Assembly: GCA_016906335.1 (NCBI GenBank)
Contig: JADEYG010000012.1
Span: 868,001 to 932,000, forward strand
Length of the DNA: 64,000 bases
Direction of reading: 5' to 3'
Origin: Novakomyces olei
Taxonomy: Eukaryota
Program-made: the position numbers and the translations under genes
Notes under the pieces: generated by a model
The model's input: the letters and a program-made list of their open reading frames with translations, nothing else
Told to the model about the DNA's origin: nothing
Database searches by the model: none
Part shown: piece by piece, positions 1 through 64,000 of the stretch
Numbering within the stretch: position 1 is the stretch's first letter
Layout: every line of letters begins with the position of its first letter

Positions 1-711
1 GATACTATCCGTGATCGGACGGCTAATCCGCCCGTGGCAGTGACGGAGTGGCAATTGGCCACTCACCCGGGATTTTGGCCGGCTTACGTGTCAAGCTACA
101 TAAACTGCCCTCTGTTTGATTCCCAGGGACTCTACCGTCGAGTCGGACAGTTTCTGCCCACTGAACTGCCCGTGCTTGCGCTCTATGGAGCAGCAGACAA
201 GACTGTAGACGAGGCTCAGCGGCAGGAGGCTCAAGACCTGCTACCACACGCTCATTTTTTCACGTTCTCCGATGCCGGTCACGAACTGATCATTACACGG
301 TACAAGCTGATAGCTGACCGTATTGCTGCCTTTTATGAGCACATCACTGCTGGAGGCATAGCTCCCTTGACGAGTAGCGATAGCAGCTCTAACCTGTCAG
401 AGACCTCGTACCAGCACGTGACTCACTTTCAAAACTCGGCAAACAGTGTCAGCAGCAGTATGGGCACTACCGCTTCGCCTTCACTGACTCCTCACAAATC
501 CAACCAAGCATCTCATTCGCATTCGCATCAGAATCAGCATCATCATACTCCTCCTGATCCGAGTTACTTGAACCATGCAAACCAGCATCTTTACAGGCAC
601 TCTTCACTCGGCCGACGTTCACGTGCAACGCCACGCAGCAGTATTGACAGCACCAGCAGCCATGGCAGCTCGTCCAGTATGGCGCGAAGGCGGCTTCACA
701 CGGCGGCCTAG
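1..711 (+). CDS. Alpha/beta-hydrolase fold protein, 3' part (5' truncated by window), with S/H-rich low-complexity tail
   Basis: Frame open from base 1; LPVLALYGAADKTV...FSDAGHEL resembles the Asp and His motifs of an a/b hydrolase C-terminus. Confidence 0.7.
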   Translation, partial: DTIRDRTANPPVAVTEWQLATHPGFWPAYVSSYINCPLFDSQGLYRRVGQFLPTELPVLALYGAADKTVDEAQRQEAQDLLPHAHFFTFSDAGHELIITRYKLIADRIAAFYEHITAGGIAPLTSSDSSSNLSETSYQHVTHFQNSANSVSSSMGTTASPSLTPHKSNQASHSHSHQNQHHHTPPDPSYLNHANQHLYRHSSLGRRSRATPRSSIDSTSSHGSSSSMARRRLHTAA

Positions 712-1205
712 ATCGGATACCCTATTTATTTGTATTTGTATTTCTGTCTATTATGAACTCGTCCATTCATTCTTCAAAAATTGTCTTGAATCGTTCTCGT
801 TTGCATTTCATACTGCTGGAATTTCGCCATAGCTACGCAAAGTATTTGAATGTTTTGTGCAGCAAGTTGTAGACTTGGCCTTTTAATGGCCCAAACGTTC
901 GGGATTGGAAATTTGAGTGACTGGCTGTACGCTAGTAGTACGTTGCTCTACTTGACGTTTCTGCATAATAAAATGATTGACTGGTGTTGAACGCAAGTTT
1001 ACTAATTATTATTTACCAATTATGATCTGCACTAGTAAACAAAGACATGCTAGTCTTGAACAGCTAAACATGTGACTAATTATTTGCAAGTTGGTCCAAG
1101 TTAAATTACAACGTCATTGCTAGAGACAGCCTCAATTGGTGTTTAACTCCGATTGGCGCCTCAAAGTAGACTCTAAAGGATTCCATTCATACACAGTGTC
1201 CGAAA

Positions 1206-1875
1206 TCACGCACTGCTCTTTTCCTGACCGGAGAGTAGAGTGAAAACAGGTGCACTGAGCTGATTGCGGCCCTTAAGGAACTCGAGTTCCATCAAGAACA
1301 CGTATTCCACCAACTCAGCGCCAAGCTGGGTCACTAGCTGGCCTGCAGCAGCAGCGGAGCCTCCAGTAGCAATTACATCATCGACTATAACTGCCCTTTG
1401 CCCTGGCTTTAAAGCGTCACGTTGCAGTTGGAACGAATCAACTCCATACTCCTTTTTGTACTCAGCCGAGACTATATCGCCGGGCAACTTTCCCGGCTTT
1501 CGAATCGGCACAAATCCACAGCCCAGGCGCAGAGCCAGTGCCGGTCCAAACAAAAAGCCTCGTGCTTCTAAACCCACGATTACATCGATTGATCCAAAGG
1601 TGCTGGTTATGTGCTGTTCTAGCGCAGATATCTTTTGATTATTAGCCGCACATTGACTCAATTCTACTTTTTGCTTCCATTTTGATTGCTGTTTTCTTAC
1701 CAATGCTGTGAAGGCTTCTACATCACTGAATATAGGAATTATCTGCCAATATTTAGTTTGTGCTTCAGACCCATAATGTTCGTACATCCTCAAACAGGAT
1801 CCCTTTTTGCGGGAAATCTGGGTATTGCCTTAATCGCGATTTTACCAGTCCGACGTGCTCATCGAAATGTCCCAT
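1206..1875 (-). CDS. APT1: Adenine phosphoribosyltransferase (3 exons)
   Basis: Spliced product [35 protein letters not shown]...; [19 protein letters not shown] and [12 protein letters not shown] motifs; introns gtacga..cag and gtaaga..aag. Confidence 0.95.
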
Positions 1876-2007
1876 ATTACTGGCAGCGGTTTGATTGGTA
1901 ATGCTGTCGCCTTTCTATTCCGTGCGGTCAGCGCTTCCTTTATTCTTTTCTATTATGCCCACAACCACCGATGGATGGGCGCATACTAGAATTGGAATTA
2001 TATAACG

Positions 2008-2058
2008 TAATTTGTATTGTATAATAATTTGTATTGTATAATAATTTGTATTGTATAA
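2008..2058. repeat. 17-bp tandem repeat TAATTTGTATTGTATAA x3
   Basis: Three perfect copies read directly. Confidence 0.9.
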
Positions 2059-2628
2059 TCCAATTTCTTAACTTTAATGAAGCTCGGAAAATTGTGCTTT
2101 CCTATTTATTGGCAAAAGTACCCAAAATGAATTGCGACAATAGCGGATACAGTATACGTACGCGCTTTGGCTGTCTTGAATTTTACCTTTTATTATTAGA
2201 AAAAGGCGCATTGACCGTATAACAATGGTATATATTATCAGCACTAGTTTTGCTGTATTGATGATGTCCCTACTATCTCACATATACACAATATTTTAAA
2301 CATAAAATGCCTAATATTCGGCTGGAGGTAGATAAATAAGATTAGCATTATATTTTATTATAATATTATATAATACTGTAGTCGAATACTGCACTCCGTG
2401 TGTCGAAAGCACTCCAAGTGGAAACAGTCTACCATTAAGCCCGGACGAGGGCACCGAACACTGCGGTGCCGTAATGGAACACAAACGTGTCGTCATATAG
2501 TTTCTCTTCACAACAAAGGAACCTATACTTTGTATAATGTAAAGCGTATTCTAAACGGCATAGTCGGCAATTGAATACGTGCGTACAAGTATTCCCCTAC
2601 CCTGCCCACTCCCCCACAAGGCCAAAAA

Positions 2629-3126
2629 ATGGCGAAAAAAGGACGTGCCCTTGTAAGAGCACTGATCAAGCAGCAAAAATGCGTTGATGATCTTCGCGAT
2701 CTTCGTGCTCAAATCCGACAGGCCAGAAGTCAGCTAGCTTGGGTACAAGCTTATTACAGCCGACATTATGACGAAGACGAATTGCTGCCCTGGCTGTGTT
2801 ACAATTATGACCACGGACTACAGGATGCAGAGTACGCAATCAAATGTGCAAAAGAACGAGAAACGATATGGCGTAATCTCTTACTTGCTGCTGCTGTCCC
2901 CTATATTACGGGCACGCGTCAGCGCGACCGTAATCGTGCCGTGCTAATGCGCCTCGACAAACAGGCGGCATTAATGTATGACATTTTTATCGCCTCCTCT
3001 AAACCCGATTCATTGTCCACAACCTGGAAAAGCCATTGCTTTATCGCACTTGATGTCTTGCGAATGGCCGTCGTGGAAGTTTTGCGATGCGCATGGTGGC
3101 TGCTCGCAGACAGTTTTGAGTATTGA
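2629..3126 (+). CDS. Hypothetical protein (basic amphipathic N-terminus, possibly mitochondrial LYR/DUF1763-like); 3' end uncertain
   Basis: 165-aa ORF with aaaaATGG start context; weak resemblance only. Confidence 0.5.
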   Translation: MAKKGRALVRALIKQQKCVDDLRDLRAQIRQARSQLAWVQAYYSRHYDEDELLPWLCYNYDHGLQDAEYAIKCAKERETIWRNLLLAAAVPYITGTRQRDRNRAVLMRLDKQAALMYDIFIASSKPDSLSTTWKSHCFIALDVLRMAVVEVLRCAWWLLADSFEY

Positions 3127-3607
3127 CACTGCCTTGGATCCTCATAATCCTATCACTATACATTAGTAATGTCCACGGTCAGAATATGCGTCGTGTAGGA
3201 ATTAGCTCAGCATAAAAGTATATTAGGTAGCTTGGGTTTTTTTAATCAAAGCCGGACGTGGAGCCTCAAGACGAGATTCCGCAAAGACTAAGTCAAATGC
3301 CAGTATCATCATAACCAATCCCATATTGAAGACGCATGAAAAAGAGAACAAAAAGCGAAAAGCGAATGCACTACCCTTACGACATTTGGTCGATAGTACG
3401 TTTGTGGCTGCTGCTGGCTCCGTCCTGAATTTCAAGCTCGCTTTCTTTTGAGTGGAGATACTCTTGCAGGAGCATTGAACGAGGAAAATCAGGAAGCTGT
3501 TTCCAGTAGTGAGGCTGCAATGCACGAGCGTCTACCAAATATGTCCGGCTTTCTCTTAGCGGCAGCAGCCGCTGCCGCGTGTCTATAGGCTTAGTCTGCG
3601 AAAGCAT
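3041..3607 (-). CDS. Small hypothetical protein, probably spliced
   Basis: ORF MLSQTKPID...KRTIDQMS ends at a gtaagg donor; branch/acceptor actaatgtatag near 3157-3168 gives in-phase DRIMRIQ...RHQVR*. Confidence 0.35.
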
Positions 3608-4154
3608 TCATGAAAAATTTGCAAGCACTCGGCTGTCATACACAATTATATGCACGAAACCTTTTGCTATATTATATGAAGATAGAGGACTAGAATAATT
3701 ATTGATTTTATATTCACACATAATTTTAATGCACATAATTTTAGTTTTAAAGTCTTGCCTCACAGATATCATTTAGATGATTAGGGTAATACGTGCAATG
3801 GCTGAACTTGGCTTTTAATAAGTCAATACCGGGCAAAATAAGTCGACTAAAGATTATGAAAAGGACACAAACAATGCGCTTTGACGATTATGCAATAAAA
3901 ATATCAAGCCATTTCAGCTACAAACAATGCTTTCAATGCCAACGTAGGCATTAAGATCAAATACAAAAATTATAAAATAACTAGATATAAAAGAATTAAT
4001 TATAAATATAAATAAACTAAAAAAAAATATCTCGAGAGAAATGAAAAATAAAAACAAAAATTTCTTGGAAGAACAAAATTTACGTAAACGCAAATAATGT
4101 ACCTGAGAAACAAGTGTAATTCTTGCGCAAATAAAAAGGTATATATATAAGAGA

Positions 4155-6059
4155 TTATGAAAAATCCAGCTTTAAAATAGAAAATAACATATTCTGCAGC
4201 ACGTGCAGGGAAACTGCAACTGCGGCCGGCGTAATATCTGGGTAGCGCACAAGGTCGAGCACAGCCTCCTCTGTGACCGCAATATGGAATATGCGGAGCA
4301 TAATAATACGACTTAAAAGAGCGCTCAGCATCTCAACGATCCAAACGACGCAAGAAGCGTAAAACGTCAGACGGTAAGTGTACCCTTGCTCTTCGTGGCC
4401 GAGTACGGAGAAGTAGGGGTACGCACGTTTATTTGGCCCGAAATGCAGAATAGTAAGCCAACCGAGGAAAGCAATCATTGTAATATTTCCAGCCAAGCAC
4501 TTGATATAAAAAGAACGCGCCATGTTCTTTTTATGCTCGTCATACGAAGAATCGCCGCGGGTAAAGAAGCACATTGTGCGATGAGCCCAAGTTGTCATTA
4601 ACAGCGGATTCAATATAGTCATCACAAAGCTGGAAGCACCTTGAATAACAGCAAAGTCTGCCGGAGTATGAAGCCGAGCGTACAAGTTGCGCACGTAAAC
4701 CATAAGCGTCATTTGGTAGTATAGCTTGAAAATCCATACAAGAGGATACGACTTGATTTTCGCGTTCAACACGATGGCGGTCACAATATCGAGAACATGG
4801 ACAGTGATTACCCAGCTAAAGGTCAGCAAAGCACAAATAAAGAAGGCAATGGAGCCGGGAAAAGAATATATATGTATATTATCCAATGAAACAACAAGAT
4901 AAAATAGAAAGCAAAAAACAAAAAAAAAACTGGCTAGTCCCATACGTGTAAACGTATAAAAGAGCATCGACGCTATTGCGACTTGGTGCGGCAGACAAAT
5001 ATATATATGCGTAGAGCTCTCCAGCTCCAAACGCAACGAGTCCAATTGTCATAACAAGGCAGAACCAGAGGAACCGAACGTACGAGCCGGGAAGACCATT
5101 TCGCGGGGTTGTGTCACCAAACAAGGCCTGGGTCTGTGTCATTGAATAACGACGGCTCTTGCTAGCCATAACCCTGACTTTGTGCATCGCAAACTAGTGG
5201 TATCAATATATGAACAACAAGAATCGAAGCATCGTTGTACTAAGACAAAAAAATTTAGTTCCTTATCCTTGAAACGGACTGTCCAACTTTAAACAATAGG
5301 AAAAAAAATTGGTTTTTAAAAATCATACAATCACGGGAAAAGCCATTGTAACAAAAGTCAAAAGCACCCATGTTAAGGTATAAGTCTCCCACCCGTTGCC
5401 GGCAAATAGGTAGATACCCACACCAGCGGCAACGGACACTGCCCAAAACAACGAGTAGCTGATCAGCCCTCCAACCTTCTGCGGCCACCAATTCACGGAA
5501 AACAAGTCAAACATTTTCGTGATCCAAAATAGACCATTAGCGTTGTACAGCCCGTAATAGAAAAACACGAAAAACCAGAAATTGAGATCGTGCGACCCGT
5601 CGCCCTTGGGTATCATTACGTGTATAGTGTCGTGCGACACTTTAGTGGGAAAGGGTACAGCACACCAGCCCAAGACCTGCACGTTAGACCCACCAAGCGT
5701 ATACTTACCAGCAGACAAGGAGCGAGTACGAGTACTGTATTCCTCCATAGAAAAGAAGTGGCCATTTCGTAGACAACATCTCGACGCGGGTTAATGAAGA
5801 GAGCCCTTAACAAAGAGGCAGAGCTATCTACTTGCATTGAGCCATCGAGTAAAGACTCGGCCGATGCCTCGTCTAGAACGGCAGCAGCACGTGGCTTTTT
5901 CGTTGCTACCGCTGCAGCTGCTGCGAAAAGATTGGGGAAAGTCGCTTTGCGTAAAAGGCGGAAACGGCCAACAACAACAGGATTCTCGTCAAATTCAGGG
6001 TCGTGCTGCAGCTCATCATGCTCAGATCCGCGCTGCAGTGGCAGAAACGTTCGGTACAT
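4155..6059 (-). CDS. Conserved-looking fungal multi-pass membrane protein (4 exons)
   Basis: Exons join via introns 5677-5708 (32 nt), ~5194-5328 and ~4816-4947 into one ORF with many TM segments (NFWFFVFFYYGLYN, FSVNWWP, YVYTWVITVH, LHFGPNKRAYPYF). Confidence 0.8.
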
Positions 6060-6505
6060 GTCAGCATGAGCAAAGACAGAAGTGCTCAACGTCTTTGTCT
6101 CATAGTCAGTCACATGCTACTTTTGTGCTTTTTCCGACAATAATTATTAGTGCAGGTAAAAGGTAACATTACACAGGTATAAACTGTATATAGACCACGA
6201 ATATAGGCCATATTTGACGATGAGCTTACTAGTAAATTCTGCACGTGAAGACGCGAGTGTACAATTTATATGTCAGAGAGCAGTATAGATAAGGATAGTA
6301 GCATGTTAAATAAGTTAGAAATAAATTAGAAATAAAATAGTAAAAAGGACAGAAATAAGGTTAGTAATAAGGTTAGAAATAACTTTAGTAATATATAGCG
6401 TTAGTAATAACGTAATAAGGACAGTAACAAGAATAGTGGTATATAAGGATAATATACAAGATCGTGTGGGGTAGACATCATCACAAAGCACTGACGAGTT
6501 TGACA

Positions 6506-7151
6506 ATGCCGTCTCCACCTTTCCCGGAAGACTCGGGTCACGACCTTCGCAAATATGCAAAATCAATCAGTTATGCTAACGTTGCTGCGCGTGTTGGCGC
6601 TCTAGGCAGCGGTGGTATGCACTTTATTGGTAACACTGTAAGAGGCTAACAGCCGTTCCAGTACTGGCCGGCTATGCTTTTGCTATATCCTATGCCGCTG
6701 CTCCTTCCTTTACCACCGGCCAAGAGGGCGTATTCGCGGCAAAGGCCTTTGAAGACTGCTATAGGCACGGCCTCCGGTTCGGTCCGCCTGTATTCGCCGT
6801 CGTCGCCGGTTCTTTAGGCGCCTCGTACCTTCTTGCGCCGGCTTCACAAGCTCTACGCAGGAAGCTTCGGCTGGCCGCTCTAGCCATTATTTCCGTGGGA
6901 ATACCATACACGCTTTTGCTCATGACAAAGACGTCCCGGCCGCTTCTTGATATCGCCTCCCGCACAGTGCCGGTAGAGGCTTTCACGGGGAACCTCTTTG
7001 AATTACTCGCACGATGGAAAAAGTAAGTTGCCCTCAGCTACTGTCGCTAAAGGAAGTATACACCCAACATGCTAACCTAACGTCTAGTCTCAATTACGGT
7101 CGCTCTTTTATTGCCTTTGCCGCGTCTGCTGCCGCCCTTATTTCGCTCTAG
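6506..7151 (+). CDS. DUF1772/anthrone-oxygenase-like small membrane protein (3 exons)
   Basis: Spliced MPSPP...GVLAGYAFAISYAAAP...IPYTLLLMTKTS...ELLARWKNLNYGRS fits the family pattern (PYT..M, L..W..LN..R). Confidence 0.7.
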
Positions 7152-7345
7152 CTGACTGTTTATTCCGACTTTTTGATCTCTATTCCGCTCTGGCCGGTGC
7201 CCAACTGGCCCGCTTCAATGTCTCTAGTCACATTTTACGTGCGCCAAGTTCAATCGAGCCGATCAAAGACTACCTTGCTTTTTTAGCCTTGGACAACTAT
7301 GATTTAATATTGATTAATTATAATTGGTTTCCCTACAAATACTAC

Positions 7346-9559
7346 CTAGTCTTCCGTCATTGCTACATCCCCATTTTGTGCTTGCTCTGCGTTGTTTCGC
7401 GTTCCAACAGTGGCAGACATTAGGCTCTGCTCTTCCAAGTTTGGGGCAGTAGCGCTTTCACGCAGAATAGGAGGCGGCCCTGTTGGGATCTCTGCGCCCG
7501 CCGTGCTTTCTGAGCCACCCACCGGCATAGTCTGCACCTCTATAATGTCTTTGGCTGCAAATGGTACTTTTGCCAGTGTTGGTGTAACTGGGTTAGAGCT
7601 CATATTTCGAGCCCTGCCACCTCCCGTGGAGTCATAGAATTCATTCTGCCTTTTTGGCTTTTGATCGTATATACTCTCTGACATATTAGCACACTAGATT
7701 ATCAAATTAAAAAGAATGAAACGAATAAAGATTCGTTTAATTGTAAATAATTCATTAGTAGACACTCACGCTTCCTTGAATCCGGGTCCGCATTGTCACT
7801 CTCCAGTGTCTCATCATCTTCGCCGTCCCGCGGCACTTGCTGCATTTGCACGCTTGGCGCAAATTTCGTGTGTGACAAATTTGAAAGAACTTGTGTGTTT
7901 ATCTTTTCCAGATATTCTCGGGTATTCATGTCGCTCACATTAGAGGTGGGTACGTCCAGCGTGTACGTGGGTCCAAAGTACTCATAGTAGTCGTTAAACG
8001 GCAGCTCCGGCCCCACTTTTTGGCCCACAATGACACCAGTCTCATACGTCCAAGCCCGGGCAACATTGCGCATAGTGTAGCCACCCCCACCTAGCACAAG
8101 TGTGGGCAGTCCAAACTTTTTCACGTACGCCACACACGCAGCGTGGCCATAAAGGCTAAGGTTAAAACAGCCCAGACGGTCTCCTGCCAGCGAATCTGCT
8201 CCACACTGCAAAACTACGGCGCCCGGTCGATACCATTCCATAATTGATGAAATAATTGGCTGAAAGACGCGATGGTAAGATTCGTCGGTTATACCTTCCC
8301 TTAGAGGGACATTAACAGCGTAGTTCTTGCCCTTACCATGGCCCGTATCCCGCAGTTCTCCAGTACCAGGGAAGAACTCTCCGTACTTGTGAAATGAGCA
8401 AGTCATTACACGATCAGTCGTATAGAATGCTTCTTCAACACCATCGCCGTGATGCACATCAATGTCGATGTACAGTACCCGTGGGTAATACCGCAACAGC
8501 TCTAGAATTCCGAGTACGATATCTGGCATTAGTTGACTGCTAAGTACAATGCTTCATAATAGTTTTGTTTGTTGTTCAATATTGCTTTTTATTATTTTCG
8601 TTTCAGACATTGTCAAGGCTTACCATTCACGTAGCAAAAGCCACTAGCCTCGGACTTTTTCGCGTGGTGAAGGCCACCCGCCCAGTTAATTGCAATATCA
8701 CACTTGCCCCGATTTAGCCGTGCTGCTCCCTCTAAAACATTAGCCAGAGCTCAATGTTATTAAACGTGTGTATATGACATTTGATTAGACGGCGCTAAAC
8801 GATGTCGAGTACACGTTGCATCAAATTATCCATTTAAAATGGGTATAAATGGTCCAAAAAGCACAAAGTATGATTGTAACGCACCCATACTGCCACCGCC
8901 ACTGATACCACAAAACTCGAAGAGGCCATCAAACACAGGACAATCATCCCCCACGTTGACTGGAAATTATTATAAATTCAGAATAGGTCGCTTTTTACAT
9001 TTAGCTTGCTGCGAAACATTGGCGTCTAGCGTCTCTGGTGAAACTCGGGATAAAAAGTCAATGTACTCGTCCGTGTGGAACTGGCACATTTCTTGCTTTG
9101 TTGCCGGTTTTGCTCGCTGTCTCATAAGCATTTTTATTGCAAGCAGGCGACTTTATAGTTCATTATCCGCGGACATTGGACAATACGCTTATTTGCAGCT
9201 GTGCTTACATAGATCTCCATTTTTCGATACAGTCCATAGTTCATTATAAGGCTGTGTGTCATACGAATTCGGTGCGGTTTCATCGGGTGCCCTGCGCCAT
9301 ATGCATAATTGCTTTAGATCAATTAGTTTGAGTAATGCGAAATCTATATCTTGCCCAATTTCCGCTGTAGAGCAAGGAAAAAACAATAAAGGTTAGTCAA
9401 GGAACACGGGTCCAAAAGTTTTGCTCACAGTCGTAAAAGTAGGCGACTCCTTAAAGTATATGTTAGCATAATGACATGACAGATCAAAACAAGAGTCATA
9501 CGTTTATTAGAATCTCCATTCGAGGCGAGGGCCTCCAAATGAGAGGCCCCGTCCGTCAT
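7346..9559 (-). CDS. RPD3: Class I histone deacetylase Rpd3/Clr6 (9 exons)
   Basis: [80 protein letters not shown]. Confidence 0.95.
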
Positions 9560-9978
9560 TGTGTGCCTCTACTGCCCTTCTACTCCGCCAATGCAGTTGC
9601 ACTGTAATAAAATGATTAAAAGAACAAGAGTTGCAATGGCAATTTCTGTAACTGCCGATGCTTCCTCTTGCGCCAAACCGCTTTGGCCGTACCTACCGAT
9701 CGTCTTTGGCTTGCGCTGGTCTATTTGTTATGTCATTTTCGTAAAATATTAATTGTTCATATTATTCGCTACATTACTTGATGGCTGGATGCCGTGCATT
9801 TATAGGCAAATGTTTTTATTCGTGTTGGGCATATTCTTTGATGTATGTTGATGAATGATATACTATAATTATCAATAGTTGTATATATATGTTACAGTAT
9901 GCAGAGCCAAATAAATAATAAGCGTGCCTTTTGCGTTACACCTACTTTCTAAAAGCTGAACAAAAGCAAGTAGAAATC

Positions 9979-11968
9979 TTATACTGACGTCTTTTTGCCG
10001 GCACGGGCCATGGGGCCCCAATGCGCTGTTGGATTAGCCTGGTAACGCACCAAGTTTGCCTTTTTCGACGGCAATTTACTCTGTGGATGCGGCGACCAGT
10101 CGATTTCAGGTCTGCATGATTAAACCCGGACCTCAAATAAAATAATAATGAAGAATAGTAACGCAAAAAAATCAAACACAAGGCACAATAAATTATACGA
10201 TAAAAATAAAAACTTACGCTGATTCAAGATTTTCCAAAAGTTTTGCACTTGGGCTGCCAGGCGCAATCCCTTCACGCTTGACAGTCTTGTTCTTTGCCTG
10301 TACATTGGATTAGCAAAGGAAAAGATGTCCGATATCTTACCACATTGCGCGCCAGATCCCACATGAAACTTGGCGGCGCGTCTGTTTTCAAACCTCCTCG
10401 TAAAGCATGTGTTCCTGATACATTGTATCCAGCGTTTAGTATAGCAGATGCTACATGCGTCCATGGGGGCGGGCTCGTTTTTGTTCTTGAAAACAAAAGG
10501 CTCAAATCCCAGTAAAAAGGCACCTGTAATTCCTAGAAGCAAGTTAGTACAATTTCATTCTTAATGTGTTTCTTTTTTGCTTTCTCAAGTTCGTTTTGGT
10601 GAAGCGGAGATATCAGCACGGACTTATTTTTCCTTTTTATTTTATTTTTAATAATATATGTGGACTTCATCAATTGTCTTATTTATACCTCTTGTGCCAA
10701 AGTCACCATTCCCTTCATGCGAGGTATCGTGCCGTACGTATCTGTCGGTAAAGAATCAATGGAAGAAAGTAAAGAGGCTAGGAAGTCTTCATCATGAATT
10801 TTTCCACCCCAAAAAGGTCCTTCAATATGATGTTTTTGCCCACAATGTTCGCATATTGGGGAAACCGGCGGGCCTAATGCGCTCACATGACGCTCAATAC
10901 CCTTAGCCTCATTTTTCATGACGGTCCGACCAAAAGGCTGATTGTACCAAGAACTGCACCCAGAGCAGTGGTAGGCGATCATCGTTTTTGTATGGTTAAA
11001 CTTTACCTGTGCCGGCGAATACCGTACACGGATAAACAACCTCACATAAAAATCAATAGATAGTGAAAGCAACGGCGTTATACTGCGCCCATATCTGGCT
11101 GCTGAAGTCGCAAGTGCATGAAGCACTAATCTCAAAGCCTTGAATTATTAGTCAAACGTTTTAAAATAACGCGATTGACGAGGACTAACTAGACAGAAAC
11201 AATAACGAGACTTTGCGGGAAGAAAAAATCATAATAATAATAATAATATTCTCAAAGGATTACCAATTCGTGACAGTAGGGCGTTTTATCGCTAATCCCA
11301 CCATACAATGAAAAGCATTTTTCCGGATAGTTATTACCAGCCAGAACGGCCAGGTCGGTACAAGTGATACACACAAGTCCATCATTCTCCACTGTATTCA
11401 TGGCAGCATCTATAAAGGGTGCAGCAGTGCCGTAAGGATCTAGATCGATAACATTGAAACTAGCCTTTCGTGACTTGGCCAGGTACATAGCCATCATAGC
11501 ATCTTCGTTCATTGCTTCCACTTTGTCTTCGACTCCATTAAGCTCAATATTGCGCCTTATAGAAGTTACAGCCACAGGATCCATATCATTTGCAACGACC
11601 TGCTGTACTTCTGGTATTTCTTTAGCATACCGAATGGCTCTTAGACCAGTAGCGGACAATGCTTCTAAAATAGACAAATTGAGTTGGGGCTTGGCATCTT
11701 CCTTCCCACGATCCGTTTCAGCACTTTTCTCAGCATTTGAATTGGATTCTTCGTCAATTTTTCGCTTTTTTCCTCTCTGTTTTTGTGCCTCTTTTTCGGC
11801 TCGCTCCTTTGTCACTAATTGTGCCCAAGTGCGAATTACTGTGGTGCTAAGATCCCGATTAAACTGCTGAACAGGATTGTAGAAGACTTCATTGCGTTCA
11901 GGGAAAACGACGGTAGCAGATCCTTCAGTGAGAGGCTTAAATCCTTCTGGGATTTTTATTTCTGCCAT
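9979..11968 (-). CDS. TRM1: tRNA (guanine26-N2,N2)-dimethyltransferase (5 exons)
   Basis: VFYNPVQQFNRDLS, LEALSATGLRAIRY, IDLDPYG, SIDFYVRLF, C-terminal RYQANPTAHWGP. Confidence 0.95.
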
Positions 11969-12458
11969 ACCCACCAGAGACGTTTGGAAATTGCGCACTG
12001 TATATAAAGAACGTGTTTCAAGACTCAAAGTTGGCCTGCGTCGCACGCGTATGGCGAGTGCTAATGCACTGCCCACTTTGGAATTGCTTTGTACTAAACA
12101 CAGATTGAAATGACCAAACAAAAAAAAGATTTAATCGATAAAAAAAATTATGCAAAGATCATAGTTGCTAATCGCCTTGATTTGCTAATTCTATCGCTAT
12201 ACTGATTCTCTGCAAACACTTCTATAAAATACGCGAAACAATTCGCTCAGTATACAATATAATATTTTACGAAATATACGGATTAAATACTTGATGTGCC
12301 TACTCAGTAGGCTCAATTGTATGCCAAATCACAGGCAATTTCAGCTTTTCGGAGAACATTGCTCTTCCCGGTCTGAGGTTCGGTATCCAATTTTGCCATT
12401 TTATTCGATGATTTCTACGATTCCGAGTAAAATGGCTGGTAGATAGTAGCGAGCGCTG

Positions 12459-13804
12459 CTAGTGCTTTGAGAGCCGTTGACGATTTTCTTGTCTATGGCA
12501 ATGAACCTTTTTACCAATATGCATATGATACTATCAAATTTTGAGTTAGGCTAATAAACGGGGACAAATTTGGACGCGGTAATTTACTACGAGACTTAGG
12601 TTTGTGCAATGTATGTTACAGTCAGTGTAGTCTGAACACTTTTGTGAGATTCAGTCCTGGTAAATGACTGTACTGATGATTTATCGGTTTCGCTATTGGC
12701 CGTAGCCGTCGTGTCAGATTGAGTTTGAGTCTGGGTTACAAAACTATTGAGTTTGCTCTGACTCGCAGAGCTAGAAATATCGGCCTTATAGTAAGCGAAT
12801 AGCTTTCGTGTACGTTTGGATATAAATTGTAAAGCCTTACTCTTCGAAGAACCTGTATATCCGCACACGAAGTATACAATTCTTCGTATCCCTCCGTTTG
12901 GATTTTAGGAAAATTCCATACCCAGTATAGTCCAAAAATTCCAGGCTCTGTATCTGTAGGGATCGTAAACTCTATAGTTTTGCCTGTTCATCAGTAACGG
13001 CTATTTTTTCCTTTGAACCTACAAGGCGATTCATTTGCGGAGTCGCTGCACCCGTCTAACAATATCGTCAGCTGCACTACCAGCGTGAATTTTAGGTACT
13101 AATATTAGTATCATAAAACTTCACAAGAATACCCATTGAACGCAGTCGGTCCGGAAAGAACTCGCTCGGCTTTTACTTGTCCAATGGATAACGGCATAGT
13201 CTTATTCCAAAACCAAGTGTAATTTCCTAAACTTTGAGTAGATGCAATAGTAGATATTTACCCGGGTGAGCCTTGTTGTCTGGAGGCAAAACGTCCTTTG
13301 TCGCATGACCATTCGGGGTGTACCATCCCTGAATAAATTTAACAAAAAGCAAAAAAAGCAACAAAGAGAGAAAAAAAAAATTATAAATTATAGTCATAGC
13401 AATTAGATTAAAAGAAAGCAAGCAAGAAAGTCATTTATCCCGGTACCACAATACTGTCCCCGGGAAAACATTGAAGTCTGGGGTACTGTGAGGAGTAAGC
13501 AGCAGAGGATTGCTGCGGCGGCGAACAGGCTGGGTACGACGGAGGCTTTGTAATTAGAGTCTTCATTGTTGGCGCTTTTCCATGTATGATACCTGATTTA
13601 ATATCTTCCAGGTTTCTGCTTCGTCATTATGACCTGCGTACGCACGGATATACCCAGTGTTTCCTTTGCCTTGTCCAGATACTACTTCAAGACTGTCAAT
13701 CTGGCCAATTTAGCATGGTTGGATTCATTCTCCTTTCTTACCCAACTGTGTGCACCAACCACGACAAGGAATACTGATACGCAAAGGCTCTCGAGTCTTA
13801 CCAT
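12459..13804 (-). CDS. Secreted protein with His at the predicted mature N-terminus, LPMO-like candidate, with Ser/Thr-rich tail; multi-exon; alternative stop at 12596 if the last intron is retained
   Basis: Manual splice: MVRLESLCVSVFLVVVGA|HSWIDSLEVVSGQGKGNTGYIRAYAGH...YPRLQCFPGDSIVGWYTPNGHATKD...PTAFNDGCSDSANESPCKTIEFTIP...GLYWVWNFPK...EELYTSCADIQV + S/T-rich region. Confidence 0.8.
13056..13133 (-). other. [D1,2] spliceosomal twin intron: internal intron 13099-13132 (34 nt) splits the donor G|TACCT of a 44-nt external intron
   Basis: AAT G [g (gtattc..actaatattag) tacct..gctgacgatattgttag] AC GGG; only two-step removal gives in-frame N-D-G-C. Confidence 0.75.
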
Positions 13805-14266
13805 ACTGAAACTCGGTATTGCCTTTCTTCAGTTCGCTCATTGTCTAATAAATATTGGAAGGAACAAAGAGATTGTTGCGTGGGATGCATGGGCATGTAT
13901 TCATTTAAGTATTAACTAATTAGGACTCTTGGTCTTATCGCATTTAAGTATAGAAAAAATGGATTAATACACTAAATGATAGAGACAAAAACACTTGAAT
14001 ATTACTATGGCTGCTATAGTATATCATGTTTTTCTCCCCATTATGAGGTCAGCCAAGTTTGGTCTTCAAGGACTTCTCATTCGGTCTCCTTATTAATTGT
14101 AGAAGATGAACAATAGTCTTGTCGAGCACGGAAAGTATCACCCGCCATACCCTTAAACTCGTATCAGAAATAAAACCACGCGTTCACCACTCACGCTCTG
14201 GAAGGTTTTACATATTTTGCCAGATAAAATTTTGGACATTTGCTAGACTATTATTAAAAATCTATT

Positions 14267-17132
14267 CTATCCATGAGACTGATATTTTAGTACTCTACTT
14301 GAAAATGCTCTTTCTATGCTACAAAAAATTACAAAATGCTTTCTTCCGGCTCGTAGCTCAAACTCTCGATAAGTTTGAGTAAATCCTGCAATATTTAATC
14401 ACCATTAACGAGAAAAAAAAAAAAAAAAAAGAAGACGAACAAAAATTACAACAAATTTAACTTGATGGGAAGTAAAAACTAAATAAATAAATAAATAACT
14501 CTGTTTAAACGTGGAAACTTTTGTAAGCATACCTTTGTCTGCTTTGCACAATCAAAAGCGACGCCAGCCATCAGCTGCTTCACATCACGTTCATGCAACC
14601 CATTGTCGTCCTTGCTTCCTATTATATTTTGAAGCTTTTCACAGGACGCCAACATTCTCTCTAAAAGAGGCCTTGCCTGTGGGACAGAGCCCTTACTTGC
14701 GCGCATAGCTTCGTCTGTCGATTGCACAGAGTCACGAACTGCCATCGCAATAGTGTCTACGTATTGGGCAGTAGCCGCTTTGCTTTCTTCCTGTCTTACT
14801 GCCTGCAGTAATCTTTGTATGCTTTCTACTACCGCCTCTGTATTCCGCTCCAAGTGAGACCTCAATTTTATCAGGGGATCATTAGCCGGTAGTGGAGGCT
14901 GATCAGGTAAATACCCGGATGCCCGCTCCCGAGAACTAGGCACCCGCTCCCGAGAATATGACAATTGCTCACGCTGACTAGGCATCCTCTCTCGCGGACT
15001 AGACATCCTCTCTCGTAGAGCATCTGCGCCAAAAGAACTTTGGGGCAAAGAGCTAAGACTCATATTTGACGGTGGTGTACCCGGACTAAACGGCCGTGGA
15101 GCAGCTCGAGGGCTCATAAACGGTTCAAATTCGCTTACTGTACTAATATGGCTCCCAGTTTTTTGCTCATTTTCCTCTATCCCAGCCAACGAAATTTCAT
15201 TGTCACTGTCCTGCTGTCGACAGGCCACGTACTGTGCCAGCCGTGCCACCGAAAGATAAAGCATATTGGCTGCTGCTAGCAGTTGTAACCTGTGCCTCTC
15301 CAAGTCGCTGGCAATTGCACTTTTGTCGCCGACAGTACTGCCATTGCTTTTCTGCGCTTTGACAATAGTCTTTGTAGACAAAATTAAATTATTTGTACTA
15401 TCGGAAAACTCACTGATCAAAGCATCAAGGACAGAACCTTCAAACTGTGGGCGATGAGCCTCAACATCCTTGTGAATTGCACGTACTGCCGCCACTACTG
15501 TGCGCACCTGTGCCAGTGAAGATCTGGGTGAGGACTCGTGAGCCGCTTGCACAAGCTCATCAATGGCCATTTGCATCCGGATGATATGGTGCACTTTTAT
15601 AGCACCTGTGTCATGAGCGCGACTGGTCTCGAAGAGCACAAGACTGCGGCCGTCTGCAGATGGAGTAGCCTGCGGTACTATTGGCTGAACACCACGCGAC
15701 GCCTGCAGTTTCGAAATATGTGTTTTCAGGGACTCAACCTCTGTTTTAAGTGTCTCGTTTTCATAAACAAGATTTTCAAATTCTGCTGCGTGGGATTCCT
15801 CCTTGTTTGCAATCTCACGCATTTCGTTGAGCAGATTTACGGCCTCCTGCCTTACTTCCTCTGTAACTTTTTCTTGGTCTTCCATCTCTGATTTTAACCG
15901 TGCATTTTCTTCCCGTAAATGCTGCACTTCAGAATCATCCGAGATAGGGGCTGGCGAAGAATTTTTAGCGGCTAAAGCTGCCTGTGAATCCGACAGCTCT
16001 TGTTCAAGTCTACCGATTTTTTGATCGGCCTCTTCAACTTGTGCTTGTAATTGTGCAACCCGTTCAAAATCACCTTCGCGAGGAGCTGAGGATCTCGAAT
16101 GCTCTGCGTCCACAATATCCTCGACCACAGCTGTAGATTTGTTGGGCGTCAATACGTCATGCTCTGCAAAATAGGGCGATGGTGCCGCGCCAGGCGGTCT
16201 GGCTTGGGGCTGATGTTGCGGACGATAGCCGTGAGGGGGTTGGCCCGATCCCGAATTCGATCTGAGACCTTTTTGATTGTTCCCTATCGCATACTGTCCG
16301 TGTGCCTGTGATGATTAGATAAAGATTCAGTTGAGCGATAATTGAGAATTTAAACTCGACACAGTGCTCGAACGAGAACAAAACAACTAAACAGACCAAG
16401 AACATAGAATAACTGGAACAATTACGGATACAGCAAGCACAAGATTTTTAGACAAACTTACGAGAGAAGGGAACCGTTGCTCAAGCTCGCAGACCACATC
16501 GCGGCAAAGTTCACCGAATCGATCGTGAAGTGTACTCAACTTTTTCCGAGCACGATTGCGTTTTGGATGGTAGGCGTCTTCGGATACAAGAAACTGTAGA
16601 CCTGTACGCGCACTGTTTAACCGTCGATTTAGCTCATCGAAAACGTCCGTGGAAAGCTCTTGCAGCTGACTAGGAGTCAAACGCATCAGTTTTTCTCGTG
16701 CACCTGCAGTCTGCGCAGCCAATTCGCCTTTGATATTAGTCTTGTTACTTTTCGCCCCTTTGAACTCGTGTCTCTTTGTTGTTTACTTTCAGCCTGTACG
16801 GTAATTGCTGTATTATTTGTATAATTCTTGCATTATTTGTATTTATTTCCACTTTATTTCAATCTCATTCTCCCCTCAAAGAACCGTCCAAACATACCTC
16901 TCTGCAGCAATGGGAACATGTAGCTCCGTAGAGCATTGTAATGAACAGCCGCAGTCTGTGAAAATGCCGCGGAATTTTCGTCTGATCCGCGTGAACGTAC
17001 CGAACTTACGCGTTGCCGATCGCTTGAACCATCTTCAATACCAAACGACCCATAACGCGAAAGTGCCGACATCTCTGAAGGCGCCGGCGACGCGCTCCGC
17101 ATAGGCGGCGGCCGCACTGGCCGAGGAAGCAT
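14267..17132 (-). CDS. SPA2: Polarisome scaffold Spa2 homolog (two SHD/GIT repeats, coiled coil, GIT1-C-like C-terminus), spliced
   Basis: AREKLMRLTPSQLQELSTDVFDELNRR; HPKRNRARKKLSTL; TPNKSTAVVE; MAGVAFDCAKQTK. Confidence 0.9.
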
Positions 17133-18495
17133 TATACTGATTCTTTGGAGATACAATGTCGAGCCCTACCTTTGTATATTTTGTGGTTGTATAAAGAGTC
17201 CAGGGTTGTTAGTCTGGCCAGTTTCAGATGGTAGATCAGGCTTCCGTCCAAAGCCTAACGGCTACAGAGCCCGTTCCCTGTCGTACCTAAAATTCTGTAA
17301 CCACGCTACTCCCGTCCTGTCGTGTTCCCACGCGGCTCTATCGCTAAGCCAGGCTCAATTTTGTATATTTTTCCCGACCAGATAGATTATTGCTGATAAA
17401 TTATTGTTGATTCGCTAAAGTTCGCGTAATTTAGTAAGCAGTTAATTTTGCTTGCCAGTACCAGATTCTGCCCGATGACGGGCCGAACCAAACTGACTTG
17501 GGCTCTGATCTAACAAGACTCGAGAGCGCCGCCTATTCAACCACACATTTCACGTCGTCTGGCCCATAACTAAAACTGCAAAAAACCAATAGTGTCCCTT
17601 CTTTGAAGGCAGGTACCTTGTTCTGCCAAGTAGAGAAAACCCTGACTATTCAGGGCCAAGTTTGAATTACGCGAAGCAGCGGCCGATCAAAAGAGATCAA
17701 TAGCGCTCGGCGCAAGGAACGGCCATTCTGGCGCGGACGCGCAACCGCAGCAATTTGAGGTGGTTAAGCGCGAAGGGTTTGTTAAGCTTTTTTATTTCGA
17801 TTGCAGGTGTGTATTACGCGCCCTTCATACAAGCCTTATCGGCTTTACCTGTTGTGAATTTGCTACACTAGATCGGCTGCTTGCCGCTCTCGCAAAGGCT
17901 ATCACAATTTACGAAGCTCGATTCGTTCGGCAGTTTCGTCACCGTTTTGGCAATCTCAAGTCGGGCTTGCCGGTATATTCCACAAAGTCTTGAGCATACG
18001 CTTTGAGAATCGATTGAAGAGCGCTGTACCAGGCTATATAATACGGTCATCTGCTTGATACCACGTCATCATTGTTTGTCGTGCTTGGTTTACCGTACCA
18101 AGTCCGTTTTAAATCGATCGATTTTGTCCTTGTTCCACCATCACTGCCTCTTGCCAACTGGTTTTTCTTGCGTACATTTCTCGCTGTTGGTCTGGACGCA
18201 AGAAGGCGAAAACGAGTCTGGTGATTGATTACGGAGAAACCGTTTATTTTTTGGTACAGCTACTTACAGTCAACTATACATTTCAAAATATTGCCGCCTG
18301 GACTGTACGTCATTGATTATCACTTTTTGATAGGCTGAGCACTACTTCATCTTGCAACGTCTTTTTCACGCATTTTCCTAGCATTTTCCCTACAGCAACC
18401 ACCCTAACTCGGCTCGGTACAGTGCCTCCTTTTCTTTTGTTCAATAAAATAAGAAGATTTGAATAAAAGAGGTAAAATAAACAAAAGGGCTAAAA

Positions 18496-19128
18496 ATGAC
18501 GGACGCCTTACAGGCGAAACCAACTTCACATTATTCGGAAAAAGATCGAGAGTCGCCTCTTGCTGCGACAACAGCACGGCGGCGATCTTCGACACCATCA
18601 AGGCCTTTTATAATACGTGATTATGCGTATCCCAGCACGCATGAATTACATCATGGACCGCGTCTCAGTTACTACAAATCTGATTCTGGTGTCGATGCTC
18701 ATATTGCTCAACAACTTTTACAAATAAATGTGAGCGATGCAGAAGGTCCACCATATGAGGAAGACGACGATTTATATTCACCTGTACGGATATCAGCAGA
18801 TGAAGAATGTTCGACCAGTGCAAGCAATGAGCCTGGCCATTTCATGTTCCAAGCGACATCTCCCGAGGAAGTTTACGGGCCGGCAGTGGCGCTTTACGAT
18901 TTTGAACCAGAGCATGATAATGAAGTGGCCCTGCGAATGGGCCAAATCGTCTGGATATCTTACCGGCATGGGCAAGGCTGGCTTGTTGCTCAAGATCCAG
19001 ATACGGGAGAGAGCGGGCTTGTGCCTGAAGAGTATTGCGAAATGATGCAATCAGATGAAACTCTTCGTGCGGAGACATTGAATGAAGAGGACAAGTCGGC
19101 CGATGAATGGGAAGATTTGCAAAATTAA
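18496..19128 (+). CDS. NBP2: SH3 adaptor Nbp2/Skb5 homolog
   Basis: IIRDYAYP..HELHHG N-terminal motif; SH3 AVALYDFEPEHDNEV...GQGWLVA...SGLVPEEY. Confidence 0.85.
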   Translation: MTDALQAKPTSHYSEKDRESPLAATTARRRSSTPSRPFIIRDYAYPSTHELHHGPRLSYYKSDSGVDAHIAQQLLQINVSDAEGPPYEEDDDLYSPVRISADEECSTSASNEPGHFMFQATSPEEVYGPAVALYDFEPEHDNEVALRMGQIVWISYRHGQGWLVAQDPDTGESGLVPEEYCEMMQSDETLRAETLNEEDKSADEWEDLQN

Positions 19129-19617
19129 GAATTACAGCCTAAAATTAAAAAGCATTGTTTACCATGTATATAAATTGGTAGTTTTGTCATTGTGTCAAAC
19201 GATCATAAGAAATTTCTAATGTGTTTCAACATTTAAATTTTGTTTATTTATGAGATAGTGCAAATGTTGGCCTTTGTGTCAGTTGTAATGAAGTGCAGTC
19301 ACAGCTTATCCCTGGCCAGTGTTGTGTTCGTAAAAAGGCTTTAAGCATTAAAGGAAAAACGTTCTATTAGTGACCCTAACCCTAATACAGACGAGTTTTA
19401 TTGCCATAGCCAATTGGTCGGTCGACTATTGTAAAATACTATGGCACTACTTATCACCTAGTCTATGTAACGAATATGCACGGTACTTCTCCATATAATT
19501 TATCAAGCGTGTAAGGTAAGCAGCAAGATTGTTATTAGTATCCCACTTTCCATCCTATCAGCAGGCTTCATATTAAGGTTCAATTATCGACCATCATCGA
19601 GCGAGCGAACAGCAAAG

Positions 19618-20883
19618 ATGAGCCGTATTCTTCTCGTCGGCTCAGGCACAGGTCTCCTGCATCGTTTGCGCTATACATTGGGCACGAAAAACCTTGAGCT
19701 TGTTGATTCTGTTGCGACAGGAGCTCCTGTCGCGTGGGTGGCTCAGCATCTTTCCCACACAGTAGCCGTGTGGGTGACAAGCGAACAAGTTGCCAATGAT
19801 CACAAAGGCGCTCTTACAGAATTGGCCCTTACACAAGCGCCTCGTATTATTCATTCTGCTACTACTGACGAAGGTGTGTAATGTTGTTATTGCCACATTT
19901 ATTTTTGTTCAAACTATTTTTTATTTATTTATTAGCAATGGCAATTAGAGCGAAAATGCTCAATATAATTAATCCTTTCTGATTTATGTTCAACCTTTAT
20001 TAATGTTCAACCTTTACTTTCAACTTATTCATCACGATCGACACTAACGTAAACAGGAACTTGCCATGCTTGGGTCCTTCGCAGCGGTGTCGTCTTGGTG
20101 GCTAATTACACAGCCGGCACTTTCCAATCAGTAAAACATGGCAAAGTCGTGAGCACTTTTCGGGCTCCGAAAGCAAGCAAAGTAGTTCCAGGCCGTCAGG
20201 ATGAGCCACACGCTCATCAGATAGTAGCAGACTGGCACGAAAGGTTTGCTTACGGTGTTGATTTGGGTGCCGATGCGATTTTCCAGTTTGCGCTTGGAGA
20301 GAGAGAGCAACTAGTCCTTCATCGCACAATACCATTGCCCCCAGGATCGGGCCCGCGTCATATTGCCTTCCATCCACGTGAATCGTGGGCTTACGTTCTG
20401 GGCGAATTGACGAGTACTGTACATGTTTTCCACGTTACCGCGGACGGTGTATGGGAGCCAAAGCAGACGATCGATATTCTGCCAAAAGGTGCAGCTCAAG
20501 TGGAAGCCATTGATTGTGAGAATCCACGTACCGCTGCAGAAATTCAGGTCACAAGCAACGGAGAATTTTTGTACGCCAGCAACCGCTACCTTCCGCCATA
20601 CGGCGGAACAGAATGGACCAACGGTAGTGATACGTTGGCAGTGGCCTATATTGATCAGGTTACGGGCGAATTGGATACGGAGCCGAAACAAATCTCGCTG
20701 CAGGGGCGAGTTCCTCGTCACTTTGAAGTCGACAATTCGGGAACCTTACTGGCTGTGGCGCTGCAGGAATCAGACCGTGTTGATGTGTATACTACAAGTA
20801 CGGCGGATGGCAGTGTAGAACGGCAAGCGTCGATTGCTATTCCTCAGCCAATGTGTACGACTTGGTCTCACATGTCTTTATAG
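19618..20883 (+). CDS. Lactonase, 7-bladed beta-propeller family (6-phosphogluconolactonase/cycloisomerase-like), 2 exons
   Basis: VANYTAG, RQDEPHAHQ, VDLGAD, GSGPRHIAFHP, FLYASNR, GRVPRHF; intron ~19874-20056. Confidence 0.9.
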
Positions 20884-21242
20884 TTTTGGATAGAGTACCG
20901 TGAAGGCGAGAACAAGCACGAATTCAATACCTTTATAATTGATATAAACATGCTTTTAAAGTACTCTAATGGACTTTTCATTCTGCCAAGCAAGTACGGA
21001 ATCGTATTTGCTGCCTCTGCAGCTGGAACTATTTTTCTAGTATACAATAAGCGCCCGCGCCTAACATAAATTAATATATGTAGAGCCCTGCTGTACTTGA
21101 AAATTGTAACAGGATTATATAATCCTGTTACTTGTTTCTCCCTCCCTTGGTGACATGTATGAAATCTTGTCTTCCTTTTAATCCCTTAAATGTTCTATAT
21201 TTGATTCCAGCCGAGATATCCTTATCACCCGCATATTAGCGC

Positions 21243-21619
21243 CTAAACTCGTGCAGCTATTGATAATGTGACAGCTAAAGCGGAGTACGGCGGTAAAGGT
21301 TCCGGTGATACGACAGAAGCTTGGCCTTTATACGTACTTGTTACCCTAAACGATATAATGAGTAGTATTATCAAGAGACCATCCAATATCTATCAATATA
21401 GCTTTTAATTTACTGAAGGAGGCTGTACCGGTTAAAAGCGCAGTTATAGTCTTGTTCCAAGGATAACGATAGCAAAGAAGGGGTCGGCGGTGGATCGGAT
21501 AGATATCTGCAAGGCTCGTAGACATTTTTAAATTTATCAAATTCAAATTTATCAATTTGGACATTATCAGATACGAGTCCTAAGATGGAATTTGACAGAC
21601 AACAATGCAAACCGCTCAT
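21243..21619 (-). CDS. Possible small spliced hypothetical protein (~97 aa) with LPPY motif
   Basis: ORF 21410-21619 joins in phase (AAC CG|gtacag..tttag|G GTA) to VTSTYKGQASVVSPEPLPPYSALAV; no recognisable family. Confidence 0.25.
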
Positions 21620-22123
21620 TTGCCATCTCTACGATTTGACCAAACATTGCGGTTACTGTTTCCACTCCAAGGTGATTATAAATTAATTCAAGTGGACACA
21701 ATGTCCCCGAAACCATTTTAGGTACACGTTTTAAGTATATACCTTTGTATACCATATTAATTTAAGTACAGATAAGCTATCTGCCCACGCTATGCCGATC
21801 ACGATAACACTCCGGGCGCGCCGACGAAAAGTCGCAAAAGGCGAGACCGCTATATATTATACCCCTAAAAATAAATTATTGTAAATTATTAAAAATCGGC
21901 AAAGGAGGTTAGAGAAACCAGCGGACGGGTTGGAGCTTTGCACGGGAATCGTGGTCAGTAATATTTGCCTTTAACCCTTCTCTATTCTTGCTTTCTCGGA
22001 GGTGCGTTACGTCTTATCTGCCAGCGCATACCACCGACGAGAACGGCACTAGTACAAAGAGTACTTTTAAAACTATACATACGGCCAAAAGTCACTCTAC
22101 CGCAGTCATAAAGTTCCGCGCTA

Positions 22124-23017
22124 ATGTCTGCGGAACGCGTGTGGGACCATCTGCTTTGGTCGTCAACGAACGATGTGGTTCAAGAGCTGGCGGCTCCAAT
22201 TCGGTCCGGAGAACAAAGGCAAAGACGGCAAAGTCTGGTCGATGGTCTGGTGGCAGCGTACGTACAAGAAGGCCGATGGAGCAAAAGTATTACGCATACT
22301 AGAGTGCATTTGTATCTATTGTCGTGGCTGCTACTAGCTCATGAAACGGGACACGAATACCGGGCACGGCTTCCTCGCAGTCTGAGCAATAGCAGCGCTT
22401 ATACACATGTTTTGCGTTTAATGCCAAAATCAAAACTGGCTCAGCTAAAGAAGCAGTCGCCTGATGTAACGGAGAGCAGTAAGCCTCTCGTACACGCGAT
22501 TGAGCCTTTTATGGTGATATCTTCAGAAATGCTCTCTCTCCATCCCAATCTGTCCGCACAATGGCCGGAATTAGCAGTAGCGTTTATGCGCATTGCGGCT
22601 ATGGGCTCAAATAGCACAGAGCAAGTGTACTGTTTTGCTTGGGACGAAAGGGAGGCCGCTTTCCCGAGACTGAGTGCAGATGAAATGGCAACATTTAGCC
22701 GCCTGCGTGATTTGTCAGTGAGGAATATACAAACAATTGACGATGTGGATCCTCCAGCAAATGAAATTTTAGAGCAGATTCTTCAGCTAATTTCAAGTGT
22801 CCAAACAGCGCTTCCAGTACCGGCCTTGGCAGAGCTTGAAGATCTTGCTGCACGCAACAATCGTGCTGAATCAGTTCCATCCCTCTCCTCATCGTACTCC
22901 TCACAATCCTCATACTTTCTCGACGAAGCCCCAGAGTTGGCAGAAGAGTCGGTGAGCAGTGGAAGCGCCACAAAGCGTGGACTTGGCAATTTCATGTGCA
23001 TTGCAAGTGCAGACTAG
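22124..23017 (+). CDS. Hypothetical protein
   Basis: 297-aa ATG-initiated ORF of protein-like composition; no motif recognised. Confidence 0.65.
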   Translation: MSAERVWDHLLWSSTNDVVQELAAPIRSGEQRQRRQSLVDGLVAAYVQEGRWSKSITHTRVHLYLLSWLLLAHETGHEYRARLPRSLSNSSAYTHVLRLMPKSKLAQLKKQSPDVTESSKPLVHAIEPFMVISSEMLSLHPNLSAQWPELAVAFMRIAAMGSNSTEQVYCFAWDEREAAFPRLSADEMATFSRLRDLSVRNIQTIDDVDPPANEILEQILQLISSVQTALPVPALAELEDLAARNNRAESVPSLSSSYSSQSSYFLDEAPELAEESVSSGSATKRGLGNFMCIASAD

Positions 23018-23343
23018 CTTGGATGGTAATGCGGCCCGACTGGTATCGGACGCTCGAGAAAGTTATCACCAACAAGAGCAGTTGACGCTGCCAATCTGTA
23101 CTTGCAGAGAAAGGTAAAATCGACGTTGCTCAGGTATCCTCAAGCACGCCTTTCCTCAAGCAAGTCTTTTGGCTTGCAATTTTTCGCAAGACTGTTGTGC
23201 CTGAAAGGCCTTCGGTCTGTAAGTATTTACAGCAGCTTTCAACGCAATGATTGGGAATTGCGTTCGGCACAAGACATTTGCTAAATACGTGCGAACAAAA
23301 GCGCAAATATTTTACGCGCTAGCTATACAAATAGCAAAGTAAA

Positions 23344-23432
23344 GCGTAAAGCTTGGAACGACTATAGGCGTAAAGCTTGGAACGACTATAGGCGTAAAGC
23401 TTGGAACGACTATAAGCGTAAAGCTTGGAACG
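23344..23432. repeat. 24-bp minisatellite GCGTAAAGCTTGGAACGACTATAG x3.7
   Basis: Near-perfect tandem copies read directly. Confidence 0.9.
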
Positions 23433-23626
23433 GCACAAGGACAAGCATCTGAATATTCGTGATAGATTAGATGACTGATTCAAATAGCCGTGAGGAAGGA
23501 GAAAAGTATAGATTTTGCAAAATGCAAATGTTGAATAAATCAAACCAGACAGACAGCCCACTATAGCGTGTAGGACTGAACGATTAGGACAATATCAAAT
23601 TTGATACATTATATTTCTCCACACTT

Positions 23627-23915
23627 TTATTTAGTCGATTTCTCCACTTGTATTGCGGGCGCTACGTCTGTTTTTTCATGTTTTGCAAACTCGACCGGCC
23701 GGCCTTCACGATCAGCGACAACCTGAGTCTGCTGATTGGGCGATTCAATCGGCTGGTTTTGACTAGAAATTAGATAATATCGTGCAACCAACATACGAAG
23801 CCAGATACGGAGCAAACGTGTAATAGCCTATATCGTTAATACCGGCAAGGAAAAGGCAATTACTGATTCCGATGCCGAGCGCAACCGCAACAAGCGGAGC
23901 CCCGCGCCGCGACAT
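23627..23915 (-). CDS. Single-TM microprotein (~72 aa), PIGBOS1-like; 3 exons
   Basis: Introns 23828-23863 (36 nt) and 23763-23796 (34 nt) give MSRRGAPLVAVALGIGISYYTFAPYLASQNQPIE...EKSTK*. Confidence 0.7.
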
Positions 23916-24091
23916 TGTACAATGTATTAAAAGGTACAATCTGTTAAAAAGTACAATGTATTTAAAAAGTCCGTCTAGCGCTGAGCGCATGTTTATTATG
24001 TCATAAAAAGTAACAAGATGCCCGATTAATAACCCTAACAAACCCTAAATTGTATGTATATATATATGAATTTGAGTGGTGTGGAGCAATC

Positions 24092-25585
24092 ATGACGCGC
24101 TATTCAGCTTTGGCATCCATTTTCCATCCTCGAGCTATTGCTGTCAGACAGATGTCGACAAAAGCGAAAGCGCTACCGGCGCTTTTGTCGGCAGCGGAGC
24201 TGAATTCTGTCCTCGGAAAAGACGGCCCGATAGTGCTTGACTGCTCTTGGTTCTTGCCCAATAGCAGCACGACTGGGGCACAGTCCTTTGCGAATAAGCA
24301 TATTAAGGGCGCACGGTTTTGGGACATTGATGCAATTAGCGATACAAAGTCGCCTTTGCCTCATATGCTGCCCTCACCTCGTGCTTTTGCCCTTGCAATG
24401 GGTGAGTAAGCTGCTGATTTGAATTGGAATCTAATCGTTGTCAGGAACTCTGGGGATTTCGCGCGACGTGAGTACCTGTGAAGATTTAAAAGATTTATTT
24501 TATTTTAAAGATTTATTTTAATTAGAACATTTGCTCTAAACATTTAATTTAATTAAAAGATTTATATTTATATTTTTATGTTAACAAATAGAGTCCATTG
24601 GTGTTGTATGACTCGCAGGGAATCTTCTCGGCTCCACGTGTGTTTTGGACGCTCAAGGCGTTTGGCCACGATCAAGTTAGTCTTTTGAATGGTAAGTTTA
24701 GGGTCAATTCGTGTACGATATCGTCTTTCCCTTTGCTTGTTTTTTTTTTTAATTTTCTTGTCATATGATCCCCACGTTGATACATGCTCTCCCGCGCACG
24801 GACTAGTCTCCGTTTCTGTTTGTTAATGAGATTTTGGTACATTTAAATTGCCACATGTCTAATATCAGGTGGACTTCCAGCATGGGCAGAGGCAGCTTAC
24901 CCTACTGAAAGCGGAGACCAAACCCAGTTCTCTCAAACCGAGTACCCCGTCATCAATACTAACCAAGATCTTGTGACGTACTTGGACGATGCTGTGCAGT
25001 TTGCAAAGAAGCAACTGTCTCCGGATACTCGACTCCTCGACGCTCGGAGTCCAGGACGGTACTCGACATTATTATTTTTATTATTACTATTATTATTATT
25101 TTTATTTAACTTGCCTTTTTGACTGACTCTTCTTCATTAGATTTTCCGGTAGTGAGAGCGAGCCTCGACCTGGAGTCGCATCGGGGCACATTCCAGGCGC
25201 CGAAAATTTACCTTTTGGAGTTTTGCTTGACAGTAACAAGACTCACTATTTACCAATTGATGAGCTTCGCCGTATTTTAGTACAAGAGAAAGGGCTTGAG
25301 CCCCGACAGCCCGTGATTGTAAGCTGTGGTTCTGGTGAGTATTTTTGCTTTTGGATTTTAGTACGAAACTAATCATAAGGGGTAACTGCTTCAATCGTCT
25401 GGTTTGCTCTCTATCTGCTAGGGTTCTCCGATATTCGAGTTTATGACGGTATGACACATTTCTTTCTCTTTTATTTTCTGTCCTTCCTCATCTTTCTTGT
25501 AAATTTAACTTCTTTTGCAGGCAGCTGGACCGAGTGGGGAAGCAAATTTAATGAGGATCCCGCAATGGTCGAAAAATCTGGGTAG
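24092..25585 (+). CDS. TUM1: Rhodanese-type thiosulfate/3-mercaptopyruvate sulfurtransferase (7 exons) with putative mitochondrial presequence
   Basis: LDCSWFLP, HIKGARFWDID, PHMLPS, SAPRVFWTL, LDARSPGRF, EPRPG..SGHIPG, SCGSGVTA, YDGSWTEW. Confidence 0.92.
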
Positions 25586-26032
25586 CCAGTGAAAAATGGT
25601 GGCGTGCGTTTTGTTCCTGTTTAGCTTCAGAGCCTATGTGTTTTATTACTTTTATACGAGTCGTGACTGCCTATTCTTTCTAAATTCTAGCAAATAAATC
25701 GCGGGGAGCATGTATAGAAAAGATTAAAAATAGTCAAAAATAGTGAACGGGTCGCGAGGTCTCGGCAAAAAGGCACAAATTTCCCAGTCCAATGTTCATC
25801 GCGCAATAGCCTTTTTGCCTTGAAAGACCCCGTCTTTTATGCTCCATATATTCCCGTATTAAACAACAGCCGCCCTTTCAATTCTATTTCTGAACCTTTT
25901 CTCGACTGATTATCCAAACAATATTTCGAGAATGACTAGACCATTTTTATCCTTTTACCTTTTTCTAATGTAAAAACCAATTCGTCCAATCATGCGCTAC
26001 TGAAAGCGCAAAACCCCTTGCCTCGCGCTCTT

Positions 26033-28014
26033 TTAAATCAACAAGTTATCATTATTACCATTTGCTGGCGACGCAGATCCGTTCGCTAGACCGGCACCTG
26101 TTCCGCCATTTTGCTGGCCCCAGATATTCTTTTGTGACTGCTGTTGAGCCAGCTGAGCCATGCTTGCTCCGCCTGTCTTTGGCTGGGCAGTAGACGTAGG
26201 AGACCCACTGCTCGCCGTTCGAGCAGAGCTCCAAATGCTCGAAAACAAGTCTCCACTACCAGGTCCTCGTGCATTTGACCCGCTAGAAAAGGAGGCAGAA
26301 GACTGGGCAGAAGATACTTGAATAGGCGTTTGCAGATTCGTCTGACTGGCTCCGGCAGCTGGAACAACCGAGCTGTTGGATGAAGGCACAGCCCCCAATG
26401 GGCCTGACCCTGGGCTCAAAAACAAACCTGATCCAGCCGAGTAGTTGGGCCCAGTCACTATAGAATTGGCAGATGACAGTGGCGGTGACGTCAGATTAGC
26501 ACCAAAAACCGGCCGAGACTGGGCAGTAGTGGCAGTCGGTGCTGAAGAAAAGCCGCCAAAGAAATCGGCATCATTGGCGCCTGCATCGGTAGACGATCTA
26601 TTGTTGCCGTTGCTTACACTAGTCATTATTTCAGAAGCCTTTTGTGCAACCTTCGGCGAGACTGTAGCAGGCATGGCCGACTGGAAGTCATCAAATTCGT
26701 CGTCTTGAGCAGCCGAAGCCTTTGGAGGCGGTGCAGAAGAAGAGACATTATTACTGTCGTTATCATCGTCTCCAAAATCAAACAAATCCGCAGTAGGAGC
26801 TGCTGGCTCCTTCTTGGCAGGCGCTGAAGGCCGTTGCTGTTGCTGCCTGGACTTACCACTGGAAGATGGAGCTCTTTTGACTGCAGAAACAGATGACTCG
26901 CCTTCATCATACTCGCTGTAAGGCTCATAGACACCTACAGGATCTGCCTGTACACCGTCACTGGACTCTGCGTACTCGTCAAACCCACCACCGTCTCCGT
27001 AAACACGTCGACTAGAAGTTGGGTTGAGTTCAATACGGCCATTCCCGAATCCACCTCCATCACCATAGATCTGCCGAGACGTTGGGTACCGGGAAGACGA
27101 GGCATCTGAAAAACGGGAAGAAATCACAGAGGGCGGGATAGTCTCAGAGCCGAAGCCTCCGTATTTAAGACCAGTGCCACCGAACCCAACGCCATCACTG
27201 CTTTCGCCCGTGTACTTGTCACGGGTCTGACGTGCCTTTTTACGCTCATTGCGTAACCTGTCAGAGTCATTGAGCAAATCCACCAGCTCTTTGGCCCGAT
27301 TTCGCACTGCATTATTAGCGAATTGTAAAGGATGACTCGATTGAATGAAAAGTCTGGAATATTAGAGTGCATATCGACTTACCATTGACACCCTGATCTC
27401 GCATTTTATCGTCAACATAATAGAATGAACGAAGCATTTTAATAGTAGCCTGGTGAGCTCTAGCATCATCTACAACACGCTCACTGCCGTTTCGGACCAG
27501 AAATTCTAGGAGCTGCAGTGCTTTGTAGATCTGCCTCCATTCCTCGACCGACTTTTCCGTAAATCGCCTGTAGATGATTGACATTATTTCATTAAATTGC
27601 CCACTTGATCAAGAGTCAGTAAAAGTTCTACAAGGCAAAGGAAGGGGATGACATACTAATTGAATGTACCAGCCGCTATTTCCTGCATTGTCGTGCTGCT
27701 TGCACCCCACGGCTCATTGTTGGTTCTAGAAGAGTCAATCCCACAATCAAAAGAACAAAGAGAAGGCTGAGCAAAAAAGCCCTGCTCTATCGTGCTAAAA
27801 CTTACGCCTCTCGTACACGAGCCTCCGTTTCCGTGTAGTTCATCATAACTAGTCCCGCTTAGCCTCAAGAAAGCAAAAATCTAATTTAGCCTTACGGTTC
27901 TGTGCCTTGCGGAAAGCATGCTTGACATCATATAGCTGCGTAAAGAATTAGATCACGGATCAAGACAATATGCCTTACAGAAATATTTTGTACTTTGTTC
28001 TGTATCTGATCCAT
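26033..28014 (-). CDS. ENT3: Epsin-related ENTH protein Ent3 (6 exons)
   Basis: LYDVKHAFRKAQNLMMNYTETEARVREATNNEPWGAS, EWRQIYKALQLLEFL, DLFDF and DDEFDDFQSA motifs. Confidence 0.9.
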
Positions 28015-28597
28015 GACGTTGCTGCGAAAAATCCGTAATCGTAGAGAGAACCGGTAAAGGCGTATGCAACGCCGTAAAAATTAAACAAAAATCGGATAGA
28101 TATATTATGCTAGAAGCAAGTCGTAGGCTGTTGATCAAGTTGTGCAAGGCCCACAAGTGAACAAATTTTGCTCTTTCCTCACGGTGCCGATAGTGCCGTT
28201 AAAGGCGCGTTCCACCTATACCACTCTTGACGGCAGGGACTAGTTAAAATGAGCCTGGTCAGGGTTTTCTATATCAGTGTACATGCATATTGAAAATTAT
28301 AATATACTCAAATTTATCGAGCTTGATAGTCAGGGGTTTGTATACTAGATAATTTGAACTAAAATACTCACCATAGTAAAACGTACTCACACAGCCATGA
28401 TAGAAATTGGCCACCGTTATTCCTTTTTCATTTTCGATTTATAATTTATAATTTCTAATTTCTAATTTGCTATTTATTTCTTTTATTTTGCATTATTTCT
28501 ATTTTAGATTTTTTTAAGTTCGTTTTTCTCAATTAACATTGAATAAAGTCTGCTCTGGCGGAACTTCTGCGAGCTCAAAGTATTAAATCATCATCGC

Positions 28598-28712
28598 ATA
28601 ATATAATATAATATAATATAATATAATATAATATAATATAATATAATATAATATAATATAATATAATATAATATAATATAATATAATATAATATAATATA
28701 ATATAATATAAT
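28598..28712. repeat. (ATAAT)n pentanucleotide microsatellite, ~23 copies
   Basis: Read directly. Confidence 0.95.
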
Positions 28713-28960
28713 CTCTTTTTGGAGTACGGTGCTTTGCTGGACTCGAAGGATTAGATTAACGAAATAATGCGGCTTTCATCTTGAATCTTGCCTCCAATTA
28801 ATCGATGCGCTATAGGGGCGACTGCTGAATTCTTTTACCCGTCTGTTTCAAAAACACTTTATTCGATTTCGGAACAGAAATGCCGACGACTCTGTGGTTT
28901 GTTTACCGGCCTTGATCAATGCGCTGGCAGTGTCATCTTTGGAATGCCCTAGCAACAGCA

Positions 28961-30556
28961 ATGGAAGATTTCCCCCTAAGTACGCAAGCTCTTGTTCAAA
29001 GGCAGTTTGCTTCTGCGTCAGAGGTGGCGCCCATTCTAATTTCTTCTTCACCGCCGTTGTCACCATCACTCGAAAGGGAACGGTTCCACGCACCAATACG
29101 GCATCGTGTTTCGAGCAAAGACTCGTGTGATAATTGGACTGGTGATTTTGCTGACACTGAAAAGCTGCGGCAATCTCTACTATCATTCGGTAACGACAAA
29201 GAAGAAGTGTCGACCGTAAAGTCGACCTTTACAGCAAAGAAAAGGCAAACTTTACGCGCAAACTACAGCACTGATCTGTCGGCAGCTCGAACTATAACAA
29301 GCAGAGCATTAGCACACTTTTATTCTGAAAATGAAGCGAAGCGTGATAACGCTGGCCGTGAGTCTGCAAAGGTTACAGATGAGAAGCAGACAAGCTATAA
29401 CCAATGGCAGAGATGCTCCCTGCGAGCGTTGGAAAATAATAAAAAGTCATTAAATAGACGAGTGGACCCAGACACGGCTTCGCCTCCGAAACGTAAGCAG
29501 CGTCGGCGAAAAGTTCAACCAGAAAGCGTTTTAGAGAGCCCAAAGACGGCTTGTTCACGGCTACGGGCTTTACGGCTTTGTTCGTCAGCATTAATAGCCC
29601 AATCAAAAAGCTTAGATCAACCTCAAAATCGGACTGATAAAGGCGTACCTGAATCGCGACTCGGTGGAAATAAAGATCGACCTTTATTTCGAGCGGCACA
29701 GAATAGAGAAGAGGCTACATTGCCCATTCTCGAGATTGACTCGAGTTTTGAGCTAGAAGACTTGTCTGCTTACAATTGCTTAAAGCTGGCTAATGCTCCA
29801 CTTGTCATCACTAGCGGATCCAGTGGTTCTATGAATACGGTTGAAACTGGAGACGGTAAAAAAATTGTTTGCTCACAAATTCGCAATTCGCAGGACTCGT
29901 CAGACGTAGAGTTAGACCCATTGCCGCTTAGTTTGGGCATAGACGGAAATATCGAGCTTCCAATATCTCAAGCCTCGAAACCAGAATCCCAGGGCTCAGA
30001 GCCTTCACTTTCACAACAGTCAGTGGCAAAGACCACTCTATCTCAACAACAAAAGCACAAAATCCAGCCGCTTAATCGTTTAGCTCATGAGCTTGGTATC
30101 ACGGCTTTGCAAGATACGCACAAGCTTTCCATGGAGGATTTGAAAAAATTGAACGATAGCTTTGGGTTTAAACCAGCTCGTTCCAAGGCCAAATTAATAG
30201 AGACAGTTACGGCATGTCTTGGTGCGCAGGGCTACATATTTACACAAAACCTTAGACCTGAAGATGAGCCTCGGCAAAAGCGAAAACGATCCCCGAAAAG
30301 GAGCAAAAAGGACGGTTCAGAGACCACTAAAGAGGCAGAATTACAAACCACTTTTGATAATATAACGAAAGCGGTCACATCACTACCATTAAATTGGGTA
30401 TGGAGAGATATTCTGTTATACAGACCGTTAGTACTTGAGGACGTATATTCCTACTTGAAAGATGAGCATGGAATTGCACTCAGAGATTTGGCCTTGCTGC
30501 GCCGCTGGTGTGATGAAAGAGGAATTTGTCAGAGAAGCAGAGCTTTGCAGAGGTAA
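28961..30556 (+). CDS. SLX4: Structure-specific endonuclease subunit Slx4
   Basis: SAP-like LSMEDLKKLNDSFGFKPARSKAKLIE and C-terminal WRDILLYRPLVLEDV...LRRWCDERGIC domain. Confidence 0.8.
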   Translation: MEDFPLSTQALVQRQFASASEVAPILISSSPPLSPSLERERFHAPIRHRVSSKDSCDNWTGDFADTEKLRQSLLSFGNDKEEVSTVKSTFTAKKRQTLRANYSTDLSAARTITSRALAHFYSENEAKRDNAGRESAKVTDEKQTSYNQWQRCSLRALENNKKSLNRRVDPDTASPPKRKQRRRKVQPESVLESPKTACSRLRALRLCSSALIAQSKSLDQPQNRTDKGVPESRLGGNKDRPLFRAAQNREEATLPILEIDSSFELEDLSAYNCLKLANAPLVITSGSSGSMNTVETGDGKKIVCSQIRNSQDSSDVELDPLPLSLGIDGNIELPISQASKPESQGSEPSLSQQSVAKTTLSQQQKHKIQPLNRLAHELGITALQDTHKLSMEDLKKLNDSFGFKPARSKAKLIETVTACLGAQGYIFTQNLRPEDEPRQKRKRSPKRSKKDGSETTKEAELQTTFDNITKAVTSLPLNWVWRDILLYRPLVLEDVYSYLKDEHGIALRDLALLRRWCDERGICQRSRALQR

Positions 30557-31819
30557 AAGAATATATTCAGCGTGATGTGGTGAAATGAGCAATTTTTGCC
30601 GTATTGTACATATCATCAGGCTCTTTAAAGGGTCATGGATTGAATAATATTTCATTTGTATACAATTTTTTGAAGGCAGTCGCATAAACTTCAGTAATAG
30701 TGTATCATACTACTGCCTCCACTGCAATCTGACCTGTACAATTAGTATTAAATTTGATCAGATCAATCAAGAACTCTCACAGCCTTTTATGCTTTAACTT
30801 CAGATACTGTACGTTTTCTTTGATGGTAGCAAAGATAATACATGCTATTTAAACACATCATTGAAGCGATTTGGCTGTGATTATTGTTCAGCTTTGCACT
30901 TACACAAGTCTAGTCTCGTCTGATCGTAGTCTCTCTTGGCTATATTAATTGATTGGATTCGGAGTATTCATTCTTTTCATTTATTTTTTCCTCTGGTTAC
31001 ATACAAATTTGCGAGTTTCAAGTATACGAAATAGCGCGCGGTGCAAACGTTACCCACTAATTGGGAACAGCAAAGCTGAAGTCTGCGGAGAGGAAACAAT
31101 TGATGAAAAGCACTATACTTTCTTTGTTCCATATTACATTGTAATGTTCCCGTCGGAAGATTTGTGTTTTGGTTTTATAAACGTTGAATATTTCTGCGTA
31201 CGTGCTCGTTGTCGGCTTTCCAGCTTCCAAGATTGATCAAATACTCGCGGTCGTATGGGCAAGGTAAAAAAATCAAGTAATACTGCTCCTTAATTAAGCC
31301 TAGGGCCAACAAGTTTTCGGGGTATAGGGGGTTTAGGGCCGTTTAGGGATAAAGTAGTAGTGAGAGGGGAAGTGACAATATCGAAGAGTAGAATTGAAAC
31401 CGAAAGAGACGAACGAGATCAATAAGAGGAAACAGCTTCCAAGCTGAGCACACTCAGTTGGCAGTTAATAGCAGTCATAATTCAAACTAAAATCTAAAAT
31501 ACGAGAATTAAATATGGTTAAAAGCTACCCCGACCCATAATAATATTCTTCGCCAGTTCATATACAAGGTCCGATTCGTATCCAGCTTGAGGTGTCAATT
31601 AACTATTAGTCATCGTATAGCGATTATATTCCCCATATTATTTTCTAAACAAAAGCGTCGATAGATAATATAAACGAATGTAGCCGCGAGCTAATATTTA
31701 TTGAGTGTATGACAAAGCCTCTCTCCCTTATAACGAATCTGGCGCTCAGCACTCTGTAAAATTCTCTTTTTCAGACTAAATCGTGTAAACCAGGCGGCGC
31801 ATTTAATCGCGCTTCAACA

Positions 31820-32693
31820 ATGCCTACTGTTGTTACTGCTCAATGGTCGTGCGACAGCAACGATTTGCAAAAGGTGGGGAAATCAAGTTGATACTGCGCG
31901 GGAGGGAAACCGATAGGAAACACGCAAGAATTGAATATTTTTAAGCAAGTGACTAATACTAATTCAAAAGGTGACGGAAGCAATTGCCAAGCTTACAGCT
32001 TATGCTCGTGAAAACGAGCCGGGGACGCTTTCTTACTGCACGCTTCAACAAATAGAGAGCCCGTGCAATTTTTTCATTTTTGAACGGTACAAATGATTTA
32101 TTTTTTGTTTATTTATATTTTATTATTTTATTATTATTTTTATTGATTTTCATTTTTATTTTTATTCATTAGCTCCTAAAGCACAACGATTAACCTGAGG
32201 GATCGTGTACAGGTACGCTAGCGATGAAGCAAACAAGACGCATACCCAAAGTGAGCCGTTTAAAGCGTTTGTAAAGCTGGCAGATGAAGGAGTGCTCCGA
32301 GACTTTAATTTGGCATATTCCACGTCAGAAATGGGTTTCCTTGTGAAACCCGGGTGTGAGCGAGTATCGCCTACCGACTATTTTTGGGTCGCTGAGTATC
32401 ATTATCAACCGGGCTCTAGGGAGCGTGGAATGAGCCTGTTGAAAAATGTTTCAAATGAAAGCTCTGTCAAGGAGTCGGGTACTCTAAGCTACACTGTGTT
32501 AAAGCACTCGTCTGCTCCAAATGCTGTGACGTTATTCGAGCGCTATACGTCCAAGTCTGCTCTGGAAGATGTACATTTCAAAGGCGCGGAGTTTGTCAAA
32601 GTTCGACAGATAATGGAAGCGGAAAATTTATTAGCCGCCCGTAAGCCACGGGCCTTCAAGTTCAGTGGCATTGGCTACTTGCAAAAGACATAA
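31820..32693 (+). CDS. Tandem ABM (dimeric alpha-beta barrel) domain protein (3 exons)
   Basis: ENEPGTLSY...FFIFERYASDEANKTHTQSEPF and ESGTLSYTV...LFERYTSKSALEDVHFK repeats. Confidence 0.85.
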
Positions 32694-33071
32694 TCGGTAT
32701 AGCAGTTGAAGAATAATAGGGTCGACTCAACAGAATTAGGATTATGTTTAGGACTGTTGAAAGACTAATCAATTAGGTGAAGGCCTTTGAGGAAAACAGC
32801 TCCGCTTTTCGTATTGAAATACATAGTGTCTTTTCATCAAACTATATTTATGTTATGATTTGTTGATAGTTGATCGCAATGAACACAATCATTATTATTA
32901 CTATGACTTTTAAATGCTTGCTTTTATGTTCTCTTATGTGTCTGTTTTTGGATATAGTACAGTAAATCAAATAAAATGCAATTGTTCCAAAAAGGCCCAT
33001 GAGAATGTGGTGCTCTATATCTCATAAATATTTTTAAGGCCAGACAGCTCATTTAAGAGAACTCCAGTATT

Positions 33072-35954
33072 TTACGCTATACGGTTCTTTAAGACGGCCG
33101 TAATTTGTTCGTCAGTGAGATGTTCAATAAGCAGCTCTGCGCGAATGCTATCAAAGACACCATTTTCCAAGCCGGTCGTGCTCGCTACTCCTGGACCTGA
33201 GCCTCTTTCTGCTCCGTTGTAATTAAGAACTACCAAAATCTCAGAGGCACGGGCGAATTTATCCCTAGACTTGTAAGACGGAGAGATGCGGCTTATGATT
33301 TCCTGTATCTCTGATTCGAGGTAAATAGCCCCCATCTCGTTACACTTTATGGACATTAATTTTCGCTCCAACGGGTGCACTACTGCGGAAAGTGCCACCT
33401 CTATTAAAGAGTCCAGTGCGGTTGTTGAGAGTGTTTTGCGTACAATTTCAAAAGCGATTTCCCAAATGCTCAAGAATCTGCTCTGCAATGCCTTTGATGC
33501 CGATAATTCCTCAAACTCCATTTGCGTCAAAACGAACCGTATATCCCTAAACGAATCTGACAGAATAAGCCGCAGTTTAGGTCGTATTTCCGTCTGGAAA
33601 ATATCATCGAGCGCACTTGAAAGCAAATTGTTAAAAAAGGCATTTATAGTACCAATTGACCTCAGAGTCTCCGCCGCCTTTTTCGCATCGTCTTCGAAGA
33701 CAAAGTACACTTGCCCATCTATTTCTCGTAATCGTTCCTCCACAATTCGCTTAAGATACTGCCGAGAAAGATCAAAATTATTAATGCAAACAAGCATTTT
33801 GTCCCTTGCTGCCTCTTCCTGGGGAGTTTGACGTACTATCGCTTTATTAGCGGCAGGAAAGGCCATTTTTTCAGATAGCTGACGGTAATAATTTGTTGTA
33901 CTTTGCCACAAACGTTTTAATGCTGCCACATAATCATTCTCAAGAATTCTTCGGACACCGAGTCCCACATTCACCAACGCTTCAATTTGCCCAGTCGAAA
34001 TTGCCCGCTCCAGTACCAAATTAATTATATACATTACATCATCAACAGCCGTTGATACGGGAGGCGAAGTAGAGTGATCGAAATCATTTATTTGGAACGC
34101 CTTCTCCACAGATCTTCGTGTGAACCAAACTTCAAGCGACTCGTAAGCTTCTCGGAAACGATTTTGTAACATTTCATGCACTACAATTGACGTCAGACAC
34201 GAAGGCCTGGTCATCTGGCCGTCATCTGATTCTGAATCGTCGGAAACCTAACGGGTTAGTTCCTTTGTGATATGGAAGAACAGTATGCGCTGAGCTTAAA
34301 TGTAAAAGATTGACAAATTTATGTCATGATGCGCTTATCGAACGCCTAAGTATCATTACCCTGTACTTTATAGCAATAAACTTTGAATACAATGCCCAGC
34401 TGGATAGTATTCCAGCTATTTCACGTAGCAGTTGATCCACAACGCTGGTGGTAATAACGTCGTCTTCTTGGGAACTTCTTTCATTGTTTGCTCCCAAAAT
34501 AGCTTGCGAGAGAAAGGTGAACGTAAATGATTTAGCATCCGAAAGCTTGATGTTAGTCTCAAATAAAAAGAGGGCAAAACCATTAATTAGATTAAATATT
34601 ATTGAAATTAATCAATAGAGCAATAAAACAATAATAAAACAATTAGAAAAAAAAGCAAGAAAATTTTGTAAATGCATACCTTGCGCGCAACACGACGTTG
34701 GTCCCAAAATGTGTCGAGGATCATGGCACCACGGCTTTGGCATTCGGTTTGCAGCATTTCAATCACAAGCCTTATGCTGCTTCGCCCATAAAATCGTTGT
34801 ACAATTGGTGAATGGTGATCGATCGTACGGGCGATATTTTCCAGCAGCGTTTGGAAAGCATGCGCGTAAAAGGTGGGCGCTTCATCTAAATATTAGAACT
34901 TATTTCATAGCGGGAGTAATCTTGTATTTGATTTTCCTCCTTTTATAATCGATTAATGCGTTTGATATAGCATTTTCGTCAACATACCGCTACCACTCAT
35001 GACCGCACGAACTTTGGTGGTTATAATACCAGAAACTGACTCTGTGTAAAGCTTAAGGCCACTCGCATCCCGTCCAATAAGTGGAAACAATTTGAAAAAT
35101 CGTGAGACTTTTTGCTGATCCTTAGTTCTAGCCGCATTCTGGAATTCTCGTTGAAACAGGTTATGTAATAATTCCGACACATTTTCCAAGTATACGCCAG
35201 GAACTTCAGGTATCTCTGTAGATGGAACCATTTGTTTAGCGGTCTTCCCGTTTATGATCGATTCCGGCACCGCACGAGCTCGATGGACAGCCTTGGCAGC
35301 TTCTTCCCATTCTTGAGCCTCGAGAGCTGTATGGACACGTGAAACAGCAGCCTAAATGTTAGCACCAAACTTGAGAAAGAAAGTAAAATTCATTGATTAT
35401 TAAATCACAGACAAAACATTAAAAAAAACCAAAACCAAAAAAAAGAAAAAGAAAAAGAACCAAAACCGACATTCTGATTCCAGATATCGATGTAGTGGCC
35501 AGACCTACCTTTAATTCCTGAACCTCTTCAATATGTTTTAGGCACTCTTTTACGCGTGACTACAACAATTGTTAGAGAATGCTGCAGCTGAAGCTTCCGA
35601 CCAAGAGAATACCTGCTCTGATTCAATCTGATAAACTGTGCGGCTGATTCGACCAGCTTTGGTCGAGGATTCGTGCAACATTTTGAGTAGCGAAATTTCG
35701 TCGAATTGTAGTCTTTGTACCATTGCTCTGTTCAAATGGTTAAGAAAAATTCGTGGTCAAGTTCATCTTATAAAATCTGACACGTACTTTATAACTTTAA
35801 GCTTTTGCATATCGCCATTGCTATCGGCGGCACCCTTTTCATGGACAACTGCCTCCTCTAGCGCGTCCGAAACGCGTTCTTCTTCGAGATCAAGCGAATG
35901 AAGGCATTCTTGAACCTCTTCAAGAGTGCTCGCCGACTCAATATCCACCGGCAT
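33072..35954 (-). CDS. COG4: Conserved oligomeric Golgi complex subunit 4 (7 exons)
   Basis: WEEAAKAVHRA, SRFFKLFPLIG, WFTRRSVEKAFQI, STAVDDVMYI, RDKFARASEI. Confidence 0.9.
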
Positions 35955-36223
35955 TTTTCACTGAAACAGGATCAGAGATTAGACCATCGTTCAGTGCCAA
36001 TGTATCATTCTCAATGTGCCATCCAGTCCAGCGCCGATTAATGGGCTTTTTGACGCTACTACGTACTTTGTATGAGTCGTATAAAAATACAGCATAGTTT
36101 AATCCTAATTATGTGTAATTTTAATGAGAGTCTGCATCGCTGTATAGTATATCGTACTGTATATAATAGACTTTTTGCTCGAATAATCATGCAAATAATA
36201 ATAAGCACAACCGTTCCAAGATC

Positions 36224-37091
36224 ATGGCGGAGGATGCTGGTCAGGTTTTGTCTGAGTTCTTGTCCAGTAAGTCTGGCGCGTTTTTACCTTCTCTTGCTGA
36301 CGTTATAGATGTCGACAATCTGCCGGCGGAGGTGACACACGTGTTTTCCGAGATGAAAACTCGTGAATCTTTAATTCTAGAGCTTCAGCGGCGTATCGCG
36401 CTACGTGAGACGACCCTGCAGCGCCATATCAAAGCGAACGGCTCCTTACAAGAGCACTCCAAGGAGGCCAAGATTACAGATAAACTAAGGCAAGACTATG
36501 CTGCTCTTGAAGCAGCTCAACAAGCCAAGTTGAAGATGGCAGAAAATATATTCTTAGTGGTACGTGATAGATATTCTTATTTGAAACATAAATTTGCAAA
36601 GACTAATAATGTGCCAGGTCAAACGGCATGTGACTCGATTAGACAAGAGCGTACAAAAGCTAGAGTCCAGTGGCCAGTTAGCGCCAGAGACTCCCTCTGC
36701 AAACGACAACAGCTCAGCTGGTACACCGACACGGGCGCTGCCGCCTACATCTACATCTATACGATCTAGCATTGGGCAACGGGCTCCTCCAAAGTCTCAC
36801 AAGCGTCGGGACACCAACAGTCTTCCTCGTACATCTGCCGCAGCTGCCGCAGCGGCTGCAGCGGCCGGTGCGGCTGCAGCTTCGTCGGATGACGACAAAG
36901 GCCAAGATGATGATTTAGAAGTTTATTGTTTTTGCCAGCAAGTGTCCTATGGAGAAATGGTGGCGTGCGATGATCCTGGCTGCGAGCGTGAATGGTTCCA
37001 TTTAGGCTGTGTTGGGTTGAAGAGCCCACCGAGTGGTAAATGGTATTGCAGTATTTGCAGGGAGAGACGAGAAGGTCGTAAAGCTCGGTGA
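36224..37091 (+). CDS. YNG2: ING-family PHD-finger chromatin protein (Yng2/Png1-like), 3 exons
   Basis: MAEDAGQVLSEFLSNVDNLPAEV ING N-terminus; YCFCQQVSYGEMVACDDPGCEREWFHLGCV PHD. Confidence 0.85.
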
Positions 37092-37341
37092 TGGGGAGAA
37101 GGAGGAAGCGTTTGTTGGGCAAGGTGGGGCAATATGGTAGTTGGCAGCGATACATGATACCCGGTAGGCTCTGATGGCTGAATTACGTGAATTTGTACAT
37201 ACAACATGTTTAATGCAGGAATAATCGATTGGCACATCCAACTCACTGAAGAGCAACGTATATAAAAACAGTATTCTACGAATTGTGATAATTGTTCGAG
37301 ATCTAGAATATAGCGTAAAAATAATAGCCAGTACGAATATA

Positions 37342-37467
37342 TGAATATTTTGAATATTTTGAATATTTTGAATATTTTGAATATTTTGAATATTTTGAAT
37401 ATTTTGAATATTTTGAATATTTTGAATATTTTGAATATTTTGAATATTTTGAATATTATGAATATTT
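37342..37467. repeat. 9-bp tandem repeat TGAATATTT x14
   Basis: Read directly; upstream of HOS2. Confidence 0.95.
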
Positions 37468-37617
37468 ACCACAAAGAATTCAAGTAATAATTAGTAGAAA
37501 ATTGACAATGTAATGCGAATGCAAAATACTCGTATATCCATCAAAAAGCGCAAACCGATTTTCTTGATTTGCTCTCCGATAAAAAATATATTCCACCTGG
37601 CATGCGGCTCGTTGTGA

Positions 37618-38976
37618 ATGGATCACCGGACGTTTTGGTCAAATGGAAATAGTAGGAACGCTCAAGATGGAAGCGCCGACTTTGAAAGCAGCCAAGATGG
37701 CGTGTTCTCGTTTGGGAGCAGCTTGCGACGTAAAAAACGGGTCAGCTACCACCTTGATCCGGATGTAGGCAATTTTCATTTTGGAGATCGCCATCCTATG
37801 AAGCCGCACCGACTCGCGCTTACAAACAGTCTTGTGCTGGGATATGGCCTTCATAAGAATATGGAAATATACTCACCGCGCAAAGCGACAGATGAGGAAA
37901 TTGCACAGTTCCACACGGAGGATTATATAGATTTTTTGCAGCGTATAACACCGGGCAACGTTGACGAGTTTTCTGCCGTTCTTTCCCGCTTCAATATCGG
38001 GGACGACTGTCCGATTTTTGATGGGATTTACGATTTTTGTACTCGCTACGCAGGTGCTAGTTTGGACGCGGCTCGACGTCTGTCACAAAACCAATCTGAT
38101 ATCGCAATCAACTGGTCCGGTGGACTGCACCACTCCAAAAAGTCGGAAGCTAGTGGGTTTTGCTACGTAAATGATATTGTGCTGGCCATATTGTCATTGC
38201 TCCGCTGTCACCCGCGTGTTTTGTACATAGACATCGATTTGCATCATGGCGATGGAGTACAAGAAGCCTTTTACCACACTGATAGGGTTATGACTCTAAG
38301 TTTTCACAAGTACAATGGCGACTTTTTTCCAGGCACAGGCAATTATACCGAAATCGGAACGGGTCTAGGCGAGAACTATGCGCTCAATATTCCGCTCAAC
38401 GACGGTATTGATGATGCATCCTATTTCGCACTTTTCCAGAGTATAGTGGAGCCTGTAATAGCCACTTATTCTCCCACTGCTATAGTATTGCAATGCGGAG
38501 CAGACTCGCTCGGCTGTGACCGGCTGGGTTGCTTTAATTTGAGCATCCGAGCGCACGGGGCCTGTGTAAAATACACAAAAACATTTGGCTTACCTACTCT
38601 TGTACTCGGAGGCGGAGGGTATACCGTGCGAAACGTTGCATTGGCATGGTGCTATGAGACTGGATTATGTTTAAATGTTGAACTGCCTGATCAGTTACCC
38701 ATCACAAGTCCCTACATTCAATTTTGGGCGCCTAATTATAGTTTGCACCCTACTTTAGCGGGCAGGATGGACAATAAAAATTCAAGAAAGTATTTGGAGT
38801 CCATTCGCACTAAAGCACTGGAGCAGTTGAGGTATCTCCGTGGTGCACCAAGCGTTCAGATGCAGGAAATTCCTCCGGATATACAAGGACTTCGGGATGA
38901 TTCTGAAGCTGCTTTTGCCGATGAGAGGAAGGACTCGGAGGCTGGGAAAGAGGACCACAAATGGTCTGCTGTATAG
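37618..38976 (+). CDS. HOS2: Class I histone deacetylase Hos2 (intronless)
   Basis: [72 protein letters not shown]. Confidence 0.9.
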
Positions 38977-39402
38977 TATATGATACCCTTGAGAACTAAT
39001 TTGTTGATTTATACAGGTCTTTTCGTCTATTTCCTTACCATCGCAATGTATATAATAAATAGTTTATATCTACTTTGTGGCCTACTTTACCTGTATATTA
39101 TGAGAAGCTTTGTGAGAGGAAATTTGGCTAGTCAACGACTGACTAGATGTCCAGAAAATATAGGGTCTTACACTAATTATTAGAAAATTAGATAGCACAT
39201 GAAATAAAATAAGGGAATAAAAAAATAAATATCTCTATAATCAGAGCAGTACGGAACTACTGTTAAATACATTATTTTTATTTCTATATATTTTTATTTT
39301 TCTTATTCTATTTTGTTATTTTTATTTACTATACACTGTATAGTAATAAATATACAGTATGATTTAACAACTCCATTGCCAGTATTGTGCGTCCTCGCCG
39401 AC

Positions 39403-40168
39403 ATGAGAACGATCGTCCTCCCTACGTTCCCCGATTACTCGATTGAACTTAAATTATTTGTGGACGTGAAAAACTCTGCACATATCCTTGAACAATTGCT
39501 AGCTGGCAATCAAGAATATCTCTATGGGTTTGTCGATGCCGAAATGGTACAATAACGAATATGCTTGTCATAATGCTGAGATCGTCTATACAGTTGCTTA
39601 GCTCCGATCATTTGCTCACTGCGGTTCATCGTGCTATAAGGGATCTAAATTATGGCTGTATGAAGTCCAAGCATATCCATTCGGAAATTCTTGTGGCCCT
39701 TGGTGCTGACAGAAATGTAGTTTAAATATTTCTATTTTCTGATTTTAGTTCATGCTTGCAATTAAACTGATCCATCAACAATTCTAACCAGTCTAGATTT
39801 CTGAGTCGATGCGCAATTTTGGAATAAACAAAAACAGCGTCTCTTTAATTGCCCTCAAAATCCTGCCGCCAGGAGAAAAGGTCCGGATCAAATAATTATC
39901 TCGATTATCTTATTAACTCAAAAAGCAGCAGAAAATGAACGATGTAAACTCGTTAGTGGACGGTCGAGAAGTCGAGTTCAGTCATGAGTTTTTCGATGAG
40001 CACGGCAAGGTGGATAAAGTCGTCAAGGTAATTAGGGAATATATCTTTTTTATGATCTAATTCTAGGCGTACAAATATAAAACGAATGGTCTGGTCACGT
40101 TCGACAGAGATAGCGTGACCAGACTCGCACAAGGCACAATTGCGCTTCGAGGCTATCTGACGTCATGA
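39403..40168 (+). CDS. CGI121: KEOPS/EKC complex subunit Cgi121 (5 exons)
   Basis: LFVDVKNS, FVDAEM, HLLTAVHRA, IHSEILVAL...NISESMRNFGI, C-terminal GTIALRG. Confidence 0.85.
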
Positions 40169-40211
40169 CAGTGCAAGCACACCAACGTGAATGTTTATAA
40201 AGACTGCCGTT

Positions 40212-41425
40212 TCACTCACTGGGTCCATACTGCTCGAAAAAAGTCGATCTGCTAATTTCAACAAACGCGGCCCGTTTGTGAGGAAATTCGAATTCGAATT
40301 GTTTCGAGTAGCCAGTTTGTTGGAGGTAGCGGAGAAGTTTCTCATTATCATAACGGGGTTCAAGAACCACTCGCATTGTCCGGGGATCGTCCTGTTTGAT
40401 TAATAGAAATGCACTTGGAGGCTATATCTGATTCTTTTATTACCAAGAAAAGGAATTGTGTGATGCTCGACATCCACATTTGCACCATGTGCGGTCCTCG
40501 CAAAGACTCTTCGCCAACCAGCACGTGCCAGCCTCGATCGTAATCTCCAGCATTTTTAATGTAGGGCGCAAGTCTGTCCTCCTTTACCCAATACACTTCA
40601 AAATACACAAAATCCTGGCCATCTAAAGAGCCAATCAATATCTCCATATGAGGATCCTTTGCCGCCTTTGCGATGTACTCCACATGGTGTTCAATAGGAC
40701 CATTTTCTCCCCAAAACTTGGTCAATTAGCAATAATATCAAAATAAAAATAATAATAACAAAAAAAGCTCAATTAATAGTCGTTAATAATAAAATTTATG
40801 ATCAAACATTAATCCTCCATTGGACAATGCTCAAATTCAGGTTTGATGTACTCATTCTCCTCTCCAATTGCTCTTGTAATGCACCCACCTTTGACACACG
40901 TGGATTATTATGCCATTTGTTTATCAATTGCACGTCTTCCATCGGAGGATTTTCTTTGCGGAGGCGGCGAAGGGTAAATATTTTATTGCCCAGTCCAGCC
41001 ACTCTGCGCGTATACACATTCCCGTCCTTCATACCCAGGCGCTCTGGATGCCGTACACCATTGCTTTCAACAAACGGCAGAAACAGGACCCCGTTGCTAG
41101 GCGGAAAATGGGATTCTTCACTGTAAAAGGCTGCGTAAATTGGATGCTGCCAGAATGACTCAGCCAGGACTAGGAGCTTATGCCCAGAACGGAAGAAAAG
41201 GCCTGGAACAGTAAGCTGTACATTATCGCGTAATTGCTCTGCAGTGCCGTCATCGACTGCAGGAGACACAATAATCTGCAGTGCGTTTGATCGGAAGCCA
41301 CGGTGGGCCAATTGGCCTAAATTATCGCGCAAAAATTTCAAAATAACAGACTGATTCGCATCCTCAACCGCTGCTTGGTCCCGCTTATCCAAAATCAATT
41401 CTGCCACTACCTTTGGCGAGGTCAT
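40212..41425 (-). CDS. Hydroxyornithine acyltransferase, SidL/Sib3-like (IucB/AlcB GNAT family), 3 exons
   Basis: RHPER, KWHNNPRVSKFWGE, YFEVYWVKEDRL, DRGWHVLVGE, FLFLDDPRT..VVLEP, FEFPHKRAA; C-terminus GPSE (no PTS1). Confidence 0.88.
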
Positions 41426-41459
41426 AGTGACGATGATCTAGTGCTGCAAAGACGCAGAA

Positions 41460-41468
41460 TTATCTGAT
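41460..41468 (-). promoter_or_regulatory. ATCAGATAA: iron-responsive GATA repressor (SreA/Fep1-type ATCWGATAA) site
   Basis: Exact consensus match 35 bp upstream of the acyltransferase ATG, between a TATATA element and the start codon. Confidence 0.55.
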
Positions 41469-42161
41469 CTGTTACAAGGCACTATATAAAATTTGTACTA
41501 TTAAACGCCTACAATTTTGGTTTGTAGTATAAGTTTCAAAGCAATACAAGTCGCCAGCGTAATATGCCGTACGTTATATTAATATGGGAAAATACGAACA
41601 AGTAACACTACTGCCCCTCGTTATACTGCTGGTACTCGTCCGGTTGCCCAGTTTGCTGTTAGATAACGTGAAATCTCACACGGTAGCAAACGCAGACAAA
41701 ACAATATATGTTAAAATTAAACCAGATTCTGGATTCTCGAATACCCAAGGCGAACGCCTCAGAGAAAAAGAAAATCACAAAAAGTCTCGTAATAGACACA
41801 AGCGAGAAGGATTGAGCGCGTCTCTTTTCGTGTAAGCCGATTTAGTGATTCCTAGCGTTGTGCGATCAATTGTCTGACCATTAACAGTGCTTTGTTCGAG
41901 CAGATACACGGGGAGATTAGTATTTTGTTGGGGATCGCGCGAACATGTCTTTGGCTTGAAAGCTGGTGCCTTACTTCTTCATATCTCGCTCCTAGACCTA
42001 ACGGGGAAACCATACACTCATTTTGACTCAAGAAGATTTTCTTGTCTGACCTTTTTCGCTCCATTTTGTCCGTTTTTTTCCTTCTTTAATTCGTCTAAAA
42101 GTCATTCGTTACTGAACGCGCAACTTGTTAACGCGTCCAATACTGTACCCACCACAATACC

Positions 42162-45100
42162 ATGCTATTGGTACCAAAAATTGCCGCGGGTGCGGCGTCT
42201 TACCCCGTGCATGTGATTGTTATTGCTGGATTGCTTTCGAGTCTTGCGTACTTTGCGCTATTAGACATCTTTAGAGCCGGCGAATTTACACTAGACGCAA
42301 ATTACAGTGGGACGGGGTCCCTTCTTAGTGATGTTGTGAGCAGCAATACAGCAAAGTACTTTGTGAAAAACGAATCTGGCCACTGGTACCTTGACAATCA
42401 GCCTTCAGCTTCATTACAAGACCCCTCCCTTTTACCGCTGACGCTTTTGCGTATAGTTCACCCGGCAGATCAGGCAGTACTTCCCGTCCTCGAAAGGCTC
42501 TATGCAGGGGCCTGCTATACTACAGGCGATGAGGGACAGTGTTTGGGTGATGTTGTTCCATACGGCCCCTCTGATCTGTCAGAGATTGTAATTAATCGTC
42601 AAAAATTTGCAAAGTTGGACGTTTGCGACATTGCTATCCCCGGACTGCAGATGCAACAGCCGGCAGGTGGAGAAAAAGCCAGGCTCGATATACTTTGGCT
42701 TGGCCGAGCCATTGTTCGTCTGGTTGAAACGACAATTCGCTTGGCACGCAGTGCCAGATCCATTGACTTTTTTATAATGCTAGTGGGTTACGTGGCAATG
42801 CACAGTAACTTTGTTTCGCTCTTTATAAACATGAAGCATTTGGGCTCCAAGTTTTGGTTGGCTTTCACCGTGATTACATCCTCATCTTTTGCGTTTCTCA
42901 TGGCTCTTATTATTGCTCATTCGCTGGGCCATACAATCAATCCTGTTCTATTGGGCGAGGGCCTCCCCTTCCTCGTGGTAACGATTGGGTTTGAGAAACC
43001 CATAATGTTGACAAAAGCGGTGTTGCTCAGGAGCCCTAGCACGTCGCGTCATCCAATCACGCGTGATGTTGCGAGTGCAGTGGAGGACAAGGGCCCTACA
43101 ATTCTTAAAAACTATTTTATTGAGATTGCCATCCTGCTCTTGGGCGCTCTCTCTGGCGTTGAGGGACTGCGGCAGTTTTGTTCGTTGGCGGCAATAATTC
43201 TGTCACTAGACTGTGTCTTGCTCTTTACCTTTTACGTGGCCATTCTAACGATTAAGCTGGAGGTGCAAAGGATCAAGAGGCACACGTCTATCCGACGAGC
43301 GCTAGAGGAAGAAGGCATGAGCTACCGAGATGCAGAGCAAGTAGCCTTGTGCAACGACCCTCGTGGCCCCAATGATAAGATCTCCCAATCGTTTATGGCC
43401 TCGGAAGGCTGGTTTAGGGTATTCGGGGGTAATCGGATCCGGGAGTCGAGTATTACAAAGTTTAAAATTGCCATGGTCTCTGGTTTTGTGCTGGTGAACG
43501 TGTTGAATTTGTGTTCGCTGCCGCCTCTGGCCGGGATCAATTTTGCTCCTGCCTCGGTGCTGGACCAGTCCTCAGTGTTGGCAGAGACAGTTAAGCTCTC
43601 TGCTCTGGAAGATGTCTCTGACAGGATTCTTTCACGGATAACTGTGGGCAATGGCTTCAGTACTGTACATCTGGAAGTACGTGAGCCGGTTGTGTTTGCT
43701 CATATTGCCCCACTGGCCGCCCGTGCGTCTAGCGGTATTGTGAGCAGTGCAATCGCGCAGTGGACACGGTCACTTGAGTCTTCGATCGTAAGCAAATGGA
43801 TCTTTTCCTGCCTCATAATCAGCCTGGCCACTAATGCCTACCTGTTTAATGCTGCCAAAGCTGGGGGAATGATGCAGACCATTAGCCCGCCACCCACTAC
43901 AGCAAACCTGGACAATTCAGGCAGCGAAGTCCATAGAAAATCTGACTCTGTAAAGCTTCAGCAGGCAGGCAGCAAAGCCCAGCCTGCGGATGGCGCTTTA
44001 GCCGTTCAAGCTGCCTCTGCCGATACAGCGGCTGCGAGTGCTAGTCTCTTATCAACAGAAGAGGCAATGGCAATAGTCAAGAAAGGCCGTGGATCAACTC
44101 TGACGGATGAGCAATTGGTCTCCCTTGTGATAGCCAAACAGGTCCCCCTTTATGCGGTGGAAAAAGTGCTCGGCAAAGACTTGACGAGGGCAGTTCGTAT
44201 TCGGAGAGCGGCAGTTTCGCGTACGAGCACAACAAAGACGCTGGAAGTAAGCAATTGCCCCGTGGAGAACTATGACTATTCCCGTGTCCTAAATGCCTGC
44301 TGCGAGAACGTGATTGGCTACACGCCCATCCCTCTGGGAGTAGCTGGCCCATTGGTTATCGATGGCACTAGTTACTATATCCCAATGGCCACAACCGAGG
44401 GAGCTCTGGTTGCGAGCACTATGCGTGGGTGCAAAGCAATTAACGGTGGCGGCGGTGCCGTCACCGTTCTCACACAGGACCAAATGACACGGGGCCCGTG
44501 TGTAAGGTTCCCAAACCTGAGGAGAGCAGGGGAAGCCAAATTATGGATCGACAGTGACGCAGGCCAGTCTGTGCTCTGCAATGCCTTCAACAGCACCAGC
44601 CGGTTTGCCCGGCTGCGGAGTGTCAAAGCCGCTCTGGCTGGAACTAACCTGTACATCCGCTTTGCCACCCTGACTGGTGATGCGATGGGCATGAATATGA
44701 TCTCCAAGGGCGTTGAGCACGCCCTTGAAGTGCTGCACAATGAGTGTGGATTTGAAGATATGCAGATTGTCAGCCTGTCTGGCAATTACTGTATAGACAA
44801 AAAGCCAGCTGCTTTGAACTGGATCGAGGGCCGGGGCAAGTCGGTTGTTGCCGAGGCAATTATCCCGGCAAATGTGGTTAGATCTGTTCTTAAATCCGAG
44901 GTGGATGACCTCGTAGAGCTGAATATTGCAAAGAATCTGATTGGCTCGGCTATGGCTGGCAGCGTGGGCGGGTTCAACGCCCACGCAGCGAATATAGTAA
45001 CCGCCGTCTTTCTCGCTACCGGACAGGATCCCGCGCAAAACGTGGAGAGCAGCAACTGCATGACGCTTATGCGTAACGTTGACGGCGATCTGCAGATCTC

Positions 45101-45407
45101 TGTCTCAATGCCCTCAATCGAAGTCGGCACTATTGGTGGAGGCACTGTGCTGGAACCACAGGGGGCCATGCTCGATCTGCTCGGAGTGAGAGGGCCTCAC
45201 GCTTCTGCTCCGGGGTCAAATGCCCGTCAGCTTGCTCGTATCGTCGCCGCTGCCACTCTGGCTGGCGAGCTGAGTCTTTGCTCCGCCCTGGCTAGTGGGC
45301 ATCTGGTCAAATCGCACATGGCACACAACCGTTCGTCTGCACCGAGCCGTGCTCCCACTCCGGCTCCGCCGGGGGGAGCGAATACGCTTGTAAATGGGAA
45401 ACATTAG
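42162..45407 (+). CDS. HMG1: HMG-CoA reductase (membrane-bound, sterol-sensing domain), intronless
   Basis: EGLPFLVVTIGFEK, CCENVIGY, PMATTEGALVAS, GDAMGMNMISKG, TGQDPAQNVESS, GHLVKSHMAHNRS. Confidence 0.97.
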   Translation: MLLVPKIAAGAASYPVHVIVIAGLLSSLAYFALLDIFRAGEFTLDANYSGTGSLLSDVVSSNTAKYFVKNESGHWYLDNQPSASLQDPSLLPLTLLRIVHPADQAVLPVLERLYAGACYTTGDEGQCLGDVVPYGPSDLSEIVINRQKFAKLDVCDIAIPGLQMQQPAGGEKARLDILWLGRAIVRLVETTIRLARSARSIDFFIMLVGYVAMHSNFVSLFINMKHLGSKFWLAFTVITSSSFAFLMALIIAHSLGHTINPVLLGEGLPFLVVTIGFEKPIMLTKAVLLRSPSTSRHPITRDVASAVEDKGPTILKNYFIEIAILLLGALSGVEGLRQFCSLAAIILSLDCVLLFTFYVAILTIKLEVQRIKRHTSIRRALEEEGMSYRDAEQVALCNDPRGPNDKISQSFMASEGWFRVFGGNRIRESSITKFKIAMVSGFVLVNVLNLCSLPPLAGINFAPASVLDQSSVLAETVKLSALEDVSDRILSRITVGNGFSTVHLEVREPVVFAHIAPLAARASSGIVSSAIAQWTRSLESSIVSKWIFSCLIISLATNAYLFNAAKAGGMMQTISPPPTTANLDNSGSEVHRKSDSVKLQQAGSKAQPADGALAVQAASADTAAASASLLSTEEAMAIVKKGRGSTLTDEQLVSLVIAKQVPLYAVEKVLGKDLTRAVRIRRAAVSRTSTTKTLEVSNCPVENYDYSRVLNACCENVIGYTPIPLGVAGPLVIDGTSYYIPMATTEGALVASTMRGCKAINGGGGAVTVLTQDQMTRGPCVRFPNLRRAGEAKLWIDSDAGQSVLCNAFNSTSRFARLRSVKAALAGTNLYIRFATLTGDAMGMNMISKGVEHALEVLHNECGFEDMQIVSLSGNYCIDKKPAALNWIEGRGKSVVAEAIIPANVVRSVLKSEVDDLVELNIAKNLIGSAMAGSVGGFNAHAANIVTAVFLATGQDPAQNVESSNCMTLMRNVDGDLQISVSMPSIEVGTIGGGTVLEPQGAMLDLLGVRGPHASAPGSNARQLARIVAAATLAGELSLCSALASGHLVKSHMAHNRSSAPSRAPTPAPPGGANTLVNGKH

Positions 45408-45875
45408 GGTTAAAGCAGAGACAAAAACTTGTGTTTGTCTGAATAAGGAAGGGGAGAGTTGGAGAGAAAATGGTGGAATTGGAAAACCAAAAGTAGGACC
45501 ATTCATTCGTTAATTCGAAAAATTTTATTTTTTACCGTATTATTATTTTACTCTTTGACTTTACTAAATCTGGAAATGAAATGTACAATTTCCACCCTGA
45601 TCCCTATCGTTAATTTTACCTCCAAACTTTGCCTTGATACAGATAATATACGGTATTATTCATTACGCGTTGTGTACGTCTTGCAATCCTGTGCCCTTCA
45701 CTCCGGGATAGATAGTCCAAGCTGCCGTGCCCAGATTGGACAAATCTTAACCCTAACCCTACCATTAAATCATGCTGGACTGTAATTGGCAATTGCGGTT
45801 CAGCAAGTTTTTCCACGTGCTGGCGAGTGCATGAAACACTGTAAAGCCGGTGCAAGTAATCCGCCGCTGCTGCCA

Positions 45876-46561
45876 TCAAGCGACGGCCGCGTCATTTTCA
45901 GCGAGACTGTTTTGTATCCATCGAATGTACCATACCGGCTGCCCAGAGACGTAGAATACAGCGTCCTGTGCAAGTCCTGCAACAACACCATAAACGGCAC
46001 CGTACTTTAGTGTTCGTTTGAGAGCAGAGCCCCGTAATCCGGCTATATTGTTAAAATGTTGGCCAAAAGCATACATACAAAGAGCAGAGAAAAAAGTGCC
46101 AGTAGCAATCCCTGCCAGCGAACTGGAAGCAAAGTCGTGGTACAGCGGACCCCGTAGATCGTCGATTTTCCATTCGCAGCCAAAATAAAACAAGACAAGG
46201 CCAGTAGCTTTGGCCGCATAACGGAAGCCAGAAAGAATTGCACCACGCAAAACACGGTAATTACGAGTCTTTTGGTAGAAAAACAACTCTTGTCTAGTTC
46301 GAGGTAGCCGATGCATGTTCTCCGCTCTAAATTGCAAAGCATGCTGCTTTGCGCCCTGTACAAAACCTGTAGATTCAGTACCGACCGACCGACTCAAAAC
46401 TCGACCACTGTACCTAATCCAAACACCGAAACAGATGTGAAAACAGACGCGGCAAAGAGCCTTTGCGCCGGAGGCATAAATATCCGCTCTGCATTTCGGT
46501 CGCGCTCTGCTGTTCAGCTATCGGCACAGACACAAGACTGCTACTTACCTTTATCAGTCAT
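45876..46561 (-). CDS. Fungal Tim17-like membrane protein (4 exons)
   Basis: Spliced MTDKAERDR...QFRAENMHRLPRTRQELFFYQKTRNYRV with Gly-rich TM helices. Confidence 0.7.
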
Positions 46562-46961
46562 TTCGTACGTTTGAGTCTTATCGTGCTCGCACGCATTTAT
46601 TTATTTATTTATTTTTAATTTATTTTTAATTTATTTATTATTTATTAGTTATTATTTATTAGTTATTATTTATTATTTATTATTTATTATTTATTATTTA
46701 TTATTTATTTACTATACCACCATTTGTCTCGACGCATGCTGATCTTTGTCGAGCATTTATTGAAAACGCTGTAAAACATAAAAATAAATTGTGAAGTATA
46801 TTTTGTAAGACAAAACGCCAATGTGCCTTTCCAAATTGATTTCTCCTTTAACCACCTTTAGACTTCGTCATAGGTTTATCATCGAATCAATGGTTTTTAA
46901 GACGCACTTTGCACGTAAATCATAAGCTTTCAGGTTGAATACTACCATCGTCTATGTACAG

Positions 46962-47732
46962 TCACGTTCGCCGCTTAAGCTTTATTTGGAAAACCACGCT
47001 GGGTAGGTCGATCGTGTCGGCAAACACTTCAGCCGAAGCATCTAAATTAGCCAGAGCGCCGCGGATTATGCCACAAGGAAACCAACCAAACTTTTGATAA
47101 ACGTTAGCAAACGCTGAACAAAGTAGCGATCAGTTAAAGACGTATTGTACTAAATAAGTATTGCATAGCAGTAAGCAAATACAATTAAAGCAATACTTTC
47201 AAAAGGACTTGAAACACGGCATATTCACTCATAAAACTTTACCTTTTGCACGCGAGCTGAAAGTTCTGTTGATGAACAGTTGGCAGACATTCGTTGAAAC
47301 CAACGAAACGAGTTGTCAGTCAAGACAAAAACACCCTGTGATATGAGCCAAAGGAAAAGGGTAGCGTGATATCCTACCTTGTGGTTGGTCTTTAGATTAT
47401 CAATCTGTTTGCCATACAAAATCATCCACAGATCCTTGCACAAGAACTTTATCATATCTAAATCGTCCCGAAACCGCGCATGATCCCGTGAGAATCTGAA
47501 ATTAGCGTTCAGATGTACGTATCAAACCATACTTTTCGACCAACGCTTGTCCGACTTTGTAACCTACTCGCTCGAGCTTGTTGTATGTTTCTGACTGCTC
47601 CTGCTCCGCATTCTCTTCCTGCACCCACCGTTCCATCGACATTGTCATTTCAATCATTAGCAGTTCCAAGCAAGTTGCATTGACGAAATTCTGGGCGTAA
47701 GGCTCCCCCACGGCAGTAGATTGCCTTTCCAT
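46962..47732 (-). CDS. TRS33: TRAPP complex subunit Trs33 (4 exons)
   Basis: LERVGYKVGQALVE, DMIKFLCKDLW, KQIDNLKTNHKGVFVLTDN, FPCGIIRGAL. Confidence 0.92.
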
Positions 47733-47768
47733 GATGACCGCATGGGCTTGGTAATCTATGTACAATAC

Positions 47769-48004
<236 letters not shown>

Positions 48005-48213
48005 TTCTTCTTCTTATTCTTCTTCTAATTATTCTAATTTTATGGAAGCAAAACTAGGTACAGCACGATTTGTAGAGCAACTGTCTATCATATTCCACAG
48101 TTCTACGTACACGATTGTAATCGCACAGTATACAGCTAGTCAGACCGTAATTTTTTCCCAGATCTAAACAGGGCTTTTCATATTCTCAATATCTCACGAA
48201 TTGGCCCTTTTCA

Positions 48214-49221
48214 TTATGGCCGAGGACTCATACTACGCGAAAGTGATCGCTTTGGCGAGGGACTGCGGGTGGGCCTATAATCCCGATAATAGCGCCCATT
48301 ATCGCGTGCTGGTGGCGAGCGGCTATTGCCACGATGAGCTCCCGGTCGGTAAGTATCGTAATAATCTCCACGTCCTCTCCTTGGAGGAGACAAAGAACGA
48401 GACCGAGACCTGTAACGTGCAATTGGTGAGCGGCTCAGTGATCGAGACCGTGTACGGGTACGCGATCGGCTGTGTGACCGGCCAAGTTTTGCTGGTCGCG
48501 GTAAAACAATCGAAACATCGACTACAGTTCCATCGATTTGGCCTTCATGCATATGAGCAATAGCATCGTCAGCCTCTTTGGGTATATCGTAAACAATGTA
48601 AGCAAATCCTCGGTTAATCAGCACTATACATTAGCGGTTAACGTCCATAAGATGAGAAATTGGTTGAATAATGAGCGTTAAATCTGGCGAAAGCTATTTA
48701 AGCATTATTGATAAAATCATTGGCGATAGGAGAGTAACAGTAAACAGCAAAGTCGAGACAGAATAGACTATGGAACGGGAGGCATTGAGCGGCCCAAGCG
48801 AGACGTTTCAAACAGACAGTGATAGTCAAAATGGATGGACGACGAAAGAAAAATAACAGAAAAGAAAATATTACAAAAGAAACAACAGAAAAGAGAATGA
48901 CAGAAAAGAGAATGACAGAAAAGAAAATAACAAAAGAAAATAACAGAAAAGAGGGCAGCTCGTACAATTAGGATTTACTGGCATGTCGATATCGATAATG
49001 CGTCCATACTGTCCAAAAATTTCATCGAGATGATCGGCAGTAATGTTCCTTGTAAGATTTTCCACTAGAACCTTTGAACTTGTCAGCACTTTCAAACAGC
49101 GTCTTGTGCCTACCTTTGACGAAGCTGTTGGCGGCGATAACGAACGCGAATACGATCGGCCGCGCGACGGTGAGCGCGACCGTACAGGCGTTGGCGACCG
49201 CGAATAGGCCCTTTTATACAT
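48214..49221 (-). CDS. RNPS1: RNPS1-like SR-rich RRM protein (3 exons)
   Basis: VENLTRNITADHLDEIFGQYGRIIDIDMP...NRGFAYI...AIAHMHEGQIDG flanked by RS repeats. Confidence 0.85.
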
Positions 49222-49617
49222 TCAGCAAGTGTTTAAACGTAGAATCTTACATTGCTCGCTCAAAGTCAATTGGCGCTATTGTTATTATGAATTAATATCT
49301 GAATAATTATTATAAGCTTGCTTGCTTACCCAACCTTGCCCAGCATTATGGTGCACTTTTTACACAAAGCAATTATACTGGCACTTAATGTATGAATACT
49401 GACAAGCAGAAAAGCAGAGCTAAATAACTCTGCAAACTCAAAGTTTAGCAAAGTCCAATTTGCCGTTTGCAACTACAAATGTGCTTGCACAATTACTGGC
49501 TTTGAATCCTAATCTATGTATCGGCATGTATTGCTTAATACTAGCTTACAAATGGTCTCGACTGTGCTTGTCGACTTTTGTGTAATGAGGCGCTATTGCT
49601 CTATGAAAATACGGGTT

Positions 49618-51229
49618 CTACGCCGATATAGACCCCTTTTCGAGCCGTACGGCGGCGTTACGTCGGATCATATCCAGGTTGACTTTAGGTCCAACGAGCT
49701 GGCGGATATCGGAGACTCCGTACTTGATCATCGTCGGCCGTTCCAGTGAAAGACCCCATCCAAGAGCACGGACATCCGGCGGCAGTCCCATCGGCTGTAA
49801 CAATTCCGGTCTAAACATGCCAGAGTTTCCAACTTCGACCCATTTACCCAGTCCACTGTGGTAACTGAAGATTTCGAGTGAAGGCTCAGTGTACGGGTTG
49901 TAAGCAGGCTTGAAACGGAGATTCGTGACCCCAAGCCGAGCGAAAAATGTCTCCATAAATCCAATAAGGTGGCCAAGCGTAATATTGTAGTCCACAATTA
50001 CTCCCTCTATTTGATGGAACTCGGCTAAATGTGTAGCGTCTACTGCTTCATTGCGGAAAACCCGGTCAATGGAGAAAAGCTTGGCAGGACGAAACCCACC
50101 GGGCCTATTAGCAATCTCATAGATCATCGCGGCCGACACAGAAGTAGTGTGTGTACGGAGCACTAATTTCCGGGCCTCGGCTTCGCTCCAGGGATAGCGG
50201 TACCCGATACTTCCACAATCCCCGCCATTCTCATGAACTTGTTTTACCCGGGCCACGTAAGCCGGTTCGGGGAGCGTATCCGTTGTTGCCGGATCCTTTG
50301 TGAAAAAAGTGTCTTGCAGGTCTCGGGCCGAGTGCTGCTGAGGTACAAAAAGCGCATCGAAGCACCAGAACGAAGACTCAACGAAACGATTGGTGGGCAT
50401 TTCTTTGAAACCCATCTCGAAAAAGATGGCCCGAAATTCGGAGCGCACTTTCATAAGCGGATGCAAAGCTCCACCTTCAGGCTCACGGCCGAGAGCATCA
50501 AAATTATAGGGTTTAAACTGGGCCGTGCGCCAAGCGCCACTTTGCAACATATCCACAGTAACATCCGTGTTCAATTGAGCTACGGAAAGTGCAAATTCCG
50601 GCCCTTTTTCAATAGCAAAGGCAAGACGCCGAGTTACACGCAGTAATTTGCGTTTACGAAGATCTGCCAGTAGTCGCCCATCATGACAAGCACCGTTCTT
50701 TTTGATTTCTAAGAGCGCTTTTTGAGTAGAGTCCTCAATCTCGTCTTTCGCCGCATACAGCCGATCGCCGTCTTTGCGGATCCATCCTAATTTGAAAGCG
50801 TTACCTTGACCAACTCCAGCACTGGGACCCAGTTGCGAACGTACTTCTCCCAGAGTTAAACCTTGTGTCGCCTGAGCCAGTAAAGAGAAAACTTGGGCCT
50901 CATGCGACCCATTGTCTACTACACTGTTTCCCTCGGCCGTTAACTCGATTACGTCACGTTCCAGTTTTTGAAATGTAATCATCTAATGGTTAGCCGGTCG
51001 AATGACCAGTTTATCTCTATTTGTTATAATTAATTATTTTTTTGGTCTTTTTCCTGTGATTGATCGTTTCAACTCTTACGTTTCGGCTGGCCAGGCTCGA
51101 ACAAGCCGCCTGTACCTCGTCATGTGATAGAGGGGATGCTGAGCCCGGTAATTGCAGTAAACTAGAATCATCGATTTTGCCTTGTTTGTCGAGTGTATGA
51201 AGCAGCAATTGCTGCACCGGAGTCGCCAT
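49618..51229 (-). CDS. FRS2: Cytosolic phenylalanyl-tRNA synthetase alpha subunit (2 exons)
   Basis: LHPLMKVR, FDALFVPQQHSARDLQDTF, DRVFRNEAVDATHLAEFHQIEG, KPAYNPYTEPS, WGLSLERPTMI. Confidence 0.96.
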
Positions 51230-52229
51230 TGTCACTCTACAGATTTTCGCAGCATAGATGGAGACAGGATATCGTTGTATTATTTTGTATAATTCGAACA
51301 ATAGAAGTATTATATACAGAATATTTTATATTATTTTATATTATATTATATATTATAGCCTGGGCCGACACAATATTACCCTGATACCCTGATTGTACCA
51401 TTCTACAAGTACAACTGGCAACTAAATGTTGGCCGCAAGAGCTGCAAAGAAGACTGTGCATTTAATCGCACAACTATACGAATGCAGAGGCATCTAGAGC
51501 GTTGTAAGAGAAATGTAATAGTCGAGGACGAAATTTTAAAATATTCTATTTCACTGCAGAAAAGGATTGTAAGAAAATAGAGTTGCGAAATCTAAATCGC
51601 AGCCATTGCCGAATATTAGTTGTTCAAGCAATTAAAGCTCTCTTATTGAATCTTACTTATGCCTTCCTTCTATATGCGCGTTCATCATTAGACAATGATG
51701 GGCAATCCTACAGAGTGAATAATTCGTGAACATAATTGAGAAAAATAAATAACTAGTTCTCGAACGAGCATAGCGCATCGCTGAATGATAAGCGCGCAAA
51801 AACATATATATACATAAATAATAATAAAGCACGGTCGTGGCCAGTCCGTGTAACAAGTGTTTGCCAAAGCAAACGTGTACTCAAATTGTGCCAAGCCGTA
51901 CGGGATAAAATACATACATAAATCAACGCAGCCCGCGCTGTAAAATTACCAAGCGAATGTATAAAGTATAGACAAGAAAAGGTATCCTCGCACCATGAAA
52001 AGAGGGCCAACGAAAAAACAAAAGAGACCGATTTGGTGTTATTATAATAAATAAAGGCAGTCGTAATGAAAGAGCAAAGTGCACTCATTTCCATTCTCCA
52101 ATAAACTGTGACCGTTTAATGCTCCGTTTGCAAACCCTCGTCTTCTTCTATCAAACCCTCAACACGATTGATTTGTTTTCGTGCAGGCAAGTTGCCGACG
52201 TTGCACGCAGAGTGTGTATACAAAAGAGC

Positions 52230-52572
52230 CTAATTCGACGAAATTGGATCACCATTAGCGTTGGCCTTTGTATTCTTTTTCTGGCTGCTGTAGACTACAA
52301 CGCCAATGATAATTGCAGCACATATGACTGAAACAACGGTGACTGCCGCGATAATAATGTGTATACGCCGCCGACGCTGTGCTGGGGTTAAAGTTCGCGA
52401 GGCATCTTTGTCCATTACATCGTAGATGCTGATCTTTGAGTGTCCCGCTTCCGAATGGTTTTCAGACGGGGCGTAGCTAAACACTGTTAGTGACCACAGA
52501 AACCTAATACTCGACCAAAACTTACTTTTCGTCTCTCGAGCGCGAAAAGACCTGCAATGGATTCTTTGTCAT
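52230..52572 (-). CDS. Small single-pass membrane protein (~97 aa, 2 exons)
   Basis: MTKNPLQVFSRSRDE|gtaagt..ctaacagtgtttag|NYAP...RRRR followed by ~23-aa hydrophobic helix. Confidence 0.6.
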
Positions 52573-53700
52573 TTTGCTGCTGCAATGAATAGAGTGCAGT
52601 GATCACCGTTGCGCGGGTCTTCAATTTATATTTTCCTTTAATTTATATTTCTCCTTTTTCCCGTACAATCTGTCCTCCGGCCCCTTTGCACACGCGACGA
52701 TTACACGTTCCTTTATTCCAAGCGTCCACAAGGAAACTTACTTTGGCACAGGGACACACTTCCCTTTTCGACAGCGGCATTACTATGAAGGGCAATGAGC
52801 GACGATTTGCCACGTAAAATTACGCGTTGACTTTGGTAACAAAATCACGCGAATAATGGGAGACTGTCCCAAGTAATGGAAACTGTTACCGAGATGGTCG
52901 TGTACTCGAAAACTGTCGCGCTTTTCATAACGGTTATACCGCAGGGGGCGCTTGTGCTTGGTACTGTTTTCAATTCATATTAAATTCATACTATGGGCTA
53001 ACCGAAACATTTAAATACTCTGTGCTAAAGTATTTACGCGGCCAGTATTGATTGAAAACGCTGGAATACGCCTGCTTGCTTTTATCGTTTCTAGTTTGCA
53101 GTGTAAGCTTTTGCGCATGTATCATCCTTCTTATGAATTACTTGATCTTGGCCACGTTATACTTTGTGTTCCCCACCTACTCGTTGCGTAAACTTGTGCT
53201 CAACTTTTTCGTTGCGTAAAACCATAATTGAATATTTAAATAATATATTTAAATCATTGAATATCTAAATAATCGATCGAATATTTAATCACAGTATATT
53301 TGACCAGGATATTCGATCAGGATATTTGTTTCGTGGCCTATATTACGTAATAGAGTCGGGGGTATAGTCATACAAGTCGTAATATGGTACATTAGTATTA
53401 CTTGTGAAATTAGAGACGCGTATAGTCAGTAATACCCTAATTTAAATAATCACACTGCATAATATACGCATCTGATTGGTGACGTCGATCTATAATTAAG
53501 TGTGCGCGACAGCGGCCAACGCTTAGATTTACCGATTACAGCATTACAGGGCAGAAGGCAAACGTAGCGTAATTAATTGATAAAGCAAACTGGATCTTTT
53601 GTGCATAAAAATAAATTAAGAGGTTTCTGCATACATTGGCACGGGCCCTAATTACGATCGTATCCATCCTCGATATTGCCTATCCTTCAAACTGCAATCC

Positions 53701-54683
53701 ATGGCTTTGCTGGGTACTTTGAGCCTTACACTTTTGCGCTTACTTACCTCAAAGGCTTTGTCGGTCTCGGAAATATGGGCGGCGCTATGGCGCTTTTGTT
53801 ACAGCGGCATCTATCCACAAACGGAGGCCAGCTGACTGTGTACAATCGCACCCGCAGTCGAGCAGAGCCGATCGTAGCTGAGGGAGGCAAATTGGCAAAC
53901 TCCTTATCTGATCTCTTTTGCGAGTGCGATATAGTATTTTCATGCACGGCCAATGACGCAACACTACAAAATTTAGTGGACCAGGCGATAGAAGCGCAAC
54001 GGCAAAAGGCTGCGAAATGCTCGATACTCTGTGATATGTCTACTGTCCACCCACGCACTGCGCGGGAGGCAGCTGAGCAGCTTTCGGAGGTGGGCATCGA
54101 TTTCGTGGCTGCCCCAGTTTTTGGAGCACCGCCAATGGCAAAAGCCGGAAAACTTGTGATTGCTCCAAGCAGCCAATCAGAGTCTGCCCTGAAGCGAGTA
54201 GAGCCTTACTTTGCTGGCGTAATGGGCCGAGCCGTTGTTCCGCACCTGCCGGCAGACGCTGGCAGTTCCAATACGCTTAAAGTCATCGGCAATACGCTTA
54301 TTTTGGGTCTTGTAAACGCGCTCGGTGAGGCGCTCACACTCTCGGAAACTTCCGGGCTGGGCACTGACCATTTTCTCGCATTCATTACGACAATGTTTGC
54401 CGGTACTCCGTACGAGTTGTACACTCGACGAATGCTTCAGGCACACGGAGAAGGGTACGCCCCGGAGAAGGAGAAGCCCGCGTTTCAGATTGATTTGGCC
54501 ATAAAAGATGCGTCACATGCTCTGGATTTAGCGCGTTCTTCAGGTGCCCGTCTGCCAGCTCTTGAAGCTGTTGAAAGGCATTTACGCGCTGCACGGGATG
54601 AATGGGGCGAGAATGCAGACGCTTCAGCTGTTTACGGTGCAAGTAGAGTGGAGGCAGGTTTGCCGTTTCTTCGCAATCAATAA
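53701..54683 (+). CDS. NAD(P)-dependent beta-hydroxyacid dehydrogenase (HIBADH/6PGD family), 2 exons
   Basis: MALLG|FVGLGNMG, YNRTRSRA, DMSTVHP, AAPVFGAP, LKVIGN, AIKDASHA. Confidence 0.9.
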
Positions 54684-55002
54684 ACGATTTAATTTGTTAT
54701 TTAACGTTTATTTAAATTTAGCTTTTACAATATTTATTAAATGTTATTATAGGTACAAATCTACGTAATCCAAGCTTGATCTGAAGTACGTACAAGAATG
54801 TAAAGAGAGATCTGCAAGGAGACCTACTACTCGACAGACTAGTGCAAACATATTGAGAAAGCCTGCTGTACAGGCTTTGAATGAATAAATTATCCCCACT
54901 ACTCGCACCAGATGCTGCTGCTGCTGCTGCTGCACTGGCAAAATAAAAAAGGAAACTTGATATTTAACAATAAACAAAAGCCAGATGCAAAACATACGGC
55001 AT

Positions 55003-56568
55003 TTAATGCTCCAACAGCTTGAGGTTGCCGGTTACCACAACGTTTTCTAACACAGAGCCAGGAGGAATATCAATTTCGTTGCCGTCAGAACATACGATAA
55101 TAACTGTGCCCTTGAGAACGACTCCACGACCAAAGTTCACGTTACCAGTCACGGTCAAATGATCCAATTCCACAATCTTGGGAATGGCTGGAATATGCTT
55201 GGTAAAATCTGACACCTTTTTGAACTGTTTTCCGAGCTTGATGAGAGGAGCAGGGCCGAATCGCGAGGGAGACATAACCAATTGGCCGTGGGACAAAGAG
55301 TAGAGATCAGACTTTACCAGCATCAGATCCGAGCACGTTTTAACGGGTAAGAAACGGCGTCGTGGCACATTCACACCATGAGCGCCCTTGAAATGTTTAA
55401 TAGCGGCACCGATAGCAGTCTCCAATTGCAAAACAGTTGTTTCTGCTTCGCCCTTGCCGAGCGAGATTGATTTGTAGTTGGGGATCAGCTCCAGGTTGAG
55501 CTCATTGTTGTCAACAACTCGCTTGATAGCGTGCAAGTTGAGCCAAATGTTGTTGGTATTGAAATAGCGGAATTTTTTAATAGACTTGAACTCTTCCACG
55601 TGCGCTGAAGGGACCTGTGCAATTTCCAACAGACGAACTTCGCCGTCATAGTCAATCAGAGTACCTCCCTTTACATCAGCCTTGGTCTTGTCCGTAAGCT
55701 CCATGATGTACTCGGCCCCAGTATTGATCATGTGCTGGAGGATCTTGGGATCAACTACGGCTCCCAGATTGTCCACGTTTGAAACAAAGATATAGTCCTT
55801 GCCGTCCGCAATCAATTTGTCCAACAAACCAGAATTGTTGAGTGCTTCAAACAAGTCTCCGTGGCCCGGTGGATACCATTCTTGGATGGGCGAGTGAGCA
55901 GAGCGCGGCACTGGTAGCATAGACTCCTTGTGTACACGTGGATATCGGGATTGGTTGAACGTCAAGATATCGATATTGTGAGCAGAGTACTTCTTGATAA
56001 CACGAGAAGTATCGTCATCAGTGTTGAACGAGTTCATCAGCACAAACGGCATTTTAGCACCGTATTGGTGGTTCAGATACTCGATTTGACGCACACTCAA
56101 GTCAAGGAAAGAATTGCCGTCACGAACCTCAATCACAGACTTGGGACCGACACATCCCATAGTCGTTCCAAGGCCGCCATTGAGTTTTAAGACGGCCAGT
56201 TTATTTAGGATACTGTTGTCCGCTACTGCCTTGATGCTGGAATAATCGACAACCTGCTCTGGGTTGGGTGACTTCACTCGCTCCCACTCAATCTTTGTTC
56301 CACGTGCTTGTTCCTGCAGATAGCGATTGAACAGGGAAAAGAAGTTGTCCATCTCAATCTCAAAGGACTTTCGCTCAGATGAATCAGAGATCGTCTCCGC
56401 AAGACGGGTCAGTTCGTTCCGCATGGTCGAAGCCGTAGTGCTAATTTGCTTATTATCAAAGGCAAAGGCCGACTGCGTTTTGTTGTGAACTTTGCCACTG
56501 CTGCCAGCGCCGGCACTGGCTCGCTCATTAAGCGATAAATTGCCCAGAGTCTGCTTCACCGTCTCCAT
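55003..56568 (-). CDS. UGP1: UTP-glucose-1-phosphate uridylyltransferase
   Basis: [44 protein letters not shown]. Confidence 0.97.
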
Positions 56569-57331
56569 TTGTGCTTTTTCTGACTAAAGGGGATCCGTTT
56601 TTCCAGTAAAAACCGTAAAGGCTCTCGCGTTCGCGTCAAATATTTGTTTGTGTGTATTTTATATATATATATATACAAGGCCGGCTAGCTTACTTGCTGA
56701 TCATGTCGTTTTTGTTAATTTTCCCGCACCCAGTCCCGTTTTTGTAACCGATAAAGAAAACCCTTATTTCGCCCCGCTTCAGTCCTTGAACGGGCTTGTC
56801 GCCTGGTCTAGACACACAAGTAAATCTTTGTGATCGATCTAGTATGTGGGCTTGGTTAGTTGAATGTGTATTAATAGATCATACGGCACTATTATCTCTA
56901 CCTTAATTGGCCAATCAAACTCGCATTCTTTAACACGAGTTGTCCATTTGAAACAGCGCGGTAATTGGAGGCAAGGCTGTCGCGTTGTACAGGCGACGCA
57001 ATGCTTTCTAGAAGACTACTAGACTGGTGTTGGCGTATGCTTAAGGGTCATTGTAACGATAAATGAGTACGAGTTGGGTTTCTGTATTCATATGTTTCAG
57101 GTACGCCAATTCACTGTTTGGGAAAGCCTCATTCCGTTACAAGCGCGTTGAGTAGTCCGAATTTATATGCTTCACTCCTCTTAATTCCCTGTTACCAGCA
57201 AAGTAGTACTACGCCGATATACCATTGTGGGATAATGCCGTTGTGCGTTGTTAACGGCTATCGTGCCAGAAGAAGGCAGCTTTGGGAATTCTGATGAGTG
57301 CTTAAATCCAGCATTATAGAATGTGATACAC

Positions 57332-57414
57332 AACGCTATCTACAACGTTATATACAACGCTATATATAACGCTATATATAACGCTATATATAACGTATAT
57401 CTAACGCTATATAT
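57332..57414. repeat. Degenerate 12-bp tandem repeat AACGCTATATAT x~7
   Basis: Read directly, in the UGP1-STI1 divergent intergenic region. Confidence 0.8.
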
Positions 57415-57559
57415 CGGTCCATATATCACTCTATATATGGCTTATACTACGCAGTGTTACCAACATTACTGTCATTCCTCTCTCTCCTATTAAATCGCTA
57501 TGAATAAACAATAGGCATTAAATATTCATTCGCTCATACAAAACTCGGTACACATTCTC

Positions 57560-57574
57560 GTTCCAGAAATTTCT
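57560..57574 (+). promoter_or_regulatory. Heat-shock element gTTCcaGAAatTTCt upstream of STI1
   Basis: Perfect 3-unit nTTCnnGAAnnTTCn just upstream of TATATATAAA and the ATG of an Hsp70/Hsp90 co-chaperone gene. Confidence 0.75.
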
Positions 57575-57629
57575 TATAAAACATGCTATATATAAAGATT
57601 CAAGACCTGTGACAAAAAGCATTTGTGAA

Positions 57630-59443
57630 ATGGCTGATCAAGTAAGTGCCTTTTATACAAAGCAGCTCTAACGATTTTTAGCTAAAAGCACAAGGCAACG
57701 CAGCGTTTGCTGCAAAAGATTATCCCAAGGCAATTGATTTTTTCTCACAGGTACTTTAAGTAATGGCTTGCTTCATATCTAACAATTGACCAGGCAATCG
57801 ATGCAGACCCTTCAAATCATGTCCTATTTTCCAATCGCTCGGCCAGCTACGCTTCACTAAAAAATTACGAAAATGCTCTGCAGGACGCTGACAAATGTAC
57901 AGAGCTGGCGCCAAGCTGGGCAAAAGGCTGGTCTCGTAAAGGAGCAGCTCTACACGGCCTTGACCGCTTGCAACCCGCCCACGACGCGTACACAAAGGCT
58001 CTAGAGCTCGACCCGAACAATGCACAAGCCAAGTCAGGTCTTGATCGTGTTCAAGACGCACTTTCACGGCCTCAAGGCGCAGGCAACGCTGCTGATATGT
58101 TTGCTGGAATTGCAAATAAGCTTCGTGATCCTGCACTACTAGGAAAGATTGCGGCAAATCCATCTACATCGAGATTATTGGCAGATAATGAGTTTATGAC
58201 CAAGTTGCGCCAAATCCAAGACGACCCGCAGCGTCTGATGCAAGAGATAAATGACCCGCGTATACAATCTATCTTTGGTCTCTTGTTTGATCTTCCACAG
58301 GACCTGGCAGGTGAAAATGCAGACCAAGAGATGCCGGATCAACGGGAGCCTGAGCCAGCACCAGAGCCGGAAGTCAAACCCAAGGAAGAGCCTAAAGAGC
58401 AGCCTAAAGAACAGCCAAAGAAGGCAGCAGAACCGCCTGTAAGCGGTGAAAAAGCCCAAGCAGAGAATGAAAAGGCTCTGGGTACAGCGGCCTACAAAAA
58501 CCGAGATTTCCCCTCGGCTATTGAGCATTACAATAAGGCCTGGGAGCTAAACAAGGACATCACGTACCTGAACAATCTTTCAGCGGCTTACTATGAGGCG
58601 GGGGATTATGGCGCTTGCATCCGAGAAGCAACGCGTGCTGTTGAAGAGGGCCGTGAAATGCGTGCAGACTATAAACTGATTGCTAAAGCCTTTGGCCGAA
58701 TCGGCACGGCCTACAGGAAACAGGAAAAGTTTGAGCAGGCTTTGGAATTCTTTCAGAAATCATTGACTGAGCATCGGACTCCAGACGTGTTAAATAAGCT
58801 TAAGGAGGCAGAAAAAGTGAAGGCGGACCGAGATAGAGAGGCGTACGTGGACCCAGAGAAAGCAGATGCCGCGCGTGCAGAGGGCAATGAGCTGTTCAAG
58901 AAGGGCGATTTTCCCGGAGCCATTCGGGCGTACACAGAGATGACTAAACGTGCTCCGGAAGACGCTCGAGGATTTGCCAATCGTGCAGCGGCTTATATTA
59001 AAATGATGTCCATGCATGAGGCTTTGAGCGACTGTGAACGTGCTCTAGCCCTGGATCCTCTGTTTGTCAAGGCTCATATTCGCAAAGCACAAGTTTACTT
59101 TGCTATGCACGAGTACTCAAAGTGCCTTGAGGCTTGTAGTGCAGCTACAGAGGCGGACAAGGACCCACGAAATGGTGGTCGCAGTGCTTATGAGATTGAC
59201 CAGCAAGTACAGCGGTGTACTCAGGCGATGTACTCAGCGCATGCGAATGAGACTGAGGAGGAGACAATGGCTCGTATTCGAAATGACCCAGAAATCTCCA
59301 GTATTCTGCAAGATCCAGTCATGCAAAGCATTCTGTCTCAGGCACGGGACAATCCTTTGGCTCTTCAGGAGCATATGAAGAACCCACAAGTGCGCACAAA
59401 TATTCAAAAGCTAATGGCAGCGGGCGTCATTCGAACGCGATAA
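57630..59443 (+). CDS. STI1: Hsp70/Hsp90 organising co-chaperone Sti1/Hop (3 exons)
   Basis: MADQLKAQGNAAF, TPR repeats, DP domains, C-terminal KLMAAGVIRTR. Confidence 0.96.
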
Positions 59444-59926
59444 GTAGTTGATGTTGTTTAGGTTTGTTGAGCGATATGCATACTTTAAAGTGGGTCATAT
59501 TCCCGTTATTACTACAATACAGTTTACAAGAGAGCATCCATGCTAGTATAAATTGCAGCAATATGATAGAAAAATTATATAAAGCTAATTAAAATAAAAA
59601 GGGTTCTGGAAGCTATTTCCAAAGACTTTGTTTAATAGACAAATGATTTGATTTCTAAATAGAAGTAGAATGGGCCATACGAAACTGCGTGGGACGGTGT
59701 GGGCTAAAATCAGGTCTTCAAGTTAACCGTCTACTTTCAAAAAAGTGGCGTATTGTTACATCAATCAATACGTTTCTCAATCCCGTACCGCGATAGAGCC
59801 TATAGCAGGCCAATGCGAGTTTAAGACTTGGCATGCTTTAAAAACGAGTTTATTCCAAATCATAGAGGGCGTTTTGGCAATGTAATTAATCTATCATTGA
59901 TATTTCACAATAATAATTATAATGCT

Positions 59927-62804
59927 TCATTTAACAGATATTCCACTGGCCATCAGAAGGACAATGCCAGTATAAAACACGCACCAGGCGACCTGAAACA
60001 GAAATTTTGGAGAAAAAACCGTCCAAACAAACAAATGAAAGCGTAAAGCTGCACATGCAACAACAAGCGACAGCATTGTCCCCGTGAACGTGAGTCCATA
60101 ATAATGCATAAGCTTCCCCATAGAAATCAAATGCACGCTTTTAGAGCCATTCGCCATTCTTGCCTCGGCGCGTTTAGCCCTGCCCTTTAAATAAAAGGAG
60201 TAAATTGTGAGAAAACAATAAAACGGGCCCGCCCAGTTGGTGACAAATGTAAGAAAGGCTACAAGCCCACTATTAAATTGACTTATGCCGTTGTAACCGA
60301 GCGACAAGTCAACAGATGAAATAGTATTCGACGGTCCAAAGAAAAAATAAGATGATTGAGTAAGGGCGACAAGGACTATATAATCCTTGTCTGCATACTC
60401 GGAGCTGCTGCTGCCACCATTCAGTATGATTCTTATAATAACGTGCAAAAAGGGTAAAAGCGCGAAATTATTTGTGCGGACTTGCATAAACAAAACAAGC
60501 TGGACAACACGTAAAAAGTGCATCGTACGAGTAAACTCATACTTTCGCACTGCCTCGTCTCCCCATGCAGCAGCAGCAACAAGCAATGTTAGAAGCAGTT
60601 CAATAGCAATTGAGGCTAAGCCAAGAGCAAAAGCCAGTCGGGCGAGATCAATGAGAGGAATTAGGGCAAACAGGGCGAATACGGGCCGAATCCATACCGG
60701 CGTTACGCCTCCAGCGGCCTCGTTAAAGCAAACTTTAAACCCCAATATTGTAAAAGCGCACAATACGTACAAAATTTGGGGGATAATCGAGCAACAGGGA
60801 TAGCAGACGGTATGCAAAACTTGTGCGAGTAAAGAGGCAATAACTATACCGTATTCCAAGTCGGGATTGCTGTGTAGGAAGGCTGTAGTAATATTGGTAT
60901 ATTCCTTTCCACTTTGATAGTTCCAACCGCGCATCAACCGGGCAAGAACCAAACACACAATGAAACCCAAAACCCTTTGTCGAAAACGACTTAGGGTTAG
61001 GATTTGTAAAATTAACAAGGTGGACAGGCAAAAATACCAAAATTGACGCTCTTCTTCGATAAAGCTACTGGCAAACATACAGGCGCCGGCACCGAACAAA
61101 ACAAGGAGAAAAGTGGCACTGGGCCAGCCTCGTTTCGAAAAGAGAAAGAGCAATATTGCAAAGGCAATTGCTACTAGTGCGATTCCGAGAACAATATTGT
61201 CCATATTGTAATTACTAGCGACCTGGGAAAGCAGTGCTTGAGCAGAACGGCAAAATAACAGTAAACTAGTCCACGTTTCCGCTTCATTGACGTCAGCTTT
61301 CCGTATTGCCTTTTGGTAATCGCAATACAACGATTGTGCTCTAGATCCTCTGCGAGTTTCGGTAGTGTTTCTTGCTCCTTCGTCCTTTAGCAACCCCTCG
61401 TTTCCAGTTTTTAAAGCGCTCTGCTTACCATTCGGCTGTATGATATCATATTTTTCTTCCTGCTCACAATCAATATGTTCGTCTTTCAAAAAAGCCTGTT
61501 TCAAAGCACGAGCCAGCTGGATTGAATTCCGTTCAAGAGCGACAAACTGATCTCTATGGTTTAGTGGAGACAGTGCTGAGGGCAAAACCACTCCCAAGTT
61601 ATTTCTAGGCAGAGCAAGTCCGAGTAAACTGCTGATAGTAGCAACAATATCCGGCTGCTGTGCTTCCTCATAGTATTTATATAAATCATCCTGAGCAAAA
61701 CTTCGTTTCTGCGGCAGCCATTCCGCGGAGGGTGACAACAGGGCAACACCCGTGGCTGTTTCCCCGGGACTGGACCCGCCATGGTTACCCACGTCATTCA
61801 TACCGTGGTCTCCGCATACAAGAATCAAAGTTTTACGTGACTGTTGTGCATCGGCAACCTGCAATTTAGTAAATATCTCACTGATTATCCCATCCATTTC
61901 TTTTTTCTTGGCTGGCATATACGGTGACTGAGGTCCACCAGAGTGCCCAATATGATCAAGGCCCAAATAATGCAAAATTAACGCGTCCCACTGTGGTTCG
62001 TAGAGTTCCCGGTCTAGATGCCGTGTGACGTTTGCATCAACTTCCGTAAAATCAGACACAAAAAAGCTCGTTGTGCCTTCGTGCTCATCAAACATATCTG
62101 GGAAAAGTTTGAGCCAAGTATCGTCGCCATAAAAGTGCAAACTGCCTTGTCTATTCCATAGCTGTCGAAGCCACGAGTCTTGGTTTGCCAAGGTTGACGA
62201 GCGATCACCTTCGGCTACGTTCAGAATAGCATCGAGAAAGTTTGGTATTGATCCAGTAGTTAAAGCCTTGATTCGAGGAAGGGTGACTGTTGGTGGTAGC
62301 GCGTATGCAGTAAAGCCTACCCCGTGGCCTTTTTCAATGAGTCTGTATTGTCAGCTGCATGCGGGAAAGACGGGAAAGACTTTGCCAAAATTGAAGCAGC
62401 TGGACAACTTTTGTGGGGGAAAAAGCAGAGCAATCAAGAGTCATGTGAAAAAAGGCAGCTAGCAAACACTGCGATTATGCTGTAAATGTAATTTGTAAAA
62501 CATGACAGGAAATTTTGATTCTGAAGCTTACCGTTGCACATTGACTAGTCCGTCTTCGCCAAACATGAAATCGCTAATTATTAGCCTTTGTTAAACGTGC
62601 TCTTTACCTTCGAAGCGCATCAATCACCATAAACACTAAACGGTTGAAACGTGGGGGCAATTCGAGATGTGAGTCATAATCGTGCAAAGACGCGATTCCT
62701 TCGACTCCTGGTTTGTAGGGAAAGAATCCAGAAGCAAATATTATTATCCCCAATAGCTGAATTGCGTACGCAAGCCATGCTATTGCCCATCTCCGTCGCT
62801 TCAT
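59927..62804 (-). CDS. GPI7: GPI ethanolamine phosphate transferase 2 (PIG-G), 3 exons
   Basis: FASGFFPYKP, FMVIDALRSDF, PPTVTLPRIKALTTG, LHYLGLDHIGH, GDHGMNDVGNHGGSS, HLFVWTVFSPK. Confidence 0.93.
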
Positions 62805-63002
62805 GACAGAGTTAATTCATTCATTGGGCTTTTTGTTTTATTTATTTTATTCTATTATTCTGGTATTGCATCTATAATTCTACTGTAGTTATTATTGAAT
62901 AGTATCGATTTTCTGCATTTGATGTTTGGCTTGAGATAAATTTATCTCGCCAGAAAATTAAAAAAAAAAAATAATAATAACAAATATAGGCTTGTCATTA
63001 GC

Positions 63003-63656
63003 ATGGACGCAGATCGAGAGCCGGCTCCAGTGGAAATAGACGCTGACACGGAGAAAATCCAAATTGTATATTTTGGCTTAATTTTATCTCTTTTTAACAA
63101 TTTTTTTTCTAGCTCGATGGCCATTCTGCAGACTTGCGCTCGGCGGCTTTTCAAATTGAAAAGGAGGATCATACCCTCGGGAATTCGTTAACATATATGA
63201 TTCTTAAAAAGTATGCTACCTTGTGATCAAAAGGTCTATCAAAAAAAATATAAAGAATCCTTTGTTGTTCAGTTCGATAATGAGCTGCTTTTCACATTTC
63301 TTATCTTAAAACTATTTTTTAATATATTTTTCATGTCCTGATTGCTTCGCTGTTTGCGGTCTTTCAATGACTAATGGATTGTGCAGCCCGAAAGTAGAGC
63401 TTTGCGGATACACGATGCCACATCCTTCAGAAACACGGTTAATTTTACGTATACAAACTAAAGAAGGTAGCTAGTATCGCATAAAAATATTCACTTGTGC
63501 TTACTGACCTTGCAACTTCCAGGCTACACTGCTGTTGATGCCTTATTAGAGGGGCTTGACAATTTAAACGAGCTGTGCGATCATGTCAGTACAACATTTT
63601 CGGACCGTATGAACGCATATAAGCAAGGCCAGACTTCCGCAATGGATGAAGACTAG
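63003..63656 (+). CDS. RPC19: RNA polymerase I/III subunit AC19 (4 exons)
   Basis: FQIEKEDHTLGNSL, NPKVELCGYTMPHPSE, RIQT, LDNLNELCDHV. Confidence 0.92.
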
Positions 63657-63799
63657 GCAAATTATGATTCCCTACCTGTTGATACTAGAGAGTTATCTGT
63701 CAAACAATATATTTTGCTTTTTTTTTTTTTTTCATTATAGCCTATATCTATGCAGTAAACCATCCGCGCATCTATTTCTTTATATGCCAATCTACAAAA

Positions 63800-64000
63800 C
63801 TACCTGTTTTTAGCCTTATCCCGACGATCAGATCTCCTCCTTACAGGCGGCACTTCAGGCTTCTCCTCGACGCGGCGCAAGTCATTCATGTACATATATC
63901 GACTCAAGAAAATCCAACCCCATCGGAACCAGACAAGCTGTGACACATGGCCTCTTGTCATAGCCAGGATAGCGCGTACAAAAGTCCCCGGGTGAGCGAG
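63800..64000 (-). CDS. 3' end of an unidentified gene truncated by the window
   Basis: Open frame LAHPGTFVRAILAMTRGHVSQLVWFRWGWIFLSRYMYMNDLRRVEEK...NR*. Confidence 0.55.
   Translation of the reverse strand, partial: LAHPGTFVRAILAMTRGHVSQLVWFRWGWIFLSRYMYMNDLRRVEEKPEVPPVRRRSDRRDKAKNR

Follow-up and report, generated by a model that had tools for sequence, protein, structure and literature searches.

The question raised by this locus is how a 78-nt interruption (13133-13056) in the reading frame of a gene for a putatively secreted protein is removed from the transcript. The window, i.e., the whole stretch of 64,000 nucleotides that was analysed, carries the gene and all of the elements described for it below on the minus strand. 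A first-pass annotation had read the interruption as a [D1,2] spliceosomal twin intron (stwintron) and had called it required for the gene. The bases and coordinates given there were all correct when compared directly with the sequence.

The host gene (13804-12596) was modelled as an eight-exon CDS for a DUF7492 LPMO-like protein with a predicted signal peptide, suggesting secretion. Exons 1 to 5 are located at 13804-13742, 13700-13593, 13545-13447, 13328-13262 and 13226-13134, and exons 6 to 8 at 13055-13023, 12983-12841 and 12784-12599, followed by the stop codon at 12598-12596. Exon 5 ends in phase 1 with ...TTC AAT G. Exon 6 is 33 nt long, starts with AC GGG TGC and encodes two conserved cysteines, with the codon of the second finished by exon 7. 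The host protein has 263 aa under the stwintron model. The junctions HSW-ID, LNQ-P, SIV-GW and HPG-NY align ungapped with the homologs. For intron 3 (13446-13329, 118 nt, donor GTACCG), whose junction was set by homology, DSIV-GWYT aligns without a gap with DAIV-ASYT of the Saitoella homolog P0004. For intron 4 (13261-13227, 35 nt, GTAAAT..TAG), the HPG-NY junction corresponds exactly to that in homologs such as P0009. The protein begins with a hydrophobic leader, the predicted signal peptide, followed by a histidine (...VGA/HSW), and its NGH is intact. An extra cysteine is encoded in exon 3.

Exon 7 alone matches PF24320 (DUF7492) with an E-value of 1e-09 (38.5 bits, cut-off 27). A word-indexed protein search with exon 7 returned no match, and an exhaustive HMMER search with the same query returned 24. 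A profile built from 14 of these matches retrieved 647 family members, including Saitoella and many Eurotiomycete proteins, and PF24320 is carried by 120/120 among the family matches listed. The host protein shares at most ~42% identity with its best homologs. When searched against the PDB, the family profile matched the AA11 LPMO 9exj at an E-value of 1e-08, and the first cysteine of exon 6 aligns with a cysteine of that enzyme. The AlphaFold model of the Saitoella homolog P0004 (mean pLDDT 64.8) has 37 PDB matches at E ≤ 0.001; almost all of the matches listed are AA9 or AA10 LPMOs, with low TM-scores (0.23–0.49). The PF24320 match, the AA11 profile match and the LPMO structure matches of P0004 all agree with the first-pass description of an LPMO-like gene, and "LPMO-like" appears justified as a predicted, fold-level label for the DUF7492 host protein. 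The literature search found no mention of DUF7492.

The lineage of the host was judged from protein matches. The UGP1 protein of the window has its top identities, 74–75%, with S. japonicus and Saitoella complicata, and identities of ~70% are spread across the ascomycetes. We infer that the source may be an early-diverging, poorly sampled ascomycete, possibly of the Taphrinomycotina. As far as the best matches show, the lineage would be outside the Pezizomycotina.

The interruption contains sequence elements that would make up two nested introns. Its first base, G13133, is directly followed by the canonical GT donor GTATTC (13132-13127), as at the opening of a [D1,2] stwintron. This donor would start an internal intron of 34 nt (13132-13099) with its own branch element, ACTAAT (13109-13104; branch A at 13105, 6 nt before the 3' end), and its own acceptor, TAG (13101-13099). 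The remaining 43 nt (13098-13056) start with TACCT (13098-13094), and, counted together with G13133, would make up an external intron of 44 nt with the branch element GCTGAC (13072-13067; branch A at 13068, 12 nt before the end) and the acceptor TAG (13058-13056). Removal of the internal intron brings G13133, the first base of the split external donor, next to T13098 and so joins G and TACCT into GTACCT, a donor split between nucleotides 1 and 2. In the mature mRNA, the whole interval is predicted to appear as a GG..AG gap. The stwintron types and the fungal consensus elements GURWGY and DYURAY are defined in PMC7138796, and ACTAAT fits DYURAY. Both branch sites are better than those of several host-gene introns. 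That each of the two introns has its own branch point, as had been claimed, is borne out by these elements.

The consequences for the reading frame were determined for each route. Retention of all 78 nt leads to TGA at 13113-13111, removal of the inner unit 13132-13099 alone gives GGT ACC TAA, and removal of 34 nt followed by 44 nt gives an in-frame FNDGC, all three as described in the first-pass annotation. That annotation had further stated that a single GT-AG excision runs into TGA. This holds for the 77-nt one-step removal GTATTC..TTAG, which shifts the frame and creates a TGA in exon 6, but it does not hold generally, as four single excisions stay in frame without a stop. These are GTGAAG 13124 to TAG 13077 (48 nt), GTGAAG 13124 to TAG 13056 (69 nt; product FNGYSYGC), GTATTC 13132 to CAG 13046 (87 nt; D-G-Cys lost) and GTTTTA 13119 to CAG 13072 (48 nt; F-x4-Cys kept). 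With four such excisions in frame, the premise on which a stwintron was called required is wrong, and the question therefore becomes which reading is best, not whether alternatives exist.

Homologs bear directly on this question. The motif [FY]-D-D-[GSE]-x-C occurs in 132/132 homologs that cover the site, at a fixed spacing after a strand that ends like LSGPxx. When G13134 is joined to A13055, an Asp codon is formed and the product reads LSGP-xx-F-N-D-G-Cys, with the family spacing up to D-G. Even in this best model, F-N-D-G-C departs from the family motif, being one residue short and having Asn in place of the first Asp. The residue between Gly and Cys is missing and the first Asp is Asn under every model that keeps exon 6, and the predicted host product is atypical at exactly the spot of the junction. 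Only the complete 78-nt removal keeps the homolog spacing LSGP-xx-F-x-D-G; the alternative products have 3 or 10 residues inserted before D-G or have D-G-Cys deleted. Against a profile of 14 near homologs, the stwintron product scores 204.7 bits over its whole length, and the products of the 13119-13072, 13132-13046, 13124-13056 and 13124-13077 excisions score 198.6, 197.0, 196.8 and 196.5 bits, respectively, which places the stwintron product 6–8 bits above each rival. The second rank of the 13119-13072 model is due to its retained reading F-N-G-Y-S-C, which happens to keep the family Phe-to-Cys spacing. In BLASTP, the stwintron product is top against 8/8 nearest homologs by a margin of 3–8 bits. 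Full-sequence scores against a broad profile of 137 sequences do not separate the models (158.4–159.5 bits for all), because HMMER scores the rival products as two local domains; the stwintron product is the only one aligned to this profile in a single piece.

The splice signals were compared with those of other introns in the window. Fifteen introns were fixed by homolog alignment or by the continuity of Pfam profile coordinates, six of them in the host gene and the rest in TRM1, COG4, histone deacetylase, CGI-121 and a TRAPP subunit. An intron finder based on codon bias proved too noisy and was dropped, since it gave 56 candidates and missed known introns. The donors of the supported introns have GTA in 15/15 cases, G at +5 in 7/15 and G at -1 in 11/15. 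Their lengths range from 35 to 156 nt, including introns of 35, 37, 39, 41, 47 and 47 nt, and the distance from the branch to the 3' end is 6–13 nt in those with a consensus branch element. The 44-nt external intron lies within the length range, and the 34-nt internal intron is 1 nt under the shortest supported one (35 nt). A donor matrix was built from the 15 introns, whose own donors score 4.2–9.3 bits in training and 1.9–8.2 bits when left out one at a time. On this scale the internal donor TGG/GTATTC scores 6.1 bits (95.5th percentile among the GT sites of the whole window) and the reconstituted external donor ATG/GTACCT 6.7 bits (96.9th percentile), compared with 2.5 bits for TTA/GTACCT at 13099 before reconstitution. 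The rival donors CTT/GTGAAG and GAA/GTTTTA score 0.3 bits (52.3 percentile) and -0.7 bits (39.3 percentile). GTACCT resembles GTACCG, the donor of host-gene intron 3, and differs at +4 and +5 from the donor consensus published for fungi, GURWGY; both stwintron donors lack G at +5. The first-pass statement that the GTATTC donor is used in COG4 as well is plausible (35612, 53-nt intron) by reading frames only. After these comparisons with homolog spacing, homolog scores and window-specific splice-site scores, nested [D1,2] splicing is the probable best reading. The earlier stwintron interpretation is retained to that extent, on homolog spacing and scores and on donor scores, and is given up where it claimed necessity. 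The four single excisions appear disfavoured by homology and donor scores.

How far such a pattern could arise by chance was assessed by shuffling. A scan for a relaxed [D1,2] pattern over both strands of the window, a check suggested in the first-pass annotation, recovered this site and one other, 56560-56449, which falls within the reading frame of UGP1, itself uninterrupted. Block shuffles of the window gave 12.7 +/- 3.4 matches against the two observed, so that the motif pattern, taken by itself, does not exceed chance expectation in this window. Its context does exceed chance, in that the pattern is found exactly where the conserved frame, judged from the homologs, appears to need a gap of 78 nt. 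When the interior was shuffled, a workable internal branch site with an acceptor and a following TA occurred in 323/20000 cases (1.6%), and the same combination was seen in 0/19 other introns of the window. Assembly quality was judged from the long open frames, of which 12 have at least 300 aa and together span 19.6 kb; several have end-to-end Pfam matches. No indel errors were seen in these 12 long frames, and all 15 other junctions were solved by GT-AG.

Three other explanations were weighed against nested splicing. The same best-fitting protein would result if the GGG run at 13132-13134 contained one G too many, either through an assembly error or through a recent real insertion. In that case an ordinary intron of 77 nt, GTATTC..GCTGAC..TAG behind ...AAT G, would represent the true or ancestral arrangement and would give FNDGC in one step. 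An intron of 77 nt with such a donor, branch site and acceptor is typical of the window (35–157 nt), and no 34-nt intron would be needed. A 3-base homopolymer, however, is a weak error hotspot, and the indel would have to fall at exactly GGG when no frame is broken in the 19.6 kb of long frames or at the 15 junctions. It would also have to be a coincidence that an internal branch site, an acceptor and a following TA are present, which was reproduced in 1.6% of shuffles and in 0/19 introns. We therefore regard an extra G as unlikely. If it were a real insertion without rescue, the gene would be a fresh pseudogene; if it were a 1-nt assembly error, the locus would merit only a genome-polishing note. 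The reading as a single conventional intron spliced from a weak GT donor, i.e., as one of the four in-frame excisions, has in its favour that all four are free of stops, that the 69-nt version can rely on the distal branch site and acceptor, which are good, and that the GTTTTA version keeps the family F-to-Cys spacing and comes second in the near profile (198.6 bits). We consider it very unlikely, as GTG and GTT donors occur in 0/15 supported introns and the two donors, at 0.3 and -0.7 bits, score like a median GT site. The single-intron products are also 6–8 bits lower in the near profile and are top against 0/8 nearest homologs. Both 48-nt versions would skip AGs and would place the branch 28–33 nt from the acceptor, against the 6–13 nt of the supported introns. 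The 87-nt version would skip the first AG after the branch site and would delete a family-invariant cysteine that is common to AA11 LPMOs.

The gene might also be decaying or non-functional, with no splicing route to a working protein and with stwintron-like signals that are accidental. The junction motif, off from that of 132/132 homologs by an N for the first Asp and one missing residue, would fit such decay, as would the extra cysteine of exon 3; the best homolog available for a conservation check is only ~42% identical. On the other side, every other exon is open, usable sites are present in all six of the remaining introns, and four of the junctions fit the homologs exactly. The host protein keeps 10 of 13 invariant columns of the near alignment, two more being missing or changed (Asp to Asn, Tyr to Phe) along with the loss of the one-residue spacing, and its signal peptide, N-terminal His and NGH are intact. 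The signals themselves would have to be a coincidence of the 1.6% kind. This account seems to us the least probable of all. Further structures were tried and rejected. A U12-type intron, whose consensus the host donor resembles, has no matching branch element here and does not repair the frame. Removal of 13099-13056 first, i.e., an alternative [A2,3] route, rebuilds no AG since A13055 is the base that follows. A micro-exon between two separate introns has an in-frame stop, and a shifted non-AG acceptor was rejected.

With these alternatives weighed, we consider it fairly likely, on the sequence evidence, that 13133-13056 is a [D1,2] donor-disrupted spliceosomal twin intron in the LPMO-like DUF7492 gene of a presumably early-diverging ascomycete. 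In the proposed mechanism, GTATTC (13132), the sole good donor nearby, would pair with the nearest ACTAAT and TAG (13099), and the 34-nt intron would be removed. G13133 would then meet TACCT and form the donor GTACCT behind ...AAT G. This donor would be used with GCTGAC and TAG (13056), and removal of the 44-nt external intron would join G13134 to A13055 and so complete the codon for Asp in the conserved D-G-Cys turn. If GTATTC were instead paired with the distal acceptor (77 nt), the message would be frameshifted and would end in exon 6. We infer the two reactions and their order from the sequence elements, the frame effects, and the fit to homologs and donors that were observed.

Stwintrons of this type have been experimentally established in other fungi (PMC9024468, PMC12403724, PMC5587772). 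The first-pass remark that stwintrons are known in some ascomycetes is confirmed by cases in Aspergillus, Trichoderma, Hypoxylaceae and Xylariaceae in these papers and in PMC7138796. The [D1,2] stwintrons of the Pezizomycotina have the architecture proposed for the host site. In them, a complete internal U2 intron comes directly after a G, and its removal joins this G to a U and so makes the external donor (PMC7138796); the external intron is served by a separate branch site and acceptor, and two consecutive standard reactions are involved. The host site differs from them in that its donors lack G at +5, GTACCT is off at +4, and both the lineage and the gene, DUF7492, are other. The Pezizomycotina cases are established by experiment, whereas the host stwintron is predicted from the DNA sequence. 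It also differs in size. In Hypoxylon sp. CO27-5, 117 [D1,2] stwintrons of 114–313 nt were reported from a search with a minimum of 42 nt per constituent intron (PMC9024468). The host site has 78 nt (34 + 44), and its internal intron of 34 nt is below the 42-nt minimum of the published stwintron searches (PMC9024468). The description of the site as exceptionally compact thus agrees with a shortest published length of 114 nt in Hypoxylon sp. CO27-5 (PMC9024468), within the literature consulted, whose supplements may list shorter stwintrons.

Outside the Pezizomycotina, a reticulon-like gene of Lipomyces contains the complex introns [D4,5], [D6,7] and [D7,8], and the L. lipofer case was called the first strict-sense stwintron outside that group (PMC7138796). 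Like the arrangement proposed for the host site, these have nested U2 introns near the 5' end of the external intron in a lineage outside the Pezizomycotina. They are unlike it in the insertion point within the donor, in their length (140–320 nt), in the gene, and in having intermediates that were verified by RT-PCR (PMC7138796). No stwintron in the host lineage was found in the literature searched. Taphrinomycotina are not mentioned in the available text of PMC9024468 or PMC12403724, and in that of PMC5639578 they appear only as an outgroup or as a group without the introns studied. Judging from the sequence, the host site is most likely a real [D1,2] stwintron, a very small representative of an established kind in a lineage and a gene family that are both new for it. 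The wider claim has, in our estimate, an even chance of being correct: that no smaller stwintron is known than this one of 78 nt (34 + 44), and that, Pezizomycotina and Lipomyces aside, it is the first from an early-diverging ascomycete, showing obligatory two-step nested splicing at the lower size limit of spliceosomal introns with donors that lack the +5 G.

If the [D1,2] reading is true, it would bring stwintrons into a part of the fungal tree that is new to them and would take them far below the size that published searches allow. Such searches, and standard gene finders, would miss cases of this kind and would mis-annotate their hosts as broken. How much functional LPMO-like mRNA is made could then be set by which acceptor is chosen, the near or the far one, since the 77-nt one-step route gives a frameshifted message. 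The site would in addition offer a compact natural substrate of 78 nt for studying the order of splice-site pairing.

A similar offset is known from a DHA1 antiporter gene, where an alternatively spliced [D1,2]/[A2,3] stwintron explains intron shifts of 1 nt (PMC5587772). As at the host site, the canonical donor of that stwintron is offset by 1 nt from the exon end at a run of G (PMC5587772). If the internal intron were lost from the DNA, what remained would be a canonical intron displaced by 1 nt, a further likeness to the DHA1 type (PMC5587772). The GGG run would, if the [D1,2] reading is true, give a live example of the intermediate stage that has been proposed for such shifts. The two differ in that the DHA1 stwintron has an [A2,3] route, which the host site lacks.

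Stepwise removal is also known from recursive splicing (with a zero-length exon) and nested introns in Drosophila, mammals and BOT1 of Cryptococcus neoformans, and yeast cases of both are described as well (bioRxiv 10.1101/224170). Recursive splicing resembles the route proposed here in that a second donor is regenerated at the first junction (bioRxiv 10.1101/224170). In recursive splicing, however, the introns are long, the first step uses the real end of the exon, and the downstream part supplies the complete GU (bioRxiv 10.1101/224170), whereas at the host site the first step would take place 1 nt inside an interval of minimal size, compared with 375 nt for the BOT1 intron (bioRxiv 10.1101/224170).

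Two very short introns on the minus strand stand out in the window: a 35-nt intron in the LPMO-like DUF7492 gene (13227-13261), whose junction is set by homologs, and a 37-nt intron in a TRAPP-subunit gene (47496-47532), which is set by Pfam coordinates and has only 6 nt between branch site and acceptor. Because most of the other supported introns in the window measure 80-156 nt, the lengths have a two-peaked look. The GTATTC donor of the proposed stwintron in the DUF7492 gene had been described in the first-pass annotation as also used in COG4. This donor is indeed present in a 53-nt N-terminal intron candidate of COG4 (35560-35612, minus), with TCTAAC 12 nt from the acceptor, but the candidate is backed by reading frames only; the short frames flanking it had no match in Pfam.

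Within the proposed external intron, a strong donor-like sequence, CTG|GTAGTG (13075-13080, minus), scores 6.5 bits on the matrix built from supported introns of the window, and a search for its in-frame use found none. The relaxed [D1,2] pattern has a single match in the window besides the stwintron site (56449-56560, minus). It sits within the uninterrupted 526-aa reading frame of UGP1 and was put down to chance.

Gene content of the window was assigned via Pfam. HMG-CoA reductase (42132-45404, plus), UGP1 (55006-56583, minus), STI1/HOP (57764-59440, plus), a PIGO/PIGG-like protein (59930-62350, minus) and a Slx4-like protein (28916-30553, plus) are each encoded by a single long open frame. 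Genes encoding PheRS alpha (49621-50982, minus), two histone deacetylases (7705-9152, minus; 37618-38973, plus), TRM1 (10275-12130, minus), COG4 (33075-35957, minus) and a GIT/Spa2-like protein (14482-16782, minus) were also identified.

The DUF7492 gene encodes F-N-D-G-C (13023-13055 / 13134-13140, minus), whereas all 132 of 132 homologs carry [FY]-D-D-[GSE]-x-C. Its exon 3 contributes an additional cysteine (RLQC), and the mature domain has five cysteines compared with four in the Saitoella homolog. The modelled last exon (12599-12784, minus) codes for a Ser/Thr/Gln-rich tail ending in ...TYIAQT, with no evident hydrophobic C-terminal (GPI-type) signal. In five database homologs (P0003, P0006, P0007, P0008 and P0010), the start Met lies within the loop separating the two conserved cysteines, and these entries appear to be ORFs that were called at the exon level or are truncated.
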